From NCBI GenBank assembly GCA_000092065.1, contig CP000581.1: a DNA stretch of 64,000 nucleotides, one strand, 5' to 3'. The notes below the pieces were generated by a model, which worked only from the letters and a program-made list of their open reading frames with translations, made no database searches and had not been told where the DNA came from. Position numbers and translations under genes: made by a program. The DNA comes from Ostreococcus lucimarinus (Eukaryota). Of the stretch, positions 1 to 64,000 are shown piece after piece; position 1 is the first letter of the stretch, and the number at the start of each line of letters is the position of its first letter.

Positions 1-21
1 TGGATCATTACGGAGAAGGCT

Positions 22-1191
22 ATGCAAGACGCCGGTGTGAGTGACGAAGAGGTTGCAGAGCTGCGAGCTAACGCTGTCGTTCCAGCAAAGAGTACGGTGA
101 AAAAACGCAAAATCGAGCAAGGCGATGGCGCCGCTGCGGCTCCACGAACTTTGGAGACATTCTTCGGCAAAACAGAGCAGGAAAAACTTCCCACCGCGAC
201 GGACGCGCCAATCTGGAATCTCGCGATTGCGAGTATGTCGAGGTCGAAAGACTCCAAAGGGATGTTCCGGGATGATTACAAGCACATTTTTGACGAGTCG
301 AACTTGAAAGCGTGCGTTGAACAGGGGGTTGTTCCCGATTCGTTTGTTTCATGTCTGATCAGAAGCGTCGGCGCCAAATCGCAAAAGACGGCATTCCGTA
401 TTGCGTGTGAGAAATTGCTCGTGGTTGTGTTTCGCACGCTCGGGAACGGCCAAAATGGTGTTTCGGAGCGCAAGCTCGTCACACCAGCCCGTGCGAGCGT
501 CGATGCCGCTTGCGGTGGAGATGCGCTCGTGAGCGCGATAACTTCTTGCATAGAAAGTGGACAGGAGTCGTTGAAACTCGCGGCATTGGAGATAATGGAT
601 GCGCTTTTGTGTGACCCTACGGCGGGAATGAAATTCGTGACCAATCGCATGTTCTCCAAACAAGTGATGCAGCTCATGATTGATGCGCTGGGCAGACGCA
701 ACGAAGAGTTTTCCGTTCTCGCCATGCGCATTCTCTGCCGCGCCCTCGGCAGTCAAACTGCGATTGAGACGTGCTCTGCCTTACGCCCGGAGGAGTTCCT
801 GACGTTATCGCGAGAACTTGCAAAGGGCATACGTTACCAGTCGCCGGACATTCGCGACAATGTCCGCCACGTCTCGTCCGGTTTGAACTTTCTCGAGAAA
901 TGTTTCTCGATGGAAGCCTGGACGAGCGCGGTCGACCGCAACGCTTGCCGCAAAACTCTCGTCACCGTGTTGGGTGCGTGCATCGTACATCGCGAAGACG
1001 CCCTCGATTGGACGAACGAAGTCACGACTGTTTTGCTTAATATTTTGATCGGAACGATGGAGGTGCTTGAAATTACGTCCGAGGACAAGATACAAATGCG
1101 GAACGCTCTCAACGCGCTGTGGACGTCGAACGATGGGCAAGTCAAGCAACTCGTCGAGAAGGTCCAAAACGCACTAGAAAATGTCTGTTGA
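22..1191 (+). CDS. Hypothetical helical (ARM/HEAT-like) protein, possibly 5'-truncated at the window edge. The N-terminus has a KRK basic patch and a PIP-box-like RTLETFF motif.
   Basis: Long ORF with coherent GC3-rich codon usage and no recognisable catalytic motif. Ends at a stop in an AT-rich stretch just before a convergent gene. Confidence 0.4.
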   Translation: MQDAGVSDEEVAELRANAVVPAKSTVKKRKIEQGDGAAAAPRTLETFFGKTEQEKLPTATDAPIWNLAIASMSRSKDSKGMFRDDYKHIFDESNLKACVEQGVVPDSFVSCLIRSVGAKSQKTAFRIACEKLLVVVFRTLGNGQNGVSERKLVTPARASVDAACGGDALVSAITSCIESGQESLKLAALEIMDALLCDPTAGMKFVTNRMFSKQVMQLMIDALGRRNEEFSVLAMRILCRALGSQTAIETCSALRPEEFLTLSRELAKGIRYQSPDIRDNVRHVSSGLNFLEKCFSMEAWTSAVDRNACRKTLVTVLGACIVHREDALDWTNEVTTVLLNILIGTMEVLEITSEDKIQMRNALNALWTSNDGQVKQLVEKVQNALENVC

Positions 1192-1248
1192 AACAAATGA
1201 TACACTTTGATCGATTGAAATGAAATACACTATAGTTCAGCTATTCCG

Positions 1249-2813
1249 TCAACGCCTCGTCGGCGCGGTGTTTTGACGAAGGATGTTGTTTCGACTCTTG
1301 ATCGCTTTGCTACCGCTGCCCTCGTTCGCTATCGCTCCCACTTGCATGTACGGATATTCTCCGGCATGTCCGAGCAGACGCGGCGGAAATTCTAATGTTC
1401 CGAGCGCGAGGGTCGTTACCGATTTAAGTTTTTCACTCGATACCGGCGTGAGGATGTAAACGTAGCGGTTGTCAACATCGATTCCTCTCACGACGCCGAC
1501 GCCGACGCATTCAGCGCAATAGCGTCCAGGTGCGGCGGATTTCAACAGTCCGACGACCGCACCGTTGAGCGCCATCAGCGCCTCGCGCGCATCCAAATCG
1601 CTTTGCAATACGTGCAAAGTGATGTCGTCAAACGACACGCGCCACGGTGTCGCCGTCGTCAAGTCGAAAGCCGTCGCCGCGAACGCTTCGTTTTCGCCCA
1701 AATCGTCCAGTTCGAGAGCGCCTTCGTGAGGTCGCTCGTTGCACATCGCCACTGTTTGTCGAGACCAAGCGAGCCAGGACAACGCGCGCGAATCGCTGGG
1801 TGACCTTTTCGTGTCTTTCGACTTCGTCCCGCCCGGAGACGCATCGTTCGCGATGTTTTCGTACGTTTCTACGCTCGTCTCCTCTGTCTCCGCGTCGGCG
1901 CCCTTTGGCGCCGTCCCGAAACCGGCGGCGACTTCGTACGTCGTCACTCGCGGGTTCGAAGTCTCCGGAACGTTTGCGTCGTGAAACCAGTACACATCGT
2001 CGGGCACGTTCCTACTCGCGACGTGCGAATTTATGTTAATCACGTAACACGATTCCGTGCTTCGACCGACGGCGCGCAGAATTTCCTCCGCGAGCTCCAA
2101 TCCGAGTCCCTTCACCCAACCGCTCGCGTTCACCACGAGCGCCGGTTTGTCTTCACCCAGCGCCGCCCACGCGTCGACGCACGCGAGTGCCCCTTCGACG
2201 TACGCGTCTGGATCGCCCTGCGGGCTCACGTCGCCGACGAAGCTCGCGTACAGCGGCGCGCTCGGAGCGCCCTCGAATTCCGCGCCGCTCGCCTGATGCG
2301 TCTGCGGCGGCCCGAGCAACGGCGCGCGTAAAATCGTCAGCGACACCATCCCGGGCGCCGTCAACTCGGGCTGTCCACAATCCAAATCCAACCACCCACA
2401 CACCCCTCGTTCGCGCAAAATCACGTTCGCCGCGTGCCGAGCGAGCGTGCTCTTCCCCACGCCCTTCGGCCCGACGAACGCCGCCGCGAACGCCTCCCTC
2501 GTCCTCGTCGCCGCCTCCCGCACGCGCGTCAGCGCGCGCTCCCAATCTCTCGACACCATCGTCGGCGTCCATCCCAACGCCCGCGCTTCCCTCGCCCCGC
2601 ACACCGCGTACGCCCCGCCGCCGCGCACCGCTCGGAACTCCAACGTCGCCCCGCCGCCGCCGCTCGCCGCGCACGTCGTCGCGCTCGCCATCCCCGCCGC
2701 GCTCCGCACCACCACCTCCTCCGCCGTCGCCCGCGACGCCGCGAGCGCGTACCCGCCGACCGTCACCGCGCCATCGACGCACCGCGCGACGCACGCGCCG
2801 TCCACGCACGCGA

Positions 2814-2848
<35 letters not shown>

Positions 2849-2982
2849 CGCGAAAGCGCGATCGTTCGACGCTCGACGCCGTACGGCGCGCGAACGGCGC
2901 GCGTCGCGCGCGCGTCGTCGCCGTCGCGCGCGCCGTCGTTTTCAGCGCGCGCGCGCGACGCGCGGCGCTTCCTCGGCGGCAT
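1249..2982 (-). CDS. Clp1/Grc3/NOL9-family polynucleotide 5'-hydroxyl kinase
   Basis: P-loop 'FVGPKGVGKST' embedded in a Clp1/Grc3-like central domain. Protein is about 577 aa. Confidence 0.55.
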
Positions 2983-3020
2983 CGAGTGCGGCGACTCGAC
3001 GCGCGCGACTCGACGACGCG

Positions 3021-4001
3021 ATGCCGCGCGCGACCGCGACCGCGACGGCGCGCGCGACGGCGCGCGCGACGGGACGCGCGCGGACGCGGACGCGGACGCG
3101 GACGCGCGCGCGCGACGCGCGACGCGCGCGCGACGGCGACGCGCGACGCGGGACGGACGCGGCGGCGGCGACGCGACGCGACGCGAACGCGCGACGCGTG
3201 ACGAGCGCGCGCGCGACGGGACGCGACGCGAACGCGCGACGGACGTGCGAGGTGCACGACCTGTCGACGGCGCTGACGCCGTACGACGAGGCGTGGGCGT
3301 GGCAGCGAGGATTTCTCGAGCGCGCGCTCGAGCGCGGCGACGACGCGAACGACGCAGCGATACTGCTGCAACACCCGCCGACGGTGACGCTGGGCGCGGG
3401 ATCGACGGTGGATAACTTGAAATTTAACGTCGATCGACCGCCGACGGGGTTCGAGGTGCGACGGTGCGAGCGGGGGGGGGAGGCGACGTATCACGGGCCG
3501 GGGCAGTTGGTGCTGTATCCGATTCTAAACTTGGCGCGCGCGCCGCACGAGGCTGATTTGCACTGGTACATGCGCGCGCTGGAATCCGTGGCGCTGGAGG
3601 CGATGATTGAGTTAGGGTTGGACGCGGCCAAGTGCGGACGCGTGGATGGGTTGACGGGGGCGTGGTGCGACGGGCACAAGGTGGCGGCGGTGGGCGTGCG
3701 CGCGCGACGATGGGTGTCCTACCACGGCGTCGCCCTGAACGTCTGTCCCGACCTCTCGCACTTCGCCAACATCATCCCGTGCGGCATAGGCGATAAACCG
3801 GTCGGTAGCGTCTCCCAGCTCTTGCGAGGGGACGTCGGTCTGGTGAGTTCGGCGTCCGAAGCCACGCCGCTCGTCCCTCGCGAGAGCGCCGACGCCGACG
3901 ACGTCGCGTTGATGCTCGACGCTCGCGACGCCTTCCTGAGCGCGTTCGCGCGCGTGTTCGATTTAGATTTAGAAATCACTCCGACCAAGCCATCGTTTTA
4001 G
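3021..4001 (+). CDS. LIPB: Octanoyltransferase LipB (lipoyl(octanoyl) transferase) with an Ala/Arg/Thr-rich organellar presequence
   Basis: C-terminal 200 aa match the LipB catalytic domain ('LQHPPTVTLG', 'YHGPGQLVLYPIL', 'KVAAVGVR...YHGVALNV'). Start is placed at the first in-frame ATG (3021) that does not overlap the convergent Clp1-like gene; the track ORF extends back to 2187. Confidence 0.7.
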   Translation: MPRATATATARATARATGRARTRTRTRTRARDARRARDGDARRGTDAAAATRRDANARRVTSARATGRDANARRTCEVHDLSTALTPYDEAWAWQRGFLERALERGDDANDAAILLQHPPTVTLGAGSTVDNLKFNVDRPPTGFEVRRCERGGEATYHGPGQLVLYPILNLARAPHEADLHWYMRALESVALEAMIELGLDAAKCGRVDGLTGAWCDGHKVAAVGVRARRWVSYHGVALNVCPDLSHFANIIPCGIGDKPVGSVSQLLRGDVGLVSSASEATPLVPRESADADDVALMLDARDAFLSAFARVFDLDLEITPTKPSF

Positions 4002-4117
4002 GCCGGTGTTTTAGTTCTTAGCCACGCGGTGTCGCCGCGAGACCGCGACGCCGTCGCGAGACCGCCGTCGCACCCGCCGTCGAAAAAGTCAAACCTCCCC
4101 ACTTCGCGCTCGCGCGC

Positions 4118-5230
4118 ATGCGTCGCGCGTTACTCTCCCACGCGCGCGTTCCAGCACTCTCGCGCGACTGTACGGCGTCGCACGCGCGTCCGTTCGCGCG
4201 TCGCGCGACCGCGCGCGCCGTCATGTCTGAGGTGATTCAGGGTGCCCACGCGATATCGGTTCCCGCGCCCATGGCGACGCGCGATCCGTTTCTGTTCTGC
4301 GTCTACCACAAAGACCTCTTCCCGGCCGGCGACGCGAAAATGCAAGCGCCGAGGCGCGGGAACGGCGCTGACTTTGACGCCAAACAGCCGTACAGAATGT
4401 ACCACGGCGACAACATTCCCGGCTTCCCGCAGCACCCGCATCGAGGATTCGAGACGATAACGGCGGTGATGAAAGGAACGATCGATCACAGCGACTCGCA
4501 CGGGAACGCCGGGCGGTACGGGGATGGGGATTTGCAATACATGACGGCGGGCGCGGGTATCGTTCACGGCGAGATGTTCCCGTTGAAACACGACGACAAG
4601 CCGAACACGTTGCAGTTGTTTCAGATTTGGTTGAACCTGCCGAGTGCGGATAAGATGGTTGAGCCCGCTTTTGTGATGCACTGGAGCGAGGACATACCGG
4701 TGCGAAAGCGAGACGGCGTGGAAATCACGGTTTGGACCGGAGAGTACGACGGCGTCAAGGCGCTCGCGCCCACGCCCAATTCGTGGGCCGCAAAGCCGGA
4801 GAACGACGTAGGAGTATATTTGTTGAAGATGGAACCAGGCGCGGCGTTTACCCTCGCCCGTGCGCGCGGTGGCAAGTCGACGAATCGTTCGTTATACTTT
4901 TGCGAAGGGAGCGCGATTGAAGTTTGCGGTCAAACGCTCGATCGTAAAGCCGTGCTGGACGTGGATGCGTCGCGTGAAGTTCAGGTAAAGAATATTGGTG
5001 AAGACGAAGTTATCATTCTCGTCTTGCAAGGAAAGCCTATCGGCGAGCCTGTGGCGCAGCACGGGCCTTTCGTAATGACGTCTGAAGCTGAAATTCGCCA
5101 AGCCTTTTCAGACTATAGACAAACCCAATTCGGTGGCTGGCCTTGGCCCGAAGACGCCGTAGTGTTTCCCCGGGAGAAAGGAAGATTCGCTCTGACCGGG
5201 GGCGTAGAATCCGCTCCACCTGCACGCTGA
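4118..5230 (+). CDS. Pirin-family cupin protein
   Basis: 'HPHRGFETIT' and 'DLQYMTAGAGIVHGEMF' pirin N-domain motifs. A bicupin-length protein. TGTAA sits just downstream of the stop. Confidence 0.65.
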   Translation: MRRALLSHARVPALSRDCTASHARPFARRATARAVMSEVIQGAHAISVPAPMATRDPFLFCVYHKDLFPAGDAKMQAPRRGNGADFDAKQPYRMYHGDNIPGFPQHPHRGFETITAVMKGTIDHSDSHGNAGRYGDGDLQYMTAGAGIVHGEMFPLKHDDKPNTLQLFQIWLNLPSADKMVEPAFVMHWSEDIPVRKRDGVEITVWTGEYDGVKALAPTPNSWAAKPENDVGVYLLKMEPGAAFTLARARGGKSTNRSLYFCEGSAIEVCGQTLDRKAVLDVDASREVQVKNIGEDEVIILVLQGKPIGEPVAQHGPFVMTSEAEIRQAFSDYRQTQFGGWPWPEDAVVFPREKGRFALTGGVESAPPAR

Positions 5231-5300
5231 GACTGTAAATGATGTTAGTTTTTTTTTCAAGTTTGAGGAAATTTCTCGAACATCCGAGGGTGGTCAGAAA

Positions 5301-6281
5301 ATGACCCCCACCGCCGTTTACCCTCGAAGCAACTTCGTGCGGAGAGGCTATCGCGTGTTCATCCTTCTTCCGCTGCGACTGTGCGCGTTCGTGACGACGC
5401 TCGGTTTGCTTTGGGTGGAAAGCGTGGCGCACATTTTGCTGTGTTTTCTTCTCAACGTTCGCTTGGGCCCCCGAGCGACTCAGCACGCCGCCGAGGAGGC
5501 CGGTACCAACTCTCGCGTCGCATTCGTGAATGATTGGCTCAAGCTACGACTTAATGCGGAGTATCCCACATGGTTCATGAAGTTTCACGACACACATCTT
5601 CGTGTCGCGCATTTTGCGGCAAAGGTGGCATTGTTCTGCTTGGGATACTCGAAACTGGACGTCCAAGGCGAGCGTGATCCGCAAGCTGATGTACTCGTGT
5701 GCAATCACCGTGGAATCATCGACGCGCTGGTGTTGTCCTTCGCGCTTAATCAAGTGCCAATCTTCGTCGGTGGAGCGTCCATTGTCGAGCTGCCGTTCCT
5801 GCGAGAACTTGGGATCTCCTTGGACTTGTATTTCGTCGACGAATCCATGCGAAAGTTTGCGGTGTACGAATTACGCGACCTCCTCAGCCCTAAATCTTCC
5901 ACTCGTCGTCGGCCGCTCGTCGTATTCCCCGAAGGTTCGGCTGATTATGGCACGAGTCTTCGAACATGGATTCATCCGGGATGCTTTCAGATCGTGTCCG
6001 CTGAGCGTATGCAGGGTGTCGCACTCACGTTCCAGGGACTCGGAGAATTTTCACCTACGTGGCCGTTGTCGTCGAGACTGCACACCTTATTCGGCATACT
6101 GTTCTTTTTGGCACAGATTCCGTCGAATCGATCACGCGTGGAGTTTATCAAACCAAAAGTAGCAGAAAATGCGACTAGGGAGGAGATGATGGAAGACTTC
6201 AGGCGAGCGATCGCGAGCGCTCTCGATGTCCCCGTGGCGAACGAGCGCGGCGGCTACGATATGCCACATCGCGAGCGATGA
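5301..6281 (+). CDS. Lysophospholipid / 1-acylglycerol-3-phosphate acyltransferase (PlsC/LPLAT family)
   Basis: Acyltransferase motif I 'CNHRGIIDAL' (HX4D) and motif III 'VFPEGSADYG'. N-terminal hydrophobic membrane segment. Confidence 0.55.
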   Translation: MTPTAVYPRSNFVRRGYRVFILLPLRLCAFVTTLGLLWVESVAHILLCFLLNVRLGPRATQHAAEEAGTNSRVAFVNDWLKLRLNAEYPTWFMKFHDTHLRVAHFAAKVALFCLGYSKLDVQGERDPQADVLVCNHRGIIDALVLSFALNQVPIFVGGASIVELPFLRELGISLDLYFVDESMRKFAVYELRDLLSPKSSTRRRPLVVFPEGSADYGTSLRTWIHPGCFQIVSAERMQGVALTFQGLGEFSPTWPLSSRLHTLFGILFFLAQIPSNRSRVEFIKPKVAENATREEMMEDFRRAIASALDVPVANERGGYDMPHRER

Positions 6282-6314
6282 ACGTGCAAACAATTGTTGC
6301 TACAAACATGTGTG

Positions 6315-8345
6315 CTACCACACGTCCTGATGGTATCTAAACTCTGCCTTCAGGCGACGTAAAATCTCCTCCGCTTCGTGCGCCGCGTAGTCGCCCTCGC
6401 GCATCAACACACTCAGGAGCGCCTTGTTCACATCCTTTGCCATGTTCTTCGCGTCACCGCAAATGAACACCGCGCCCTCGTTTTTGCCCACGGTACCTTT
6501 GACGATTGGGTACACCGTCGACGCCTTTTCGATAATCTTGTCCTGCACGTACACCTTCTTCGGCCCGTCGCGGCTAAACGCCACGTCCAGGTCGGTAATC
6601 ACGCCCTCTCGCAACGCGGTCTGCATCTCTGCTTCGTATATGAAATCGCGATCTTTGTTACGGCATCCAAAGAACAGCATCGCCGGGCCTAACTTGGCAC
6701 CAGAAGCTTGAAGCGCCGTGCGCTCTTGCAAGAAACCTCGGAAAGGGGCGTAGCCGGTGCCTGGTCCAATCATGATAACAGGCGCTTCTGGATTTGTCGG
6801 CAGTCGGAAAGTGCTCGTTCGCACGAAAATCGGAATCTTTTGGCCTTCAGCCGCGCGCTGTAAGAATGTACTCGCGACACCTTCGTGCATGCGACCGGTG
6901 AAGACTTTCTCTTTGACGACGGCGACGGTGGCGGTGACGACGTTTTTGTTAGCCGCCGGACTTGAGCTGATGCTGTAAAATCGAGCCGCTAAACGAGGCG
7001 CAACGGCGCCAAAGAATAATCCAATATCTGGAACAGCGCTGGAGTAGTCCTCCATCACCTCCAAAAGCGATCTGTGGGGCTTCGTTATGTACTTTGCGAA
7101 TTCATCCTTGCCCGCCGGCGAGGCTAAAAAGGCGAGCTTTTCTGCGTCCTTGCCCGAAGCGACGGAGGCGAGCGCAGCGAGCGCTTGCTTTCGAGGGGGC
7201 GTTAAAACGTCCGCGTACCGCGCAATCGCATCTCCGACCGTCATGGGCGTCGCGAACGGCTCGGCGAGCGACGCAGGAGCACCACTCGGCTTCACCAAAC
7301 GGAAGACCTCGTCGACGTCGAGCTTCAGCGCTTTGGCTACGCGCTTCGTGACGTCCTTACCGTTCTCCGCAAACACGCCCAAGTGGTCGCCCGTCTTGTA
7401 CTGCACGCTCGAGCCTGAAATATCAAACTCTACGTGAACGCAACTTCGATCGGCATCTTTACTGAAGAGTTCGCGCACAACTTTGACGGAGGAGAGGTAC
7501 GGCTTTGCCGCCGTCGGCGCGACGCGCGTGTTAGAGTGCTCCTTTTCGTATTTGGCCGCCTGACTCGCCGCTGCGCGCTCGCCGTCGCTACCACGCATAA
7601 TGATGACGTCGTAACGAGGCAACTCCTCGTCGCCGCCGTCGGAATGTAAACCAAACTTGGCCTCGAACGCGGGCCAAAACGCCTCGATCCAATTTTCAAA
7701 GTCTTGCTCCAAGCACTGGTCGTCGTCTCCCAAGTGAAGCTTCAGCAGCGGTTGAGCGCCTAAATCCACCAAAGCCTTGTGAACCATCTTCGCCGCCGCG
7801 TTGAACTGTTCGTAGCAACGATTACCGAGCCCGAACACGCTGAACGTTACGTTTTCCAACAAATCCGGCATCCGCCCGTCGCTCGCGCAGTCCCGCGCCC
7901 AATACACGAAATCCGAGCTCGTATCCGTCGGTTCCCCGTCCCCGTACGTCGATTGCAGAAACACACAGCACCCGGTCTCCGCCACGAGCGCGTCCTCGGC
8001 GTGCATGGAATCCACGGTTTCGAGATCCACCGCGCGCGCCGCCACGGCGGCGCCGTACCGCGCGCGCGCGTGCGCCACCACCTCCCGCGCGTACCGCTCG
8101 CTCGTCCCCGTCTGCGTGCCGTAAAACACGCTCAGACGCACTTTCCCCGCGTCGTCGAACGTCTCTTTCGCCGTCGCCGGCGCCCGCCCGCGACCGAGCG
8201 CGCCGAACCACGACGCCGTCGTCATCGTCCCATCTTTCCCCGTCGCGTTCGACGCCGCGCGCACCGCGATCAACCCGACGACCGAGGCGCAGAGCACGGT
8301 CGCGCTCGCGAGCACCAGCGCGTCGCTCGACGCGAGCGCGTCCAT
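6315..8345 (-). CDS. CPR: NADPH-cytochrome P450 reductase
   Basis: N-terminal TM segment, flavodoxin domain 'VFYGTQTGTSE', FAD/NADPH domains 'IMIGPGTGYAPFRGFLQER' and 'FFGCRN', 'VYVQDKI', C-terminal '...YHQDVW'. Confidence 0.8.
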   Translation of the reverse strand: MDALASSDALVLASATVLCASVVGLIAVRAASNATGKDGTMTTASWFGALGRGRAPATAKETFDDAGKVRLSVFYGTQTGTSERYAREVVAHARARYGAAVAARAVDLETVDSMHAEDALVAETGCCVFLQSTYGDGEPTDTSSDFVYWARDCASDGRMPDLLENVTFSVFGLGNRCYEQFNAAAKMVHKALVDLGAQPLLKLHLGDDDQCLEQDFENWIEAFWPAFEAKFGLHSDGGDEELPRYDVIIMRGSDGERAAASQAAKYEKEHSNTRVAPTAAKPYLSSVKVVRELFSKDADRSCVHVEFDISGSSVQYKTGDHLGVFAENGKDVTKRVAKALKLDVDEVFRLVKPSGAPASLAEPFATPMTVGDAIARYADVLTPPRKQALAALASVASGKDAEKLAFLASPAGKDEFAKYITKPHRSLLEVMEDYSSAVPDIGLFFGAVAPRLAARFYSISSSPAANKNVVTATVAVVKEKVFTGRMHEGVASTFLQRAAEGQKIPIFVRTSTFRLPTNPEAPVIMIGPGTGYAPFRGFLQERTALQASGAKLGPAMLFFGCRNKDRDFIYEAEMQTALREGVITDLDVAFSRDGPKKVYVQDKIIEKASTVYPIVKGTVGKNEGAVFICGDAKNMAKDVNKALLSVLMREGDYAAHEAEEILRRLKAEFRYHQDVW

Positions 8346-9031
8346 CGCGCGCGGCGAACTCGCGCGCCGCGCCTTCGCGCGCGCCTATGCGCGCACGCGC
8401 CTCCCCTATGCGCGCACCAGTGACGACGCCATTACGCAAAACTTACGCGCCCGCGATCGTCGATTCGCTCGCCCCGCGCGCGAGATTCGCCCATCATCCT
8501 GAAGATAAACTCACACATAAAACGCTACTCGGACAAACGACATGGCGTCAGGATCGCTTCAATGTGCGGTCACCCGCGCCGTCGCGATCGCGCGGTCGTC
8601 GTTCGAAACGACCGGCGGCCGCCGCCGCGTCGACGCGCGGCACGTCCACGCGCGCGACGACGCGGCAAAGCGACGCGCGATCGAAGCGACGCGGCGACGC
8701 GACGCGACGCGACGCGATCTCGCGCGAGGCGAGATTCGGGCGACGCTCGAGCGCGCGCGACGACGATACGGACGGTAATCGCGTCGCATCGGACGCATCG
8801 CGTCGCGACCTATCCATCCGACCGCGGGGCGCGGGCGCGCGGTGACGCGCGCGGCGTTCGACGGGCGCGACGGCGCGCGGGAAACGCGAGATAAAGGGTG
8901 GTTCGCGATCGCTCGGGGTGAGACGCGCGCTCGGGCGACGGTGAGGCGCGCGCGCGAGGGTCGAGGAGACGGACGCGGGCGACTGGGCGCCGCGACGCCG
9001 GACTCGAGACGCGGGACGCGCGAGAGGGACG

Positions 9032-10327
9032 ATGACGGCGTCGAGAGGCGACAGCGCGATGATGGGCGACGATGAGATGGCGGCGGGAGCGATCGGGGCG
9101 ATGCAAGGGGCGGCGTTCGCGGCGTTTGCGAATCCGGTCGATTTGAGCGCGACCCCGCCGACGCGGGGGTTCGCGGTGGGGAGCGCGCCGGGATTTTATC
9201 CAGGGGTTGGTGGTGCGTTGGCGGGGGCGTCGGGGATCGGACGAGGTGGAAATATGATCGCAGGGACGTCACCGAACTTTTTGGCGGGAACGTCGCCGGG
9301 ATCGCTCGGGTCGTCGCCGTCGTTTTACGGGTCGTCGCCGACGGCGATTCCGCAAGTCGTTCGGCCGAAGGCGCCCATGGACCGCGGGATCGGGTTTCCG
9401 GGATTGTCTTCCTCGCTTCCGGGTAAGCATCACATCGGATCTCCTAATAGTGGATTTAGTGCGTTTAGTCCTCCGATGAACTTGAAGGACTCGCCGCGAG
9501 CGATGGCGCACTTTTCGTCCTCGCCTCCAGTCAAGTCGGGCGGCGTGCACAAGCCGCCGTCGGGCGCGACGAAGGCGAAGAAGATGGAGATCGCCCGAGC
9601 TGCGGTCAACGAGGTGACTGCTGCGGCCGTAGCCGTGTCGTCGATGCCCGGCGCTTCGATGAGCGCGTCGATGCCGCTGAACTCGAGCGGTAAACCGCAA
9701 AAGAGTGTGTACCGAGGGGTTAGACAACGGCCGTGGGGCAAGTACGCAGCCGAAATCAGAGACCCCACGCGCGGGTCAAGGCTTTGGTTGGGTACGTTCG
9801 ATTCTGCCGAAGAAGCGGCTTTGGCGTACGACGCCGCGGCTCGTGCGATCCGCGGCGACGCCGCAGTGACGAACTTTGGCAAAGACGTTCCGATCCCAGC
9901 GTCTGTACGAGCGCAGTTGCCTCCGCTTCCGACGCGTCCGGTGCAAGGCAGAGGCGGGACGCCGCGAGACGACAGCGCGTTGTCCGGGCGCATGTCAAAA
10001 TTGTCGACTTCGAATAAGCCTGCGAAGAACCTTGAAGAAGAGGCCGAGATGTTACTCATGCTTCAAGCCGCGGATAGCGATACGAAGACGAGCACGCCTG
10101 ACAAATCTGATTCGGTGGAGGACCAAGCCACGGGAATGGATCTCGAGGAAGATAACGGGGCGAGTTCGGTGACCGTTGGCTTGACTTTGCGCGCGCAAAA
10201 GTCCAACGCTCCGCCAAGTGCTCCCGCGCCGGCAGCAAGAATTCAGCAGACCGATGCATCTAACGCGATGATTTCGGCGTTGAAGGCTTCGACCGTCAGT
10301 ACGCGTACGCGCCGCGGCGGCGCGTAA
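9032..10327 (+). CDS. AP2/ERF-domain transcription factor
   Basis: Canonical single AP2 domain '[56 protein letters not shown]'. Flanked by low-complexity Gly/Ser/Ala regions. Confidence 0.7.
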
Positions 10328-10479
10328 AAGCAAGCATTTAAACGTCCGCGCACCAAAGAGGGCGAGCGAGCCGCGATAGAAACACAAAATGTTATAGTAA
10401 AAGCTCTCGGTGCATATTAAAACTCAACGTACGATAGTCAAGCCGACAAGCGCATGGCGCATGTGGTAAATACAGCGCT

Positions 10480-11940
10480 TTAAATTAACGTCGCGAACGC
10501 GACCAAGGACCCGAAGGCGAGCGCCGCGGCGACGCCGGCGGGCGCGCCGCTCGAACGCGGTTCGTTGTCGCGAGCACTCATATATGCATCGTAGTTTTCG
10601 AGCGTAATATCATTCGGGCATGACGTATCGGCGCACTTTGAAGTTGATAAGCACAGTCCGTAGGTCCCGCAGCAATCGTTCGCCGTGCAAATTGATTCGA
10701 GATACGAAAGCGTCGGCGCGCCGCTCGAGCATTGAAAGTCGCAGTTCGGCACTTGTCGAGTCACCATTTCACCATCAGGGCAACGCAGAACGTCCGGTGG
10801 ACAGTGAGTGAAACCATTTGGGCCCGAGGATGTCTCGACGCTCGGTCCAGGTGCGGGAGCCAAATCATCATCGTCGACGAAGCCGTTATTCGACACGCCA
10901 TCCGTTTCAAGCATCCAGTCGATGAGAGAAGGGCCAAAATCTGCCGTAAAGGTCAGCGCGGTCGCGAGTTCGGTGTTCAAACCCGAAACAAGTCGAAGCT
11001 CGGTGCGACCACCGACGTCGCACTGGCTCGTGTTGCCAAAGTGCACGAGATCAGTATCTGGGTTGTTCGGGAGCAGCTTTTGGCGAGAGACGAGCGCGTC
11101 TGCAGTCGTGACTTTCGCCGACGCATCGCACCCGTTGTGATCGGCCCAGCCAGCCAACGTTTGTTCAACGGAAGGTACAGGTTTACCTTCGAATCGACCG
11201 CCATCGACGGGAATGTTGTCGAGTTCACCATGGATGGCCAAGACGTTCACTGGCGTCTTTGTCGTCGCCGTGAACGCGGCGCAGTTGGATTGCGCGTCCG
11301 CGAAGGTCAGACCAGAGATAGATACGATACCCGAGATTAAATCGGGCTTCTCGCAAGCCATGCGATACGCCATGAACCCACCGTTCTCCCAACCGACGAT
11401 GTAAACCTTGTCCTCGGCGACGTTGTACTGAGACTTCACGGCTCGGATGACTTGCGCGAGATGTTCGACGTCGTCGACGGGTTCCCACGTCTCCGGATCC
11501 CCCGGGCGTAACGAGAAGCGTCCAGCTGCGCAGCACGCGGGTGTTGCAGCCCAAGATCTACATCCGTAGCGAGTGTTCAAAATACCACCAAGTCGAGTGC
11601 ACGATGAGCACCAGAATCGATTTCTCGTCCCTTCGGGAAGTGCGAGGATGAACTCGCGAGAATCCACCTGCTCGGTGAAGCGCAAAATTCGGTTTGTGGA
11701 GTCGCCATCCATGCAGCGCCCGTGGAGAAGAACGATGAGAGGAACATCTGGTGGTACATTTGTCGCGTTATCCTCGCCGGGCACGGAGACGTCGGGGATG
11801 TAGAGCGTGATTGGGTCTCTGTCTTCTCCCGAGGCGTACACGATGTCCACCTCCTGCCTCGCGACGGCGGAGACGCGAGAGGCGCCGAGCAGTAAGATGA
11901 GAAAAACCGAGTAGAAAGCGCTTGAGACTTTGCAAATCAT
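10480..11940 (-). CDS. Secreted alpha/beta-hydrolase esterase (PHB-depolymerase/feruloyl-esterase-like) with a C-terminal Cys-rich module and a hydrophobic C-terminal tail (GPI-anchor or TM)
   Basis: Signal peptide 'MICKVSSAFYSVFLILLLGASRVSA'. 'LIVLLHGRCMDG' and 'YIVGWENGGFMAYRMA' (GxSxG-like nucleophile elbow). About 100-aa Cys-rich C-terminus ending in AAALAFGSLVAFATLI. Start is placed at the internal ATG (11940) that gives the signal peptide; the ORF extends to 12288. Confidence 0.5.
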   Translation of the reverse strand: MICKVSSAFYSVFLILLLGASRVSAVARQEVDIVYASGEDRDPITLYIPDVSVPGEDNATNVPPDVPLIVLLHGRCMDGDSTNRILRFTEQVDSREFILALPEGTRNRFWCSSCTRLGGILNTRYGCRSWAATPACCAAGRFSLRPGDPETWEPVDDVEHLAQVIRAVKSQYNVAEDKVYIVGWENGGFMAYRMACEKPDLISGIVSISGLTFADAQSNCAAFTATTKTPVNVLAIHGELDNIPVDGGRFEGKPVPSVEQTLAGWADHNGCDASAKVTTADALVSRQKLLPNNPDTDLVHFGNTSQCDVGGRTELRLVSGLNTELATALTFTADFGPSLIDWMLETDGVSNNGFVDDDDLAPAPGPSVETSSGPNGFTHCPPDVLRCPDGEMVTRQVPNCDFQCSSGAPTLSYLESICTANDCCGTYGLCLSTSKCADTSCPNDITLENYDAYMSARDNEPRSSGAPAGVAAALAFGSLVAFATLI

Positions 11941-12020
11941 AGTGTTGTGTTTGAAGTTGAGTCTGAAATGCACGACTATTCGCGCGCGAGTCTCGAAATG
12001 GCGTCCATATAACGCCCGCG

Positions 12021-12147
12021 TCTCGGGCTCGTCGCGCCGCCTCGGGAACGCCGCCTCGATTCGATTCATAACAACACCGACGTGCCTGCCCCTCGGGCTC
12101 GTCGCGCCACCTCGGGAACGCCGCCTCGATTTATAACAACACCGACG
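12021..12147. repeat. ~60-bp tandem direct repeat (2 copies, 12021..12082 and 12091..12147). The second copy includes the last codons and stop of the LRR-CBM1 gene.
   Basis: 'ctcgggctcgtcgcgcc[g/a]cctcgggaacgccgcctcgatt...ataacaacaccgacg' occurs twice in tandem. Confidence 0.8.
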
Positions 12148-13768
12148 AAGGTTGACACTGCGAGTAATACGCATCAAAGTACACGCAAGAGTTGCCAGGC
12201 GCACAGCACTTGGGTCCGTCGTAAAGTGCGCCGGCGCACTGCTCCCACTGCGCGTTACAGGGCAGGCACTCGGACCTGTCGTCGTCAATTCGAGTGCACG
12301 TTAGACCGCGCTTGCAGCAAGTTGGGCCGTCGAAAGATTTCCCACCACATTTCTGATACGCGTCTGAACATGGCACACACTGCTTCCCACCGAACTCGAA
12401 AGGAACGCTGAGACACGTACCTTCCTCGCAGCACGTTTCTTTCCTTCCGCTGAGTTCCCAGATGGAACAGCCTTCGCCTGGCGCAGCGCATTGACATGAC
12501 CCCAAACCGAGAAGCGTGCCCGCTGTTTCCGGCCAAAGTTGACAAAGTTCCCACGGTTTGTCGCACTCGGCTTCCTTTTGCTCCTTCGTGGCGAATGGTA
12601 AGTCTGGAAGTGCACCGCAAAGCCCAGCGTTGTTTGCCAGGCTAATCATTTTGAGATTCGGCAGAGACGCCTTGGATAGAGTCACCGGACCCGTGAATCG
12701 GCAGCGATCGAGCAGCACGCCCTCGAGCCGCTTTAGCCGAGAAAGTTCGTTGATCGAACCCGTAAGCAAATTTTCGTGCACGTCGAGGAACGTCAAGTTT
12801 CGCGGTAGGAATCGAGGTAAAGTTCCGCTCAAAAAGTTGCCTTCGACGATCAAGGACTCGAGCGCCAGGGCGGAGGACCAGTCGCTCGGTATAAACCCGC
12901 TGATGAAGTTATCGTCCAGATTTAACGTTCGAAGGCGTGGAAGTGTGGCGAGCTCTTGTGGAATGGCGCCGTGGAGTTGGTTCCCGGACACGTCCATGGA
13001 TTCGAGTTCGACGAGATTCCCGACGCTCGCCGGGAGAGCGAGACGATCCGTCTTCAAACCGAGCATATTTCTGTGCAAATTCAACTCTCTGAGCTTGACG
13101 AGATTACCGATTTCTGCGGGAACGCTGCCCGAAAGTTGATTGCCAAAGTGAACCCCCGGAAATCCGTACACTTCGCGCTTGTCGACGGGTACCGACGCGT
13201 CGAATCGTCTCTGTCTCTCTGTGAAGCCGCCGTCCAAATTCAGGACTTCGAGCGACGTCAAAGTCCCGATCGACTTCGGAATCGGTCCCTCGAGCGTGTT
13301 CAAATTCAAATGCAGCTCCACGAGATTCGGCATCGCCAACAAGAACTCCTCGGAAATCGTTCCCTCGAGCGCGTTATCGCTCGCGTCCAACGTCGTCAAC
13401 CGCTCCATCCTCGGCACGCGCGCCGGCAGCCTCCCTCGCAGCCCTCGTCCGCGCAACCGTATCTTCACCACCCTCCCGTTTTCATCGCACGCCACCGTCC
13501 CGTCCCCGATCGCGCACACGTCCCCGATCGCCAGCGCGCGTCCCAGCGCCTCGTCGTCCCTCGCGCTCGCCAGCAGCGTCCTCACCGCCTCCGCGTCGCC
13601 CGCGTCCGTCGCCCGCGTCGCCATCGCTCGCATCGCCGCCATCGCGACGCACGTCGCCGTCCCCGCGCGTCGCTTTCGCCCCATCCCGTCGTCGTCGTCG
13701 TCGTCGTCGTCGTCGCGCCTTCGCGTCGCACCGTGTGGTCGACGACAATCGGCGACACAAAACGTCAA
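12131..13768 (-). CDS. Leucine-rich-repeat (plant extracellular type) protein fused to two C-terminal fungal-type cellulose-binding modules (CBM1)
   Basis: LRRNT-like cap '[23 protein letters not shown]' followed by about 10 LRRs (LxxLxLxxNxLxGxIP). Two CBM1-like modules: '[32 protein letters not shown]' and '[32 protein letters not shown]'. Poly-Asp is encoded by a (GTC)9 run near the N-terminus; true start (13768 or the later ATG) is uncertain. Confidence 0.6.
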
Positions 13769-13846
13769 TCGTCGCGGTCGGGCGGTCGGTCGCCGCGCGC
13801 GCGGTCGAAGGTTCTGGATGTCGACGACGGGTGCGCGGCGCGATTA

Positions 13847-16800
13847 ATGGCGCGCGACGGAACGCGACGCGCGTCGTCGGCGTCGGCGTCGACGTCGACG
13901 ATCGAGATGACCGCGCCCGTCTACCCCGCGTGGTCGAACGCGCCGGCGCGGACGCTGGCGCATCACGACAGCGACGAAACCGTCGGGATCGCGTCGGCGT
14001 CGGTGGACGATCGGCGCGCGCGCGCGGGCGGGCACAACGAGCTCGAGCGCGAGCCGGGGAAGGCGCTGTGGAGACTGGTGCTGGAACAGTTCGATGACGC
14101 GCTGGTGAAGGTGCTGCTGGCGGCGGCGGCGGTGTCGCTGGCGCTGGCGTACGCGGAGGGCGGCGCGGAGGAGGGACTCGCGGCGTACGCGGAGCCGGCG
14201 GTCATCGCGCTGATTTTGGTGCTGAACGCGATCGTCGGGGTGTGGCAGGAGAGCAACGCGGAGCGCGCGCTGGATGCGCTGAAGGAGATGCAGAGCGAAC
14301 ACGCGAAGTGCCTGAGAGACGGTCGATGGAACGGCTCGCTCGAGGCGCGGGAATTGGTGCCGGGGGACGTGGTGGAGCTGAAGACGGGCGATCGAGTGCC
14401 GGCGGATTGTCGAGTGATTCGATTGAAGACGGCGACGGTGCGCGTGGAGCAGGCGTCGTTGACTGGGGAATCCGTGGCGGTGGATAAGCGCGTGGAGAGC
14501 GTGAAGGATGAAGACATCGAGTTGCAAGGGAAGACGTGCATGCTGTTCGCCGGCACGGCGGTGTCCAACGGATGCTGTCTGTGCGTGGTGAACTCGACGG
14601 GTATGTCGACCGAGATCGGGAAGATTCAGTCGCAAATCAAAGAAGCGAGCGAGGAAGAGGAGGATACGCCGCTGAAGCAAAAGCTCGATCGATTCGGTGA
14701 GAGCTTGACGATGATGATTGGCGTCATTTGCCTTCTCGTGTGGTTGATCAACTACAGGCACTTTGTTCAATTTGAGTTCAAGGCTGGGTCAACGATCCCC
14801 AGCGTGGCGTTTGATCTCGTGAAGTGTACGTATTATTTCAAAATCGCCATCGCTCTCGCCGTGGCGGCTATTCCCGAAGGCTTACCGGCGGTAATCACGA
14901 CGTGCTTGGCGCTCGGTACAAGAAAGATGGCGAAGAAGAACGCCATCGTTCGCAAGTTGCCGAGCGTGGAAACTCTTGGTTGCACGAGTGTTATTTGCAG
15001 CGACAAGACGGGTACGTTGACCACGAATCAAATGTCTGCCGTAAAGCTCATCACCGTGCGCGATGAGACTCACTTGACGACATACACCGTCGAAGGGACG
15101 ACGTACAACCCCACCGAGGGTGGCGTCGTCGGCGCGCCGAAAAAGCTTGACGCGAGTTTGCGCGCCATCGCTAAGATTTCTGCTTTGTGCAACGGCGCTC
15201 AGTTGGAGTACAAAAACGATGCGTACAAGTGCGTCGGTGAACCGACGGAAGGTGCGCTCAAAGTTTTGTGCGAGAAGATTGGTTTGGATGACATGCGCGG
15301 CGTCGCCAAGAAGCGCTCCTCCAAACCCGAGCAACACGCACAAATCGTGTGCGACATGATTGAAAGTGCACACGACGTCCGGGCAACTTTAGAATTCGAT
15401 CGTGATCGCAAGTCGATGAGCGTCATCGCGAGTGAAAAGACCGATAGCAAGCGGGGTAGCGCCAACGAACTCCTCGTCAAGGGGGCGCCTGAAGTGTTGC
15501 TTGAACGCTGCGCGTTTGTGCAGATGCCGGACGGCGCGACGGCGCCGCTTTCCGCAACGATGCGAAATGTCATCCTCAACGAACAAGCGACGATGGCTCG
15601 CGACGCGCTGCGATGTCTCGCGTTCGCGAAAAAGGTTTCGCTTGGTGATTTGTCTTCGTACGACGGATCAGAGAAGCACAAGGCGCACAAGGTGCTCAAG
15701 GATCCGTCCGCGTACGCGTCCATCGAATCCGATTTAATCTTCGTTGGCATGACTGGTTTGCGAGATCCCCCGAGACCGGAAGTCGCTGGAGCCATTAAGG
15801 CGTGTCACACTGCCGGTATTCGCGTTATCGTCATCACCGGCGACAACAAGCTTACCGCGGAGGCGATTTGCACCGAAATTGGCGTCTTCAAGTCTTCGGC
15901 GGACGTTAAGGGGAAATCCTTCACCGGTCGTGAATTCGCTGCGATGTCCAAATCTAAGCAACTCAAAGCGCTTCTTGGTGAAGGCGGTCGCGTGTTCAGT
16001 CGCACTGAGCCCAAACACAAGCAAGACATCGTTCGTCTCCTTCGCGATAGCGGCGACGTAGTCGCCATGACGGGCGACGGTGTCAACGACGCGCCGGCGT
16101 TGAAGCTCGCGGATATCGGTATCGCCATGGGTATCGCCGGTACTGAGGTCGCGAAGGAAGCGTCCGACATGGTTCTCGCCGACGACAACTTCAGCACCAT
16201 CGTCGAAGCCGTCTCCGAGGGTAGAAGCATCTACAACAACATGAAGGCGTTCATTCGATACATGATTTCTTCCAATGTCGGCGAAGTGGTGAGCATTTTC
16301 CTTACCGCTGCGCTTGGCATGCCCGAGGGCTTGGTGCCGGTGCAGCTTCTTTGGGTGAATCTCGTCACCGATGGTCCTCCGGCCACGGCGCTCGGTTTCA
16401 ATCCTCCGGACAAAGACATCATGACGAAGCCGCCGAGACGAAAGGACGAAGATCTCTTATCCAACTGGGTCATGTTCAGATACGCCGTCGTCGGTCTTTA
16501 CGTCGGCGTCGCTACCGTGGGCGCGTTCGCGATTTGGTTCACGCGCACTAGTTTCATGGGTATCGACTTGAGCCAAGACGGTCACACGCCCGTGACTTTC
16601 AAGCAGCTGACAAACTGGGGCGAGTGCGCGAGCTGGAAAAATTTCAAGGGAGGCAAATTCACCGCCGGCGGCGTCGCGTACTCTTACACCGGTAAGCACG
16701 CGTGCGATTACTTCGAGGCGGGCAAAGTGAAAGCGTCGACGCTTTCGCTCACTGTTCTTGTCGCGATCGAGATGTTCAATGCGCTCAACGCGCTTTCGGA

Positions 16801-17056
16801 GGACGGATCGTTGGTGACCATGCCGCCGTGGCGCAACCCGTACCTCCTCATCGCCATGCTTGTCTCCTTTGGCTCGCACTTCTTGATCATGTACGTTCCG
16901 TACTTCGCGGAAATTTTCTCCATCGTCCCGCTGGATTTCAACGAATGGATGCTCGTCCTTCTGTGCGCCGCACCGGTGTGCTTGATCGACGAAGTTCTGA
17001 AGGTTTTCGGCCGCGTCTCGGCGCGAAGAGAACTCAAGGCTCGACTCGGGTACTAG
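13847..17056 (+). CDS. P-type Ca2+-transporting ATPase, SERCA/ECA type
   Basis: '[14 protein letters not shown]', '[12 protein letters not shown]', 'KGAPE', 10 TM helices, SERCA-like N-terminus '[20 protein letters not shown]'. Start is moved to 13847 because the track ORF (12956) overlaps the divergent LRR gene. Confidence 0.85.
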
Positions 17057-17149
17057 AGTTCTACGTAGCACGCGTCGTCGAACGGTACTCGCCAGACGAT
17101 GAATTTAATTAATACGAAGCGCTTAACGTTATATTACACGCAACCCTGC

Positions 17150-17539
17150 CTATCGCGACGACGCCCCGGGGAACGTCGACACCATTTCGTTCACCACCGG
17201 TCCCGCGAGCTTAAAAACCAGCAGCACGCACACCAAGCAGAAAGCCGCGAATCCCGCCTTCAGCACCGTGGAGAACGTCTCGCTCTCCAGCAGCGCGTTC
17301 TCTTCCTGCACGGGCTTCACGTAGTCGCGCGACGCGCCCTCGTCGTCTTCGACCGCGCGCGTCGCGACGCGCCGACGTCGCTCGAGCGTCACCGTCGCCG
17401 TCGCCATCGCCGCCGTCGTCGCTCGCACCGTCGCCGTCGTCGCCGTCGCTCGAGCGACGCGCGCGCGTCGACCGAAGTGCGTCGTCTTCGCCGCCGCGCG
17501 CGGCGCCGTCGCGCGCACCGTCGTCGTCGTCGTCGCCAT
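17150..17539 (-). CDS. Possible small organelle-targeted single-pass membrane protein (129 aa)
   Basis: Sub-ORF of the 17150..18154 track ORF, starting at the ATG (17539) 40 bp from the divergent RPAP3-like start. Ala/Thr/Arg-rich presequence, then 'FAAFCLVCVLLVFKLAGPVV' TM segment. No homolog recognised. Confidence 0.25.
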   Translation of the reverse strand: MATTTTTVRATAPRAAAKTTHFGRRARVARATATTATVRATTAAMATATVTLERRRRVATRAVEDDEGASRDYVKPVQEENALLESETFSTVLKAGFAAFCLVCVLLVFKLAGPVVNEMVSTFPGASSR

Positions 17540-17578
17540 CGCGCGTCGTCGAGTGACCACGGCCCTCGCGTCCGTCAG

Positions 17579-18745
17579 ATGGCGCCTCTCGCGGCGCTCG
17601 ACGCTGTCCAGCGCGCGCGACGAGCGTCGGACGCGATCGAATCCGTCAAGACGTGGCTCCCGGACGCGCACGCGATGGACGACGCGATGCGACGCGCGCG
17701 CGTGAGCGCTGAAGGCGCGCCGGCAGTCAACGAACGCGCGCGCGAGGCGACGGCGCAGCGCGAGCGCGGGAACGCGGCGTATCGCGAAGGGAAATACGCG
17801 GCGGCGATCGAACACTACGACGCGTCGTGCGCGGTCGAGCGAAACGCGGCGGCGCTGGCGAATCGAGCGATGTGCTGGTTGAAGCTGGAGAAGTGGGACG
17901 CGGCGGAGGCGGATTGCTCGAGCGCGTTGGCGCTCGACGCGGTCGCGTTCGGGGTCAAGGCGTACCAGCGACGAGGTATGGCGCGACGGGAGATGGGAAA
18001 GTATTTGGAGAGTGCGATGGATTTCGAGGAAGCGCTGCGGTTGGAGCCGACGAGTAAGATTTTGAAGGAGGAGCGGGCGAAGAGTCAACGCGCGTTCGAG
18101 CTCGAGGCGAAGATACGGCCAACGCAGGCGCGCGTGAAAATACCCGTCGAGCACGATCGAGCGGTCGAGCGTGGTGATGATAGTTTAGTTGACGTCGATA
18201 TGGGCGCAGTTGAGAACGCGGCGTCGTGCGCGCGCGATAGCGTTGAGACGAGTCGACGCCCGGCGCCGGCGCCGGAGACCGGTCGCGACGACGATTTGGT
18301 GAGCAAGGCGGCGGCGATCGCGGCGAGCAAACCCGTCGTCGCTCCACGAAATGGCGCTGAGTTCGAACGCGCGTACAGACGCGAGATGAAAGCCGCGGCT
18401 TCGACGACATCGGCATCGCGTCGAGCGGAGATTCTCATCCTCGTCCCGCCGGACAAGTTGGAGACGATGTTCGCCGGCGGCCTCGACCCCGACATCCTCG
18501 CCGACGTCGCCACCATCGCCCTCGAGCATTGGTACGCCAAAGACGAAAACGCGTCCGCCGCTCTCGAGTGGCTCGAGCGTTTACGAGCCGTGCCTCGCTT
18601 CGCCGTCTCCGCGGCGCTTCGCCCGAGCGCCTCGTCCCGAGCGCTCGAGCGCGCTTTCGCCGCCGCGCGCGCCACCGCCGCGCGCGACGCGCGCGCGACG
18701 GCTCGCCTCGAGGCATTACGCGAAGCCTTTCGCGTTTTAGCTTAG
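17579..18745 (+). CDS. TPR-repeat protein with RPAP3-type C-terminal domain (RPAP3/Spag1/Tah1-like R2TP cofactor)
   Basis: Three TPR motifs ('AQRERGNAAYREGKYAAAIEHYDASCAV...') and a C-terminal 'LILVPPDKLETMF...IALEHWYAKDE' RPAP3_C-like block. The upstream part of the track ORF is rejected. Confidence 0.55.
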   Translation: MAPLAALDAVQRARRASDAIESVKTWLPDAHAMDDAMRRARVSAEGAPAVNERAREATAQRERGNAAYREGKYAAAIEHYDASCAVERNAAALANRAMCWLKLEKWDAAEADCSSALALDAVAFGVKAYQRRGMARREMGKYLESAMDFEEALRLEPTSKILKEERAKSQRAFELEAKIRPTQARVKIPVEHDRAVERGDDSLVDVDMGAVENAASCARDSVETSRRPAPAPETGRDDDLVSKAAAIAASKPVVAPRNGAEFERAYRREMKAAASTTSASRRAEILILVPPDKLETMFAGGLDPDILADVATIALEHWYAKDENASAALEWLERLRAVPRFAVSAALRPSASSRALERAFAAARATAARDARATARLEALREAFRVLA

Positions 18746-18948
18746 TCCAGTAGCGCGCCGCGCGGTCGTGGGTCTCGTCCGAGAATCACAGTGTAATCCA
18801 GTAATCCAACCTTCGACCAACCTCCGAGAGTGGGGCAATCGACCGTTCACGACTCAGCCGCGACGTTTCAGTTCGGCGAAAGGTCCCGCCGTCCGGTCGG
18901 CACGACGTCCGCAATCGGCGAACCGTCACACCGCGACTGCCGTCGCTC

Positions 18949-19575
18949 ATGGCGTCGCCGTCGGCGTCGCTGAGCGAAGGACGCGCGGTTGGCAAAAAGT
19001 CGCGCATTTCCGAAACCGTGTGCGAGGTGCGGTCGTACGCGAGCGAGTCCGACGACGAATGCGCGACGAAAGATCACCGCACGAAATCAAACTGGAGCGC
19101 GCGACCTCTCGGTTTGCGAAAGTCAAACTCGAGCGAGACGGTGGATGCGCGAAGCGGCGGGCGCGAAGCGGAGTATGAAATCGTGCGCGAGCGAAGATTG
19201 AGTGGGACAGAGGCGCGTGCGTTGGATGCGGATTCGATGTACGCGCGGGTGCGGTCGTTGAAAACGACGGAGGCTAGAAACGAAGACGCCGCCGAGCGAA
19301 GGCGACACGGTTCGTTTGATGTTTTGAACTTGCTCCAGGCGCTCGGCTCGGTTCATATGAGTCCAACGAGTCCAACGACGAGCGATCCTCTACCCACAGT
19401 CGTGTGCGAGTACACGGATGAGGGTGTGGAGGAGGAAGTGAGCTCTGGTACGTCGAGGCGCTGGCGTGGAGACGGCCCGAACGACGACCGCGCGGAGGAC
19501 GACGACTCTCAACCGAACGTCGGATCATTGCGGTCGACGTCGAGCTTCGTCAACACGCGGTCACTTGCGGCGTGA
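18949..19575 (+). CDS. Hypothetical Ser/Asp/Glu-rich protein
   Basis: ORF only; codon usage is consistent with the neighbours. No motif recognised. Confidence 0.3.
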   Translation: MASPSASLSEGRAVGKKSRISETVCEVRSYASESDDECATKDHRTKSNWSARPLGLRKSNSSETVDARSGGREAEYEIVRERRLSGTEARALDADSMYARVRSLKTTEARNEDAAERRRHGSFDVLNLLQALGSVHMSPTSPTTSDPLPTVVCEYTDEGVEEEVSSGTSRRWRGDGPNDDRAEDDDSQPNVGSLRSTSSFVNTRSLAA

Positions 19576-19689
19576 GGAAAATGGCCGTCGAATAATGTAC
19601 TTTACTTCATTCATGTTTCCTGTTCTTCAATTCTTGCACTGTTGAACATGCTACTTCTACGCATAGATGCCAGCTTGTAATCCACCATC

Positions 19690-21483
19690 CTAATCAGAAA
19701 TTTCACCCGCTGCGACGAGAAATGCGTGCTGTGCCGTCGATTCCTGCGTTTGTCGCCGCGCTTGACCTGGCGGCGGCGGTCCCTGTGGAAGCGGCGGCGG
19801 CGGTGCCTCCCAATCCATGCACGTGTTCTTCTCTGGCGGATGGCTCGAAGGCGGCGGTGACGGAACTTCTTCGCGTACGCTTGAGCGTAGTAACGACAGG
19901 TCTATGTCGCCGACGTCGATACCACCGTATTGATTTCCGAGCATCGCGGCGATGTCGTCAAATTCGTCTGCGTTGACGCCGTCTGCCTGTACTTTGATCG
20001 CCGGCTCTGGTTGCCGCTGTAGGCGCCTGTCAAACTCCTTCGCTTGTTGCTTCACTTTTTCGTGTCTAAATTTCGAGATCGCCTGCTTCCCGATCAGGAT
20101 CTCAGTCTCTGAAAGCACTTCTCGACCTTCCCAGATGGATAAGACTTTTTGAACCGCTCGACGTCTGTGTCTCGCGTGCGCCTCGCCGATGGTGGCGCCG
20201 TCTTGTACTTCGACGCCCTTCATCTCTGTCGCTTCATCAATCCTTACGATGGCGATCATGTGCTTCACAATGTCGGTCAGATGCTTGCGTAGCGCCTTTT
20301 TGTACATTGCGTGCGTGGCTTCGGATCCTCCGCGCGCGTCAACACGACTGGCTTGAACGATGGAGTCGAGCAGATAAAACAGAGTCAACCGTGTAGAAGC
20401 GGACGTCGCGAGGTCGGCGATTCGTTCTCTGAGCGTCGAAACCAAGACTTCAGGAACGGCTTCGTACTTTGAAATGCTAAGAGCCTCCTGAGTGTACTCA
20501 TACATCACTTGTCGACTCATCCTGAGATCAGGAAGCTTCGAAATGAATGCGTCGACGGCGGAACGCGCCGCCGAACTCAAACTCGAACTCGCCTCCTCGG
20601 GTTCGCCCCTCGTGTCCTCTCTCATCGATTGCGTTCGTATGTCGTTGACGATACTCATGACATCTAACGATGGTCGTTTGGCCGCCGCCACTGGCGTCTT
20701 TGGCCGATCCGCGAGCGTTTTCTTGCGCTCCTCGTGCTGTTTAATTCTCTCAGCCACGAGCGCCTCCGCCTTCTCGACGTTCTTCTCGGCTCCCCAAATC
20801 TCGACCACCGCATTTTTTGTCGGATGACACCGCAGCGACGCGCCAGATTTCCACTGTAACACCGGTATGTTATCCGAATTCTTCCCCATGACGTACACGA
20901 GCGCTTGAGCGTTTCCGCAATCCACCTCGATCCAGATCCCCGGCTCCGGCGTCGGCGATTTCGGCGTCTTCGCGCGTTCGTGTTCCACGCTCGACACCAG
21001 CCCTCCTCGCGCACCCGTACCAATCGTCCCCACGGCCTTCGTCGTTCTCCAATCTTCATCCTCTGCCTCCTCTCCTTCCTTCCGCACCTCTTCGTACTCG
21101 TCCGAGTCCTCGTCCGACCACGCGCGCTTCGCCTTTTTCGCCTTTCTCCCCGCGTCGCCCTTCGCCTTCCCCGCCTTCTCTCCTCCTCGCGATCGCCGCG
21201 CGACCTTGATCCCGCGCGACGCCGCGTATTTCGCGTACCCCGCGCGCTCGCTCATCGGCGGGCAGCTCGCGCGATTCGTGTGCGGCGTCGCGCGACACTT
21301 TTGGCATCCGCCGAGCGACCAGCGGCACTTCGGACACCCGAGGACGTCGAACGACGCGGGATGCGACGGCGCGGCGGCGGCATCGCCGCGGACATCGCCG
21401 TCGTCGACGCGCGCGTCCGTCGCGGGCGGCTCAGACATCGCGCGCGGTCGCGCGCGGCGGTGTGCGGGACGACGCGATCGCAA
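19690..21483 (-). CDS. CID/RPR-domain protein (Rtt103/RPRD/SCAF-like RNA Pol II CTD-interacting)
   Basis: 'KLPDLRMSRQVMYEYTQEAL...RLTLFYLLDSIVQASR' resembles the CID domain core. N-terminal Cys-rich segment and acidic/Lys-rich linker. Pro-rich C-terminus. Confidence 0.45.
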   Translation of the reverse strand: MRSRRPAHRRARPRAMSEPPATDARVDDGDVRGDAAAAPSHPASFDVLGCPKCRWSLGGCQKCRATPHTNRASCPPMSERAGYAKYAASRGIKVARRSRGGEKAGKAKGDAGRKAKKAKRAWSDEDSDEYEEVRKEGEEAEDEDWRTTKAVGTIGTGARGGLVSSVEHERAKTPKSPTPEPGIWIEVDCGNAQALVYVMGKNSDNIPVLQWKSGASLRCHPTKNAVVEIWGAEKNVEKAEALVAERIKQHEERKKTLADRPKTPVAAAKRPSLDVMSIVNDIRTQSMREDTRGEPEEASSSLSSAARSAVDAFISKLPDLRMSRQVMYEYTQEALSISKYEAVPEVLVSTLRERIADLATSASTRLTLFYLLDSIVQASRVDARGGSEATHAMYKKALRKHLTDIVKHMIAIVRIDEATEMKGVEVQDGATIGEAHARHRRRAVQKVLSIWEGREVLSETEILIGKQAISKFRHEKVKQQAKEFDRRLQRQPEPAIKVQADGVNADEFDDIAAMLGNQYGGIDVGDIDLSLLRSSVREEVPSPPPSSHPPEKNTCMDWEAPPPPLPQGPPPPGQARRQTQESTAQHAFLVAAGEISD

Positions 21484-21524
21484 TCCGGTTGGCCGATGAC
21501 TTTCGCGGTTTGATTGTGTTTGAC

Positions 21525-21566
21525 TACGAGCTACGGGCTACGAGCTACGAGCTACGAGCTACGAGC
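21525..21566. repeat. Heptanucleotide microsatellite (gctacga)x6
   Basis: 'gctacgggctacgagctacgagctacgagctacgagctacgagct' lies immediately 3' of the JmjC gene stop. Confidence 0.9.
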
Positions 21567-23494
21567 TAAAACCAGAAATTGACGCTCACGGACGAGGTCA
21601 AGGAACGGACGTAGTGCCAGTGACCTTTGGGCATGAACAGGACGTCGCCGGGCGCGAGGATGGTTTCCAGAAACTTTGCGGCGAGCGCGCGGGGATGCTC
21701 GCGAGAGACGGTCGGGCTCTCGGGATCGACGGGCGACCGGGTGAAATTATTCACGTTTGAGCCGCGCAGGGTGTCGGTGTCGGCGACGTAAAGGTGTGGA
21801 GTCTCACTCACGGCGTAGATGCGGACGTATTTGTACCCGGATACTTGGCAGAGGAGGTTGAGGTACGGGTCGCGATGAATCGCGGTTCTCGTGCCGGCCG
21901 TGCCCAGCCACAGGTTGACCGCGGATGTCTCCACGCGAAGCCTGCCTAAGGTGTACGGAATCACCGTGAACGTGCTCTGAAGTTCGGGTATTTGGTGGAA
22001 TATCGGGTGCTGCGAGACGTACGCCACCTTGTCGCTCGTCGGCGCGCCGTCGTGCGCCGCGTTGGAAGGCGCGAGAAAATCGCGCGCAAACGATCCGAGC
22101 GTGGTGATCCCGACGCCGTGGCTATCGAACGCCGTACCGTATTCCACGGGAACGATTGTGTCCGCATACTTTTCGAACGCGTCGAGATTTTTAAAAACGT
22201 CCAACGCGGCCCAGTTCTCGCCGTCCTCGTCGAGATGGCCTCGAATCACGACCGGAGTCTCCGAGGCGACGAAGTCTGCGTAAAATCGCGGCGCCGTTAA
22301 CGAGCGCGCGTCCTCGAAATGAATCTGTCGGCTCGGTTCGATCGTCGGAACCCCACTCATCGGTAGCGTCGTCGGAATCGCGCTGTTCAAAGGAAACGCC
22401 CGGCGTCCCTCGGCGTCGTCGGGCTGAAACGCGCGTTCGACGAGTAAAATGGCGCTCGCGCACCACGTCGGAACGCACCCTCGCTCGAATAACGTCGTCG
22501 CGGTGAGTAAATCCAACCCAATCCTCCCCAGCCGCTCTCTCGCGCTCCATTCCGCCCCCCGACACGCCGCGCTCGCCGTGGGATCGTCCTCGAGCGCGCC
22601 TTCGTCGACGTCTTCCCCCGCGTCGCTCGCCGTCGCCGCGACGCCCGCGACGACGAGCCATCCGTGCGCCAGCGTGTGCGCCTCCAAGAACCCACTCACC
22701 GGCCAATTCCCTCGTCCCAACTGTTCGCCGCACGCCTCGATCGTCCGTTTCGCCCATCGCGCGCACGCGTCCCACGTCTCCGCTCGCGCGTTCGCCGCGC
22801 ACCTCGCGAGCGCGTCCCTCGCGCGTCGTCCGCTCGGCGCGAACTCCTCCAGCTCCGCCGCCGTCGACGCCCACCCCGCGTCGTGCGCGCGCGCGATTTC
22901 CTCCGCCACCGCTCGCGCGTCGCGCGTCGCGCCGTCCCTCGCGCGCGCGCCGCTCCACAGCTCGCGCGCGTTTTCGAAGAACGCGTGCGTCGCCGCCGCG
23001 CGCGCGTCCCTCGCGTCGTCGCGCGCGCGCGCCGTCGTCGCGCGCGCGCCGTCGTCGCGCCCGAACGCGTCCCACGCGTCGGCGGTCGCCATGCGCGCGC
23101 CGCTGTCGCGACGTCGCGTCTTCGCGGCGGCGCGGCGCCGATCGACACAGAACGACGCTCGGATGCCGGCCGAGGAAGACGCCGTCGAGCTCGGCTCGTG
23201 CTTCGAGCGGTTCACGAGCGCGGTGTGCGCGTCGTCGGCGTTCGGCGCGGTCGTCGGGTGCGCGCGCGCGGCGTGGGGGGCGGACGCGCCCGCGGTGTTC
23301 CGATCGCGCTCGTTTCCCGCGGTCGCGAAGACCGCGGGCGCGCTCGCGAGCGGCGCGGCGCTGTTCGGCGCCATCGGAGGCGCGTACGCGAGCGTGACGT
23401 GCGCGGCGGAGAGCGCGCGGAACGCGAGGGACGCGTACAACGGCGCGCTGGGGGGGCTGGCGAGCGGCGCGGTGGTGGGGTTGCGCAACGGCAA
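21566..23494 (-). CDS. JmjC-domain protein, JMJD5/KDM8-like (paralogue 1)
   Basis: C-terminal cupin 'WLGTAGTRTAIHRDPYLNLLCQVSGYKYVRIY...GDVLFMPKGHWHYVRSLTSSVSVNFWF' (HxD...H Fe(II) triad). Ala/Arg-rich helical N-domain. Confidence 0.7.
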   Translation of the reverse strand: MPLRNPTTAPLASPPSAPLYASLAFRALSAAHVTLAYAPPMAPNSAAPLASAPAVFATAGNERDRNTAGASAPHAARAHPTTAPNADDAHTALVNRSKHEPSSTASSSAGIRASFCVDRRRAAAKTRRRDSGARMATADAWDAFGRDDGARATTARARDDARDARAAATHAFFENARELWSGARARDGATRDARAVAEEIARAHDAGWASTAAELEEFAPSGRRARDALARCAANARAETWDACARWAKRTIEACGEQLGRGNWPVSGFLEAHTLAHGWLVVAGVAATASDAGEDVDEGALEDDPTASAACRGAEWSARERLGRIGLDLLTATTLFERGCVPTWCASAILLVERAFQPDDAEGRRAFPLNSAIPTTLPMSGVPTIEPSRQIHFEDARSLTAPRFYADFVASETPVVIRGHLDEDGENWAALDVFKNLDAFEKYADTIVPVEYGTAFDSHGVGITTLGSFARDFLAPSNAAHDGAPTSDKVAYVSQHPIFHQIPELQSTFTVIPYTLGRLRVETSAVNLWLGTAGTRTAIHRDPYLNLLCQVSGYKYVRIYAVSETPHLYVADTDTLRGSNVNNFTRSPVDPESPTVSREHPRALAAKFLETILAPGDVLFMPKGHWHYVRSLTSSVSVNFWF

Positions 23495-23674
23495 GGTCGG
23501 ACACGCGGCGAGCGCGGGGGCGGCGTTCGCGCTCGCGAGCGCGGCGGTGGACGCGTCGGGACGGAAGATCGCGCGAGGCGACGCGTGGGAAGACAGGGCG
23601 ACGCCGGAGCGGATCGCGTATCCGTATCGCGAAAGACGCTAGGGCGAACGCGAGGCGATCGAGTCGAGCGGGAC

Positions 23675-23676
<2 letters not shown>

Positions 23677-23706
<30 letters not shown>
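23677..23706. repeat. (GAC)10 trinucleotide microsatellite in the JmjC/EXO1 divergent promoter
   Basis: Perfect gacgacgac... run. Confidence 0.85.
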
Positions 23707-23711
<5 letters not shown>

Positions 23712-23955
23712 AGGCGCGCGCGCGTCGGAGACGCACCGCGAGGACGGACGAGTCGATGCCGCGATCGTCATCGCGATCGACGCCGCGCGCGTATTGTAAC
23801 ATCATTCGAGGACGTGAAGTCGAACATCTTCGTCGCGCGCTTCGATTTCGCGGCGTCGAATTGAGATTCAAACCACCCGCGACAGCTCCTCCATAAATCG
23901 CCGCTCGACGTCCGCGCGCGCCTCGCACTCGCGCGCGGACGTCGACGCGATCGGC

Positions 23956-25779
23956 ATGGGCATCGCGTCCCTCCTTCCGACGCTGAAATCCATCTCAAGA
24001 CACGCGCACGTCGGCGAAACGTACGCGGGACAAGTCGTTTGCGTCGACGCCTACGTCTGGCTTCATCGCGGTGCCTACGCGTGCTCGCGCGAGCTGTGCG
24101 AGGGATTGCCGACGCGCAAGCACGTGGAATACTTTTTAAATCGCGCGCGAACGCTGAAACGGGCGAACGTGCGGGCGATATACGTGTTCGACGGTGGACG
24201 ATTGCCGGGGAAGGCGAACGAGGAGGCGCAGCGGAGACGAAATCGAAGCGAAGCGCTGGCCAAGGCGAAAGCGCACGCGAGGCAGGGGAACGCGAGCGCG
24301 GCGAATGATTTTTATGTGCGAGCGGTGGATATCACGCCGGAGATGGCGCGGGAGGTGATCGAGGCGCTGGCGAGGGAAGGATTCGAGAGCTTGACGGCGC
24401 CGTACGAGGCGGATGCGCAGATGGCGTACTTGGTGAAGAATGGCTTCGTGGCGGGAGTGATCACGGAGGATAGCGATTTGATCGCGCATGGGTGTCGGAG
24501 CGTGTTCACAAAGATGGCAGGTGATGGTTCTGGCATAGAAATCCGCTTCGAGGAGTTGGGGAGGAATCGCGGGTTGAGTTTCGTCGGGTTCACGCCCGAT
24601 ATGTTTTTGGAAATGTGCGTACTCAGCGGGTGTGATTATTTACCGTCTTTGAACGGCGTGGGGGTGAAGAAGGCGCACAGCCTGATTCGAAGATTCAAAA
24701 CTTACAATAAGGTCTTGCGTCACATGAAGTTTGAGGGGATAGCGGTGCCGAAGGATTACGAGTCGCGTTTCGTCGACGCGTTGCTCACGTTCAAATATTC
24801 GTGGGTGTATTGCCCGCAAAGGCGAGAGATCGTGAACTTGAACGATCCAGTGGGGGTGTTGGATCAGAGTTTGATTGACGACTTACCGAGACTCATAGGT
24901 GCGTATCATCCGCCCGAGGTAGCGAGAGCGTTGGCGAACAACGAGGTGCATCCAATGACGCTCGAGGCTTTCGGCGGAGTGCGAGCGCCTCATCGTCGAC
25001 AGCACATAGCCGCGTTGGCGCCATCGACGAGCGCGCCGATCCTAAGGCCTGAAGACGCATGTGACGACGACGCGCTCGGCGCGCTGCCGGAAAGACCTTT
25101 GACATCGACGAAGCAAAACGCTTTCACGAGTTTTTTGCGCGAAAAGCCCGAGGACGACGTGCAGACGTATCGAGCTGCGCTCGTGCGCGCAAGTGCACCG
25201 ATGCAAATCGTGCAGCCACCTCGCGTCGGAAAGTCGTTTTACGCCGCGATCCAGGGTCACGAGATTAAAACGCCGCTGGATAAGCGGCTGCGTAGACAGA
25301 GTACGGATCGCCCGATCGTGGCCCGCGAAGAGGCGCTGAGAGTGCCGGACTCGGTGGAGAAGATCACGCCCAAGCATAACTCGCGATTGCCGAAGGATAT
25401 TTCAAACATTACGGGACGCGTGATTTACGAAACACCGATCGTGCAGACGTCAGTGAAGAAGAGTCCATACTTTGCGAACGTGAAGACGCCGCCGAAATCA
25501 ACCGGACCATCCGAGTTGTACGCAAAGATCGCGAAAGATTCGATCGATCGAGTCAAACAGAGCGTACATGTCGAACTCGGCGTCGCGGAACCTTCGACAC
25601 ATGCCACCAAGCGCCAAGAACGAACGCCGACGAGAACGACACCCGCGAGAGCGGCGAAGAAGTCTCGCGCCGCCGGGACGTCGTCGAGCAGACGACGCGG
25701 CGACGGACAAAAGCGAAAAACCGGTAACGACAAGTTTTGGCAAATGTCGCTCTTCGAGTCGTTCGCGTTCGAAAAATAA
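23956..25779 (+). CDS. EXO1: Exonuclease 1 (XPG/Rad2-family 5'-3' exonuclease)
   Basis: 'MGIASLLPTLKSI' XPG-N, 'YVFDGGRLPGKANE', XPG-I 'APYEADAQMAYL...ITEDSDLIAHG', H3TH 'VLSGCDYLPSLNGVGVKKA'. Confidence 0.8.
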   Translation: MGIASLLPTLKSISRHAHVGETYAGQVVCVDAYVWLHRGAYACSRELCEGLPTRKHVEYFLNRARTLKRANVRAIYVFDGGRLPGKANEEAQRRRNRSEALAKAKAHARQGNASAANDFYVRAVDITPEMAREVIEALAREGFESLTAPYEADAQMAYLVKNGFVAGVITEDSDLIAHGCRSVFTKMAGDGSGIEIRFEELGRNRGLSFVGFTPDMFLEMCVLSGCDYLPSLNGVGVKKAHSLIRRFKTYNKVLRHMKFEGIAVPKDYESRFVDALLTFKYSWVYCPQRREIVNLNDPVGVLDQSLIDDLPRLIGAYHPPEVARALANNEVHPMTLEAFGGVRAPHRRQHIAALAPSTSAPILRPEDACDDDALGALPERPLTSTKQNAFTSFLREKPEDDVQTYRAALVRASAPMQIVQPPRVGKSFYAAIQGHEIKTPLDKRLRRQSTDRPIVAREEALRVPDSVEKITPKHNSRLPKDISNITGRVIYETPIVQTSVKKSPYFANVKTPPKSTGPSELYAKIAKDSIDRVKQSVHVELGVAEPSTHATKRQERTPTRTTPARAAKKSRAAGTSSSRRRGDGQKRKTGNDKFWQMSLFESFAFEK

Positions 25780-25866
25780 TATCGCACGATCGCGTCTAGT
25801 CCATTATTATCTTAGTCTACCATCGTTACATTGGAATTCGTCCGCCTCTTCGCGCGCCGCGAGTCG

Positions 25867-26490
25867 TCACCGCCTCGCGAACGCGTTCGGGATTCGCCCC
25901 GTGCGCACATCTCGCAGCATTTCCCCCGACCGCGCGTGCTTCTCCATCAATCTCGCGCGCACAAACTCGCTCGCCGTCTTCGGCACCGCCCCCCCCCCGT
26001 CGTCGTCCTCCGCGTCCAGCGCCACGACCTCGAAACCGTCCCGCTCGTACGCCCGTCGTTTCGCCTTCTTCCCCTTCTTCTTCTTCTTCTCCCGCTTCCG
26101 CTCCCCCATGTGCGCCTCGTACGCGTCCAACTCATCGTCATCGCGCCTCGCCCGCTTCTTCTCCCCGAACACCGCGTCGACGACGCTCTCCGGCAGCGCC
26201 TCGAGTTCGTCATCCGCCGCCGCCGCCGCCATCGCCGCCTCCGTCCGTTTCGTCCGCGCCTCCGCCTTCGCTTTCGCGCGCGCGTCCTCCGCGTCTCGTC
26301 GCGCGACTTTCGCCGCGTTCTCGCTCGCCTTCGCGCGCGCCCGCGCCGCGCGCTCGTCGTCGCGCCGCCTCGCGACGTCGGCGCGCGCGCCGCGTCCCGA
26401 CACTTCCTCGGGCGCGTCGTCGTCGCTCGCGCCCGCGTCGCGCGCGCCGCGCGTCGTCGTCGCGCGCGCCGATCGACGCGTCGCCGGCAT
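25867..26490 (-). CDS. Hypothetical highly charged (Arg/Asp/Lys-rich) protein, nucleolar-type
   Basis: ORF with coherent codon usage on the strand opposite a spurious overlapping ORF. KKKKKGKKAKRR basic patch. Confidence 0.35.
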   Translation of the reverse strand: MPATRRSARATTTRGARDAGASDDDAPEEVSGRGARADVARRRDDERAARARAKASENAAKVARRDAEDARAKAKAEARTKRTEAAMAAAAADDELEALPESVVDAVFGEKKRARRDDDELDAYEAHMGERKREKKKKKGKKAKRRAYERDGFEVVALDAEDDDGGGAVPKTASEFVRARLMEKHARSGEMLRDVRTGRIPNAFARR

Positions 26491-26582
26491 CGCCGCGCGT
26501 CGATCGCGAGCGCGCTCGCGCGCGTCGTCGTGTGGCCGTCGCGCGCGCGCGGTCGCGTCGATTCGTCACTCGGCCGCGCGCC

Positions 26583-27311
26583 ATGACGCGCGCGCGCGCG
26601 ACGAGCGAGATCACGTGCGGCGACGCGCGACGAGGGTGCGGCGCGCTGCTCAGCTACCCCACCGGATCGCCGCTCGTGCGGTGCGCGCTGTGCGATCACG
26701 TGACGCGAACGCCGGCGGCGACGGATCCGACGCGGCGACGCGCGGTGGCATTCGATTTCGATTTCGACGACGCGGGCGCGCGCGACCGCGAGGCGCAGGC
26801 GCGGTGCGTGGGATGCGACGTCGTCATGCGATTTCCCGCGGACGCGACGCACGTGCGGTGCGCGATGTGCGACGCGGTGAACGTGAACGCGCGAACGGGG
26901 ACGAGGGCGCCGCGCGCGAGCGGGACGCGAGCGTCGTCGGCGCTCGCCGCGCGCGACGCGGCGCGGGAGCGCGCGACGCGGAACGCCGACGACGCTTGGG
27001 CGCGAGGGACGGCGTACGTGCGGTGCGAGGGGTGTCGGGTGACGCTGGCGTATCCGGGAGGGTCGGCGTCGGTGCGGTGCTCGGCGTGCGGCGCGGTGAC
27101 GCGGTGCGCGGAACGCGCGACGCCAAGCACGACGGGGGAGGGGAGTTCGGTGAAGAGCGCGCGGGGAGGAGACCACGCGACGTTGACGAGCGACAATTTA
27201 GTCGTCGTGGAGAATCCGCCGACGGTGAGTGAGAGTGGGAAAATCGTGTCGAACATCGCCGTCGGCGTGCGGTTGGGGAGCGACGGCGGGGAATCGCGGC
27301 GCGGCGAGTAG
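26583..27311 (+). CDS. LSD1-type zinc-finger protein (three zf-LSD1 repeats)
   Basis: Three CxxCxxxLxYPxGxxxVRCxxC repeats: 'CGDARRGCGALLSYPTGSPLVRCALC', 'CVGCDVVMRFPADATHVRCAMC', 'CEGCRVTLAYPGGSASVRCSAC'. Confidence 0.75.
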   Translation: MTRARATSEITCGDARRGCGALLSYPTGSPLVRCALCDHVTRTPAATDPTRRRAVAFDFDFDDAGARDREAQARCVGCDVVMRFPADATHVRCAMCDAVNVNARTGTRAPRASGTRASSALAARDAARERATRNADDAWARGTAYVRCEGCRVTLAYPGGSASVRCSACGAVTRCAERATPSTTGEGSSVKSARGGDHATLTSDNLVVVENPPTVSESGKIVSNIAVGVRLGSDGGESRRGE

Positions 27312-27435
27312 GACGTAGTCATTTCGCGGTCGAGCCGAGAAACGCCGCGATCGAGATGAATGTGTTTTGTAGCACTATTTTACAAGCAAGCGTGTATCGA
27401 TACAACCCCGATCCGAGAATCCGAGGTCTCCCGTC

Positions 27436-28116
27436 CTAAATCTTCTCGATCGCCCTAATCTTAAAGCCCAACGCTATCCACTCCATCTCCAAGTCCCGAA
27501 CCGTGCTCGGCATGTCCGCGTACTCCGGTTCGCGCGCGAACCGAATCAAAAAGTTCGTCCGCCACTCCGACAGGCGTCTCGCCAGCGTCACGTGCCGCAG
27601 CACGTGTTCTCCCAGAAAATTTTCGTACGACTCCCCGCCCGGCTCGAAATCGCTCGTCGCCATGTTCGCCTCCTTCAACCGTTTCGACACCGCCTTCATC
27701 GCCCGCACCTTTTCCTCGAACGCCTCATCTCGCGTCGACTCACCCGGCTGTCGATGCAGCGCCAACCACGCGCCTCGATACTCGTACTCGTCCGCCGTCT
27801 CCGCGTACCGCCACGTCTCCCCTCCCTCGCTCGTCGCCGTCTCCCCGCCCCTCGCCGCGCGCTCGCCCCAGTCCGCCTCGTTCCTCTCGCGCTTCATCCG
27901 CTCCGCCCGTTCGACCGCGTTCGCCGTCCAATCGAACCCGTTTCGCTCGCGAAACGTCGTTCGACGTCGTCCGTCCCGGACGCGCGTCGCGCGTCGTCGC
28001 CGTCCGTCGTCGTCGTCGTCGCGCGCCGTCGCGCGCCGAGCGACGCGCGATCGCGACGCGCTCGAGCGCGTCGCGCGCGCGCGCGCCGTCGCGACGCGCG
28101 CGCCGAGCGACGCCAT
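27436..28116 (-). CDS. Hypothetical protein with Arg-rich presequence
   Basis: ORF only. The C-terminal ~120 aa is non-low-complexity. Confidence 0.35.
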   Translation of the reverse strand: MASLGARVATARARATRSSASRSRVARRATARDDDDDGRRRRATRVRDGRRRTTFRERNGFDWTANAVERAERMKRERNEADWGERAARGGETATSEGGETWRYAETADEYEYRGAWLALHRQPGESTRDEAFEEKVRAMKAVSKRLKEANMATSDFEPGGESYENFLGEHVLRHVTLARRLSEWRTNFLIRFAREPEYADMPSTVRDLEMEWIALGFKIRAIEKI

Positions 28117-28464
28117 GTGACGACCGCGCGACGTCCGACGACGCCGCGATGGCGCCGCGCGCGGGTGTGGCGTCGACGACGCCGCGCGACCCGCGACGCG
28201 CGCGACACAGCGCGACGCCGCGACGACGCGCGAGCGCGCGCGAGACGCGAGACGAACGCGCGAGCGCGCGACGCGTCGAACCGACGACGCGCGAAAGCGA
28301 CGAAAGGCGGCGGGAACGCGTCGAACGGGACCCGTCGCGCGCGGTGATTTTTGAAATTTTGAATTCGCGGCTGTCGAGCGCGTCGATCGCGAGGACGACG
28401 ACGGGAGACGCGGAGAAGACGACGCGGAAGCGACGAACGCGGATAGGCGGGAAGGACGGACGCG

Positions 28465-31400
28465 ATGCCGGCGCGGTCGAGGAAGAGCGAGGCGACGGCG
28501 ACGCGAGGAGGGAACGAAAACGCGGACGAGAGCGGGGCGCCGGCGAAGAAAAAGTCGAGGAGCGGCGCGCGTAAGAAGAAACCGACGACGGGTGGGGAGG
28601 CGTTGAAAAATAGAAACGAGAACGCGTCGGTGCAGAACGCGTCGGTGAGCGGAGATGGGGACGAAGACGCGGACGAGGGCTCGGGGGACTTGTTTGATCT
28701 GTTGCGCGTGGAAAACGCGGCGACGATTTTACACGCGAGTGATTGGCGAGCGCGGTACAACGCGAGCGAGATCTCGGCGGTGGCGGAGATTTATTCGTTA
28801 TTGTCGAAAGCGGCCGGTTGCTCGTCTGGGGTGACTGCGATTGAGTTGCAGAGAAGCGACTGCTTGATGATTATGAATCGCGTCGTCGAAGACATGGCGG
28901 CGGGGAATTTGTACGGCGACGATCCTTTGGCAAAACGTTCGCGAGATTTCAAGGGATTCCGTGAGAACTTCTTGGACTTTATCGATAAGTGCATTCGCGA
29001 CGCGAGCGAAGGCGGGGAGCTGTACGATGGTACGCTCTTCGCGACGCTGGCGGAGATCGTGAGCACGTGCGCCGGGAGCAAGGCGCGTCCGTTGCGCATG
29101 GCTGCCACGATGATGGGTTTACAGATGATTTCCAGTTTGATTACGGTGGTGAATAACTTGCAGAAGGCTCGCGATTTGAAACAAAACCAGGTGGACATCG
29201 AATTGAAGAAGAAAAAGTCTGGCGGCGAAGTGGTCAAGAGTTTGAAGCGCCAAATCGAAAGCGCGCAGGAACACATCGAGTTGGTGGAAGGTTACATGAA
29301 CGACATCTTCACTCACGTTTTCACGCATCGCTTCCGTGATTGCGACGAAAACATTCGCGCCGCGTGCATGACCGCGCTTGGGAAGTGGATGATGAAGCAT
29401 CAGCTCGTGTTCCTCACCGACTTTTACTTGAAATATCTCGGTTGGAGCTTGAACGATAAGAGCGCCGCTGTTCGACTCGAAGTTTTGCTCGCGCTGAAGA
29501 CTTTGGCGTCCAGCCAGTCTCACTTAGCTATGATGGATACGTTTATTGCTCGATTCCGTGGTCGCATGGCGGAAATGTTGCGCGACGTCGACGCCCACGT
29601 CGTCGTGGAGGCGGTGCGACTCGCCGCGGTTTTGCACGAGCACACCGAATTGGATCCTGAGCACATGAACTTTGTCACCGCGCTCATCATGGACAAGACT
29701 CCATCGATCCGTACCGCCGCGGCGAAAGCGACGAAGACACTGATGCACACGCTTACCGAGACGTACCGCAAGGCGCGAGGGATTTCCTATGATGATTCGA
29801 CAAACCCGGCGCTCGAGAAGGAACTTCACGGCATCGTGCAGCTCTTGAACGATCTCGGCGATGAAAATGGCGGGCACGGTAAAGTCATTGAAGGTTTGTC
29901 GGGGGTATATCCCGTCTTGGCACAACCTGGCTTTATCGCGGGCATCTTGAAGCACGACATGGAAATGGCAGACGCGGCCGTGATCGCGAACGTCTTGGTT
30001 CTCACCATGCGCAAGGCGATGGGCGAAGACGTCTCCAACTCGTACACCAAGACGGTGTCTCGACAAAGCGCAAAAATACGAAACGCGATCGAAGCTGCGC
30101 ACGAACAAATGACGAAAGATATCGGTAGCTTGATTCCGCAACTTCTGAGCAAGTATCAAGCCGAAGCTAACGTCATCGGTCCGCTTGTCGAAGTTGTTCG
30201 TTTTGTGAAACTCGAGCACTACTCGTTGCGTCACGAGGAGGATCAATTTACCGCTCTTGCCGAGCAAATAAAAGACATCTTCTTCAAGCACAGCGACAAG
30301 CGTACTTTGGAAGCCTGCGGTGAAGCGTTCAATTACTTCTGCAACGAGGGCTTCGAAGCTACGGCGCCTTTCGCACAACCGGTGCTCGACAGCACGGTGA
30401 ACGACTTGTCGGCTCGCCTATCTCCGGCGTTGAAGAAGGTTCGAGCTTTGATGGCCAAGAGCGATGAAAGCGTGCTGAACGAAAACGAGGGTTACGCGTT
30501 TGAGCTTCGCATGTGCTTGTATCGGGTGCGTGCTTTGATTTCAAAGTGCAATATCTCCAGCGGCGTGCGCGTGATTAACGACTTGTCTCAATACGTCGCC
30601 GACGTCTCGCGCGCCAACGTGCCAGTGGGTAAAGAATCTGTCGCCATGGCGTCCTCGTCTGTTTCTTTCGCTCTCATTTGGCAAGGCCTTGAACTAATGG
30701 ATAGTGATTCGGCGACGAGCGTCGAGGTGAACGAGCACTTGACCGAACGCGACGCCTTCTTGTCCAACGTGATGCACATCTTGCGTCGCGCCGAGGACTC
30801 GATTGCGGATTCGGACGATCTTCGGCGTTCTTTGATTTCCACCGTTTGCGATATGGTGCTGTATTATTACAACGCGAGCACACTGCCCGCGGCGCATCCT
30901 GCGAAAGTGTTGCAGCTGAAGCTCAACTCGGCGGACAGTGAAGCTGTGTGGCAGCAGTGCACCGCGTTGATCACGCCGGATGACGTCAAGCAAGACGCCG
31001 ACTTGGACTCGGCACGCCTCGCGTACCGCATGGCAGTGCACGAACAGCGTATCGCCTCCAACGGTGCGATCGGTGCAGACTTTTTGTCCAACTTCAAACT
31101 TACCGGCCCCTGGATCGATGCCGCCATCCGCACGTACTGCAGTGATTTACGCCGAACCGGTCCACAAGTGCTCGTGCGCGCTGTCTTGACAGCGTTGCAC
31201 AGCGCGTATGCAGAAGTCTTACAGACGGATCTCGGAAACCGACAAGTGCTCATCGAGGCGTTCACCGATCTCGCGACCCGATTGAGTGATATCTTTATGC
31301 TATCATCCAAACGCGATCGCTTGGTCATGCGCATCATGTTCGACGAGTCGCTCAAGTCTGTCCTTCTCCCCGAACCGTCGTACGACCGATTTTCCTTCTT

Positions 31401-31794
31401 GGCGTACGGACTGGGTCCCTTCCTCTCAAGACTGTCCGCCGTCGACGCCAAGGCTTTGACGACGTTCGTCGACGATGCGCTCGCCAAAGTCGATAGTGAG
31501 GACACGAGATGTACGCCATTGATTGATTTCGCCGATCAGCTCAACAAGCGTTCCAAGGGCGCGTCGGAGCGCCGCGCGCGTTGGGCGAGAAAACGCTCCG
31601 CGGAACAACAAGATGTAGACGTCAAGAAGTCCAAGGCCGACGACGGAGACGAGGACGAAGGCGATGATGATGCCATGGAGCAAGACGACACCATCGAAAC
31701 CGCCAACGATGACGCCGAAACCACCGCGGATGATCACACTTTGGACGACGGTCCGGTGGAGACCGCCGAGCGCAGTCGCTCGCGCCGCAAGTGA
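28465..31794 (+). CDS. SCC3: Cohesin subunit SA/STAG (Scc3)
   Basis: STAG N-domain and stromalin conserved domain 'FTHRFRDCDENIRAACMTALGKWMMKHQLVFLTDFYLKYLGWSLNDKSAAVRLEVL'. 1109 aa with acidic C-terminus. Confidence 0.75.
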   Translation: MPARSRKSEATATRGGNENADESGAPAKKKSRSGARKKKPTTGGEALKNRNENASVQNASVSGDGDEDADEGSGDLFDLLRVENAATILHASDWRARYNASEISAVAEIYSLLSKAAGCSSGVTAIELQRSDCLMIMNRVVEDMAAGNLYGDDPLAKRSRDFKGFRENFLDFIDKCIRDASEGGELYDGTLFATLAEIVSTCAGSKARPLRMAATMMGLQMISSLITVVNNLQKARDLKQNQVDIELKKKKSGGEVVKSLKRQIESAQEHIELVEGYMNDIFTHVFTHRFRDCDENIRAACMTALGKWMMKHQLVFLTDFYLKYLGWSLNDKSAAVRLEVLLALKTLASSQSHLAMMDTFIARFRGRMAEMLRDVDAHVVVEAVRLAAVLHEHTELDPEHMNFVTALIMDKTPSIRTAAAKATKTLMHTLTETYRKARGISYDDSTNPALEKELHGIVQLLNDLGDENGGHGKVIEGLSGVYPVLAQPGFIAGILKHDMEMADAAVIANVLVLTMRKAMGEDVSNSYTKTVSRQSAKIRNAIEAAHEQMTKDIGSLIPQLLSKYQAEANVIGPLVEVVRFVKLEHYSLRHEEDQFTALAEQIKDIFFKHSDKRTLEACGEAFNYFCNEGFEATAPFAQPVLDSTVNDLSARLSPALKKVRALMAKSDESVLNENEGYAFELRMCLYRVRALISKCNISSGVRVINDLSQYVADVSRANVPVGKESVAMASSSVSFALIWQGLELMDSDSATSVEVNEHLTERDAFLSNVMHILRRAEDSIADSDDLRRSLISTVCDMVLYYYNASTLPAAHPAKVLQLKLNSADSEAVWQQCTALITPDDVKQDADLDSARLAYRMAVHEQRIASNGAIGADFLSNFKLTGPWIDAAIRTYCSDLRRTGPQVLVRAVLTALHSAYAEVLQTDLGNRQVLIEAFTDLATRLSDIFMLSSKRDRLVMRIMFDESLKSVLLPEPSYDRFSFLAYGLGPFLSRLSAVDAKALTTFVDDALAKVDSEDTRCTPLIDFADQLNKRSKGASERRARWARKRSAEQQDVDVKKSKADDGDEDEGDDDAMEQDDTIETANDDAETTADDHTLDDGPVETAERSRSRRK

Positions 31795-31922
31795 GTCGAC
31801 GACGCGAACGCGAACTTAGGACATGTACACGGACAATCACGATGAATGAGATATAACAGCAAATATAGGGAAACATAGATGAAATTTTGTTACACAAAGA
31901 ATACGATTATACGCGTACACTT

Positions 31923-32636
31923 TTAAGCGATCGGCGCCGGTTGCAACTCGTGCGCAAGTCGTCTACGCGTGGCGACGTCGCCACCCGGCGGAAGTTCGCC
32001 GGTGGCGGGCGTGTCCGATCCCACGGGCGCGTTGATAGCCTTTTCGATCGTACCTGGCGGTGCGCGCTGTCTTTGCAAATCTAATTCACCCATCAACCGT
32101 CCGAGCTTGGACAAACTTTCCTGCAGTCGCGTCTGCAACTCGGGAACGAGCGCCAAATTCGCGTCGAGCTCTTTCCTCAGCGCCTCCATTGCCTCACCAT
32201 CCACGCTCGCCTCAACCCTGTTCAACGCCGCGGCATCACCGTCATCATCTCCAGCCATCATCGGTCGAAGCTCGGTCAAACGATCCGCATAATTCTTCGC
32301 CACCGCCCCCGGCGTCGTCGCCCGCTGCTCCGCCACCCTCGCGCTCAGCTCCGCCACCTCCTCCTCCAACGCGTCCAACTCCGGATCCGCGATCTCCCGT
32401 TCGCTCACCTCGCGCCCCTTTTCACCCCCCTCCGCCGTCCCACATATCACGTTCGCCCTCACGCTCCCCAGCACGCGCTCCGTCATCGCGTACAAGTGCC
32501 GCTTCAGCGCCTTCGCGCGTTCGTTCGACCACTTCGGATCGCGTTTCGCGTGATCGATCGTCTCCAGCACCGCCTCGCAGAGCTTCTCTTCGATCTTCGC
32601 CAGTTCATCGTTCGTCGCGACGCGCACTTTCACCAT
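31923..32636 (-). CDS. Hypothetical coiled-coil protein
   Basis: ORF, helical/coiled-coil character. No confident family. Confidence 0.35.
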   Translation of the reverse strand: MVKVRVATNDELAKIEEKLCEAVLETIDHAKRDPKWSNERAKALKRHLYAMTERVLGSVRANVICGTAEGGEKGREVSEREIADPELDALEEEVAELSARVAEQRATTPGAVAKNYADRLTELRPMMAGDDDGDAAALNRVEASVDGEAMEALRKELDANLALVPELQTRLQESLSKLGRLMGELDLQRQRAPPGTIEKAINAPVGSDTPATGELPPGGDVATRRRLAHELQPAPIA

Positions 32637-32740
32637 CGCGCGCGCGCGTTCGCGTCACGCGTCGCGTCGCGCGCCGGCGTCGTCGTCGTCGCGGTGTGGC
32701 GCGCATGCATTCAAATCTCGGCTGTCGTTCCCCTCGGCCG

Positions 32741-32936
32741 CGCAGGCTGGACAAACGTCGATCGCGGTTTCTAGACTCATGGCGCTCGATTCGCTTGAAT
32801 ACACAGAAAACAATTCGAGAGTCATGTTTTGATGCCCGACTCGGTTTGCAAAAATTCTCGAATTGTTTTCTGTGTATTCAAGCGAATCGAGCGCCGTGAG
32901 TCTAGAAACCGCGATCGACGTTTGTCCAGCCTGCGC
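32741..32936. repeat. Near-perfect inverted repeat: two 80-bp arms (32741..32820 and 32857..32936, one mismatch) around a 36-bp AT-rich loop
   Basis: The reverse complement of arm 1 equals arm 2 with a single mismatch, t versus c in the 'ctcatggcgctcga' / 'tcgagcgccgtgag' segment. It lies between two divergent gene starts (32636 and 33008). Confidence 0.9.
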
Positions 32937-33007
32937 GTCGACGCGTCCGACGTCGGCGGCGTGACGTCACGCGCGCGCGACCGCACTTCACGGCGACGAC
33001 GACGACG

Positions 33008-33814
33008 ATGATGACGACGACGACGATGACGGCGCGACTGTCGATGAAAACGACGATGACGAACGCGCGCGCGAAGACGCGGTCGGTGAACGGCCGGGCG
33101 ACGCGCGCGAGCCGCGGTAAAGCGATCGAAGGACTGGGAAAAGATGACGCCGGTGAGCGCGCGGCGACGATGGAGAACGCGAAGGCGGCGGTGAGCGCGT
33201 TGGCGATCGCGACGTGCGTGACGGCGATGCCGGAGATGGCGCACGCGAGCGGGGGGGAGTTTGGGATTCTCGAGGGTCGATCGGCGGCGCTTTTGCATCC
33301 GATCGGCTTGGGGTCGCTGTACGCGGTGACGCTTTACGCCGGGTGGCTCGGGTTGCAGTGGCGACGCGTGCGGACCGTCGGTGATGAGATCGCGGGATTG
33401 AAGAAGACGTTGCCCGAAGATGCGGCGGCGGCGGCTGGGAGCGCGGTGGCGAAACAGATTGACGAGCTCACGTCGACGAGAAAGGAACTCGTGGCGGGCA
33501 AGTTCAAGGATAAGCACGCGAATATGGGGTACTTGCTCCTGGCTTTGGGAGTGACTCTGGCCGTCGAGGGCGGCATGAACACCTACTTGCGCGTGGGCAA
33601 GCTCTTCCCGGGGCCGCACTTGTACGCCGGGGCGTCTATCGTCGTACTTTGGGCCATGGCGGCTGGTTTGGTGCCGCAAATGGAAAAAGGCAACCAAAAA
33701 GCGCGCGACTTGCACATCGCGTTGAACTGCGTCAATCTCGCTCTGTTCACGTGGCAAATCCCCACCGGGTTGGAGATCGTCGGTAAGGTTTTCCAATTCA
33801 CGAGCTGGCCGTAG
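33008..33814 (+). CDS. Chloroplast-type multi-pass membrane protein (DUF4079-like)
   Basis: Transit-peptide-like N-terminus, then about 4 TM helices ('LLHPIGLGSLYAVTLYAGWLGLQWRR', 'HANMGYLLLALGVTLAVEGG'). Confidence 0.45.
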   Translation: MMTTTTMTARLSMKTTMTNARAKTRSVNGRATRASRGKAIEGLGKDDAGERAATMENAKAAVSALAIATCVTAMPEMAHASGGEFGILEGRSAALLHPIGLGSLYAVTLYAGWLGLQWRRVRTVGDEIAGLKKTLPEDAAAAAGSAVAKQIDELTSTRKELVAGKFKDKHANMGYLLLALGVTLAVEGGMNTYLRVGKLFPGPHLYAGASIVVLWAMAAGLVPQMEKGNQKARDLHIALNCVNLALFTWQIPTGLEIVGKVFQFTSWP

Positions 33815-33858
33815 ATGTTTCTAGCTAACTAATTTTTTACACGGTCAAGGACCTCATC

Positions 33859-35232
33859 CTAAATAATATGCGCTCGCGCCGCGTTCGACCTCGACGACGT
33901 GCCTCTAAACATCGAGGACGACTGCTTCGCCACTACCCCGCTGTCGTCGTCGTCGTCTGCTACGGAAAACGCCGACGGAACGTTCGTGAACGCGACTTCC
34001 CGAAACTCTTCGCTCAGGCGAGAGAAGTCGCCTCGAGACGATCGACGCTTGAACGAGCACGAACTTGGCAAATTGCCGTAGTAGCGAAGGACGAGCACCG
34101 ATACTATGAGAAGTACGGTCACCAGACCTACTTGTGCCCCGATGGATACCTTGGGCATCGCCAAGGATCTTCCGGTTTTCGACGCGAGCACGACGTCGCT
34201 GCACAGCACCTCGGCGTCGTTCCCGTCGAGTAGTACGAACGTTTTCCCGACGATAGATTTCGCACCGCTCAGTGGCAAGTTCGAATCGCTATACAGCACT
34301 ATTTCTGACGACGATAACGTCCCTTGTCGTACCCAAATCTCACCAATCGGGCAATCCTCGGCGAGCGCTTCCGCGCCGCGCGAGGCACACGACGACTTCT
34401 CTTCGGGATTGTACAGCCTTCCCACGTGCGCGCACGAGTTCGAGCTCCCCGCCGTACCCGAATAAATCGCCCATCGATACGGCCCGATCGCATCGCCGTG
34501 CGCGCGATTTACCAATTGAACCGAGATCCGCGTATCCGCCGCCGCGTCCGCCGCCGACTGCCGCATCGTCACCAACCCGCTAATCTTACTCAACGTCGTC
34601 CCGAGCGTCGCGCGCGCCTCGACGAATCCGTCTTCACCGTCATCTTCCTCGATCGTCGCGCACGCGAACGGAACCTTACCAGCGCTAAATCCATCTAGTC
34701 CAGCCGCTCGGTCGCCGCGCCAAACCGCCAACGCGCGTCCGCTCACCGACCGTCGTCCCGCGAGCGGTAAATTCCGATCGACGAACTCGTACGTCTTCCC
34801 GCTCACGCTCGCGATCATCCCCGCGTCCATGCGCGCGCACACGTCGCCGATCGCGCACGTCCCGCCCGCGCACGCGCCCGCGCCGCCGTCCGGATTATAC
34901 ACCTCCCCCAGCGTCGCCTCGTCGCACGCCCCGTTCGCGCCTCGACCGCGCTCGTGCACCGTGACGTGCGTCGGGAAATCATCGCTCGTCGACGACCGCG
35001 CGGCGGTGACGCGAACGCGCGCGTACGTCACCCCGCCCTCGTACGCCTGCGCGAACGTCGCCTCGACCGAGGATCCGTCGGCGTTCGTCGCGCGCGCGCG
35101 CAGCGTCTTCGCGCGCGCGGTCGTCGCCGCGGACGCGAGCGCGACGAGCGCGATCGCGCGCGCGATCGCTCGCGCGCGCGCGCCCGCGCGGCGACGCATC
35201 GCGCGCGCGTGTGCCGCCGCGTCGAGCGGCAC
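33859..35232 (-). CDS. Type-I membrane protein with two degenerate Cu/Zn-superoxide-dismutase-like domains
   Basis: Signal peptide. 'THVTVHERGRGANGACDEATLGEVYNPDG' and 'VNRAHGDAIGPYRWAIYSGTAGSSNSCAHVGRLYNPEE' resemble the SOD1 '[24 protein letters not shown]' region, but the Zn-loop histidines are absent. C-terminal TM 'IGAQVGLVTVLLIVSVLVL'. Confidence 0.45.
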   Translation of the reverse strand: MPLDAAAHARAMRRRAGARARAIARAIALVALASAATTARAKTLRARATNADGSSVEATFAQAYEGGVTYARVRVTAARSSTSDDFPTHVTVHERGRGANGACDEATLGEVYNPDGGAGACAGGTCAIGDVCARMDAGMIASVSGKTYEFVDRNLPLAGRRSVSGRALAVWRGDRAAGLDGFSAGKVPFACATIEEDDGEDGFVEARATLGTTLSKISGLVTMRQSAADAAADTRISVQLVNRAHGDAIGPYRWAIYSGTAGSSNSCAHVGRLYNPEEKSSCASRGAEALAEDCPIGEIWVRQGTLSSSEIVLYSDSNLPLSGAKSIVGKTFVLLDGNDAEVLCSDVVLASKTGRSLAMPKVSIGAQVGLVTVLLIVSVLVLRYYGNLPSSCSFKRRSSRGDFSRLSEEFREVAFTNVPSAFSVADDDDDSGVVAKQSSSMFRGTSSRSNAARAHII

Positions 35233-35251
35233 TTCTCGCCGACGCGTCGAC

Positions 35252-35282
<31 letters not shown>

Positions 35283-35292
35283 GCGACGCGCG

Positions 35293-36087
35293 ATGACGGC
35301 GCGACGCCTCGCGCGCGAGTGCGCGCGCCGCGCCGTCGCGTCGACGACGGCGGCGACGGCGCGGACGACGACGGCGGCGACGACGACGGCGACGCGATGC
35401 GTGCAGACGTCATCGCTCGCGCGGTTCGCCGCGCCGGTGCGCGCGTTCTCGCCGAACGCCAAGCCGCGCTCGCTCGAGACGGCGGCGACGAAGGACGGAG
35501 ACGTCGTTCCCGAGCGCTCGCTCACCGGTTGGCGGCGGGTGGCGCTGACGCTGGGTGGATATTTTAGCCCGGAGAGCCGACGCGTGCGCGGCGGCGAGCG
35601 GCTGTACGAAGAGGTGACGCGGGCGACGGCGATCGATGCGCTGTACGACGCGCACGCGGTGGAAAAGACGTTCGCGAGTCGACACGCGATGATGTGCCTG
35701 CACGTGTGGATGTGCTTGGGGCGGTTGCGAAAAGAGGGAGAGGGGGGGAAGGCGTTTAGTCAGACGTTTTACGACGCGTTTCAAGACGACGTGGAGCGAC
35801 GCGTGCACGATGAGGGCGTGCGCGTGCGCGTGCGAAAGTGGTTACAGGATTTAGAGAGGACATTTTATGGGAATGCGGTGTCGTACGATAAAGCGCTCGA
35901 GCTCGGGGGTGGAGAACTCGTGAAGGCTTTGCATAGAAACGTGTACGACGGCGACGGCGACGTCGACCGCGCCAAGGGGTTGGAGCGGTACGTTCGACAT
36001 CAGCTCGCGTCGTTGGCGCTGACGCCCACGGAGGCGTTATTCGACGGGCGCGTTAGATTCGTTGGCTTCGATGAGCAAGAAGAATAG
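35293..36087 (+). CDS. CBP3: Ubiquinol-cytochrome c reductase assembly chaperone CBP3/UQCC1
   Basis: 'HAMMCLHVWMCLGRLRKEG...FYDAFQDDVERRV' Ubiq_cyt_C_chap-like block. Mitochondrial presequence. Confidence 0.65.
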   Translation: MTARRLARECARRAVASTTAATARTTTAATTTATRCVQTSSLARFAAPVRAFSPNAKPRSLETAATKDGDVVPERSLTGWRRVALTLGGYFSPESRRVRGGERLYEEVTRATAIDALYDAHAVEKTFASRHAMMCLHVWMCLGRLRKEGEGGKAFSQTFYDAFQDDVERRVHDEGVRVRVRKWLQDLERTFYGNAVSYDKALELGGGELVKALHRNVYDGDGDVDRAKGLERYVRHQLASLALTPTEALFDGRVRFVGFDEQEE

Positions 36088-36131
36088 CATCGCGGTGTAC
36101 TTTTAAAGTAATTTTTATTGACATCAGTCTT

Positions 36132-37199
36132 CTAATACGGGCGCCCGAATCGCGGCTTGTCGCCGTCCTCCTTTGGTTTGTTTGCGCTATCTCCGCCACC
36201 GCCGCCGAAACGCGCGCCGCCGCGATCGGGCCCGCCTCGGCCGCCACCACCGTCGCCACGACCGCGGCCGCCTCGACCACCTCGGCCGCCACCTCGGCCG
36301 CCTCGGCCGCCTCGGCCGCGTTCGTCGACCTTGCCCACGAAGACGGGCTCGTGCGTCGTCGGCGGCTGCGCGTCTGGGTCTTCCCCGCGCGCGATCGCTT
36401 CTTCCCTCGCCTTGGCTTTCTTTTCCAATTGTTCCTGCTTCTTTTGTTCCATGTACGCCGCCTTCATCATGAGCGTGAGCTTCGCGCCCTTGTACTCCAA
36501 GTCGGCGCGTTCGGCAATCGCCTTGGCCTCCTCTTCGGTGGCGAACTCGACGAAAATGCTCCCCCGAAAATCCTTGCTCGTCGTGTGTCGACGCAAACGA
36601 ATCGACCGCGCGTTACCCACCGTCTTGAAGTACGCCAAAAGCGCCTCGATCGTCGCGTCCTTCGCGAACGGACTCGCGAACACGAACCGCTTGTCCAACT
36701 CCTCCACCATCGCGCTTCGATACGCCGTCACGCCGTCGTCCGTGGCGAGATCCGGCGTCTCCCCGTTCACGAGCATCGACTTCCGCCGCACCCGCGTCCC
36801 ATCGGCGCACGCCTCGACGACGTCGCTTCCCTCCAGCGCCCTCGCCACGCGCTCCACGTTTTTCGCCTCATCCTTCCCCCCGTACGCCGCCAAAAAATCC
36901 CGCATCCTCGAGAAGGATGCGATGAGCGCGATCGGCACCCCCCCCTCGTGTCCCTCGCGCACCGCTCGCGACACCTCGTCGAGCAAGAACGCATCGCGCG
37001 GAAGATTCGAGTCGCCGAGGTAGAACTCGATCTGCGCGCGCACCCTGTCGCGCGTCGCGTCGTCGAAATCCGCCGCCCCCGTCGCGTCGTCCTCGCGCCG
37101 CGCGCGCGCGTCGTCGTCGCCCGTCGACGCGCGCGGCGCGTCGCGCGGCGCGTCGCTCGGCGCGTCGCTCGCGACGGCGTCGGTCGCGTCGGTCGTCAT
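36132..37199 (-). CDS. La protein (La motif + RRM) with C-terminal RGG/Gly-Arg repeats
   Basis: La motif 'QIEFYLGDSNLPRDAFL', RRM ('SIFVEFATEEEAKAIA'), C-terminal (GGRGGRG)n. Confidence 0.7.
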   Translation of the reverse strand: MTTDATDAVASDAPSDAPRDAPRASTGDDDARARREDDATGAADFDDATRDRVRAQIEFYLGDSNLPRDAFLLDEVSRAVREGHEGGVPIALIASFSRMRDFLAAYGGKDEAKNVERVARALEGSDVVEACADGTRVRRKSMLVNGETPDLATDDGVTAYRSAMVEELDKRFVFASPFAKDATIEALLAYFKTVGNARSIRLRRHTTSKDFRGSIFVEFATEEEAKAIAERADLEYKGAKLTLMMKAAYMEQKKQEQLEKKAKAREEAIARGEDPDAQPPTTHEPVFVGKVDERGRGGRGGRGGGRGGRGGRGRGDGGGGRGGPDRGGARFGGGGGDSANKPKEDGDKPRFGRPY

Positions 37200-37361
37200 G
37201 TCGCGGCTCGACGCGCGTCGCGCTCCGTCGCGCGGCGCGCGTCGCGCGCGGCGGCGGCGGCGGCGCGAGTCTCAAGCGCGCACACGGACCGTCGAACGCG
37301 ATCGCGACGACGACGCGACGACGACGCGCGACGCCGCGCAGCGCGACGCGACGCGACCGCG

Positions 37362-38663
37362 ATGGCGGGCGCGCGACGAAGCGCGCGCGGCGCGGCGAGC
37401 GACGCGCCCGCGGCGAGCGCCGACGCGAGCGACGCGCGGAAGAAACGCGCGAAGGCGAAAGACGCGACGAAATCGTCGAACGCGAAGACGGACGCGCGAT
37501 CGAACGGAAAGGCGAAGGCGCGCGCGGTGTCCGCGCCCGCGGTCGCGGATGGGACTCGGTTGAAGCGGGAGACGGCGTTCCTGTGTCACGCGCAGTTTAA
37601 GAACGATCTGCCGGCGGTGCCGATCGATTGGAAGATGTTGCAGACGAGGGTGGATCGACGGGCGCTGACGGAGTACTCGCACTTGTCGCTGTACGACGGG
37701 TTGCGGAAGCGAGGGGACTTTAGCGAGGATTTAGGGATACCTTTGGATCCTGCGCTGATGCGGGCGTATCGGGTGCCGACGCGGCGGGTGGCGATGGATC
37801 CGGAGGATCACGAATTGACGATGAGCTCGGCGGAGCGCGAGGGGAAGCGCAACGGGGCGATCGGGACGAGCGGACGCGCGGTGAGCAGACCGGACGCCTC
37901 CGACGCGCTTTGGTTGATGAACACGCAGTACATCTCCGCGGGGAGCATCAAGGCGCGCACGGGGTTGAGCGAGAAGGAGATGAAACGCCGAAGACTCGAG
38001 GCGCAGGGGGGCGCCGCGGAGCCAGAGGTCGAGCTCTCGCAAGTCGAACAAATCGAAGCCTCGTTCGCGGCGGCGAAGCGACCTCCGGTGCATCCGACGA
38101 ACAAGAAGGCCAAAGTGGTGGAGGTTCTTCCCGTGCTGCCCGATTTCGAGCGCATCGCGATGGACTACGTGCGCTTGAACTTTGACGAGAAGCAGGAAAC
38201 CGACGTCGCGTCGCTCTCGGGCAAATCCGCGGAGACGATTGAAAACGCGTTGAACTGCGGGGTGGTAAAACCGTTCAGCATCGTGAACGAGCGCAATCAA
38301 ACCGAACGATTCTTATCGCTCATGCTTCCGCAAGACCCCGATGCGGCGATGGAGGAGGACTTTCTCGCCTTGGACGGCGAGCCGCGCCAATACGACCACG
38401 TTCGCGACTACGTGTACAAGATTCACCAAGACGATCCGAATCTCGGAGGCGGGAACATGTGCTTCTTCTTTAAGAAGGACCGCGTCACGTACGTCGACTT
38501 ACACACCAAACTCACGCTGTCGAAGCGAAGCAAGCACTCGAAGGGTAAAGAGGCGACGGATTCTTGGAAACCGAGCGAGGTGACACTGCAACGGCGACGC
38601 ATGACGGAGGAAGAAAAGAGCGCGCTGGACGCGAAGCGCGAGAGCATCAGAGCGGGGGCGTGA
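37362..38663 (+). CDS. PAF1: RNA polymerase II-associated factor 1 (Paf1) homolog
   Basis: Domain order and 'AFLCHAQFKNDLPAVPIDWKML' resemble Paf1 family members. Start is moved to 37362 to avoid an antisense overlap with the La gene. Confidence 0.5.
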   Translation: MAGARRSARGAASDAPAASADASDARKKRAKAKDATKSSNAKTDARSNGKAKARAVSAPAVADGTRLKRETAFLCHAQFKNDLPAVPIDWKMLQTRVDRRALTEYSHLSLYDGLRKRGDFSEDLGIPLDPALMRAYRVPTRRVAMDPEDHELTMSSAEREGKRNGAIGTSGRAVSRPDASDALWLMNTQYISAGSIKARTGLSEKEMKRRRLEAQGGAAEPEVELSQVEQIEASFAAAKRPPVHPTNKKAKVVEVLPVLPDFERIAMDYVRLNFDEKQETDVASLSGKSAETIENALNCGVVKPFSIVNERNQTERFLSLMLPQDPDAAMEEDFLALDGEPRQYDHVRDYVYKIHQDDPNLGGGNMCFFFKKDRVTYVDLHTKLTLSKRSKHSKGKEATDSWKPSEVTLQRRRMTEEEKSALDAKRESIRAGA

Positions 38664-38749
38664 TCATCTATCATCTTTTAGCATTGTGGAATAACGACGA
38701 CTTCAGCGAGTCTTTAGAAATTACAGCATAAATGCGGAACCCTTCGTCC

Positions 38750-38882
38750 TCACTCCAACATCGCGCGCTCGAGTTCCTCCTTGAGCGACCCGTCCTTGAA
38801 CGCGTCGACGGTGATGTCGCACCCACCGAAGAATTCTCCGCCTACGTACAGCTGCGGAAACGTCGGCCACGACGAATAATCC
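38750..38882 (-). CDS. GRX5: Monothiol glutaredoxin (Grx5-type, CGFS), exon 2
   Basis: Encodes '(K)DYSSWPTFPQLYVGGEFFGGCDITVDAFKDGSLKEELERAMLE*', which completes the Grx fold after a 98-bp intron (38883..38980; donor GTGCGT, acceptor TAG). Confidence 0.6.
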
Positions 38883-38980
38883 CTACGTCACCCCCCCGAT
38901 CCCAAATCGTCAGTCACCGCGCCGTCGTCCGACTCGTCGTTCGTTCGCGTTCGCGTTCGCGTCGCCTCGCCCCGACGCAC

Positions 38981-39306
38981 TTCATCCCCTGTCTCAAGTC
39001 CTCGTTCGCCAGGATATCGACGTCCGCGAACGGCACGTTCATCGAGTTCAAAATCTGCACGCACGTGTTCGAGAACCCACACCTCGGCGCGTCCTTCGTC
39101 CCCTTCATGAAGAGCACCACGCGGTGTTCCGCGACGAACGCGTCGATGGATTCGCGCAGCTCGGGCCCCATCTGCGCCGAGACTCGCGCGTCGCGCGCGC
39201 GTCCGGTCGCGCACCGCGCGCGCACCGCGCGCGTCGCGCGCGTCGCGCGCATCGTCGCGCGCATCGTCATCGCGCGCGTCGTCGTCGGCATCGTCGTCGT
39301 CGGCAT
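38981..39306 (-). CDS. GRX5: Monothiol glutaredoxin (Grx5-type, CGFS), exon 1 with presequence
   Basis: 'VVLFMKGTKDAPRCGFSNTCVQILNSMNVPFADVDILANEDLRQGM'. The track ORF runs on into the intron and gives a nonsense tail. Which upstream ATG is used is uncertain. Confidence 0.6.
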
Positions 39307-39360
39307 CGTCGCCCCGTCGCGGTCTCGCGCCGGCGCCGCGCCGGCGCCGCGCCGATCGCG

Positions 39361-39580
39361 CGATCGATCGCGCGCATCGAGCTCGACCCTCGCGCGGGCG
39401 ATCGGTCTCGACGCTCGAAACGCGCGCGATCGATCGCGCGACGCGCGCGATGACGATCGATCGACGCGCCGATCGATCGCGCGATCGATCGCGCGTTTCG
39501 AGCTCGAACCTCGCGCGGGCGATCGGTCTCGACGCTCGAAACGCGCGCGATCGATCGCGCGACGCGCGATGCGTCGATCG
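39361..39580. repeat. Tandem duplication, about 130-bp period x2, rich in cgatcg/cgcgcg palindromic motifs, in the Grx5/GNAT divergent promoter
   Basis: 'cgatcgatcgcgcg[ca/tt]tcgagctcga[c/a]cctcgcgcgggcgatcggtctcgacgctcgaaacgcgcgcgatcgatcgcgcgacgcgcg' occurs twice, starting near 39361 and 39492. Confidence 0.8.
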
Positions 39581-39662
39581 CGCGCGATCGCGCGATCTGA
39601 TCCGAAACCGACGGCCGACCGCCGGCATTGATCGTCGACCGATCGACCGCGCGACGCGCGCG

Positions 39663-40703
39663 ATGGCGTCGCGCGCGGTGTCGATCGACGCGCGCGCGCG
39701 CGGCGACGCGATGGCGTCGCGCGCGACGCGCGGCGCGACGCGGGACGGCGCGCGACGCGCGACGCGCGGAACGCAGACGACGACGACGCGACGACGCGCG
39801 ATGACGACGACGCGATGCGATGGGCTCGCGCGGACGGGACGCGGCGGCGCGACGAGGGACGCGTCGACGTCGACGATGATGGGCGCGGGCGCGGGCGCGC
39901 GGGGAGGGGTGGCGCGACGCGCGCTGGCGGATCGACCGACGCGAGAGGCGGCGGAGGACGAGGACGCGCGCGCGACGGGCGCGAGCCGGGTGAAGTCGAG
40001 GGGGGGGGTGGACGTCGTCGTCGCGACGAATGACTTCGCGTTTGAGATCGCGGCGAATCTCAGGGCGACGGCGTTTTACGATGATCTCGCGGAGAGGCAC
40101 GAGATGCCGTTTCCGCCGCGGTTCACGCCGACGTTTCATCGGGAGTTCGCGCAGCGCGAACGCAAGGCGCTGCGGGAGCGGACGACGAGACGCGTGGGGC
40201 CGGCGCTGGAGTCGCGATGTTTCATGGCGGATTGCGAAGGATTGGGGTTAGTGGGGTGTTTGGACGTCAGCGTGCGCGAGGGGCCGTGCGCGAGTCAGAT
40301 CAACGGCGTGTGCGTGCCGGAGGGGGCGTCGTACGCGTACGTGGACAACGTGGCGGTGGACGCCGCGGCTCGTCGACGAGGGTCGGCGAAGCTCATGATG
40401 GAGTGCGCGAGCGACTGGGTCGAAGAGCGTGGAATCACGGAAATCTGGACGCACGTGCACTGCGATAACGTGGGCGCGCGAAGATTGTACCACGCGTACG
40501 GTTTCCGGGCGCCCAGCGGCTCGCATCCGGAACAAGGCTTGCCGAATTACTTCAACGGCGAGCGATTGAAGGGCCTAATCTTAATGCGAGCCCCTGTGCC
40601 GCTGGTGTACGAGGCGCGCGTTGACGCGGTTTGCGGATGCGGCGCGTGCTTCGCGCGCGTGGACGAGTGCATCTGCATCAAACCCGCGGTCGCCGCGCGT
40701 TAA
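39663..40703 (+). CDS. GNAT-family N-acetyltransferase with organellar presequence
   Basis: 'YAYVDNVAVDAAARRRGSAKLMMECASDWVEERGITEIWTHVHCDNVGARRLYHAYGF' GNAT motifs A/B. Ala/Arg/Thr-rich N-terminus. Confidence 0.55.
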   Translation: MASRAVSIDARARGDAMASRATRGATRDGARRATRGTQTTTTRRRAMTTTRCDGLARTGRGGATRDASTSTMMGAGAGARGGVARRALADRPTREAAEDEDARATGASRVKSRGGVDVVVATNDFAFEIAANLRATAFYDDLAERHEMPFPPRFTPTFHREFAQRERKALRERTTRRVGPALESRCFMADCEGLGLVGCLDVSVREGPCASQINGVCVPEGASYAYVDNVAVDAAARRRGSAKLMMECASDWVEERGITEIWTHVHCDNVGARRLYHAYGFRAPSGSHPEQGLPNYFNGERLKGLILMRAPVPLVYEARVDAVCGCGACFARVDECICIKPAVAAR

Positions 40704-40845
40704 CGCCGCCTCGAGTCGAGACTACTTAAACTTTGTTGTACTTTTCCTGCCCGCCGTACTATATGCGCGCTCGCTGCTAAGCATTTTTAAACCGATGCTA
40801 CGAAAATATGCTCATGATTCACAATTCGTTCGCTACTGTAGTGCG

Positions 40846-41709
40846 CTAATCAAACGACGGCGCGAAGCTCGGCATGGACGCCAATTTCTCCGCGCGCTTT
40901 GGCGCCGCCTGCGTCTTCGATTGGGTCTTCTTCTTTTTCGCCTTCGGCAGGTTCACGGGAATGCCCGGCAACATTAAAGGTTCGCCGGCCTCGATCGGGG
41001 GTTTCAACGCGCGCTCAACCTTGGTCTTCGTCTTGGTCAACAGCGTCTGCACCGTGGAGCAAATCGTCACCGGCGCCGCCAACGTGGACTCCTCCAACCT
41101 CGTCGCCCCCGCTAAACTCCTCGTGTACTCGCTCGCGCTCGCGCTCATCTCATCTAACTCATCATCGAGCCTCTCTTGCAACAAATGCGCCAGGGCCTCG
41201 TGAATCGCCTCCTTCTCGTCGAAATTTTTAAACACCTCTGGCGCCCCCGCGCCCATTCGCGACATCGGCGCGTTCGTCGTGTCCCTCGCCCCCACCACGA
41301 AGCTCTCCGCGTCCATCATTTTCTTCACGATCCGTCCCACCGCGTGCGCTCCGATCGCATCGCACGCCTCGATCGTCTCCGCCAGCGCCTCCAGCGCCCT
41401 CGGGCACGCGTACGCTCGCACCGGCTCTCCCTCCAATTGCGTCTCGTGCAGCGCGTACACGCAGTACACCCCCGTCGCTCGCGTCGCCAGCGTCTTCCCC
41501 GTCCGCGCGTACTTCATCGCGCAATCGTACGCGCACTGCACGTACCCGTTGTACGTCTGCTGCGCCGGCTTTCCCAGGTGCACGTTCGAGAACCGTCGCT
41601 CGCACCAGCGCGCTTTGAAATTCGCAAACGACATCGCCGCCGCGTACGCGTCGTCGCCGTCGTCGCGCGCGCGGTCGACGTCGCGCGCGTGGCGCTCGAT
41701 GAGATCCAT
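40846..41709 (-). CDS. Hypothetical conserved-looking protein with Lys-rich C-terminus
   Basis: Start is placed at the internal ATG (41709) that avoids the divergent JmjC gene. No family assigned. Confidence 0.35.
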   Translation of the reverse strand: MDLIERHARDVDRARDDGDDAYAAAMSFANFKARWCERRFSNVHLGKPAQQTYNGYVQCAYDCAMKYARTGKTLATRATGVYCVYALHETQLEGEPVRAYACPRALEALAETIEACDAIGAHAVGRIVKKMMDAESFVVGARDTTNAPMSRMGAGAPEVFKNFDEKEAIHEALAHLLQERLDDELDEMSASASEYTRSLAGATRLEESTLAAPVTICSTVQTLLTKTKTKVERALKPPIEAGEPLMLPGIPVNLPKAKKKKTQSKTQAAPKRAEKLASMPSFAPSFD

Positions 41710-41847
41710 GACGTCGATCTCCACGCCGCGGAGCTCGCGCTCGTCGCACGCGGGCATGGCGACGACGACGCGCGGGCGAATGGCGACGACGCGCCATCGC
41801 GCGACGCCGACGCCGACGCGACGCGGCGCGGCGCGGCGCGGCGCGCG

Positions 41848-43050
41848 ATGGACGCGCGGGCGAAGGCGCTCGCGGCGCTCGAGCGCGCGGCGCGCGGCGC
41901 GGGCGCGTCGACGGCGGTGCGCGTCGCGGCGAACGCGGACGCGAGCGAGGCGGCGCTCGCGAGCGCGCGCGCGCTGGCGCACGACGCGCTGCACCGCGGA
42001 TCGTGGGCGGACGCGGACGAGTGCTGGCGGGGGGTGTACGCGGCGGCGACCGTGGCGTGGGCGCGACGCGCGGTGGCGAACGGGCGGGACGAGGGAGGCG
42101 AGCGCGCGCGCGACGCGCTGCGCGCGCTCGATTTGGCCGCCATGCTCGGAGGCGCGTGGTTTCGGGACGACGTGCGCGACGCGATAGCGGACGTGCGCGC
42201 GATGCGTGGGAAGAGGGAAAGACCGCGAGCGAGGCGCTGGAGCGCGTCGATCGATGAGGGAGAATCGACGGCGGGACGCGACGGCGACGAGACGGCGACG
42301 AGGCGCGCCGACGTGTCCATGGAGGCGTTTTATAGGGATTTCATGGCGAAGCGAGGCGAGGACGGCGAGTCGAGCGATTGCGGTACCCCGATCGTGCTCG
42401 ATGCGCTCGTCAAGCACTGGCCCGCGGTGACGAAGTGGAGAGACGGGGCGTACCTGGACGAAATCGTCGGCGATCGCACGGTGCCCGTCGAACTGGGGAA
42501 GACGTACGTCGACGACGCGTGGTCGCAGAAACTCATGACGATGCGTGAGTTCATGGACGCGTACGTCGACGGCGACGACGACGAGTCGACTCGACGCGCG
42601 AGCGGTGGTGCGGACGTGGGTTACCTCGCCCAGCACGAACTCTTCGAGCAGTGCCCAGAATTGAAGCGCGACATCGAGGAACCGCTGTATTGCGCGCTCG
42701 GCACCGGCACCGTGTGCGCGGTCAACGCCTGGTTCGGACCCGCGCACACGGAGTCTCCGGCGCACACTGACCCGCATCACAACCTACTGTGCCAAGTCAT
42801 CGGCGTCAAGCGCGTGCGTCTCTTCGCGCCGAGCGAGACGCCGAAGATGTACCCGCGCGACGCCCCGATGAGCAACACCTCCCGCGTCGACGTCATGCAC
42901 CCGAACTTGGACGAGTTCCCTCTCTTCGTCGACGTCGAGTTCATCGACGCGACGCTGTACCCCGGCGACGCCTTGTACATTCCACCCGGTTGGTGGCACC
43001 GCGTCAAAGCCGCCACCGTCTCGTTCAGCGTTTCGTATTGGTGGGACTGA
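41848..43050 (+). CDS. JmjC-domain protein, JMJD5/KDM8-like (paralogue 2)
   Basis: 'AWFGPAHTESPAHTDPHHNLLCQVIGVKRVRLF...GDALYIPPGWWHRVKAATVSFSVSYWWD'. Same architecture as 21566..23494. Confidence 0.7.
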   Translation: MDARAKALAALERAARGAGASTAVRVAANADASEAALASARALAHDALHRGSWADADECWRGVYAAATVAWARRAVANGRDEGGERARDALRALDLAAMLGGAWFRDDVRDAIADVRAMRGKRERPRARRWSASIDEGESTAGRDGDETATRRADVSMEAFYRDFMAKRGEDGESSDCGTPIVLDALVKHWPAVTKWRDGAYLDEIVGDRTVPVELGKTYVDDAWSQKLMTMREFMDAYVDGDDDESTRRASGGADVGYLAQHELFEQCPELKRDIEEPLYCALGTGTVCAVNAWFGPAHTESPAHTDPHHNLLCQVIGVKRVRLFAPSETPKMYPRDAPMSNTSRVDVMHPNLDEFPLFVDVEFIDATLYPGDALYIPPGWWHRVKAATVSFSVSYWWD

Positions 43051-43288
43051 CGCTCCATCGTTCGACCGCGTAAGCCTAGCCCTAGCGTAGATGAATCAAC
43101 GCGCGAGCCATCGCGTTGCCGTCGTTCGTCGCGCCCTTCGCTGCATGCGCCGTCGACAGTCCGACTCGACTCTTCGCGGCGTCGGCGGCGACCTCCGTTT
43201 GAAATTTCTCCAAACCGTCGCCAACGTCGGCACTCGGCGGCGCGCGAATCGCCCGTCGCGACGCGCGTATTCAGGCGAACCGCGCGAC

Positions 43289-44404
43289 ATGCGTCTCTCG
43301 CGCGCTTTCCTCGCCTTCCTCGTCGCTCTCGCGGCGGCGTCGGCGCCGCGCGTCCGCGCGCGCGCGCTCGGTGTCGACGCGCTCGGCACCTCCACGCTCG
43401 AGCTCGCGGCGCCGACGAGCGCGAAACCGGCGCGGTTTAACGAGTACAAGATCATGCCCGGTCACACGAAGCGGTCGCACGTGCTGAGCGCGCGCGCGCA
43501 CGAGTACGTCGACGCGGCGACGCTGCCGAAGACGTTCGTGTGGAACGACGTCAAGGGACACAACTTTTTGACGAAGTCGCTGAATCAGCACATCCCTCAG
43601 TATTGCGGTTCGTGCTGGGCGCACGGTGCGATGAGCGCGCTGGCGGATCGAATTCAAATTGCGAGCGGGAAGAAACGAGCGCAAGACGTGAACTTGGCGA
43701 TTCAGCACATTCTAAACTGCGGGACGGAAATCGCGGGGTCCTGTCACGGGGGATCGCACACCGGAGCTTATCAATTCGTTCACGACACTGGATTCGTGCC
43801 GTACGACACGTGTTTGCCCTACGAAGCGTGCAGTGCGGAATCTACCGAAGGTAACTGCGCGCGAGGTGGTGATTACACGTGCACGGCGATGAACACCTGC
43901 CGAACGTGCAGCACGTTTGCGGAATTCGGCGGCTTTTGCAGCGCGCTGTCAACGTTCCCGAACGCCACCGTCGCGGAGTACGGGATGATCTCGGGTGAAA
44001 AGGAAATCATGGCTGAAATTTTCGCTCGCGGTCCCGTGTCTGCGGGGATCGATGCCGATGGATTGCGAGGTTACGTCGGCGGCATCTACAAAGACACGCC
44101 GGATTTCGAAATCAATCACATCGTCTCCATCGTCGGCTGGGGTACCGCGGATGATGGAACCAAATACTGGGTCGTGCGTAACTCGTGGGGTCAATACTGG
44201 GGAGAGATGGGTTTTTTTCGCATCATTCGAGGCGTGAACTCTCTCGGAATCGAAGACGAAGTCGCGTGGGCGACGCCCGGCTCTTGGACCCACATGAACT
44301 TCGCGTGCTACGAAGACGGGAGCAACTGTATTCGCAAGAAGGACTACGTCGACCCATCCACGCCCGGACGCAAGCCGTACGGCGAGTATCATCTGGAAAA
44401 CTAG
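43289..44404 (+). CDS. Papain-family cysteine protease, cathepsin X/Z-like
   Basis: Signal peptide. 'QYCGSCWAHGAMSALADRIQI' (active-site Cys), His 'INHIVSIVGWG', Asn 'VVRNSWG'. Cathepsin-X-like prosegment length. Confidence 0.75.
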   Translation: MRLSRAFLAFLVALAAASAPRVRARALGVDALGTSTLELAAPTSAKPARFNEYKIMPGHTKRSHVLSARAHEYVDAATLPKTFVWNDVKGHNFLTKSLNQHIPQYCGSCWAHGAMSALADRIQIASGKKRAQDVNLAIQHILNCGTEIAGSCHGGSHTGAYQFVHDTGFVPYDTCLPYEACSAESTEGNCARGGDYTCTAMNTCRTCSTFAEFGGFCSALSTFPNATVAEYGMISGEKEIMAEIFARGPVSAGIDADGLRGYVGGIYKDTPDFEINHIVSIVGWGTADDGTKYWVVRNSWGQYWGEMGFFRIIRGVNSLGIEDEVAWATPGSWTHMNFACYEDGSNCIRKKDYVDPSTPGRKPYGEYHLEN

Positions 44405-44425
44405 GCCGTCTGCCGCTCACTCATC

Positions 44426-46180
44426 ATGTATCGACTCTTCGCGCGTTGTAAATCACGTCAAACATTTCTTGTTCACATCGTCGCCTCGGACGCGGCGTTC
44501 AGGACACAGAGCGCGACGCGCATCGTCGCGTCGATGACTATAAGACATCGGCATCGCAGACGTCGTTCACTCTGTCAGCGATATCTGTTCGCGAACATCG
44601 TCGTGCTGAGTTTCGCGCTGAGTTTCTGGGCCAGTCGGAAAATTGCGAGGTGGCTCGTCCCAGCCACTGCGGTGTGGGTCGAAACACACGGTTGCCACGC
44701 GTACGGCAAACCCATCTCGATTCGAGGTAAACACCGTCATTTACCTCGGCGTTCGTTCGATCCGAAGAGTGGGTTTTGTTTGTGTCGCCGAAGTCACGAC
44801 GGATTCGCGTGGTCGACGGCGCATCGCGGGTGCCCGAAATTTCCCGTAGACTGCGCAAACGAGTGCGCGACGTCCGATGTGCCGCCACCGCCGCATGATG
44901 GCGTGAAGAGATCGAGACGGTGGCTCCATCGGTTCGACGCTACACGACGACGTGCAAAATGCGTTGAAACGTCGATTCAGCCCGAAATTCGACGATTATT
45001 CGAGAAGATTGAGACCGCAACGATGACGCCGAAGATGCCAGTCGGATCGTTGCCCAATTTGCGCAAAATAATTACGACGGACTTCGTGGCATCGGGTGTG
45101 CGCATTCCAATCATCCATCGCTTACGCCTCCGAGAACGAGTAGACACATTTCTTCGGGATGCGCCGAGCGCGAACGGTGCATTTCGAGGGCGCGGGATCG
45201 TCATCGTCGGCAGCGCGAGCAACGCGAAATACTCGACAGCGTATTGGATCGCTCTCCATTCGCTTCGGCGAACGGGTGCATGCGCGCTCCCCGTCGAAAT
45301 TTGGTTTCCAAAAGGCGAACTTCCAACGTGCGAACAAGCAAAGTCGATGCGCGCTCTCGGTGCGACGCCGCGCTCATTTGAGCGCTCGTTTGAGCGCCTC
45401 GCGAAGAATCGTTTCGCATACAAGCTTCTCGCGGTCGCGATTAGCGAATTCGATCAAGTCTTGTACATGGATGCCGATAATATCGCGCTTACAGCGAACT
45501 TGTGTCGACTTTTTGACACGAGCGAAGATTACGCGCGCACCGGGGCTTTATTATGGCAAGACTTTTGGTCGTCGAGCGCGGCTCCCGATTTGTTCGACGT
45601 CCTGCCGTCGTCGCCTGCGCTCGATTTCAACGGCACGCACGAGAGCGGGCAGTTTCTCGTCCACAAGTCTCGTGTGTGGCGCGCACTTGCGCTCGCACTC
45701 TTCATGAATGCGTACCCGGAGATATTTTCTCCATTAAGCGGCAACTACATGGGATGGGGAGATAAAGAGTTTCTCGCCTCAGCCTTAGCCGCGACGAAGA
45801 CGCCCTTCGCGCGCGTTTCGCGCTTACCCCAACACGTCGGCGTCGCCGTGCACGACCGCATTTCAATCTGGGGCAATGCCATGCTCCAGTTCGATGACGC
45901 CGACGTCCCACTGTTCCTGCACGCCAACGTCGGCAAAATCGTCGCTCGCGACTTTCCGTGCGCGAACGTCTCCGCGTACGTACACCGATGGACATCGCAC
46001 GCCGATGTCCTCGCACGAGCAACTAACACGCGCGACTTCGAGCTCGACTGGCTCGTTGATACCGCGTGTTCCGTCGTTCGCACCGTTTCGGACGACGATC
46101 ACACCGACGTCGCCTTCGCTCGCGCTCCTTTGCTTGATGGCATGCACCTCGCCGACCACCCGGGTGCACTAGGTAAATAG
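44426..46180 (+). CDS. Putative Golgi type-II glycosyltransferase (GT-A fold, DXD; Mnn2/GT71-like)
   Basis: Signal-anchor 'LFANIVVLSFALSFWA'. 'VLYMDADNIAL' DXD motif, 'LLWQDFW'. Start is uncertain. Confidence 0.4.
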   Translation: MYRLFARCKSRQTFLVHIVASDAAFRTQSATRIVASMTIRHRHRRRRSLCQRYLFANIVVLSFALSFWASRKIARWLVPATAVWVETHGCHAYGKPISIRGKHRHLPRRSFDPKSGFCLCRRSHDGFAWSTAHRGCPKFPVDCANECATSDVPPPPHDGVKRSRRWLHRFDATRRRAKCVETSIQPEIRRLFEKIETATMTPKMPVGSLPNLRKIITTDFVASGVRIPIIHRLRLRERVDTFLRDAPSANGAFRGRGIVIVGSASNAKYSTAYWIALHSLRRTGACALPVEIWFPKGELPTCEQAKSMRALGATPRSFERSFERLAKNRFAYKLLAVAISEFDQVLYMDADNIALTANLCRLFDTSEDYARTGALLWQDFWSSSAAPDLFDVLPSSPALDFNGTHESGQFLVHKSRVWRALALALFMNAYPEIFSPLSGNYMGWGDKEFLASALAATKTPFARVSRLPQHVGVAVHDRISIWGNAMLQFDDADVPLFLHANVGKIVARDFPCANVSAYVHRWTSHADVLARATNTRDFELDWLVDTACSVVRTVSDDDHTDVAFARAPLLDGMHLADHPGALGK

Positions 46181-46340
46181 TGAGCCTTCACATTTCAATC
46201 CCAACTCCCCAAACTGATGCATGACTCACGTAAACACACACACAAATAAACCATCAAAAACACATAAACGACGAGTCGCATCGACGTCGACGTCGACGAC
46301 ACGCGCGCGACCCTCACACTACGACGCGAACACCGTCGAC

Positions 46341-46478
46341 ATGAGCGCTCCGCTCGCCCAGCGCGCGACCGCGTCGCTCGCGCGCACGAACGCGAAGAAT
46401 GCTTCCCTCAAGACCCGCGCTCGCCGCGCGCGCGCGACGCCGCGCGCGGCCGCGACCGAGGGTGGTGATGCCGAAAAG
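46341..46478 (+). CDS. FTSH: FtsH protease, exon 1 (chloroplast transit peptide)
   Basis: 'MSAPLAQRATASLARTNAKNASLKTRARRARATPRAAATEGGDAEK' ends in phase 0 at a GTGCGC donor. Joins in frame to 46794 across a 315-bp intron with branch 'tactgac' and acceptor 'acgtag'. Confidence 0.45.
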
Positions 46479-46793
46479 GTGCGCGCGGGGCGACGACGCG
46501 ATGCGACGTGAACGCGCGCGCGGGGACGCGCGCGGCGGGGAGCGAGAGACGCGCGCGCGAACGCGCGTCGGAATGATTTTCGTTCGCGCGCGCGCGGGGC
46601 GCAGGCGCGCGGATAACGTCCGCGTGGGCGTGCGGGCGCGGATAGACGCGGACGGCGCGTGACGTCCGCGATAAGGCGCGCGTGGATTACCGGCGACGAG
46701 AACGCGCGATGTCGTGGCGACGACGCGGTGCGCGCGCGATCGGGCGCACGGTGTGAAACGAAAGATACTGACGGATGCGCGTACGAAACGTAG

Positions 46794-48722
46794 GTGGACC
46801 AAACGCGTCGCGATGCGTTGAAGATGGCGGCGGGTTTCGCGGCGACGTTTGGCTTGGCGCAAAGCGCGAGCGCGGCGGACGACGTCGCGTCTTCTCGCAT
46901 GTCTTACTCTCGATTCCTCGAGTACCTCGACATGGGACGGGTGAAGAAGGTTGATTTGTACGAGCAAGGCACGATCGCTATCGTGGAGGCGGTTTCGCCG
47001 GAGCTTGGTAACCGCGTGCAGCGCGTGCGCGTGCAGCTTCCGGGAACGTCTTCCGAGTTGCTCAAGAAGTTCCGTGAAAAGAATGTTGATTTCGCGGCGC
47101 ACACGAACACGGAGGACAACGGACAAGTGTTCTTGAACTTGCTCGGCAACTTGGCATTCCCGCTCTTGCTCGTCGGGGGGTTATTCTTGCTCACTCGCCG
47201 CCAGCAAGGCGGCGGCGGCGGCGGCATGCCGGGCGGCATGGGCGGCCCGAACAACCCCATGGCGTTCGGCAAGTCCAAGGCCAAGTTCCAAATGGAACCG
47301 AACACTGGCGTCACTTTCGATGACGTTGCCGGTGTGAAGGAAGCTAAGAACGATTTCATGGAGATTGTCGAGTTCTTGAAGCGTCCGGAGCGATTCACCG
47401 CCGTTGGTGCCAAGATCCCGAAGGGGTGCCTTCTGGTCGGTCCGCCGGGTACGGGTAAGACCTTGCTCGCCAAGGCGATCGCCGGTGAAGCTGGTGTCCC
47501 GTTCTTCTCCATCTCTGGTTCTGAATTCGTTGAAATGTTCGTCGGTGTCGGTGCGTCCCGCGTCCGCGATCTCTTCAAGAAGGCGAAGGAAAACGCCCCG
47601 TGCATCATCTTCGTTGACGAAATCGACGCCGTCGGTCGCTCCCGTGGTACCGGCGTCGGCGGTGGTAACGACGAGCGCGAACAAACGTTGAACCAGCTTC
47701 TTACCGAAATGGATGGTTTCGAAGGCAACACCGGTATTATCGTCATTGCGGCGACGAACCGTGCCGACATCCTCGACCCGGCGCTCCTCCGTCCGGGTCG
47801 CTTTGACCGCCAAGTGGCCGTCGACGTCCCGGATCTCGCCGGTCGCGTCGAAATCTTGGGTGTTCACGCCAAGAACAAGCGTTTCGAAGACGAAGTCGAT
47901 CTTGAAATGATTGCCAAGCGCACCCCGGGATTCTCCGGTGCCGACCTGTCCAACCTTCTCAACGAGGCCGCCATTCTTTGCGGTCGACGCGGCAAAACCG
48001 CCATCAGCCTCTCTGAAGTCGACGACTCCGTTGATCGCATTGTCGCCGGTATGGAAGGTACGCGCTTGAACGATGGTAAGGCCAAGAGCCTCGTAGCGTA
48101 TCACGAAGTCGGTCACGCCATTTGCGGCACGCTCACTCCGGGTCACGACCCGGTGCAAAAGGTGACTTTGATCCCGCGTGGTCAAGCCAAGGGTTTGACG
48201 TGGTTCATCCCGGGTGAGGACGCGTCTCTCATCTCCAAGCAACAGATTTTCGCTCGCGTCGTCGGTGCTCTCGGTGGGCGTGCGGCGGAAGAAGTTATCT
48301 TCGGTGAGGCTGAAGTGACCACGGGTGCGAGCAGCGACCTCAACCAAGTCGCGTCCATGGCGAAGCAAATGGTCACCACGTTCGGTATGTCTGACATTGG
48401 TCCGTGGTCGCTCCAAGATCCGAGCGCTCAAGGTGGTGACATGATCATGCGCATGATGGCGCGCAACTCCATGTCTGAGAAGCTCGCCAACGACATCGAC
48501 GTTGCCACCAAGCGCATCGCCGACGAAGCGTACGAGGTTGCCGTCAAGCAAATCAGAGACAACCGCGAGGCTATCGACGTCATCACGGAGGAACTCATGG
48601 AAGTCGAAACCATGACTGGCGAACGTTTCCGCGAGATCCTCTCGCAGTTCGTCGAGATCCCGGCGGTGAACATCCCGGGTGAAGTGAAGATGGCTACTGT
48701 GAACGCGGGTGGTAAGCTTTAA
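46794..48722 (+). CDS. FTSH: ATP-dependent zinc metalloprotease FtsH (thylakoid type), exon 2
   Basis: Twin-Arg 'TRRDALK' plus hydrophobic segment, second TM, Walker A 'GPPGTGKT', SRH '[19 protein letters not shown]', zinc site 'HEVGHA'. Confidence 0.8.
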
Positions 48723-49024
48723 GTGCTGTACTCATCGGAGAGCATCAAGGATAGAGATGTGATGCCGTCGGCTTCGAAACAGCGCCGCAGAACTTTAGTT
48801 GCAAACTTCTAGAGAGTGGGTGATTCCCAGAAAAGCGAATCGTCGCGGGCTTAGGCGCGATGAGCTTGTAATATGGAACAATTGAACAACACGCAAACGT
48901 CACGATGAGCGCTCTCACACGCCTGAAATGAATTAAAAAAGACGCCGCCTCCTTCGACGCGTCCGTCGTCGCCCGCCTCGCTAAACTACACAATGCGCGA
49001 ACACGCTCTATCTAGACCGAACCC

Positions 49025-49282
49025 CTACTTTTTCGTCATCCTCGCCAACCTATTTAGATGATGATTGATCGTGTTCATCTTCTTCGGCGCCTTGGCGCGC
49101 AATTCCAAACACGAGTCCAGCGCCTTTCTCGCGCTCGCGCACTTGCCCTCCTCAAAGCTATTCGTCTTGTAACACGTCAACAGCGCAAACATCTCCGTCA
49201 TGCACGCCACGTCCCTGCGCTTGCCCTTACCCGCGCTCTTGGTGTTGATGCGCAGCCGCGGCTCGCTGGGCGTCTTCGCCAT
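49025..49282 (-). CDS. Small twin-Cx9C (CHCH) protein, probably mitochondrial (Mrp10/mS37-like)
   Basis: 'CMTEMFALLTC...CASARKALDSC' twin Cx9C. 85 aa. Confidence 0.5.
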   Translation of the reverse strand: MAKTPSEPRLRINTKSAGKGKRRDVACMTEMFALLTCYKTNSFEEGKCASARKALDSCLELRAKAPKKMNTINHHLNRLARMTKK

Positions 49283-49663
49283 CGCGCTTCGCGCGCGCGC
49301 GGCGTCGAAGTCGGTCGCGAGAAAAGATCGGCGGCGAGCTCGCGGACGTTCGCGCGTCGTCAGCCGCGAACGCTAGCGTTGCGGTTCGTGCGTGACGATA
49401 TTTAAGATCACGTTGGATCCGCCGAGGCGTGGACGGCTTCGCGCGCTCGATATGCGGCGAAAAGTACGGAGCGAAAGGTGCAAGGCGCGGGACGCGAGCA
49501 CCGCGCGCGCGTCGCCGCACGGCGCGGCGCGGCCAACACAGCGGCGAGGACGACGACGGTGGGACGCAGACGAAAGACGATTGAGGAATAGGAATGTAAT
49601 GTTAAGTGGAAAGTCACCCTTGGTCTACGGCCACTCGGTGTACGGCAAGAGACGACCCGACGC

Positions 49664-50296
49664 TTAGTAGAAGGAGAAGCCCTTGGCCGCGTTGGTGAGG
49701 ACGTTCGAGTGGATCGGATCCGCGACGTGGGATTGCCAGTTGGCGATCGGGCCTTCTTGGGTGGCGAGCGCTTGGAAGATGCAGCCCAACCACGCGAACA
49801 TGGACAAGCGGGAGTGCTTGAGTTCCTTGATCTTGAGCTCCTCGAGGTCGCCCGCTTCGGCGAAGCCGAGCGGATCGAAGCGGCCGCCCGGGGTGACGTC
49901 GCCTTGGGTGAGCTCCGGGAACGGGTTCTCGAAGATGCCCGTGCGGTAGGATTCCGCGGAGCCAACGAGGAAGATCTCGATCGCGAGCACGGCCCAGAAG
50001 TTCGGGTAGCCAGAGCCCGCCGGCGCGAGCGGCGCGACGGCGCCCGGGAACTTGTCCGCCACCGCGGTGCAGTCATCCGGCGTGCACAACGTGCCCGCGG
50101 TGAACCACGGGATTCCCGTGCCGTTCTCCGCCGCCCACGCACCGGTCACGCCGAGCATGGCCCATCGGCCGTGAATGATCTCGCGTTCCGCATTCTTTTC
50201 ATCGCCGAACGGAATGATCGGCGACTCGCCGCCGCCCGGGTACGTGCCGAACTCCGGGTACAAGTCCGGCGGCGCGAGCGACCCGAACTGTCCCGC
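49664..50296 (-). CDS. LHC: Light-harvesting chlorophyll a/b-binding protein (LHC), exon 2
   Basis: 'EREIIHGRWAMLGVTG', 'GDVTPGGRFDPLGFA', 'ELKIKELKHSRLSMFAWLGCIFQALATQEGP'. The acceptor 'gcgaacag' upstream extends the ORF to 50296. Confidence 0.75.
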   Translation of the reverse strand, partial: AGQFGSLAPPDLYPEFGTYPGGGESPIIPFGDEKNAEREIIHGRWAMLGVTGAWAAENGTGIPWFTAGTLCTPDDCTAVADKFPGAVAPLAPAGSGYPNFWAVLAIEIFLVGSAESYRTGIFENPFPELTQGDVTPGGRFDPLGFAEAGDLEELKIKELKHSRLSMFAWLGCIFQALATQEGPIANWQSHVADPIHSNVLTNAAKGFSFY

Positions 50297-50451
50297 CTGT
50301 TCGCATCGTTCGATCGCGTTCGTCCATCGTCAGTCTTCCGCTCTCGTTCCATCGCGGCTTCGCTCGCGTCCGCGTTCGTTTCGCGCGCGTCGCGCTGTTT
50401 TCGCGAGCGTTCGGCAAAGATACGATCTCGCGACGTCGCGCGCGATCGCAC

Positions 50452-50583
50452 CTTGAAGGCGGACTTTTTCGCCGGCGCGCTCGCCTTGGTGCGGCGCGCG
50501 ACGACGGCGGTGTCGATCTTGCGCGACGTCGCGCGCTTCGGCGCCGCGGCGACGCGAACGCCGGTGAACGTGGACGTGAGCAT
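50452..50583 (-). CDS. LHC: LHC exon 1 (transit peptide)
   Basis: 'MLTSTFTGVRVAAAPKRATSRKIDTAVVARRTKASAPAKKSAFK', then donor GTGCGA. 155-bp intron with branch 'gactgac'. Phase-0 join to exon 2. Confidence 0.55.
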
Positions 50584-50763
50584 GGCGTCTGTCGGCGGGT
50601 GCTGATATGACGCGCGGCGATTCGGCGATCCGGATCGACGGATCGAGCGAGTCGGATTCGCGACGATTCGTGATTGGAGAGGGGTGACTATTGAAAATTG
50701 ACGCGGCGCGACGCGCGGCGCGCGCGGCGCGCGCGGCGCGCGCCGGCGCGCGAGATCGAGCGG

Positions 50764-52053
50764 CTAGTTGTACTGCATGTACTTCGCGGTGGAGGAGAAC
50801 TTTTGATAGCCCTTGATGACTTTGTTGATGGCGTCCAAGAAATCCTTTTCGCCGACGGTTTTCCGGCGCTGGCGAATGGCGAACATGCCGGCTTCGGTGC
50901 ACACGGAGTGGATCTCCGCCCCGGTGGCGTTGGGACACAGGCGCGCTAAAAGTTCGTAGCGAATGTCGCGCTCGACAGCCATGGAGCGGGTGTGAATCTT
51001 GAAAATTTGCGTTCGGGACTCCAAGTCGGGCAAGCCGAATTCAACCTTGCGGTCGAGACGCCCGGGACGCAACAGCGCCGGATCCAGAGTGTCGGGTCTA
51101 TTCGTGGCCATCAATACCTTGATGTTGCCTCTGGCGTCGAACCCATCGAGCTGGTTCACAATCTCAAGCATCGTACGCTGCACTTCGTTGTCTCCGCCTT
51201 GACCGTCGTCGAAGCGAGCGCCGCCGATGGCGTCGACTTCGTCGAAAAAAATCAAACACGCCTTTTTGCTCCTCGCCATCTGGAACAGCTCTCGAACTAA
51301 CCTCGCACCTTCCCCGACGTACTTTTGCACCAACTCGCTCCCGATGACGCGAATAAAACACGCATCCGTGCGATTCGCCACCGCGCGCGCCAGGAGCGTC
51401 TTACCCGTCCCCGGCGGCCCGTAACACAATACCCCTTTCGGCGGATCGATCCCAAGCTTCGCGAACTTCTCGGGGTGCAACAACGGTAACTCCACGACTT
51501 CGCGAAGCTTCTCAATCTGTTCTTTCGACCCCCCGACGTCGCCGTACGTCACGTCGGGCTTTTCCTCAACCGTCATCATCGTCACGCTCGGATCGATCTT
51601 CGGTGGCAACGGCAACTGTATGAAATACTTATTCCGGTCCACCCCCACCCGCATCCCCTCCTCAATGTCCGTCGGCGCCACCTCGTTCCCCAAACCCACG
51701 ACGAACTTTGCGATTTGTTTCACGTTTATCACGTACTGCGCGTCCTCCGTCCCCGGGTTGATGATCTTCGTGCATCTCGCCACTTGCAACGGTTGCTGCT
51801 CCTGGAACGCCTGTTTATCCGCCGTCAAATCCCACTGCGACGGCGGCGCCAGCCCGGTGTCGCTCTCCTTGATCCCGCACAAGTCGTTCACGCGCTTACT
51901 GATCGTCTTCAGGTCGTTTTCGAGATCTTTAATCGCGTCGTTATACGCCCCCAACCCGTACGTCTTCAGCAGCGCGATGTCGTCCTCGTCCAGGGGGATG
52001 ATCTTTTTATCCGCGTCGCCGAACTCGACGTCCTCCGCGCTCGGGACGCCCAT
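50764..52053 (-). CDS. RPT1: 26S proteasome regulatory subunit 7 (Rpt1/PSMC2)
   Basis: Near-collinear with PSMC2 over the whole length ('[13 protein letters not shown]', 'GPPGTGKTL', C-terminal 'KYMQYN'). Start is set at the internal ATG that matches the orthologue N-terminus. Confidence 0.9.
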
Positions 52054-52147
52054 GACGCGCGTCGTCCGCGTCGATCTCTGCCGTTCCGTTCGTTGCGCGT
52101 TTGACCGCGACCGCACACCGCCGCGCGCGCGCGATCGATCGCTCGAT

Positions 52148-53017
52148 ATGGACGAGAAAGCGGTAGATTTATTCGTCGAGCTCGCGACGCGATCGTCCAC
52201 GTTCGCCGGCGTCGTGCAGACGCGATACGCGGAGTGGAGAAACTTGTTTCGAGTGCTGAAAGATTTGAAAAACGACGAGACGTCGGCGCTCTCGAGCGTC
52301 GCGCGGGACGCGAGCAGCCCGACGGACTTCGAACAGTGGGGACGGGAGCGATCGCCGATGTTTGCGGACGAATTTGAGAAGTTTTTGAGCGATGCGCGGT
52401 GCGTGGAGGCGGTGTGCGAGGATTTGGGAGCGAGCGAGCGCGTGCGAGGACGCGCGACGGGAGAGACGTCGACGCCGGTGCGGGAAACGCCGGAAGCGGT
52501 AAAGGACGCGGAGAAATCGTTTCGAAAGATGAAGACGCCGTCGAGAGCGGTGGAGGTGGAGATGGAGGCGGAGAAGATGGAGAATTTCGTGGCGGAGAAG
52601 CCGCGCGGCGGCGGTTTGGGCGCGGCGGCGCGCGTGGAGACGAGAGAGCCGATGCGGGCGAACGTGACCCCGCCGCCGCGTGCGGCGCAAGTCGTGCAGA
52701 AGTCGCCGCCGCCAACGCCGATGCCTTCGCAGTTGTCTCCACCGCAGAGCGAATACGCGACGCCGGCGTCTGGGAGGAAACCAAAGAACGGCGCTGCTTC
52801 GGCGTCTGAAGCCGCGCACGTCGAACATTTGATGTCCTACTTGACTGGCTTTCACGGATTGCTTTTTGGTCTTAAAGATCACGTTGAGCGCATTCGAGGG
52901 GCGACGATTGAAAACGTTTCGCATGAACTCGCGCGAACGGATGCGAGATTGGACACCGCCATCGCCAGGCTCGAAGCGGCGATGGGAGTCGAGTCGGGCG
53001 AAAACAAAACACATTAA
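52148..53017 (+). CDS. Hypothetical protein
   Basis: ORF from the first ATG that does not overlap the Rpt1 gene on the other strand. No motif recognised. Confidence 0.35.
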
Positions 53018-53081
53018 AATCGAGTTGAAAAAGTACATAAAAGCGCTGTGAATTGCAACGTTCGTGCCTAAAACCCCTAAA

Positions 53082-54662
53082 TTATTTGCGCGAACGCCGC
53101 GCGCGCGTCGCCGTAGGCTGTTCTGCGGACAGCGCCGCTGCCTCCTTCGTCGCGCCGCGCTGACCACCAGTCTTCGGAGACGATTCATCGGTCGCTTGCG
53201 CGTCTTCGACAGCAGGTGGCGTCGCTTCCTCCGCCGTATCCGCATCAAGAACCACGCGCGCATCGATGCTCGAGCGCGCGAGATCCGCCTCGGCGGCTTG
53301 CGCCTGAAGCACCTCGATGAGTCTCTTGTACATGGCTGGGTCTTGGTCTCGGTGCTTGATCGCGGCCTCGACCCGTCGCGGATCCGCTCTGTCTTCGATC
53401 AAGTACTTTCGCTTCACTTGACGACGAGTGCGTCCGGGGAACAGACGCGCGATGAGGGAGAAATCGGTACCGAACTGCGTCATCGCGCGATAAAACAACT
53501 CGGTGTCGTCCTTGCTCCACTTCTCCGCCTTTGCCCTGTTGGAATACGTGGCTGAGTTCAAGCGCGTGCCGCTCTCTTCGACGCGTTTGAAGTCCGACAT
53601 CCCGACATCTTTCTCCGCCGCCGCGTTTACCGTGAGTGACTGAGGATTGATGACGATGTTCCCGTCGATGACTTGCACCTGCGGCGCCATTACGGCGAGT
53701 TTGGGCGCCATCGACGCGCGTCCCGGCAGCTCCAAGGGCCCCACCGGCTCGGACGCCGTCTTCTTTTTACCAAAGTCCGGCATCGGTTTGGAACTTGATT
53801 TCGCCTTTTTCAAAATCCGACTCTTGGCCTCGTTCGCGCGCTCTTCCGCAGACTTTTGACGGATGATGTCTCGAATCGTCATCGCCGGGTCGTCGGCGTA
53901 CGACGTCGACGCTTCGAGCGCGTCTCGTCTGCTTCCTTCGCCCACGCGTCCGCCTCGAGTCGATCCGGCAGATCTCACCCACCTGTGCGCCGGAATCACC
54001 ATCGGCGGCGGCACCGCCACGAGCGGCAGCGCCCCCGGCGACGAAATCGGTTCAGCCAGCGCCCCCGGCGGCAACGCCAACGGTCCCGTCGGCGTCGGCG
54101 TCGGCGAGGGCGAGGGCTTGGCCTCCATCCTCGCCACCGCGGGCACCATTTGCTTCGACGCCCGACTCGGTGCGGGCGATCTAAACCCCAACGGCGGCGC
54201 CACGCGCGCCGGACTCGCGGCGTGCGGCGTCGTCGCGTTCGCGCTCGCCGGCTTCTTCCCCGCCGGCGTCCCGCTCTCCCGCGCCGTCCTCAACCTGCTC
54301 GGCGCTTTCCCTCCCCCAGCCGCCACCCCCGACAGCCTCGACTTCTTCGTCGCCTCCCCTCCGTTCTCCCCCGCGCTCTTTCCGAGCCTCGACCCCGTCC
54401 TCGTCCCTCCCTCGCCGTCCTCGCTCGCGCGCTTCGCCGTCCCCCTCGCGTCGCGCGCGTCCCCCTCCCCCTCGCCCGCGCCGCGCTCGCCCTCCTCTCG
54501 CCCCAGCCTCGTCCTCGACGCCGATCGTTTCACGTTCGGCGCGAACGCGCTCGCGCGTCGCGCCTGCGTCGCCGTCGGTCGCGCGTCGCGCGCGTCGTCC
54601 CGCGCCGGCGATTCCTCGCCATCGTTTCGTCGCGTCGTCGTCGTCGTCGCGTCCGTCGTCAT
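53082..54662 (-). CDS. BDP1: TFIIIB B'' subunit (Bdp1) homolog
   Basis: Bdp1-type SANT domain 'WSKDDTELFYRAMTQFGTDFSLIARLFPGRTRRQVKRKY'. Long low-complexity N-terminal region. Confidence 0.55.
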   Translation of the reverse strand: MTTDATTTTTRRNDGEESPARDDARDARPTATQARRASAFAPNVKRSASRTRLGREEGERGAGEGEGDARDARGTAKRASEDGEGGTRTGSRLGKSAGENGGEATKKSRLSGVAAGGGKAPSRLRTARESGTPAGKKPASANATTPHAASPARVAPPLGFRSPAPSRASKQMVPAVARMEAKPSPSPTPTPTGPLALPPGALAEPISSPGALPLVAVPPPMVIPAHRWVRSAGSTRGGRVGEGSRRDALEASTSYADDPAMTIRDIIRQKSAEERANEAKSRILKKAKSSSKPMPDFGKKKTASEPVGPLELPGRASMAPKLAVMAPQVQVIDGNIVINPQSLTVNAAAEKDVGMSDFKRVEESGTRLNSATYSNRAKAEKWSKDDTELFYRAMTQFGTDFSLIARLFPGRTRRQVKRKYLIEDRADPRRVEAAIKHRDQDPAMYKRLIEVLQAQAAEADLARSSIDARVVLDADTAEEATPPAVEDAQATDESSPKTGGQRGATKEAAALSAEQPTATRARRSRK

Positions 54663-54724
54663 CGTCGCGCGTCGTTCGCGCGTTCGTTCGCGTCGTCTCT
54701 CGCGATCCGAGATCGCCGCGGTGT

Positions 54725-54756
<32 letters not shown>

Positions 54757-54915
54757 CGCGATTCGAATCCCGTCGCGTCCCGCCCGTGAGACTGCGTCGA
54801 TCGAGCGTTCGTGACTCGTAAAGTTGGGACTCGTAGACTCGTGGACTCAACACGGACCGCACCACCATCGCGCGCGCGGCGGCGGCGGCGGCGCCATCTC
54901 GGCGCGCGGCGCGCG

Positions 54916-56769
54916 ATGCGCGACGACGACGACGACGACGCGGGACGACGCGGCGCGGATAAAGACGCCCTCGCGCCGTGGCGCGCGCTCGGCGTGCGGG
55001 ACGCCGTCGCGCGCGCGATGGTGGCGCGAAGATTGGACGCGCCGACGGCGACGCAGCGCGCGGTCGTCCCGGTGGCGCTGCGAGGGCGCGACGTGTGCGC
55101 GCGCGCGCCGACGGGGAGCGGGAAGACGATGGCGTACTTGGTGCCGATGCTGGATAAGATGTGCGCGCGCGCGAGCGCGACGGCGAGCGGGCCGAGGGGG
55201 ATCGTGCTGACGCCGACGCGGGAGCTGGCGCATCAGACGCGACGCGCGTGCGCGGCGGCGATGCGGACGTGCGCGCCGGGAATGCGCGCGGGAGAGCTGC
55301 CGGTGGCGAGCGCGGGGACGAATGTGCTGAGAGAAACCGCGGGATCGCCGCCGGACGTGCTGGTGGCGACGCCGACGAGGGTGGCGGAGTGCGCGCGAGG
55401 CGGGTACTTTCCGCCGGGCGCGCTCGGCGACGGGTTGGAGATGGTGGTGCTGGACGAGGCGGATTTGTTGCTGTCGTTCGGGTACGTGGACGACATTAAG
55501 TGCGTGATGAAAGCGGTGAAGCGCGGGACGCAGGTGATGATGCTGAGCGCGACGATGAGTAAGGAGATTGAAGAGTTGCGAGACGTCATCGCGCACAAGC
55601 CGACGACGATCGACGTCGACGACGAAGAGGACGTCGACGCCGAGAAGGGCGAGGCGAAAGCGGGCGAGGGCGCAAAACCGGGGCCGGATATCAAGCACTA
55701 CTCCCTGCACATTCCCAAGGCGCACGATCGTCTGCTGTACGTCATGGCGTTGCTTCGATTGGGTTTGTGCAAGAAGAAGGCGCTCGTCTTCGTGTCGAGC
55801 GCAGACGCCGCCGTTAGATTGCGACTCTTCTTGCACAAGTTCGGTGTTCCCACGTGCGCACTTCACGGTGAGCTTCCCGCGAACTCGAGAACGCACATAT
55901 TGCAGGAGTTTAATCGCGGGGTGTACGATTTCATGGTCGCCGCCGCCGACGACGCGAACATGGCCGAGCCGACGGAGGAGGCGGACGCAGTAGAAGAACA
56001 GGAAGACAAGGCGCCCACGCGCGAGAGCAAGAAGAAGAAACGGGACAGGCGCGATAAGGAGTTCGGCGTCGTGCGCGGTATCGACTTCCAAGCCGTGAAC
56101 ACGGTGATAAACTTTGAAGTGCCGACGACGGCGGCGGCGTACGTGCACAGAGTAGGACGTACCGGACGCGCTGGGAACTCTGGAACAGCTATCACGCTCG
56201 TGGCGCCGTCGGAAGAGCAGTCTTTTGCGGCGATTCAAAGCAAGCTCGCGAGCGCGGTCGGTGATGCGGTCGCGGCGACACAAGTCATGCAGCCTTTCGA
56301 TCGTCTTCCCAAGGAAGCCGTCGACGCGCTGCGATACCGCGCAGAGGACGCCGCGCGCGCCGTTGGCAAGACTGCGGTGAAAGAAGCGCGGGTTCGAGAG
56401 TTGAGGCAAGAACTATTGAACTCGGAGCGCTTGGCGGCGCACTTTGAGGATAACGCGGAAGATTTAGCTTTGCTGAAGCACGACACGAGTTTAGCGAAAC
56501 ACCCAGACGCGAAGCACTTGAGCCATTTACCCGGGTACTTGCGTGGCGGTAAATCGAGGCGTGGTGCGGCCAGAGTCGTCGAACCGGACTCCGAGCACGC
56601 GAGGAATGCTTTGAATTATCACTTGGACGTGGAAGTTGCCGAGTTCGGTTCGAAGAAGAAGCGTAAGCGCAACGATAAACGCGAAACCGGTCCGGATTTG
56701 CGCGTGAACAATAAATTCAAGAAGGGCAACTTCAAAAAGAAGTCTGGCGGGCGAAAGCGCTCGCGCTGA
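54916..56769 (+). CDS. DBP9: DEAD-box RNA helicase DDX56/Dbp9
   Basis: Motifs Q, I 'APTGSGKT', II 'DEAD', III 'SAT', VI 'HRVGRTGRAG'. 'LLLSFGY' and domain spacing fit the DDX56 type. Lys-rich C-terminus. Confidence 0.75.
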   Translation: MRDDDDDDAGRRGADKDALAPWRALGVRDAVARAMVARRLDAPTATQRAVVPVALRGRDVCARAPTGSGKTMAYLVPMLDKMCARASATASGPRGIVLTPTRELAHQTRRACAAAMRTCAPGMRAGELPVASAGTNVLRETAGSPPDVLVATPTRVAECARGGYFPPGALGDGLEMVVLDEADLLLSFGYVDDIKCVMKAVKRGTQVMMLSATMSKEIEELRDVIAHKPTTIDVDDEEDVDAEKGEAKAGEGAKPGPDIKHYSLHIPKAHDRLLYVMALLRLGLCKKKALVFVSSADAAVRLRLFLHKFGVPTCALHGELPANSRTHILQEFNRGVYDFMVAAADDANMAEPTEEADAVEEQEDKAPTRESKKKKRDRRDKEFGVVRGIDFQAVNTVINFEVPTTAAAYVHRVGRTGRAGNSGTAITLVAPSEEQSFAAIQSKLASAVGDAVAATQVMQPFDRLPKEAVDALRYRAEDAARAVGKTAVKEARVRELRQELLNSERLAAHFEDNAEDLALLKHDTSLAKHPDAKHLSHLPGYLRGGKSRRGAARVVEPDSEHARNALNYHLDVEVAEFGSKKKRKRNDKRETGPDLRVNNKFKKGNFKKKSGGRKRSR

Positions 56770-56824
56770 TTGCGCAGTAGCGCTGATTGCGCAGTAGAAT
56801 TTAAATAGCTAACTACATCTAGTG

Positions 56825-57760
56825 CTACAACTCGTCATGCGCCGCCGCGCATTCGACGTCGTCGGTAATTTTATCGCACACGCGTCGAGCTTGCGCATCC
56901 GTCATCGGCCTCACGTCGTCGATCGCCGCGAGCGCGCTCGTCAACCAATCGTTCGCTTGCGCGTCTTCTCTCAACAGCGTGCATATGTTCGACAAGACAC
57001 GTATTGCGAATGCGTCTACATTGTCTTCGGGTTTCAATCTCGCCTCTCCCGGATTTGTAATTTCCGAATCGCGCGTATCGGCGCGAACGTCGACCAATCT
57101 ATGACTCGTTTTTTCGCGCCTTAGCGCCGTCACGTTCAAAAAGCGCGCGCACGTCGTCTCACGCCACACCAACCGCACGATATCCTCCCTTAAACTCTCG
57201 TCCAACGCCTTCCAGGATGACTGCGGCGTCGTCCTAGCCGACGTCATCGCATCCGCGTGCACGCCGCGAACCGTCAACTTACACCCATCGCACACCGCGC
57301 TCGCCGGCGCGCTCTCTAACGACGTCCAAACCTCAAACGTCGAATTCTCTCCTTCGCTCGCGTCGTCATCGCCTACTTCGACGTACGCCGACTCGCTCGC
57401 CGTCTGCGTCAACCGTCTCGAGCGTCGTCTCGCCGTCCCGCCCTCGCCCTCGCCCTCGCCCTCGCTCTCGCGATCCATCTCGAGCCGTCGCGCGCGCAGC
57501 GCCTCCGCGCGCGCGGCGTCCGCCGCCGCGTTCGCTCGCTCTCGCATCAGCGTCCGCGCGCGTTCGTCGTTCGTCGTCGCGCCGTGTCCCGCGCGCGCGC
57601 CCCAACCGTCGTGCTTCGGCGCGAGCCGCGCCGCGCGCCCGCGCCGCGCGCCCATCGCGCTCGACGGACGCACGCGCACGCCCGCGACGCCCGCGACGCG
57701 CATCGCGAGCGCGAGCGCGGCGAGCGCGAGAAGGCGCGCGCGACGTCGCGGCATCGTCAC
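56825..57760 (-). CDS. Hypothetical ER-lumenal protein (signal peptide + C-terminal HDEL)
   Basis: N-terminal 'LLALAALALAMRVAGVAGV'. Ends '...AAAHDEL*'. Confidence 0.4.
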   Translation of the reverse strand: MTMPRRRARLLALAALALAMRVAGVAGVRVRPSSAMGARRGRAARLAPKHDGWGARAGHGATTNDERARTLMRERANAAADAARAEALRARRLEMDRESEGEGEGEGGTARRRSRRLTQTASESAYVEVGDDDASEGENSTFEVWTSLESAPASAVCDGCKLTVRGVHADAMTSARTTPQSSWKALDESLREDIVRLVWRETTCARFLNVTALRREKTSHRLVDVRADTRDSEITNPGEARLKPEDNVDAFAIRVLSNICTLLREDAQANDWLTSALAAIDDVRPMTDAQARRVCDKITDDVECAAAHDEL

Positions 57761-57780
57761 TAATTCGCGCGCGTCGACGA

Positions 57781-59244
57781 ATGTCGTCGTCGCTCGCGGT
57801 CGCGCGCGCGCCGTGCGCGCGCGTCGACGCGCGTCGACGCGAACCGCGCGCGCGCGCGTCGAGGCCGCGCGCGGCGGCGCGCGCGGCGCGCGGCGAGGCG
57901 GAAGACTCGCGAACGTCGTCGACGCGTCGAGCGAATGCGGACGACGCGTCGACGACGACGCGCGCGACGCGCGCGCGCGCGGTGGCGCTCGCGGTCGCGG
58001 CCGCGATCGTCGGCGTCGGCGCGCACGCGCCGGCGCGCGCGCACGCGCGTAAGCACCATCCCGCGAGCGCGAGCGCGTCGTTCGAGCGATTCGTCGTCGG
58101 CGAGCGCGGCGGACGCGGCGGACGACGACCGGCGAAGCGGAATTCGTTCGTGCGGGATGCGGCGGACACCATCGGACCCGCGGTCGTGCGCATAGACAGC
58201 GATCAAGCGTCGCTGAGGAAGGCGATGACGGTGAGTGGATCGGTGAGCGAAGGACGGGTGGGCGGGAAGCCGACGAGCGGGCGAAGCGGCGTGATTCGCG
58301 GCACCGGCTGCGGATTGGTGATCGATGCCGAGGAAGGGTACGTGGTGACGAACAGTCACGTGGTGAAGCGGGAGGAAAAGGTTAAGGTGACGTTCATCGA
58401 TGGGAACGTGTACGACGGGGAAGTGAAAGGGGTGGATTCGTTGACGGATATCGCGCTGATTAAGCTCAAGCCGCGAGCGGGGCACGCGCTGCCGGTGGCG
58501 ACTTTAGGGAATAGCGACAGCGTCGAGGTTGGGGATTACGCCATCGCGCTCGGGAACCCTTTGGGTTTGGATAACAGCGTGACTTTGGGGATCATCAGTA
58601 ACGTGCACAGGACTTCGGCGGAGCTCGGGATTACGGACAGGCGGGTCGATTTCGTGCAGACGGATTGCGCCATCAATCCGGGGAATTCCGGCGGGCCACT
58701 GGTGAATGAATTCAGTGAGGTCGTCGCGTTGAACACTGCCATCCGCGCCGACGCGGAAGGCATCGGATTCGCGATCCCGATCAACACCGTGAAGCGCGTT
58801 GCGAGTCTACTCGCCAACGGCGAAAAGGTGCCGCATCCGTTCATTGGTATACGCATGGTAGATAACTTCACAGCGAACTCAGCGTTTGGTGACCGCGCGC
58901 TGGAACTTCCGGTGGGAACTGTGATAGTAGACGTGATCGAAAAGTCACCCGCTGCTCTCGCGGGACTGGCTGTCGGCGATGTCATCACCGCCGTCAACGG
59001 CGTCGTGATGAACGGCGCGCAAATTCTCGATCGCGTAAAAGTCACTCCCCCGGGTGACTCGTACGAGTTTACCGTCTTCCGACCATCCGCACAAGACTCG
59101 CACATGCACAGACGCGTCATCATCCGCGTTGGTGACTTAGCCGAGCACAACAATCGCTCCAAGAGCGTCAACGCTGAGGAACGCAACGTCAGCCCGCCCG
59201 GCGTCGGCGTGCGACCGCCGATTCCTCGAACCTTCGGCGCGTGA
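57781..59244 (+). CDS. DEG: Deg/HtrA serine protease with PDZ domain
   Basis: Catalytic triad contexts 'VTNSHVV', 'DIALIKL', 'GNSGGPLV'. C-terminal PDZ. Organellar presequence. Confidence 0.75.
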   Translation: MSSSLAVARAPCARVDARRREPRARASRPRAAARAARGEAEDSRTSSTRRANADDASTTTRATRARAVALAVAAAIVGVGAHAPARAHARKHHPASASASFERFVVGERGGRGGRRPAKRNSFVRDAADTIGPAVVRIDSDQASLRKAMTVSGSVSEGRVGGKPTSGRSGVIRGTGCGLVIDAEEGYVVTNSHVVKREEKVKVTFIDGNVYDGEVKGVDSLTDIALIKLKPRAGHALPVATLGNSDSVEVGDYAIALGNPLGLDNSVTLGIISNVHRTSAELGITDRRVDFVQTDCAINPGNSGGPLVNEFSEVVALNTAIRADAEGIGFAIPINTVKRVASLLANGEKVPHPFIGIRMVDNFTANSAFGDRALELPVGTVIVDVIEKSPAALAGLAVGDVITAVNGVVMNGAQILDRVKVTPPGDSYEFTVFRPSAQDSHMHRRVIIRVGDLAEHNNRSKSVNAEERNVSPPGVGVRPPIPRTFGA

Positions 59245-59414
59245 TTCCCTCATCGCCAGTATTGCTGCGTTTGTTTGTATTTGTGTTGTAATCCACGTGT
59301 CGCCTTCGACGCCGCTTGCTCCCAGCGTCCCGTCTCCTCGCGCCGTCTCTCTCTGGCTCGCCGCGGTCAACGACACCGCAGACTTCGTCGCGCGTGCCGT
59401 CTCCTCTCGACGCC

Positions 59415-59468
59415 ATGCCGTACGACAGCGCCATCACGGTCTTCTCCCCCGACGGGCACTTGTTCCAG
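59415..59468 (+). CDS. PAA7: Proteasome subunit alpha type-7, exon 1
   Basis: 'MPYDSAITVFSPDGHLFQ', then donor GTGCGC. 89-bp intron, acceptor 'tttcag'. Joins in frame to 59558. Confidence 0.7.
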
Positions 59469-59557
59469 GTGCGCCGTTCGCCCTCTCCTCGCGCGTAACG
59501 GCGCGAAACCGCGCGCGAATCGACGACTAATAACGACATGGATCTCGAACGTTTCAG

Positions 59558-60280
59558 GTTGAATACGCCATGGAAGCCGTGCGAAAGGGCACGCTGACCG
59601 TCGGCGTGCGCGGGAGCGATATCGTCGTCCTTGGCGTCGAACGCAAGGCGGTGCCGAAACTGCAAGACGCGCGAACGATTCGAAAGATTCAATTGCTGGA
59701 CGATCACATCGCGGTGGCGTTCGCGGGGCTCACGGCGGACGCGCGGATATTGATCAATCGGGCGCGGACGGAGTGCCAGAGTCACCGTTTAACGCTAGAA
59801 GATGAAGCGTCGGTGGAATACATCACGCGATACATAGGCGGGGTGCAGCAGAAGTACACGCAGAGCGGAGGGGTGCGCCCGTTTGGGCTGAGCACGCTCA
59901 TCGCCGGGTTCTCGCCCGAGGGGAAGCCGCAGTTGTTTCACACCGATCCAAGCGGCACGTACAGTCAGTGGAAGGCAAACGCGACTGGACGTAACTCAAA
60001 GTCGGTTCGAGAGTGGTTAGAGAAACATTATGAAGATTTTAGTGGGGAAGAAGCGATCAAGTTTACGCTCAAGGCGCTCCTGGAAGTCGTCGAGCCCGGG
60101 TCGAAGAACATAGAAATCGGCGTGATTCGCTCGCCGACCAGTGGGTTAGAGATGCTCTCCGCGGAGACAATCGATGCGCTCGTGAAGAACATCGAAGACG
60201 AAAAAGCAGAGCTCGACAAGGCGAAGAAGGAGAAGGCCAGGGCTGCTGCGGAAGCCGCCGCCGCCGCCGCGACTCTATAA
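59558..60280 (+). CDS. PAA7: Proteasome subunit alpha type-7, exon 2
   Basis: '[19 protein letters not shown]...' collinear with PSMA7. Confidence 0.8.
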
Positions 60281-60334
60281 ATTTTCGCAAGTTGTTATCC
60301 CACGCACCAGTAGTCGACTAAGCCCGACCCCGCG

Positions 60335-61591
60335 ATGCGGCGCCTGCCCCCGCGCGGGGTCTCCAGAGGCATCCCGCCGCGATGCGGCGTCATTTCGCGC
60401 TCATTCGCCTCCGTACCGAACCGTCCCGGCGCGTCAGGCGCGTCAGGCGCGTCCCGCCTCGGCATCGGCTTTTTCCTTGGCGTCACCGCCGGCGCTTCCG
60501 CGGCGTATACCTACGCCCGCCGCACGCTCGTCAAGGAAGATGACGCGCAAAGCGACGTCGTCGCCGAGCGCGCGACCGTCGTCGAGGACGACAGCGTCGA
60601 GCACGCCGCACTGAAACACGGTTGGCCGTTGGACTCGAGCGCGACGGTGCACTCTAAAAAATCATACGCCCACGCCTTCGACGGGCGCACGCGCAATCCG
60701 CGGTGGGTGATGGAGAAGATAACCCCCGACACGCTCGCCGGACCGGGAACGCGGAAGAAATCGGACTTTTACGAGGACGAGGAGGTGTCCTGGAAGCATC
60801 GCTCTAGACTCGACGCGTTTCGCGGAAGCGGATACGATAGGGGACATTTGGTCGCGGCGGCGGATCAAAAGGGAAGTCAGGAAGAAATGGACGCGACGTT
60901 TGCGCTATCAAACATTTCGCCGCAAATCGGTCCAGGATTCAATAGGGATTTTTGGGCAAAGTTCGAGCAATTTGTGCGAGACGCGGCGAGCGAATCGTCG
61001 TCGAAAGCCGCTTACGTAGCCACGGGGCCGCTCTTCTTGCCGAGCCGTCGCGATCGAGGCGCCACAGACGACGGTGCGATAGAGAGAGTAGAGGGTGGGA
61101 GTCTACCTAGGCCCACGGAGTGGGAGATGCGATATCCAATGCTTGGCGAGCCGCCAGCGATGATGGCGGTACCGACGCACTTCTTCAAAGTCATCTTGGT
61201 GGAAGGAAAGGACGATACCGTATCATGTGCGGCGTTCGTTCTTCCGAACGCGCCGATACCAAACAACTTTCCTTTGCGACGTTTCGTCGTTCCTTTGACT
61301 GATCTCGAAGTTGTGAGTGGTCTTGAATTCTTTAAACGTGGATTAGCCGGTGAAGAACGTCAGACGTACGAACGAGTGGAGCGTTCATTTCTAACAAAAA
61401 CGGCAAAGCAGCTCCCTGGTGCTGGAAAAATTCCAAGTTTGCCTGCGACGAGTCAGAGATCGCCAGTGCAAGAGGTAGACGGCAGCGGCCCGAAGGCCCG
61501 GAAGCGATGGGTCGCAATCCGACATTTGTGTGAGACGACGGCTTGCGAGGTGAAGGCGAGTCGCTGGGATCGCGTGGAGAGGAAGTCTTAG
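60335..61591 (+). CDS. ENDOG: Endonuclease G-like DNA/RNA non-specific nuclease (mitochondrial)
   Basis: 'GSGYDRGHLVAAAD' (DRGH active site), 'NISPQ', 'NRDFWAKFEQ'. Presequence. Confidence 0.75.
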   Translation: MRRLPPRGVSRGIPPRCGVISRSFASVPNRPGASGASGASRLGIGFFLGVTAGASAAYTYARRTLVKEDDAQSDVVAERATVVEDDSVEHAALKHGWPLDSSATVHSKKSYAHAFDGRTRNPRWVMEKITPDTLAGPGTRKKSDFYEDEEVSWKHRSRLDAFRGSGYDRGHLVAAADQKGSQEEMDATFALSNISPQIGPGFNRDFWAKFEQFVRDAASESSSKAAYVATGPLFLPSRRDRGATDDGAIERVEGGSLPRPTEWEMRYPMLGEPPAMMAVPTHFFKVILVEGKDDTVSCAAFVLPNAPIPNNFPLRRFVVPLTDLEVVSGLEFFKRGLAGEERQTYERVERSFLTKTAKQLPGAGKIPSLPATSQRSPVQEVDGSGPKARKRWVAIRHLCETTACEVKASRWDRVERKS

Positions 61592-61744
61592 GATTGAATT
61601 AGCGTCCAATGTTAATATTAAAAACAAACTTGTGGTGAAAGAACTATGCATCGCAAGCCACGGCATATGCTATGGTCGAGACTTATTTAATGAGCGGCGC
61701 ACACGGTATTACCATAGTACGTTGTGCAGGACTACAGTGTAGGA

Positions 61745-63916
61745 CTACACGTAATCAGACTCCGGGTGAGTGTCGAGGAAGAGAAGCTCTTGGTACGTCG
61801 CGAGAGTCCAATCTTCCGGCGGGCATCGGCCTTCGAATTCATCGATGACATCACGGATGGAAACCATGGTTTCGAGGCGCATCTTGCGAGCGATTTGAGC
61901 AGCCTTGTGTTCGTCAGACTCCGCAGCGGCGTGGATGGACGCGATGGCGCCCTTGAGTGTCTTGACGGCGTCGTTGAGCTTGCCCGGGTTACCCAGGTCG
62001 GCACGCTTGACGGAGGGGATCACGTGTTGGTTGATCATGTCGATCATCGTCAAAGCTTCCATCTCGACGCTACCGATGTAGTGGCCGAGGAGCACGGACT
62101 TGCGAGCTTCGCATTCTCTGGCGGAGAAGATACCCATCTTCTCAAAGAGGTCGACGTTCTTGGCGCTGTCGAGCTCGTTAATGGCGTCGCAACCAGCATC
62201 GATGCGCCACACACCGCGCTTAACGGCCTCATCCGGCCATTCCGGATCGTAACCGTTACCGTTGAAAACGCACTTGTCGTGCTTGGTCAACAAGTCTTGT
62301 GCGATGGAGAGCGCCTTGTCGCCCTTTTCGAGGCGGTCAGCAACGATACCAAACGCTTCGGCGGCGATGGTGTTCAACACCGTGTTGACCATGGCAACGT
62401 TTTGGGAAGAGCCGGCGGCGCGGAACTCGAAACGGTTACCACCGTACGGGAACGGAGAGGTACGGTTACGATCTTCGGCCGGCACTTCGATCGACGGGAT
62501 GCTGTCGGTGCCGAAGTTGAGCGGCTTCTTTTGCGGCGTGTACGTACCAAGGGTACCATTCTTCACGTTGTTCATGAACTCCGTGATGGACGGGCCGAGG
62601 TACGTGGACATAACAGCCGGCGGCGCTTCCATGGCGCCGAGACGGAAGTCGTTGCCCGGGGACGCGATGGCGAGGCGCATCAAGTCACCGTGCTTGTCGA
62701 TGGCGGAAACCATAGCGGCCATGACCAACGGGAAGATCTCAGCGTTGCCAGTCTTCGCGTTAACTTGCTTCGGGTTCATCAAGTTAAGCCCATCGGAGGT
62801 ACCGATAGACCAGTTGTTGTGCTTACCGGAACCGTTGATGCCGTCGAACGGTTTTTCTTGGAGAAGCGCCGCGAGGCCGTGCTCGGAGGCGACTTCTTCG
62901 ATGATTTGCATGATCATCAAGTTTTGGTCAACTTGCGAGATCGCGTTGCCGAACATCGGGGCGAACTCGTATTGGTTCGGCGCAACTTCACGGTGTCGAG
63001 TCTTCAACGGGATACCCATCTTGAAGCACTCTTGTTGGATTTGACGCATGCACTCGAACGCGGCGGTGGCGCGGGAGATCGGAGCCATGTAGTGGTCGCT
63101 CATCTCTTGGCCACGAGCCGGGAACTTACCGGTAATGGTACGGCCAGTGAATTGAAGATCCGGGCGGCGGTAGTACGCATGGCGCGGCACCAAGAAGATT
63201 TCTTGCTCCAAACCAATGTTGGCGTAGACGGAGGCGGAGCCGACGTCGTAGCCCATCGCCTTGAGCATGCGCTTCGTTTGCTTGTCCAAAGCGGTAGTGG
63301 CGCGGTGAAGCGGCGTCTTCTCGTCGAGGGCATCGCCGTTGTAAGAAACGAAACCGGCCGGGATGAACACGGTGTCTTCGCGCAAGAAGATCGGCGAAGA
63401 CGGGTCGATGGAAAGGTAACCGCCGGCGGTGTGCGTCGCGCGCATGCCGCCGTTCGGGTAAGAGGAACCATCCGTCTCCCCTTGGAGGAGCTGTTCGCCC
63501 GTGAAGGAGTAGAACGGGGTACCATCCGCCGCGAAATCAAACATAGACTGGTGCACTTGACCAGAGTTACCGTGACGCACACCCGAGGAGCCCATCGGTT
63601 GGAACCAGTGGCAGTACACCGAGGCGCCGTTGTCCACGGCCCAGTCGAGCACCGCCTTGGCGACGATATCCGCCTTCGCCATATCCTTGGTCCAGTTCCC
63701 GTTCGCGAGCAACGTCGCAGATTCGCCGTATTTACTCAAGTACTTGTCCGCGACCGCACCCTTGAAGCATCCAGACCCGAAACCTTCCGTCGTCGCCGGC
63801 CCCGAGCTCATGGACAACATCGCATTCACCCGCGATCCTCGCACGACGCGCGCCTTCTTCGCCTCACCGCGCAGCGCGCGCGCCTTCGGCGCCAGGTTCA
63901 CTTTTTGGCTCAACAT
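61745..63916 (-). CDS. GLNIII: Glutamine synthetase type III (GSIII)
   Basis: About 720 aa with a GS catalytic core and GSIII-specific N- and C-terminal extensions ('NGNGYDPEWPDEAVKRG'). Confidence 0.75.
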   Translation of the reverse strand: MLSQKVNLAPKARALRGEAKKARVVRGSRVNAMLSMSSGPATTEGFGSGCFKGAVADKYLSKYGESATLLANGNWTKDMAKADIVAKAVLDWAVDNGASVYCHWFQPMGSSGVRHGNSGQVHQSMFDFAADGTPFYSFTGEQLLQGETDGSSYPNGGMRATHTAGGYLSIDPSSPIFLREDTVFIPAGFVSYNGDALDEKTPLHRATTALDKQTKRMLKAMGYDVGSASVYANIGLEQEIFLVPRHAYYRRPDLQFTGRTITGKFPARGQEMSDHYMAPISRATAAFECMRQIQQECFKMGIPLKTRHREVAPNQYEFAPMFGNAISQVDQNLMIMQIIEEVASEHGLAALLQEKPFDGINGSGKHNNWSIGTSDGLNLMNPKQVNAKTGNAEIFPLVMAAMVSAIDKHGDLMRLAIASPGNDFRLGAMEAPPAVMSTYLGPSITEFMNNVKNGTLGTYTPQKKPLNFGTDSIPSIEVPAEDRNRTSPFPYGGNRFEFRAAGSSQNVAMVNTVLNTIAAEAFGIVADRLEKGDKALSIAQDLLTKHDKCVFNGNGYDPEWPDEAVKRGVWRIDAGCDAINELDSAKNVDLFEKMGIFSARECEARKSVLLGHYIGSVEMEALTMIDMINQHVIPSVKRADLGNPGKLNDAVKTLKGAIASIHAAAESDEHKAAQIARKMRLETMVSIRDVIDEFEGRCPPEDWTLATYQELLFLDTHPESDYV

Positions 63917-64000
63917 CGACTATTTTCGCGCGCACCAGCGTCCGTCAGTCATCGCGCACGCCTCCGATGGGTTCGCCAACAATTACCCTCCCTCATCGAC

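Follow-up and report, generated by a model that had tools for sequence, protein, structure and literature searches.

Gene layout of the locus

The window, a stretch of 64,000 nucleotides of the Ostreococcus lucimarinus genome (GCA_000092065.1, CP000581.1), contains two adjacent genes on the minus strand (Table 1). The first codes for a protein that combines an LRR domain with two CBM1 modules (the LRR-CBM1 protein); the second, directly downstream, codes for a hydrolase-like protein and is separated from the first by 190 nt. The first ATG of each ORF was taken as the start of the coding sequence. The ORF scan agrees with an earlier note on this DNA as to strand, order and tandem arrangement; the end at position 13768 given in that note is that of a TTG-extended ORF, as opposed to the first-ATG coding sequence used here.

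Table 1. Features of the LRR-CBM1 and hydrolase-like genes (positions in the window)
Feature	Position	Strand	Description and basis
LRR-CBM1 protein CDS	12131..13684	-	517 aa + stop; ORF, Pfam, same layout in orthologues of 36-94% identity
Weak signal-peptide-like N-terminus	13607..13684	-	10-aa KD maximum 1.63
N-terminal cap, helices and Cys pair	13475..13606	-	AF2 helices 28-40 and 44-53, pLDDT >84
11 plant-specific-type LRRs	12596..13474	-	residues 71-363; Pfam LRR families, Foldseek, motif matches
32-aa island inside LRR4	13139..13234	-	DGGFT..Q....YG.PG.HFGN; conserved in the family
Cys-rich linker, family-specific	12374..12568	-	invariant C374, D375, K376, E379, C381, L383, W384, P385
CBM1 module 1, 6 Cys	12266..12370	-	Pfam 39.8 bits; flat-face aromatics degenerate
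CBM1 module 2, 6 Cys	12155..12259	-	Pfam 37.6 bits; canonical aromatic face W480/Y506/Y507
Tandem duplication	12014..12147	.	65-70 bp unit; final LRR-gene codons with the stop, part of the spacer
Upstream in-frame ATG	12067..12069	-	arises in the second copy of the repeat; lies 43 codons upstream of the hydrolase-like start
Hydrolase-like CDS	10480..11940	-	486 aa + stop; ORF, Abhydrolase_2 29 bits
Predicted signal peptide (MICKVSSAFYSVFLILLLGASRVSA)	11866..11940	-	hydrophobic windows 1-21, KD 1.9; heuristic; conserved in orthologues
Alpha/beta-hydrolase fold domain, PHB-depolymerase / CE1 esterase type	10900..11865	-	PDB profile matches, AF2, Foldseek
Nucleophile elbow GWENGG	11377..11394	-	Glu185 (11386-11388) at the Ser position of relatives
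Loop after last core strand, catalytic-His site (SGLNTELATALTFTAD)	10939..10986	-	no His
Cys-rich stalk, 10 Cys, no known family	10618..10803	-	conserved Cys columns; AF2 pLDDT 56-74
GPI-attachment-signal-like tail	10483..10557	-	SSGA small residues, then 17-aa hydrophobic end, no cytosolic tail

LRR-CBM1 and hydrolase-like members occur together in one database cluster at 90% identity, implying a fused gene call somewhere, but it is extremely improbable that the two ORFs are exons of one protein. A stop codon lies between them and their reading frames differ. The LRR protein finishes exactly at the C-terminus of its last CBM1 module (YYSQCQP plus two to five residues), and the second ORF begins with a classical signal peptide. 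The spacer varies in length among relatives (108, 121, 124, 167 and 190 nt, mostly not multiples of three) and its sequence is not conserved. These observations support two separate secretory genes, and a single mis-split protein, which the earlier note had kept in mind, is not what is found.

The LRR-CBM1 protein

Matches to LRR_4, LRR_1 and LRR_8 exceed their Pfam cut-offs, and tandem 23-25-residue LxxLxxLxLxxNxLxGxIP repeats are evident from Pfam, motif matches and the solenoid of the AF2 model (mean pLDDT 83, and >85 over residues 30-370). In the PDB, the top 50 Foldseek matches of the LRR model consist entirely of plant LRR receptor ectodomains (among them FLS2, MIK2, RGFR1 and HAESA). 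With these it shares the 24-residue plant-specific LRR with its LxGxIP motif, the Cys pair of the N-terminal cap and the C-terminal 'LCG' cap; the best sequence matches are 28-36% identical. A plant-type ectodomain is thereby supported, as had been proposed with about ten repeats; counted by eye, there are eleven. An LRRNT cap had also been assigned. Pfam LRRNT_2 (PF08263) matches none of ten family members at E<=0.1, nor the isolated N-terminus at E<=10; what stands of the assignment is the Cys pair and the capping helices predicted by AlphaFold. In P0010, the cap has the plant-like form C-x-W-x-G-V-x-C.

The window protein contains no transmembrane-like segment (19-aa KD maximum 1.10, threshold 1.6) and no kinase domain recognized by Pfam. 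Lacking a transmembrane helix after the LRRs and a kinase, it is not an RLP or RLK, from which the missing LRRNT_2 match also sets it apart. The signal-peptide-like character of its N-terminus is weak and is clearer in the orthologues P0004, P0259 and P0197, suggesting that the protein is secreted. Because membrane span and kinase are absent, its logic would be nearer to that of wall-anchored LRR proteins such as LRX and PGIP than to that of a receptor. These are soluble and matrix-tethered, as proposed for the window protein, but their anchors are an extensin domain or pectin binding instead of CBM1.

The island inserted in LRR4 is reminiscent of the island domains of BRI1- and PSKR-type receptors. 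Residues D151, G152, G153, T155, Q158, Y173, G174, P176, G177, F180, G181 and N182 are invariant in ten members, down to 37% identity, and the island probably forms a ligand site. The Cys-rich linker that follows the solenoid has no Pfam match; in an exhaustive search it was matched only by P0006, P0009 and P0259.

Pfam CBM_1 (PF00734) matches ten of ten orthologues; in the window protein its match covers two stretches, with 51.3 bits for the whole (E 1.1e-13). Each module, taken alone, exceeds the cut-off of 20.6 bits (Table 1), supporting the earlier reading of two genuine CBM1 modules. The CBM1 cystine framework has a minimum of four Cys, and six in EG-1-type modules. Here, the six-Cys framework of both modules aligns to EG-1 (4BMF), making them of the six-Cys 'CC' type, and is invariant (C439, C446, C456, C457, C463 and C473 in module 1; C476, C483, C493, C494, C500 and C510 in module 2). 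Module 2 aligns residue for residue to EG-1 and to the CBM of T. reesei Cel7A (1CBH, residues 3-35), with the same cystine knot of about 35 aa, QCGG...C...YSQC pattern and aromatic triad; W480, Y506 and Y507 align to Y5, Y31 and Y32 of the Cel7A cellulose-binding face, and W480, Y507, S508, Q509 and C510 are invariant among the ten orthologues. In module 1, Y442 is kept and the tyrosine pair is replaced by D/R (..DDDRSEC aligned with ..YYSQC), so that two of the three face aromatics are gone. In Bathycoccus, the CBM1 region is expanded to about five modules.

The architecture is rare: LRRs are present in four of the best 150 matches of an exhaustive search with the CBM1 region (P0006, P0009, P0259 and P0291), which bears out its description as non-standard. 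An O. lucimarinus protein with an LRR region and two CBM1 modules, ABO94230, was noted in 2011 by Jones and Ospina-Giraldo (PLoS One, PMC3160888), and is in all likelihood orthologous either to the window gene or to the gene of a 54-67% identical lineage. With the fusion already noted, nothing here overturns current views. That mention is in passing only and does not extend to function, the conserved island, the degenerate module 1, the Bathycoccus expansion or the neighbouring pseudoenzyme (PMC3160888). Calling CBM1 classically fungal, as was done for this locus, is outdated, given its occurrence in oomycetes, Porphyra and the O. lucimarinus protein (PMC3160888), and the many non-cellulase multi-CBM1 proteins in metagenomes. 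Oomycete CBEL/CBD and the polysaccharide-binding protein of Porphyra purpurea likewise carry no attached catalytic domain (PMC3160888). In comparison with the fungal, oomycete and Porphyra systems, CBM1 here has an LRR domain as its partner, not a glycoside hydrolase, an LPMO or a PAN/Apple domain.

The hydrolase-like protein

Profile searches against the PDB match the hydrolase domain to 9j07 (2.7e-28) and 8daj (3.7e-24), which are also the top Foldseek matches (E 2e-16 and 2e-14, respectively). The core of the domain is modelled by AF2 with pLDDT >90, and BLASTP aligns it to the bacterial protein P0133 with 34% identity (E 1e-41). Abhydrolase_2 scores 29 bits against a cut-off of 23, while Esterase_PHB (PF10503), at 19.6 bits, stays under its cut-off of 23. 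Relatives include metagenome proteins that are 99-100% identical and orthologues that are 41-77% identical; bacterial members of the PHB-depolymerase/CE1 group are 30-35% identical over about 300 residues. With these esterases (AoAXEB 9J07, the Lihuaxuella PHB depolymerase 8DAJ, LpqC 3D0K and bacterial 'GHSNGG' proteins) the algal protein has in common the fold, the oxyanion motif HG, the residues around the elbow, VG-x-x-NGGFMAYRMAC, and the catalytic acid, Asp within HG-x-x-D. It differs from the esterases in having Glu for Ser, no catalytic His, a 16-aa Cys-containing insertion (FWCSSC...YGC), the Cys-rich stalk and the GPI-like tail.

Glu185 aligns to the serine of GHSNGG, GKSNGG and GLSAGG, and is placed by the model at the elbow between strand 174-184 and helix 186-197. 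The motif reads G[WF]ENGG in ten of ten Ostreococcus/Bathycoccus-type sequences, versus GxSNGG in about 28 bacterial-type homologues. At the site of the catalytic histidine, the bacterial GG-x-H aligns to GLNTE in the Ostreococcus/Bathycoccus-type sequences, and the algal clade alignment contains no invariant His at any position. The acid Asp241 (11218-11220) is retained and is invariant in algal and bacterial members, and H73-G74 of the oxyanion-hole motif are conserved. A pN of 0.14-0.21 against a saturated pS of about 0.7 means that the gene is maintained by purifying selection. The earlier label of PHB-depolymerase-like esterase therefore holds for the fold; serine-esterase identity is rejected by Glu185 and the absence of a catalytic His from the ten algal sequences, and with the catalytic pair missing across the whole algal clade the term hydrolase cannot be kept. 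Judged from its sequence, the protein is a conserved pseudoenzyme. The substitution of the nucleophile and the loss of the histidine suggest that it has a non-catalytic role, as a module for binding or adhesion, and that binding, not cutting, is probably its function.

Alternatively, the invariance of an acidic residue at the nucleophile site could point to a changed chemistry and not to its loss. Glu185 would then act as nucleophile or general base in an active, non-canonical enzyme, much as Asp serves as the nucleophile in haloalkane dehalogenases and epoxide hydrolases. The invariance of the acidic elbow residue (Glu in ten sequences, Asp in P0131, together with a His), the conserved Asp241 and H73-G74, the strong purifying selection and the GY-D-xGG elbow of bacterial two-domain homologues would fit such an enzyme. 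We nevertheless regard it as unlikely: the Ostreococcus/Bathycoccus clade has no His to activate water, a ligand-binding pocket would predict the conservation equally well, and we know of no alpha/beta-hydrolase with a Glu nucleophile. In P0131, a distant homologue, an Asp occupies the nucleophile position and a His is retained.

Of all 19-aa windows, only those at residues 1-21 and 466-486 are hydrophobic. The latter are part of a tail of the pattern SSGA-PAG-VAAALAFGSLVAFATLI (KD 2.1), common to all orthologues and preceded by the ten-Cys stalk, which has no Pfam match; signal peptide, Cys-rich tail and GPI/TM-like C-terminus are thus present, as described before. GPI anchoring is feasible, as the GPI pathway genes PIG-A, PIG-M, PIG-V and an alpha-1,2 mannosyltransferase have been reported in Ostreococcus (PMC3797821). 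From its tail, the hydrolase-like protein is probably GPI-anchored at the cell surface.

In neuroligins, gliotactin and neurotactin, too, a membrane-attached alpha/beta-hydrolase ectodomain has no catalytic Ser and works through binding. The likeness to these cholinesterase-like adhesion molecules is one of function only: they are animal proteins of an unrelated subfamily, carboxylesterase type B, with a transmembrane segment instead of a GPI anchor, and homology beyond the superfamily fold is not implied. The database annotation of the window gene, 'polyhydroxybutyrate depolymerase', is misleading, a point of consequence for inventories of metabolism and CAZymes that draw on marine metagenomes.

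Inheritance and proposed roles

The order RPAP3, SERCA, LRR-CBM1, hydrolase-like, AP2, CPR is collinear in at least three Ostreococcus-type lineages. Bathycoccus prasinos (GCA_964199505.1) keeps the block, except that a gene without a Pfam match occupies the AP2 position. GC and GC3 of both genes are within the range of their neighbours. Synteny in other Mamiellophyceae, which had been suggested as a check, thus supports vertical inheritance of both genes from before the split of the two genera. Their presence in both rules out recent horizontal transfer, and the possible horizontal acquisition proposed earlier is rejected on the block and the ordinary base composition.

In the same proposal, the LRR-CBM1 protein binds carbohydrate, the adjoining anchored esterase hydrolyses it, and the pair has been horizontally acquired. 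The genes are indeed adjacent and co-oriented 190 nt apart, their adjacency is conserved from Ostreococcus to Bathycoccus, outside the algae the hydrolase domain has its nearest relatives among bacterial esterases, and acetylated or feruloylated xylan is the target of CE1-type relatives. However, serine-esterase chemistry is largely refuted by the missing Ser and His, base composition is ordinary, and a recent transfer is ruled out by the occurrence in both genera. As the whole block of at least seven genes is collinear, adjacency carries no specific signal, and P0131 has no LRR-CBM1 neighbour. A joint binding-plus-hydrolase module had only adjacency in its favour, and the proposal as a whole is very unlikely.

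We consider it reasonably probable that the locus consists of two distinct genes of the secretory pathway, inherited vertically in an Ostreococcus-type green alga (Bathycoccaceae), one for a soluble LRR-CBM1 adaptor and one for a GPI-anchored pseudoenzyme. The adaptor would be extracellular, with its plant-type LRR solenoid, containing the probable ligand site in the conserved island, tethered via the Cys-rich linker to two CBM1 knots. The planar W/Y/Y face of the terminal CBM1 should dock it onto a crystalline beta-1,4-glycan, cellulose- or chitin-like, on a surface that is either cell-made or foreign. The second protein, probably attached to the surface by GPI, would have a hydrolase domain descended from PHB-depolymerase/CE1-type serine esterases and serve in binding or adhesion. 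Ostreococcus cells are naked, and to our knowledge neither cellulose nor chitin has been shown on them, nor is a cellulose wall known. A conserved secreted LRR protein tethered by cellulose-binding modules, a kinase-less relative of plant receptor ectodomains, would imply that such 'naked' cells encounter, or themselves produce, a surface of ordered beta-glycan. The only GT2 reported in Ostreococcus is CslK (CslA/C-like) (PMC3797821).

The two proteins might also cooperate as a receptor-like pair, in which the LRR protein, tethered to a glycan, would bind a ligand and engage the GPI-anchored pseudoenzyme as its membrane-proximal partner. In the searches made, both families are equally narrow (Ostreococcus/Bathycoccus types and one unknown alga each); an extracellular location is predicted for both proteins, and the LRR island as well as the adjacency is conserved. 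Since block synteny accounts for the adjacency and P0131 lacks the neighbour, we think a receptor pair improbable. Candidate ligands would be a peptide or a viral or gamete surface protein. Even less probable, in our estimate, is the broader idea that the two together make up an ancestral system of the Bathycoccaceae for surface sensing or adhesion, one without a kinase. The LRR would then capture a virus, gamete or bacterial surface molecule, and the dead-esterase partner receive the ligand or hold the LRR at the membrane, giving a wall-less cell an algal counterpart of plant LRX/RALF/GPI-protein wall sensing. Both genera, Ostreococcus and Bathycoccus, are globally abundant and rank with the smallest free-living eukaryotes; the surface molecules that serve them in the attachment of viruses, in mating and in contact with particles or bacteria are little known.

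The tandem duplication noted earlier between the two genes, as 60 bp at 12021..12147, is real but somewhat larger (Table 1). Its copies, 12014-12061 versus 12084-12131 (92% identity) and 12061-12082 versus 12126-12147 (95%), differ by a 5-nt indel, and TRF at score 30 does not detect it. It is present in L009-L011, L015 and L016, and absent from the near-identical L014 and L017 and from other species; it is a strain-level indel polymorphism. The upstream ATG in the second copy is the start adopted in 529-aa gene calls of the hydrolase-like protein (P0121).

Gene layout and the tandem duplication

The window is eukaryotic and intron-poor, with a GC content of about 62%. The LRR-CBM1 gene and the hydrolase-like gene lie head to tail on its minus strand, separated by a spacer of 190 nt; starts were taken at the first ATGs, and the coordinates were confirmed by translation. 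ORFs, Pfam matches and translation confirm these two ORFs and the sequence features from which the earlier note set out. Its overall interpretation, a glycan-binding protein paired with a working esterase and possibly acquired horizontally, is supported in part: the binding modules stand, the hydrolytic activity and a recent transfer do not.

Positions of the features at the LRR-CBM1/hydrolase-like locus
Feature	Position	Strand	Remarks
LRR-CBM1 CDS	12131..13684	-	517 aa, upstream gene
CBM1 module 1	12266..12370	-	six cysteines and Y442 kept
CBM1 module 2	12155..12259	-	gapless alignment to 1CBH residues 3-35 and EG-1 4BMF
Tandem duplication, unit 65-70 bp	12014-12082 and 12084-12147		92-95% identical, 5-nt indel
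Hydrolase-like CDS	10480..11940	-	486 aa, downstream gene

The two ORFs are in different frames with a stop codon between them, the spacers vary among lineages, and the second signal peptide would be internal in a fused product. These features establish two separate genes, and a single mis-split gene covering both ORFs is barely credible, even though one database cluster at 90% identity, that of P0003, groups LRR-CBM1 proteins (499/527 aa) with hydrolase-like ones (477 aa). Some entry in the collection must be a fused gene call that links the two kinds; the mixture is a database artefact, relevant when members are counted.

The tandem duplication described earlier as 60 bp long is real, with a somewhat larger unit, and spans the last codons and the stop of the LRR gene. 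It is a recent strain-level indel: contigs L009-L011, L015 and L016 carry identical duplicated copies, whereas only one copy is present in L014 and L017, which are otherwise near-identical, and the duplication is absent from other species. In the second copy, a change from TTATAA to TTATGA creates an in-frame ATG (12067-12069, minus strand), which lies 43 codons ahead of the hydrolase-like start, is missing from the single-copy alleles, and is where prokaryote-style gene callers begin the hydrolase-like gene. Transcription and use of this ATG would add MNRIEAAFPRRRDEPETRALYGRHFETRARIVVHFRLNFKHNT and leave the signal peptide buried. In L014 (1368-2726), the LRR gene is frameshifted shortly before the CBM1 modules, giving a 452-aa call with no CBM_1 match; the frameshift reflects an assembly error or else marks a natural null allele.

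The LRR-CBM1 protein

Pfam CBM_1 matches two stretches with a whole-protein score of 51.3 bits (E 1.1e-13), and several LRR families exceed their cut-offs. Scanned singly, the two C-terminal CBM1 modules reach 39.8 and 37.6 bits, each passing the cut-off of 20.6 by itself, in support of the CBM1 consensus match seen in the earlier note. The three flat-face aromatic positions of a CBM1 form its binding face; in module 2 they are occupied, relative to the Trichoderma reesei Cel7A module (1CBH), by W480, Y506 and Y507, and in module 1 the alignment has DDDRSEC in place of the expected YYSQC. A third, degenerate CBM1 inside the Cys-rich linker between the LRRs and the modules was considered and rejected, as the Pfam signal is absent.

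Residues 71-363 comprise 11 repeats of the plant-specific type, counted by eye. The AlphaFold model has a mean pLDDT of 83 (>85 across residues 30-370), and the best 50 Foldseek matches in the PDB are all plant LRR receptor ectodomains (50/50), e.g., FLS2, RGFR1, MIK2 and HAESA. The LRRNT cap named in the earlier note finds no Pfam LRRNT_2 match in any family member; the model predicts a helical N-terminal cap with a Cys pair. A 32-residue island, DGGFT..Q...YG.PG.HFGN, breaks up LRR4, and 12 of its positions are invariant across ten family members whose identity goes down to 37%. The N-terminal signal peptide is weak in the window protein and clear in its orthologues. The protein has no transmembrane-like segment, 19-residue hydropathy peaking at 1.10.

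An exhaustive HMMER search with the C-terminal 163 residues against 1.84 billion representatives gave 521 matches, only three of which (P0006, P0009 and the Bathycoccus orthologue P0259) cover the linker and both CBM1 modules. Among the best 150 of the 521 matches, one more LRR and CBM1 protein, P0291, has another layout; in the other top matches examined, the partners of CBM1 include AA9, PAN and DPBB and, assigned by eye, CAP and a putative glucose/sorbosone-dehydrogenase-like domain. The fusion is therefore rare, as the earlier note held, but CBM1 is not exclusively fungal. A CBM1 tree is expected to stay unresolved because each module has only about 35 aa and shares 40-50% identity with numerous modules of fungi and protists. 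The combination of LRR and CBM1 was noted earlier in O. lucimarinus ABO94230 (PMC3160888), in 2011, the only mention that literature searches on Mamiellophyceae gave for CBM1, cellulose or chitin. The fusion itself, conserved among Bathycoccaceae, is an already known curiosity; what is new would be its neighbour, which, judged from its residues, is a conserved dead esterase.

The hydrolase-like neighbour

The hydrolase-like protein is indeed related to PHB-depolymerase/CE1-type esterases. Its best profile matches are 9j07 (2.7e-28) and 8daj (3.7e-24), which Foldseek also ranks top with an AlphaFold core of pLDDT >90, and a bacterial esterase aligns to it at 34% identity (E 1e-41). In the nucleophile region, however, bacterial relatives have VGHSNGGFMAYRMAC and the window protein VGWENGGFMAYRMAC. 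Alignments and the AlphaFold model place Glu185 at the nucleophile elbow, just where strand 174-184 passes into helix 186-197, and G[WF]ENGG is found in 10/10 Ostreococcus/Bathycoccus-type sequences, against GxSNGG in about 28 bacterial-type homologues. GLNTE stands where bacterial relatives have the GG-x-H loop, and no invariant His was found at any position across the algal clade. With serine replaced by Glu185 and the catalytic His missing, the neighbour is at odds with the hydrolysing esterase first envisaged, and the database label 'polyhydroxybutyrate depolymerase' is misleading. Asp241 and the HG motif are retained; that Glu185 performs non-canonical catalysis nevertheless appears unlikely to us.

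The distant algal homologue P0131 (L012:1952-3442, GC 0.70) has GADAGG, with Asp at the nucleophile position, and its catalytic loop still contains a His; the protein may represent an intermediate or an alternative chemistry. Two bacterial-type proteins of about 628 aa, P0140 and P0143, contain two domains, one with an Asp elbow (GYDVGG and GYDTGG) and one with a Ser elbow (GxSNGG), so acidic nucleophile substitutions recur in the esterase family outside algae. A profile search for further pseudoenzyme members gave nothing new. The hydrolase-like gene is not decaying, with pN of 0.14-0.21 against a saturated pS of about 0.7; it evolves more slowly than the LRR gene (pN 0.24-0.34) and about like the AP2 neighbour.

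The protein starts with a classical signal peptide and contains a conserved 10-Cys stalk without a Pfam match. At its extreme C-terminus, small residues are followed by 17 hydrophobic residues in all orthologues, a putative GPI-signal pattern; GPI glycan transferases have been reported in Ostreococcus (PMC3797821). We read the protein as a pseudoenzyme that would be GPI-anchored. On balance, we think it reasonably probable that LRR-CBM1 is an extracellular LRR adaptor tethered to glycan, similar in logic to LRX and PGIP, in which the LRR4 island may have a ligand role, and that its neighbour acts separately, as an anchored alpha/beta-hydrolase that would bind without catalysis.

Synteny and origin of the gene pair

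At least three Ostreococcus-type lineages share the collinear block RPAP3, SERCA, LRR-CBM1, hydrolase-like, AP2 and cytochrome-P450-reductase-like; their LRR-CBM1 proteins are 55-94% identical to that of the window, and their contigs have 59-60% GC. Bathycoccus prasinos (GCA_964199505.1) shares the block, with a gene without a Pfam match at the AP2 position. Because the entire block is syntenic, the adjacency of the pair tells little about function. No LRR-CBM1 neighbour accompanies P0131 on its contig, on which the distant-lineage test of the pair rests, those of P0010 and P0291 being too short or uninformative. A physically interacting pair of LRR-CBM1 and pseudoenzyme, as opposed to two separate proteins, is accordingly given little weight.

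GC and GC3 of both genes are within the range of their neighbours; with synteny across genera, this led us to reject recent horizontal acquisition. A binding-plus-hydrolase module gained by horizontal transfer, which the earlier note suggested as a possibility, is very improbable. After the algal clade, searches with the hydrolase-like protein return bacterial-type sequences only, and the domain may have an ancient bacterial origin.

Bathycoccus orthologues (B. prasinos L007:5849-7876, with about five, and P0259) carry about 4-5 CBM1 modules, against two in Ostreococcus-type lineages. Since Bathycoccus cells bear scales and those of Ostreococcus are naked, the number of modules may follow the architecture of the surface.

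A perfect (CGT)9.7 microsatellite (13687-13715) lies directly upstream of the LRR-CBM1 ATG, within the short spacer that separates this gene from the divergent, plus-strand SERCA-type Ca2+-ATPase gene. Four 2-kb stretches (2001-4000, 22001-24000, 26001-28000 and 54001-56000) have a GC content of about 0.70, against a window mean of 0.62; long ORFs overlap there on both strands, and the stretches are probably GC-rich coding regions. The octamer TCGAGGCG occurs at 29 sites in the window against 10.3 expected, a count reached in 0/100 shuffles; sites include 12052, 12122 and a cluster at 34029-36817, and other Ostreococcus-type lineages also have it in their LRR/hydrolase spacer. It was not accepted as a regulatory element: although enriched window-wide, it lies mostly in coding DNA, which makes codon or dipeptide bias the likely explanation.

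What the first reader, a model, noticed from the sequence alone, without database searches (positions are those of the whole stretch)
32741..32936. 196-bp hairpin-forming inverted repeat in a bidirectional promoter
Two 80-bp arms are 79/80 identical in inverted orientation around a 36-bp AT-rich loop. They sit exactly between two divergently transcribed genes and in a locally GC-poor patch. Such a long, nearly perfect palindrome is unexpected in non-coding DNA of a compact genome. It could be a foldback/MITE-like mobile element, a hairpin (mi/si)RNA precursor, or a recombinogenic cruciform. Both spurious flanking ORFs share the peptide 'LDKRRSRFLDSWRSIRLNTQKTIRE', which is how the repeat showed up in the track.
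Basis: seen in the sequence. Interest (0 to 1): 0.6.

Follow-up and report, generated by a model that had tools for sequence, protein, structure and literature searches.

The report
Young palindrome in an algal promoter
A real, apparently single-copy 199-bp near-perfect DNA palindrome sits in the shared promoter of two Ostreococcus lucimarinus genes, but it is confined to this species, is less perfect in most wild cells, and is most likely a recent replication accident, not a mobile element or a microRNA gene.

Summary
Arms 32739-32820 and 32856-32937 (82 nt, 81/82 complementary) flank a 35-nt loop. The fold is about 28 SD more stable than shuffles. GC is 50% against 74% in the flanks. The element lies between a divergent 237-aa gene (-) and a DUF4079 gene (+) on Ostreococcus lucimarinus CCE9901 chromosome 1. 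No second copy was found in the window, in metagenome, viral or prokaryotic pattern scans, or in a 5.8-billion-protein search with the translated arms. There is no perfect target-site duplication. Six other Ostreococcus lineages keep the gene order and the promoter motifs on either side, but have an unstructured 50-110 bp spacer instead. Every wild O. lucimarinus contig carries the element at full length, but about 94% of ~132 contigs have three arm mismatches. The element varies 3.5 times more than other intergenic DNA. At two pairs, rare haplotypes are paired again with a different base pair; this suggests arm-to-arm correction but is not proven. The literature reports no Dicer or Argonaute genes in this species. 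Verdict: most likely a young in-situ inverted duplication, template-switch type, nearly neutral. The MITE and miRNA readings are not supported. Modest interest.

The parts
32739..32820 (.). Left arm of the palindrome (82 nt)
   Evidence: the repeat finder I1. The outer ~30 nt are also present in a ~4% diverged sister lineage, L027 and L028.
32821..32855 (.). Asymmetric 35-nt spacer (loop), 43% GC, with a weak internal stem
   Evidence: Polymorphic at 32835 (C in the reference, A in all wild contigs), and loop peptide variants N>T and H>L are seen on 5 contigs each.
32856..32937 (.). Right arm of the palindrome (82 nt), reverse complement of the left arm apart from G32896
32709..32733 (.). Conserved promoter motifs left of the element: ATTCAAATC (32709-32717) and CTGTCGTTCCCC (32722-32733)
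   Evidence: The same motifs are found in the otherwise unalignable intergenic regions of the other Ostreococcus lineages L009, L010 (TTCAAATC; the second motif only in variant form), L011, L013 (variant forms), L014 and L015 (second motif only).
32949..32969 (.). Conserved ACGT-core motifs right of the element: GACGTC (32949-32954) and TGACGTCA (32962-32969)
   Evidence: GACGTC, usually as GATGACGTCGAC, is present at the corresponding place in all six outgroup lineages. That it is a bZIP-type binding site is inference from general knowledge.
31923..32636 (-). Divergent gene 1: 237-aa protein XP_001415944.1, no Pfam domain; start codon 102 bp from the palindrome
33008..33814 (+). Divergent gene 2: DUF4079 protein (268-aa ORF); start codon 70 bp from the palindrome

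Best explanation
The element is a young inverted duplication specific to the O. lucimarinus lineage. It arose in place within the variable spacer of a conserved bidirectional promoter. The most likely cause is a single replication template-switch or fold-back event that copied about 82 bp of spacer in reverse-complement orientation and left 35 bp between the copies. It is a nearly neutral passenger, not a transposon or an RNA gene. Since its birth the arms have accumulated point mutations at least as fast as neutral DNA. Occasionally a mismatch appears to be corrected against the opposite arm, in either direction, as expected from quasi-palindrome template switching or hairpin heteroduplex repair. 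Shown: the structure, its apparent uniqueness, its absence from other species, its imperfect state in most wild genomes, and its elevated polymorphism. Inferred: the template-switch origin, the neutrality, and the arm-to-arm correction.
For: Structure and uniqueness. No paralogue was found. A 24-mer scan of JGI metagenomes returned 3 contigs, all the orthologous locus. A search with the translated arms against 5.8 billion proteins returned only the 80-aa spurious ORF of this same locus. Viral and prokaryotic scans returned nothing. Lineage specificity: six other Ostreococcus lineages (74-77% nucleotide identity in the 237-aa gene) keep the order STAG, 237-aa gene, DUF4079 and the flanking motifs. 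They have no palindrome and no similarity to the arms, and their spacers fold like shuffled sequence (z from -1.2 to +0.7). Spacer argument: the distance between the conserved motifs is 50-110 bp in outgroups and 215 bp here, of which only 5 + 11 bp lie outside the palindrome. One arm plus loop (117 bp) is therefore about the size of an ordinary spacer and the second arm is the excess (inference). A foreign insertion would also need loss of nearly the whole old spacer. There is no perfect target-site duplication. No constraint on pairing: about 124 of ~132 wild contigs carry the T.C mismatch at 32791/32885, and every full-length contig of that common type also carries mismatches at 32762/32914 (T.G) and 32771/32905 (G.G). 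Further pair-breaking variants segregate (32888, 32895, 32907, 32817, 32779). Segregating-site density is 4.0% in the element, 1.16% in other intergenic DNA (Fisher P = 0.008) and 0.47% at 4-fold sites (P = 5e-5). Arm interaction: pair 32771/32905 occurs as C-G (reference), G.G (majority) and G-C (L008). Pair 32791/32885 occurs as T-A (reference plus 4 wild contigs), T.C (majority) and G-C (4 contigs; L026 and L008 form a nested series from different samples). The chance of two such complementary double changes is about 0.01-0.03. Template switching is a documented one-step source of perfect hairpins and of stem correction (PMC5453318, PMC8794818).
Against: No ancestral one-arm state was recovered. 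The outgroups are too diverged: the arm matches their spacers no better than shuffles (summed score P = 0.41 forward, 0.65 reverse). The ~4% diverged sister lineage (L027, L028) shows only the outer left arm before its contigs end. The complete CCE9901 genome could not be searched, so single-copy status rests on proxies. An 82-nt copied segment is longer than the largest template-switch pattern reported in the rRNA survey (59 bp). The rare re-paired haplotypes come from short-read de Bruijn assemblies, where the two arms share k-mers and bubble-popping could create exactly such states. The tool's own shuffle control on pair counts does not discriminate (303/500). The element was never lost or shortened in any wild contig. 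That fits neutrality with a stabilising 35-bp spacer, but it also fits a function. No expression data were available.
Confidence: 0.55

Rival explanations
1. Solo foldback/MITE-like transposon. A non-autonomous element made almost entirely of its terminal inverted repeats inserted once into this promoter in the O. lucimarinus lineage.
For: The element is all inverted repeat with a short loop. Its GC content (50%) is far below its 74% GC flanks, as for foreign or outlier-chromosome DNA. It is absent from other species. An imperfect 5-bp direct repeat, TCGGC/TCGAC, flanks it.
Against: No second copy was found by any search available. The flanking repeat is only 4/5 and is made of common CG-rich words. 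There is no empty-site allele among the 11 contigs retrieved independently of the element. Only about 16 bp of non-palindromic spacer remain where relatives have 50-110 bp, so an insertion would also need a near-complete deletion of the old spacer. Low GC is also seen in some outgroup spacers by eye (L010 and L014 sequences).
Confidence: 0.12
2. Functional cis-regulatory palindrome. The structure (cruciform or stem-loop DNA) or its duplicated sequence acts as a regulator or insulator of the two divergent promoters and is kept by selection.
For: It lies exactly between two conserved promoter motif blocks. It is retained at full length in every wild contig. All haplotypes remain extremely stable hairpins, -162 to -174 kcal/mol. 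Mismatches are sometimes re-paired.
Against: It is not conserved in any other Ostreococcus lineage with the same gene pair and the same motifs. The commonest wild haplotype has three mismatches and more are segregating. Polymorphism is higher than in neutral DNA, the opposite of purifying selection. A 35-bp spacer disfavours cruciform extrusion (general knowledge).
Confidence: 0.12
3. Older palindrome held nearly perfect by continuing arm-to-arm gene conversion (concerted evolution), with or without function. On this view its perfection does not mean youth.
For: The reference and the wild majority share no mismatch. Re-pairing occurs in both directions at two pairs. G at the 32771-equivalent site in the sister lineage suggests that the reference's C-G pair is a derived correction. 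The outer left arm predates a ~4% split. A reference-type haplotype exists in the wild (P0173), so it is not a Sanger artefact.
Against: The mismatched haplotype dominates, at about 94% of contigs. The polarity rests on one site next to a poorly aligned contig tip. Three mismatches in 82 nt is about what independent arm divergence since a ~4% split would give. Assembly artefacts can mimic conversion.
Confidence: 0.15
4. Hairpin RNA gene: a precursor of micro, small interfering or other structured RNA transcribed from the bidirectional promoter.
For: A very stable 82-bp stem. Weak Rfam similarity to miRNA precursor models: mir-578 at 38.5 bits, E = 2e-5.
Against: The Rfam scores are far below the gathering thresholds (38.5 against 98; 22.6 against 69). 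O. lucimarinus is reported to lack Dicer and Argonaute (PMC4014436). There is no conservation outside the species. Pair-breaking variants are common. A -170 kcal/mol stem in either 5' leader would be expected to block ribosome scanning (general knowledge), so the transcription starts are more likely outside it.
Confidence: 0.04

Closest known systems
Template-switch mutations and quasi-palindrome correction (Ripley model; four-point model of Loytynoja and Goldman 2017, PMC5453318; Monttinen and Loytynoja 2022, PMC8794818)
   Same: A reverse-complement copy lies next to its source, giving a perfect hairpin in one step. There is no target-site duplication and only one copy. Later mismatches can be corrected against the opposite arm, which yields apparent compensatory changes without selection.
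   Different: The 82-nt arms are longer than the events catalogued in those papers, which were tens of bp with a largest rRNA pattern of 59 bp. The ancestral one-armed state was not recovered here, so the mechanism is inferred, not reconstructed.
MITEs and foldback transposons
   Same: A short non-coding element dominated by inverted repeats, AT-richer than its surroundings, located in a promoter.
   Different: No family, no perfect target-site duplication and no empty site were found, and the ancestral spacer is missing where an insertion would have left it interrupted.
miRNA and hairpin-RNA (inverted-repeat siRNA) loci of plants and Chlamydomonas
   Same: A long near-perfect stem-loop of recent origin by inverted duplication.
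   Different: The host is reported to lack Dicer and Argonaute. The element is not derived from any detectable gene: the arm translations hit nothing else. It sits between two start codons, not in a transcription unit of its own.
Large genomic palindromes with arm-to-arm gene conversion, such as the primate Y-chromosome ampliconic palindromes (own knowledge)
   Same: Two inverted arms separated by a unique spacer. Arm differences appear to be resolved in either direction.
   Different: The scale is 82 bp against kilobases to megabases. There are no genes in the arms, and the evidence for conversion here is only suggestive.

Membership tests
MITE / foldback transposon | Multiple related copies in the genome | tested here: not met
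   Only the orthologous locus was found in the window, in JGI metagenome contigs, and in the 5.8-billion-protein search with translated arms. Viral and prokaryotic collections gave 0. Limit: the complete CCE9901 assembly itself could not be searched, and diverged copies would escape exact-pattern scans.
MITE / foldback transposon | Target-site duplication directly flanking the terminal inverted repeats | tested here: not met
   The flanks read ...CCCCTCGGC | element | TCGACGCG.... The best candidate is TCGGC/TCGAC, 4 of 5, with no perfect duplication at any length from 2 to 10.
MITE / foldback transposon | Insertion polymorphism or an empty site in relatives, with the surrounding sequence intact | tested here: not met
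   All 11 contigs retrieved through the neighbouring gene carry the full element. Outgroups lack it, but they also have 50-110 bp of unrelated spacer where only about 16 bp remain here.
miRNA / siRNA hairpin precursor | Host encodes Dicer and Argonaute | not testable with these tools
   PMC4014436 states that O. tauri and O. lucimarinus lack the genes for Dicer and Argonaute. This was not re-tested on the genome here.
miRNA / siRNA hairpin precursor | Match to a curated RNA family, or conservation of the stem with covariation across species | tested here: not met
   Rfam hits are far below the gathering scores, and none reach them anywhere in the window. There is no hairpin in six other Ostreococcus lineages.
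miRNA / siRNA hairpin precursor | Discrete small RNAs mapping to the stem | not testable with these tools
   No expression data were accessible.
Template-switch (quasi-palindrome) inverted duplication | Reverse-complement copy adjacent to its source, short unique spacer, single locus, no target-site duplication | tested here: met
Template-switch (quasi-palindrome) inverted duplication | Ancestral or sister sequence carrying only the source arm | tested here: inconclusive
   The sister lineage L027/L028 has the outer left arm, but its contigs end there. Outgroup spacers show no significant similarity to the arm in either orientation.
Template-switch (quasi-palindrome) inverted duplication | Correction of arm mismatches against the opposite arm | tested here: inconclusive
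   Two pairs have changes on both sides. My position-and-base null gives P of about 0.01-0.03, but the tool's shuffle control does not discriminate (303/500) and a de Bruijn assembly artefact is not excluded.
Selected structural cis-element (cruciform or regulatory palindrome) | Purifying selection on pairing, and conservation in species sharing the promoter | tested here: not met
   The majority wild haplotype has 3 mismatches, and variation is 3.5 times that of other intergenic DNA. The element is absent in all outgroups even though the flanking motifs are conserved.

The most novel reading that the evidence does not exclude
The palindrome is not merely young. It is actively kept near-perfect by arm-to-arm correction (template switching or hairpin heteroduplex repair) in natural populations of an RNAi-less picoalga, and its structure matters for the bidirectional promoter. 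That would make it a natural, population-scale example of concerted evolution of a very short non-coding DNA palindrome and of palindrome-driven hypermutation.
Probability: 0.12. Interest if true: 0.55.

Novelty: new member of a known kind. Interest (0 to 1): 0.3.

Why it matters
On its own this is one small, probably neutral structural mutation. Its modest value is as a natural case study. O. lucimarinus is abundant in metagenomes, so one palindrome can be followed across more than 100 independent wild genomes. These show a hotspot of polymorphism, mismatches that dominate the population, and rare haplotypes in which pairing is restored with a different base pair. With long reads, this would allow a direct test of whether template switching or arm-to-arm conversion acts on short palindromes in a eukaryote that lacks RNAi. 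It also shows how an apparent compensatory substitution can arise without any RNA function. In practice, it warns that such hairpins produce spurious ORFs (the 80-aa 'hypothetical protein' called on more than 130 contigs) and possibly assembly artefacts.

Tried and rejected
(1) A conserved small hairpin in every clade's spacer. By eye each outgroup spacer has a 5-9 bp inverted repeat, but their folds are no better than shuffles (z from -1.2 to +0.7). Rejected.
(2) The left arm as the ancestral spacer, because it seemed to share GGATTTC and GGACTCGTGG motifs with outgroups at similar offsets. Local-alignment scores for the forward arm, the reverse arm and shuffled arms are indistinguishable (summed score P = 0.41 forward, 0.65 reverse). 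Rejected.
(3) L022 as an intermediate outgroup (about 5% diverged overall). It is a mosaic, and positions 31.5-36.5 kb are identical to the common wild type. Not usable.
(4) The formal covariation test. With 8 haplotypes the column-shuffle control cannot discriminate (303/500).
(5) Rfam and tRNA or tmRNA: nothing.
(6) Viral origin, by two arm patterns against IMG/VR, and prokaryotic origin: nothing.
(7) Recovering the sister lineage's full element through called ORFs. No ORFs from that lineage were found, but the search did reveal a reference-type haplotype in the wild (P0173).
(8) L025's five clustered A>C and T>G private changes were treated as possible sequencing errors and not used as evidence.
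(9) The MAFFT alignment of the intergenic regions showed only the flanking motifs as alignable.

Full report
**What is there.** The window is chromosome 1 of Ostreococcus lucimarinus CCE9901. The 237-aa ORF 31923-32636 (-) is XP_001415944.1, and the cohesin SA/STAG ORF 28465-31794 (+) is XP_001415613.1 on a 1,152,508-bp record. At the reported place there is an inverted repeat with arms 32739-32820 and 32856-32937: 82 nt, 81/82 complementary, 35 nt between the arms. The only mismatch is T32780 opposite G32896. The fold of 32730-32946 is -177 kcal/mol as RNA and -117 kcal/mol as DNA, 28 standard deviations below dinucleotide shuffles. The element is 50% GC inside intergenic flanks of 74% GC. 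It occupies 199 of the 371 bp between the start codons of two divergent genes, the 237-aa gene (no Pfam domain) and a DUF4079 gene. Nothing comparable exists elsewhere in the 64-kb window or in about 35 kb of DNA from other Ostreococcus lineages.

**Copy number.** A 76-nt arm probe with 3 mismatches allowed, and a blastn-short search, find only the two arms in the window. An invariant inner-arm 24-mer found three JGI metagenome contigs, all of them the same locus. It found nothing in IMG/VR or in 185,579 prokaryotic genomes, and a second arm pattern also found nothing in IMG/VR. Gene callers place a spurious 80-aa ORF across the hairpin, so I searched the translated arms against 5.8 billion predicted proteins. 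Only that ORF from this locus was returned. The element therefore looks single-copy. The caveat is that the complete reference assembly itself was not searchable and that diverged copies would be missed. The flanks show no perfect target-site duplication; the best candidate is TCGGC/TCGAC.

**Phylogenetic distribution.** I fetched the orthologous locus from six other Ostreococcus lineages: L009, L010, L011/L012, L013, L014 and L015. Their DUF4079 proteins are 81-90% identical to the window's, and the 237-aa gene is 74-77% identical at the nucleotide level. All keep the order STAG (+), 237-aa gene (-), DUF4079 (+). Their intergenic DNA is otherwise unalignable. Even so, most of them keep two motif blocks that bracket the palindrome in the window: TTCAAA(A)TC plus CTGTCG(T/C)TC..CCCC on the left (window 32709-32733; L010, L013 and L015 carry one of the pair only in variant form or not at all) and GACGTC, usually GATGACGTCGAC, on the right in all six (window 32949-32969). 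Between these blocks the outgroups have 50-110 bp with no long inverted repeat, no similarity to the arms, and folding no better than shuffles. O. lucimarinus has 215 bp there, of which all but 5 + 11 bp is the palindrome. One arm plus the loop (117 bp) is about the size of an ordinary spacer, and the second arm is the excess. A foreign insertion would need a simultaneous loss of almost the whole old spacer. This is my main argument, and it is an inference, for an in-situ inverted duplication over a transposon insertion.

**A closer relative.** A 237-aa protein variant with 9 substitutions (P0015) led to two contigs, L027 and L028, from a lineage about 4% diverged in that gene. Both keep the left motifs and the outer ~30 nt of the left arm (GCGCAGGCTGGACAAACGTCGA...GGTTT). 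They then differ from the window, and both contigs end there. At least the outer left arm therefore predates that split. Whether this lineage has the right arm is unknown. It has G at the position equivalent to 32771, as the wild majority does.

**Population variation.** The locus is abundant in marine metagenomes: the exact 237-aa protein is indexed in 1076 blocks of the collection. All 11 distinct contigs retrieved through that gene, and so independently of the hairpin, carry the element at full length. These include contigs of 0.95 and 1.13 Mb.

- These contigs differ from the reference by about 0.25-0.55% overall, yet by five sites inside the 199 bp: 32771, 32835, 32885, 32896 and 32914.
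- In the common wild form the arms have three mismatches: 32762/32914 T.G, 32771/32905 G.G and 32791/32885 T.C.
- Peptide variants of the 80-aa ORF give frequencies over about 132 contigs. About 124 have the T.C state at 32791/32885, 4 have T-A (as in the reference) and 4 have G-C.
- Further pair-breaking variants exist at 32888 (5 contigs), 32779, 32886, 32895, 32907 and 32817, along with two loop variants.
- A reference-type haplotype (C32771 and no ATG at 32897-32895) also occurs in the wild (P0173).
- Segregating-site density is 4.0% in the element, 1.16% in the other 1.2 kb of intergenic DNA (P = 0.008) and 0.47% at 4-fold sites (P = 5e-5).

The sequence is therefore not under purifying selection, and pairing is not strongly protected. 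All haplotypes still fold at -162 to -174 kcal/mol.

**Do the arms interact?** At two pairs three states occur. Pair 32771/32905 is C-G in the reference, G.G in the majority and G-C in L008. Pair 32791/32885 is T-A in the reference, T.C in the majority and G-C in L026 and L008. L026 and L008 come from different samples and are nested: L026 is the majority form plus 32791G, and L008 adds 32905C and 32817A. This is what a real lineage would look like. Given 13-16 variable arm sites, the chance of two complementary double changes is about 0.01-0.03. Three cautions apply.

- The tool's column-shuffle control cannot discriminate with 8 sequences (303/500).
- The polarity is uncertain.
- In de Bruijn assemblies the two arms share canonical k-mers, so bubble-popping could create exactly these restored states.

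I therefore rate arm-to-arm correction as suggestive, roughly 60:40 real against artefact. It would fit classical quasi-palindrome template switching, which converts near-perfect into perfect inverted repeats and yields apparent compensatory substitutions without selection (PMC5453318, PMC8794818).

**RNA readings.** Rfam gives only generic, far sub-threshold hits to miRNA-precursor models: 38.5 bits against a gathering score of 98, and 22.6 against 69. Nothing in the whole window reaches a gathering score, and there are no tRNAs. PMC4014436 states that O. tauri and O. lucimarinus lack the genes for Dicer and Argonaute. The stem is not conserved beyond the species. A stem of about -170 kcal/mol in either 5' leader would be expected to block ribosome scanning (general knowledge). 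I therefore predict that both transcription starts lie between the palindrome and the respective ATG.

**Conclusion.**
- Most likely (0.55): a young, lineage-specific, in-situ inverted duplication of template-switch or fold-back type in the variable spacer of a conserved bidirectional promoter. It is nearly neutral, decays by point mutation, and may be corrected arm-to-arm now and then.
- Older palindrome maintained by continuing conversion: 0.15.
- Solo foldback or MITE insertion: 0.12.
- Selected structural cis-element: 0.12.
- Hairpin RNA gene: 0.04.

The kind is known and this instance is new. Interest is modest at 0.3. It would rise if long reads confirm the re-paired haplotypes, or if the sister lineage shows a co-evolved palindrome.

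Noticed in passing
window 32709-32733 and 32949-32969; L009, L010, L011, L013, L014, L015 intergenic regions: Across Ostreococcus lineages whose intergenic DNA is otherwise unalignable, the promoter shared by the 237-aa gene and DUF4079 keeps three short motifs in fixed order: TTCAAA(A)TC, CTGTCG(T/C)TC..CCCC and (GA)TGACGTC(GAC). The first two are missing or variant in L010, L013 and L015. They are candidate core cis-elements of this bidirectional promoter.
   Followed up: partly
L022:1-20714 (ena:ERZ10646630:contig_12114), equivalent to window 23310-42790: The divergence from the window is a mosaic: about 3-18% in most 500-bp windows, but essentially 0% between window positions 31500 and 36500, the segment that contains the palindrome. 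This is either recombination or introgression between O. lucimarinus lineages, or a chimeric consensus of a long-read metagenome assembly. L028 shows the same kind of pattern: the gene is 4% diverged while the downstream intergenic region is identical.
   Followed up: partly
window 32655-32897 (-): Gene callers annotate a spurious 80-aa 'hypothetical protein' across the left arm, the loop and half of the right arm in more than 130 metagenome contigs (clusters P0151-P0154, P0156, P0170 and others). Its start codon exists only in the wild haplotype (A at 32896) and not in the reference.
   Followed up: yes
window 32670-32692 and 32995-33036: (GTC)n on the left and (GAC)n on the right form a second, imperfect inverted repeat around the palindrome (22 nt, 91%). 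Read in the sense of each gene, both leaders and N-terminal regions carry GAC repeats. The same arrangement is present in outgroups L009 and L010. The left repeat varies in length in the wild: 79-aa against 80-aa ORF variants.
   Followed up: no
L025:104-302 (window 32803, 32813, 32815, 32832, 32833): One 5-kb JGI contig carries five private A>C or T>G changes clustered within 31 bp of the inner left arm and loop. These are either sequencing or assembly errors at the hairpin or a local multi-nucleotide mutation event.
   Followed up: no
L027:1-129 and L028:1-152: Both short-read contigs of the ~4% diverged sister lineage end inside the region equivalent to the left arm. There is also a 3-bp indel exactly at the outer boundary of the arm (CTCGGCCGCGCAGG in the window, CTCG---GCGCAGG in the sister). 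Assemblies appear to break at this structure.
   Followed up: partly
window 31923-32636 (-): The 237-aa protein has no Pfam match at E <= 0.1 and is very abundant in marine metagenomes (1076 index blocks). Orthologues of 232-237 aa occupy the same syntenic position in all the Ostreococcus lineages examined. Its function is unknown.
   Followed up: no
window 33041: The window's 268-aa DUF4079 ORF is absent as an exact sequence from the 15-billion-protein collection. All wild contigs covering the site differ from the reference at 33041 (T>C). The deposited reference gene model presumably uses a different start.
   Followed up: no
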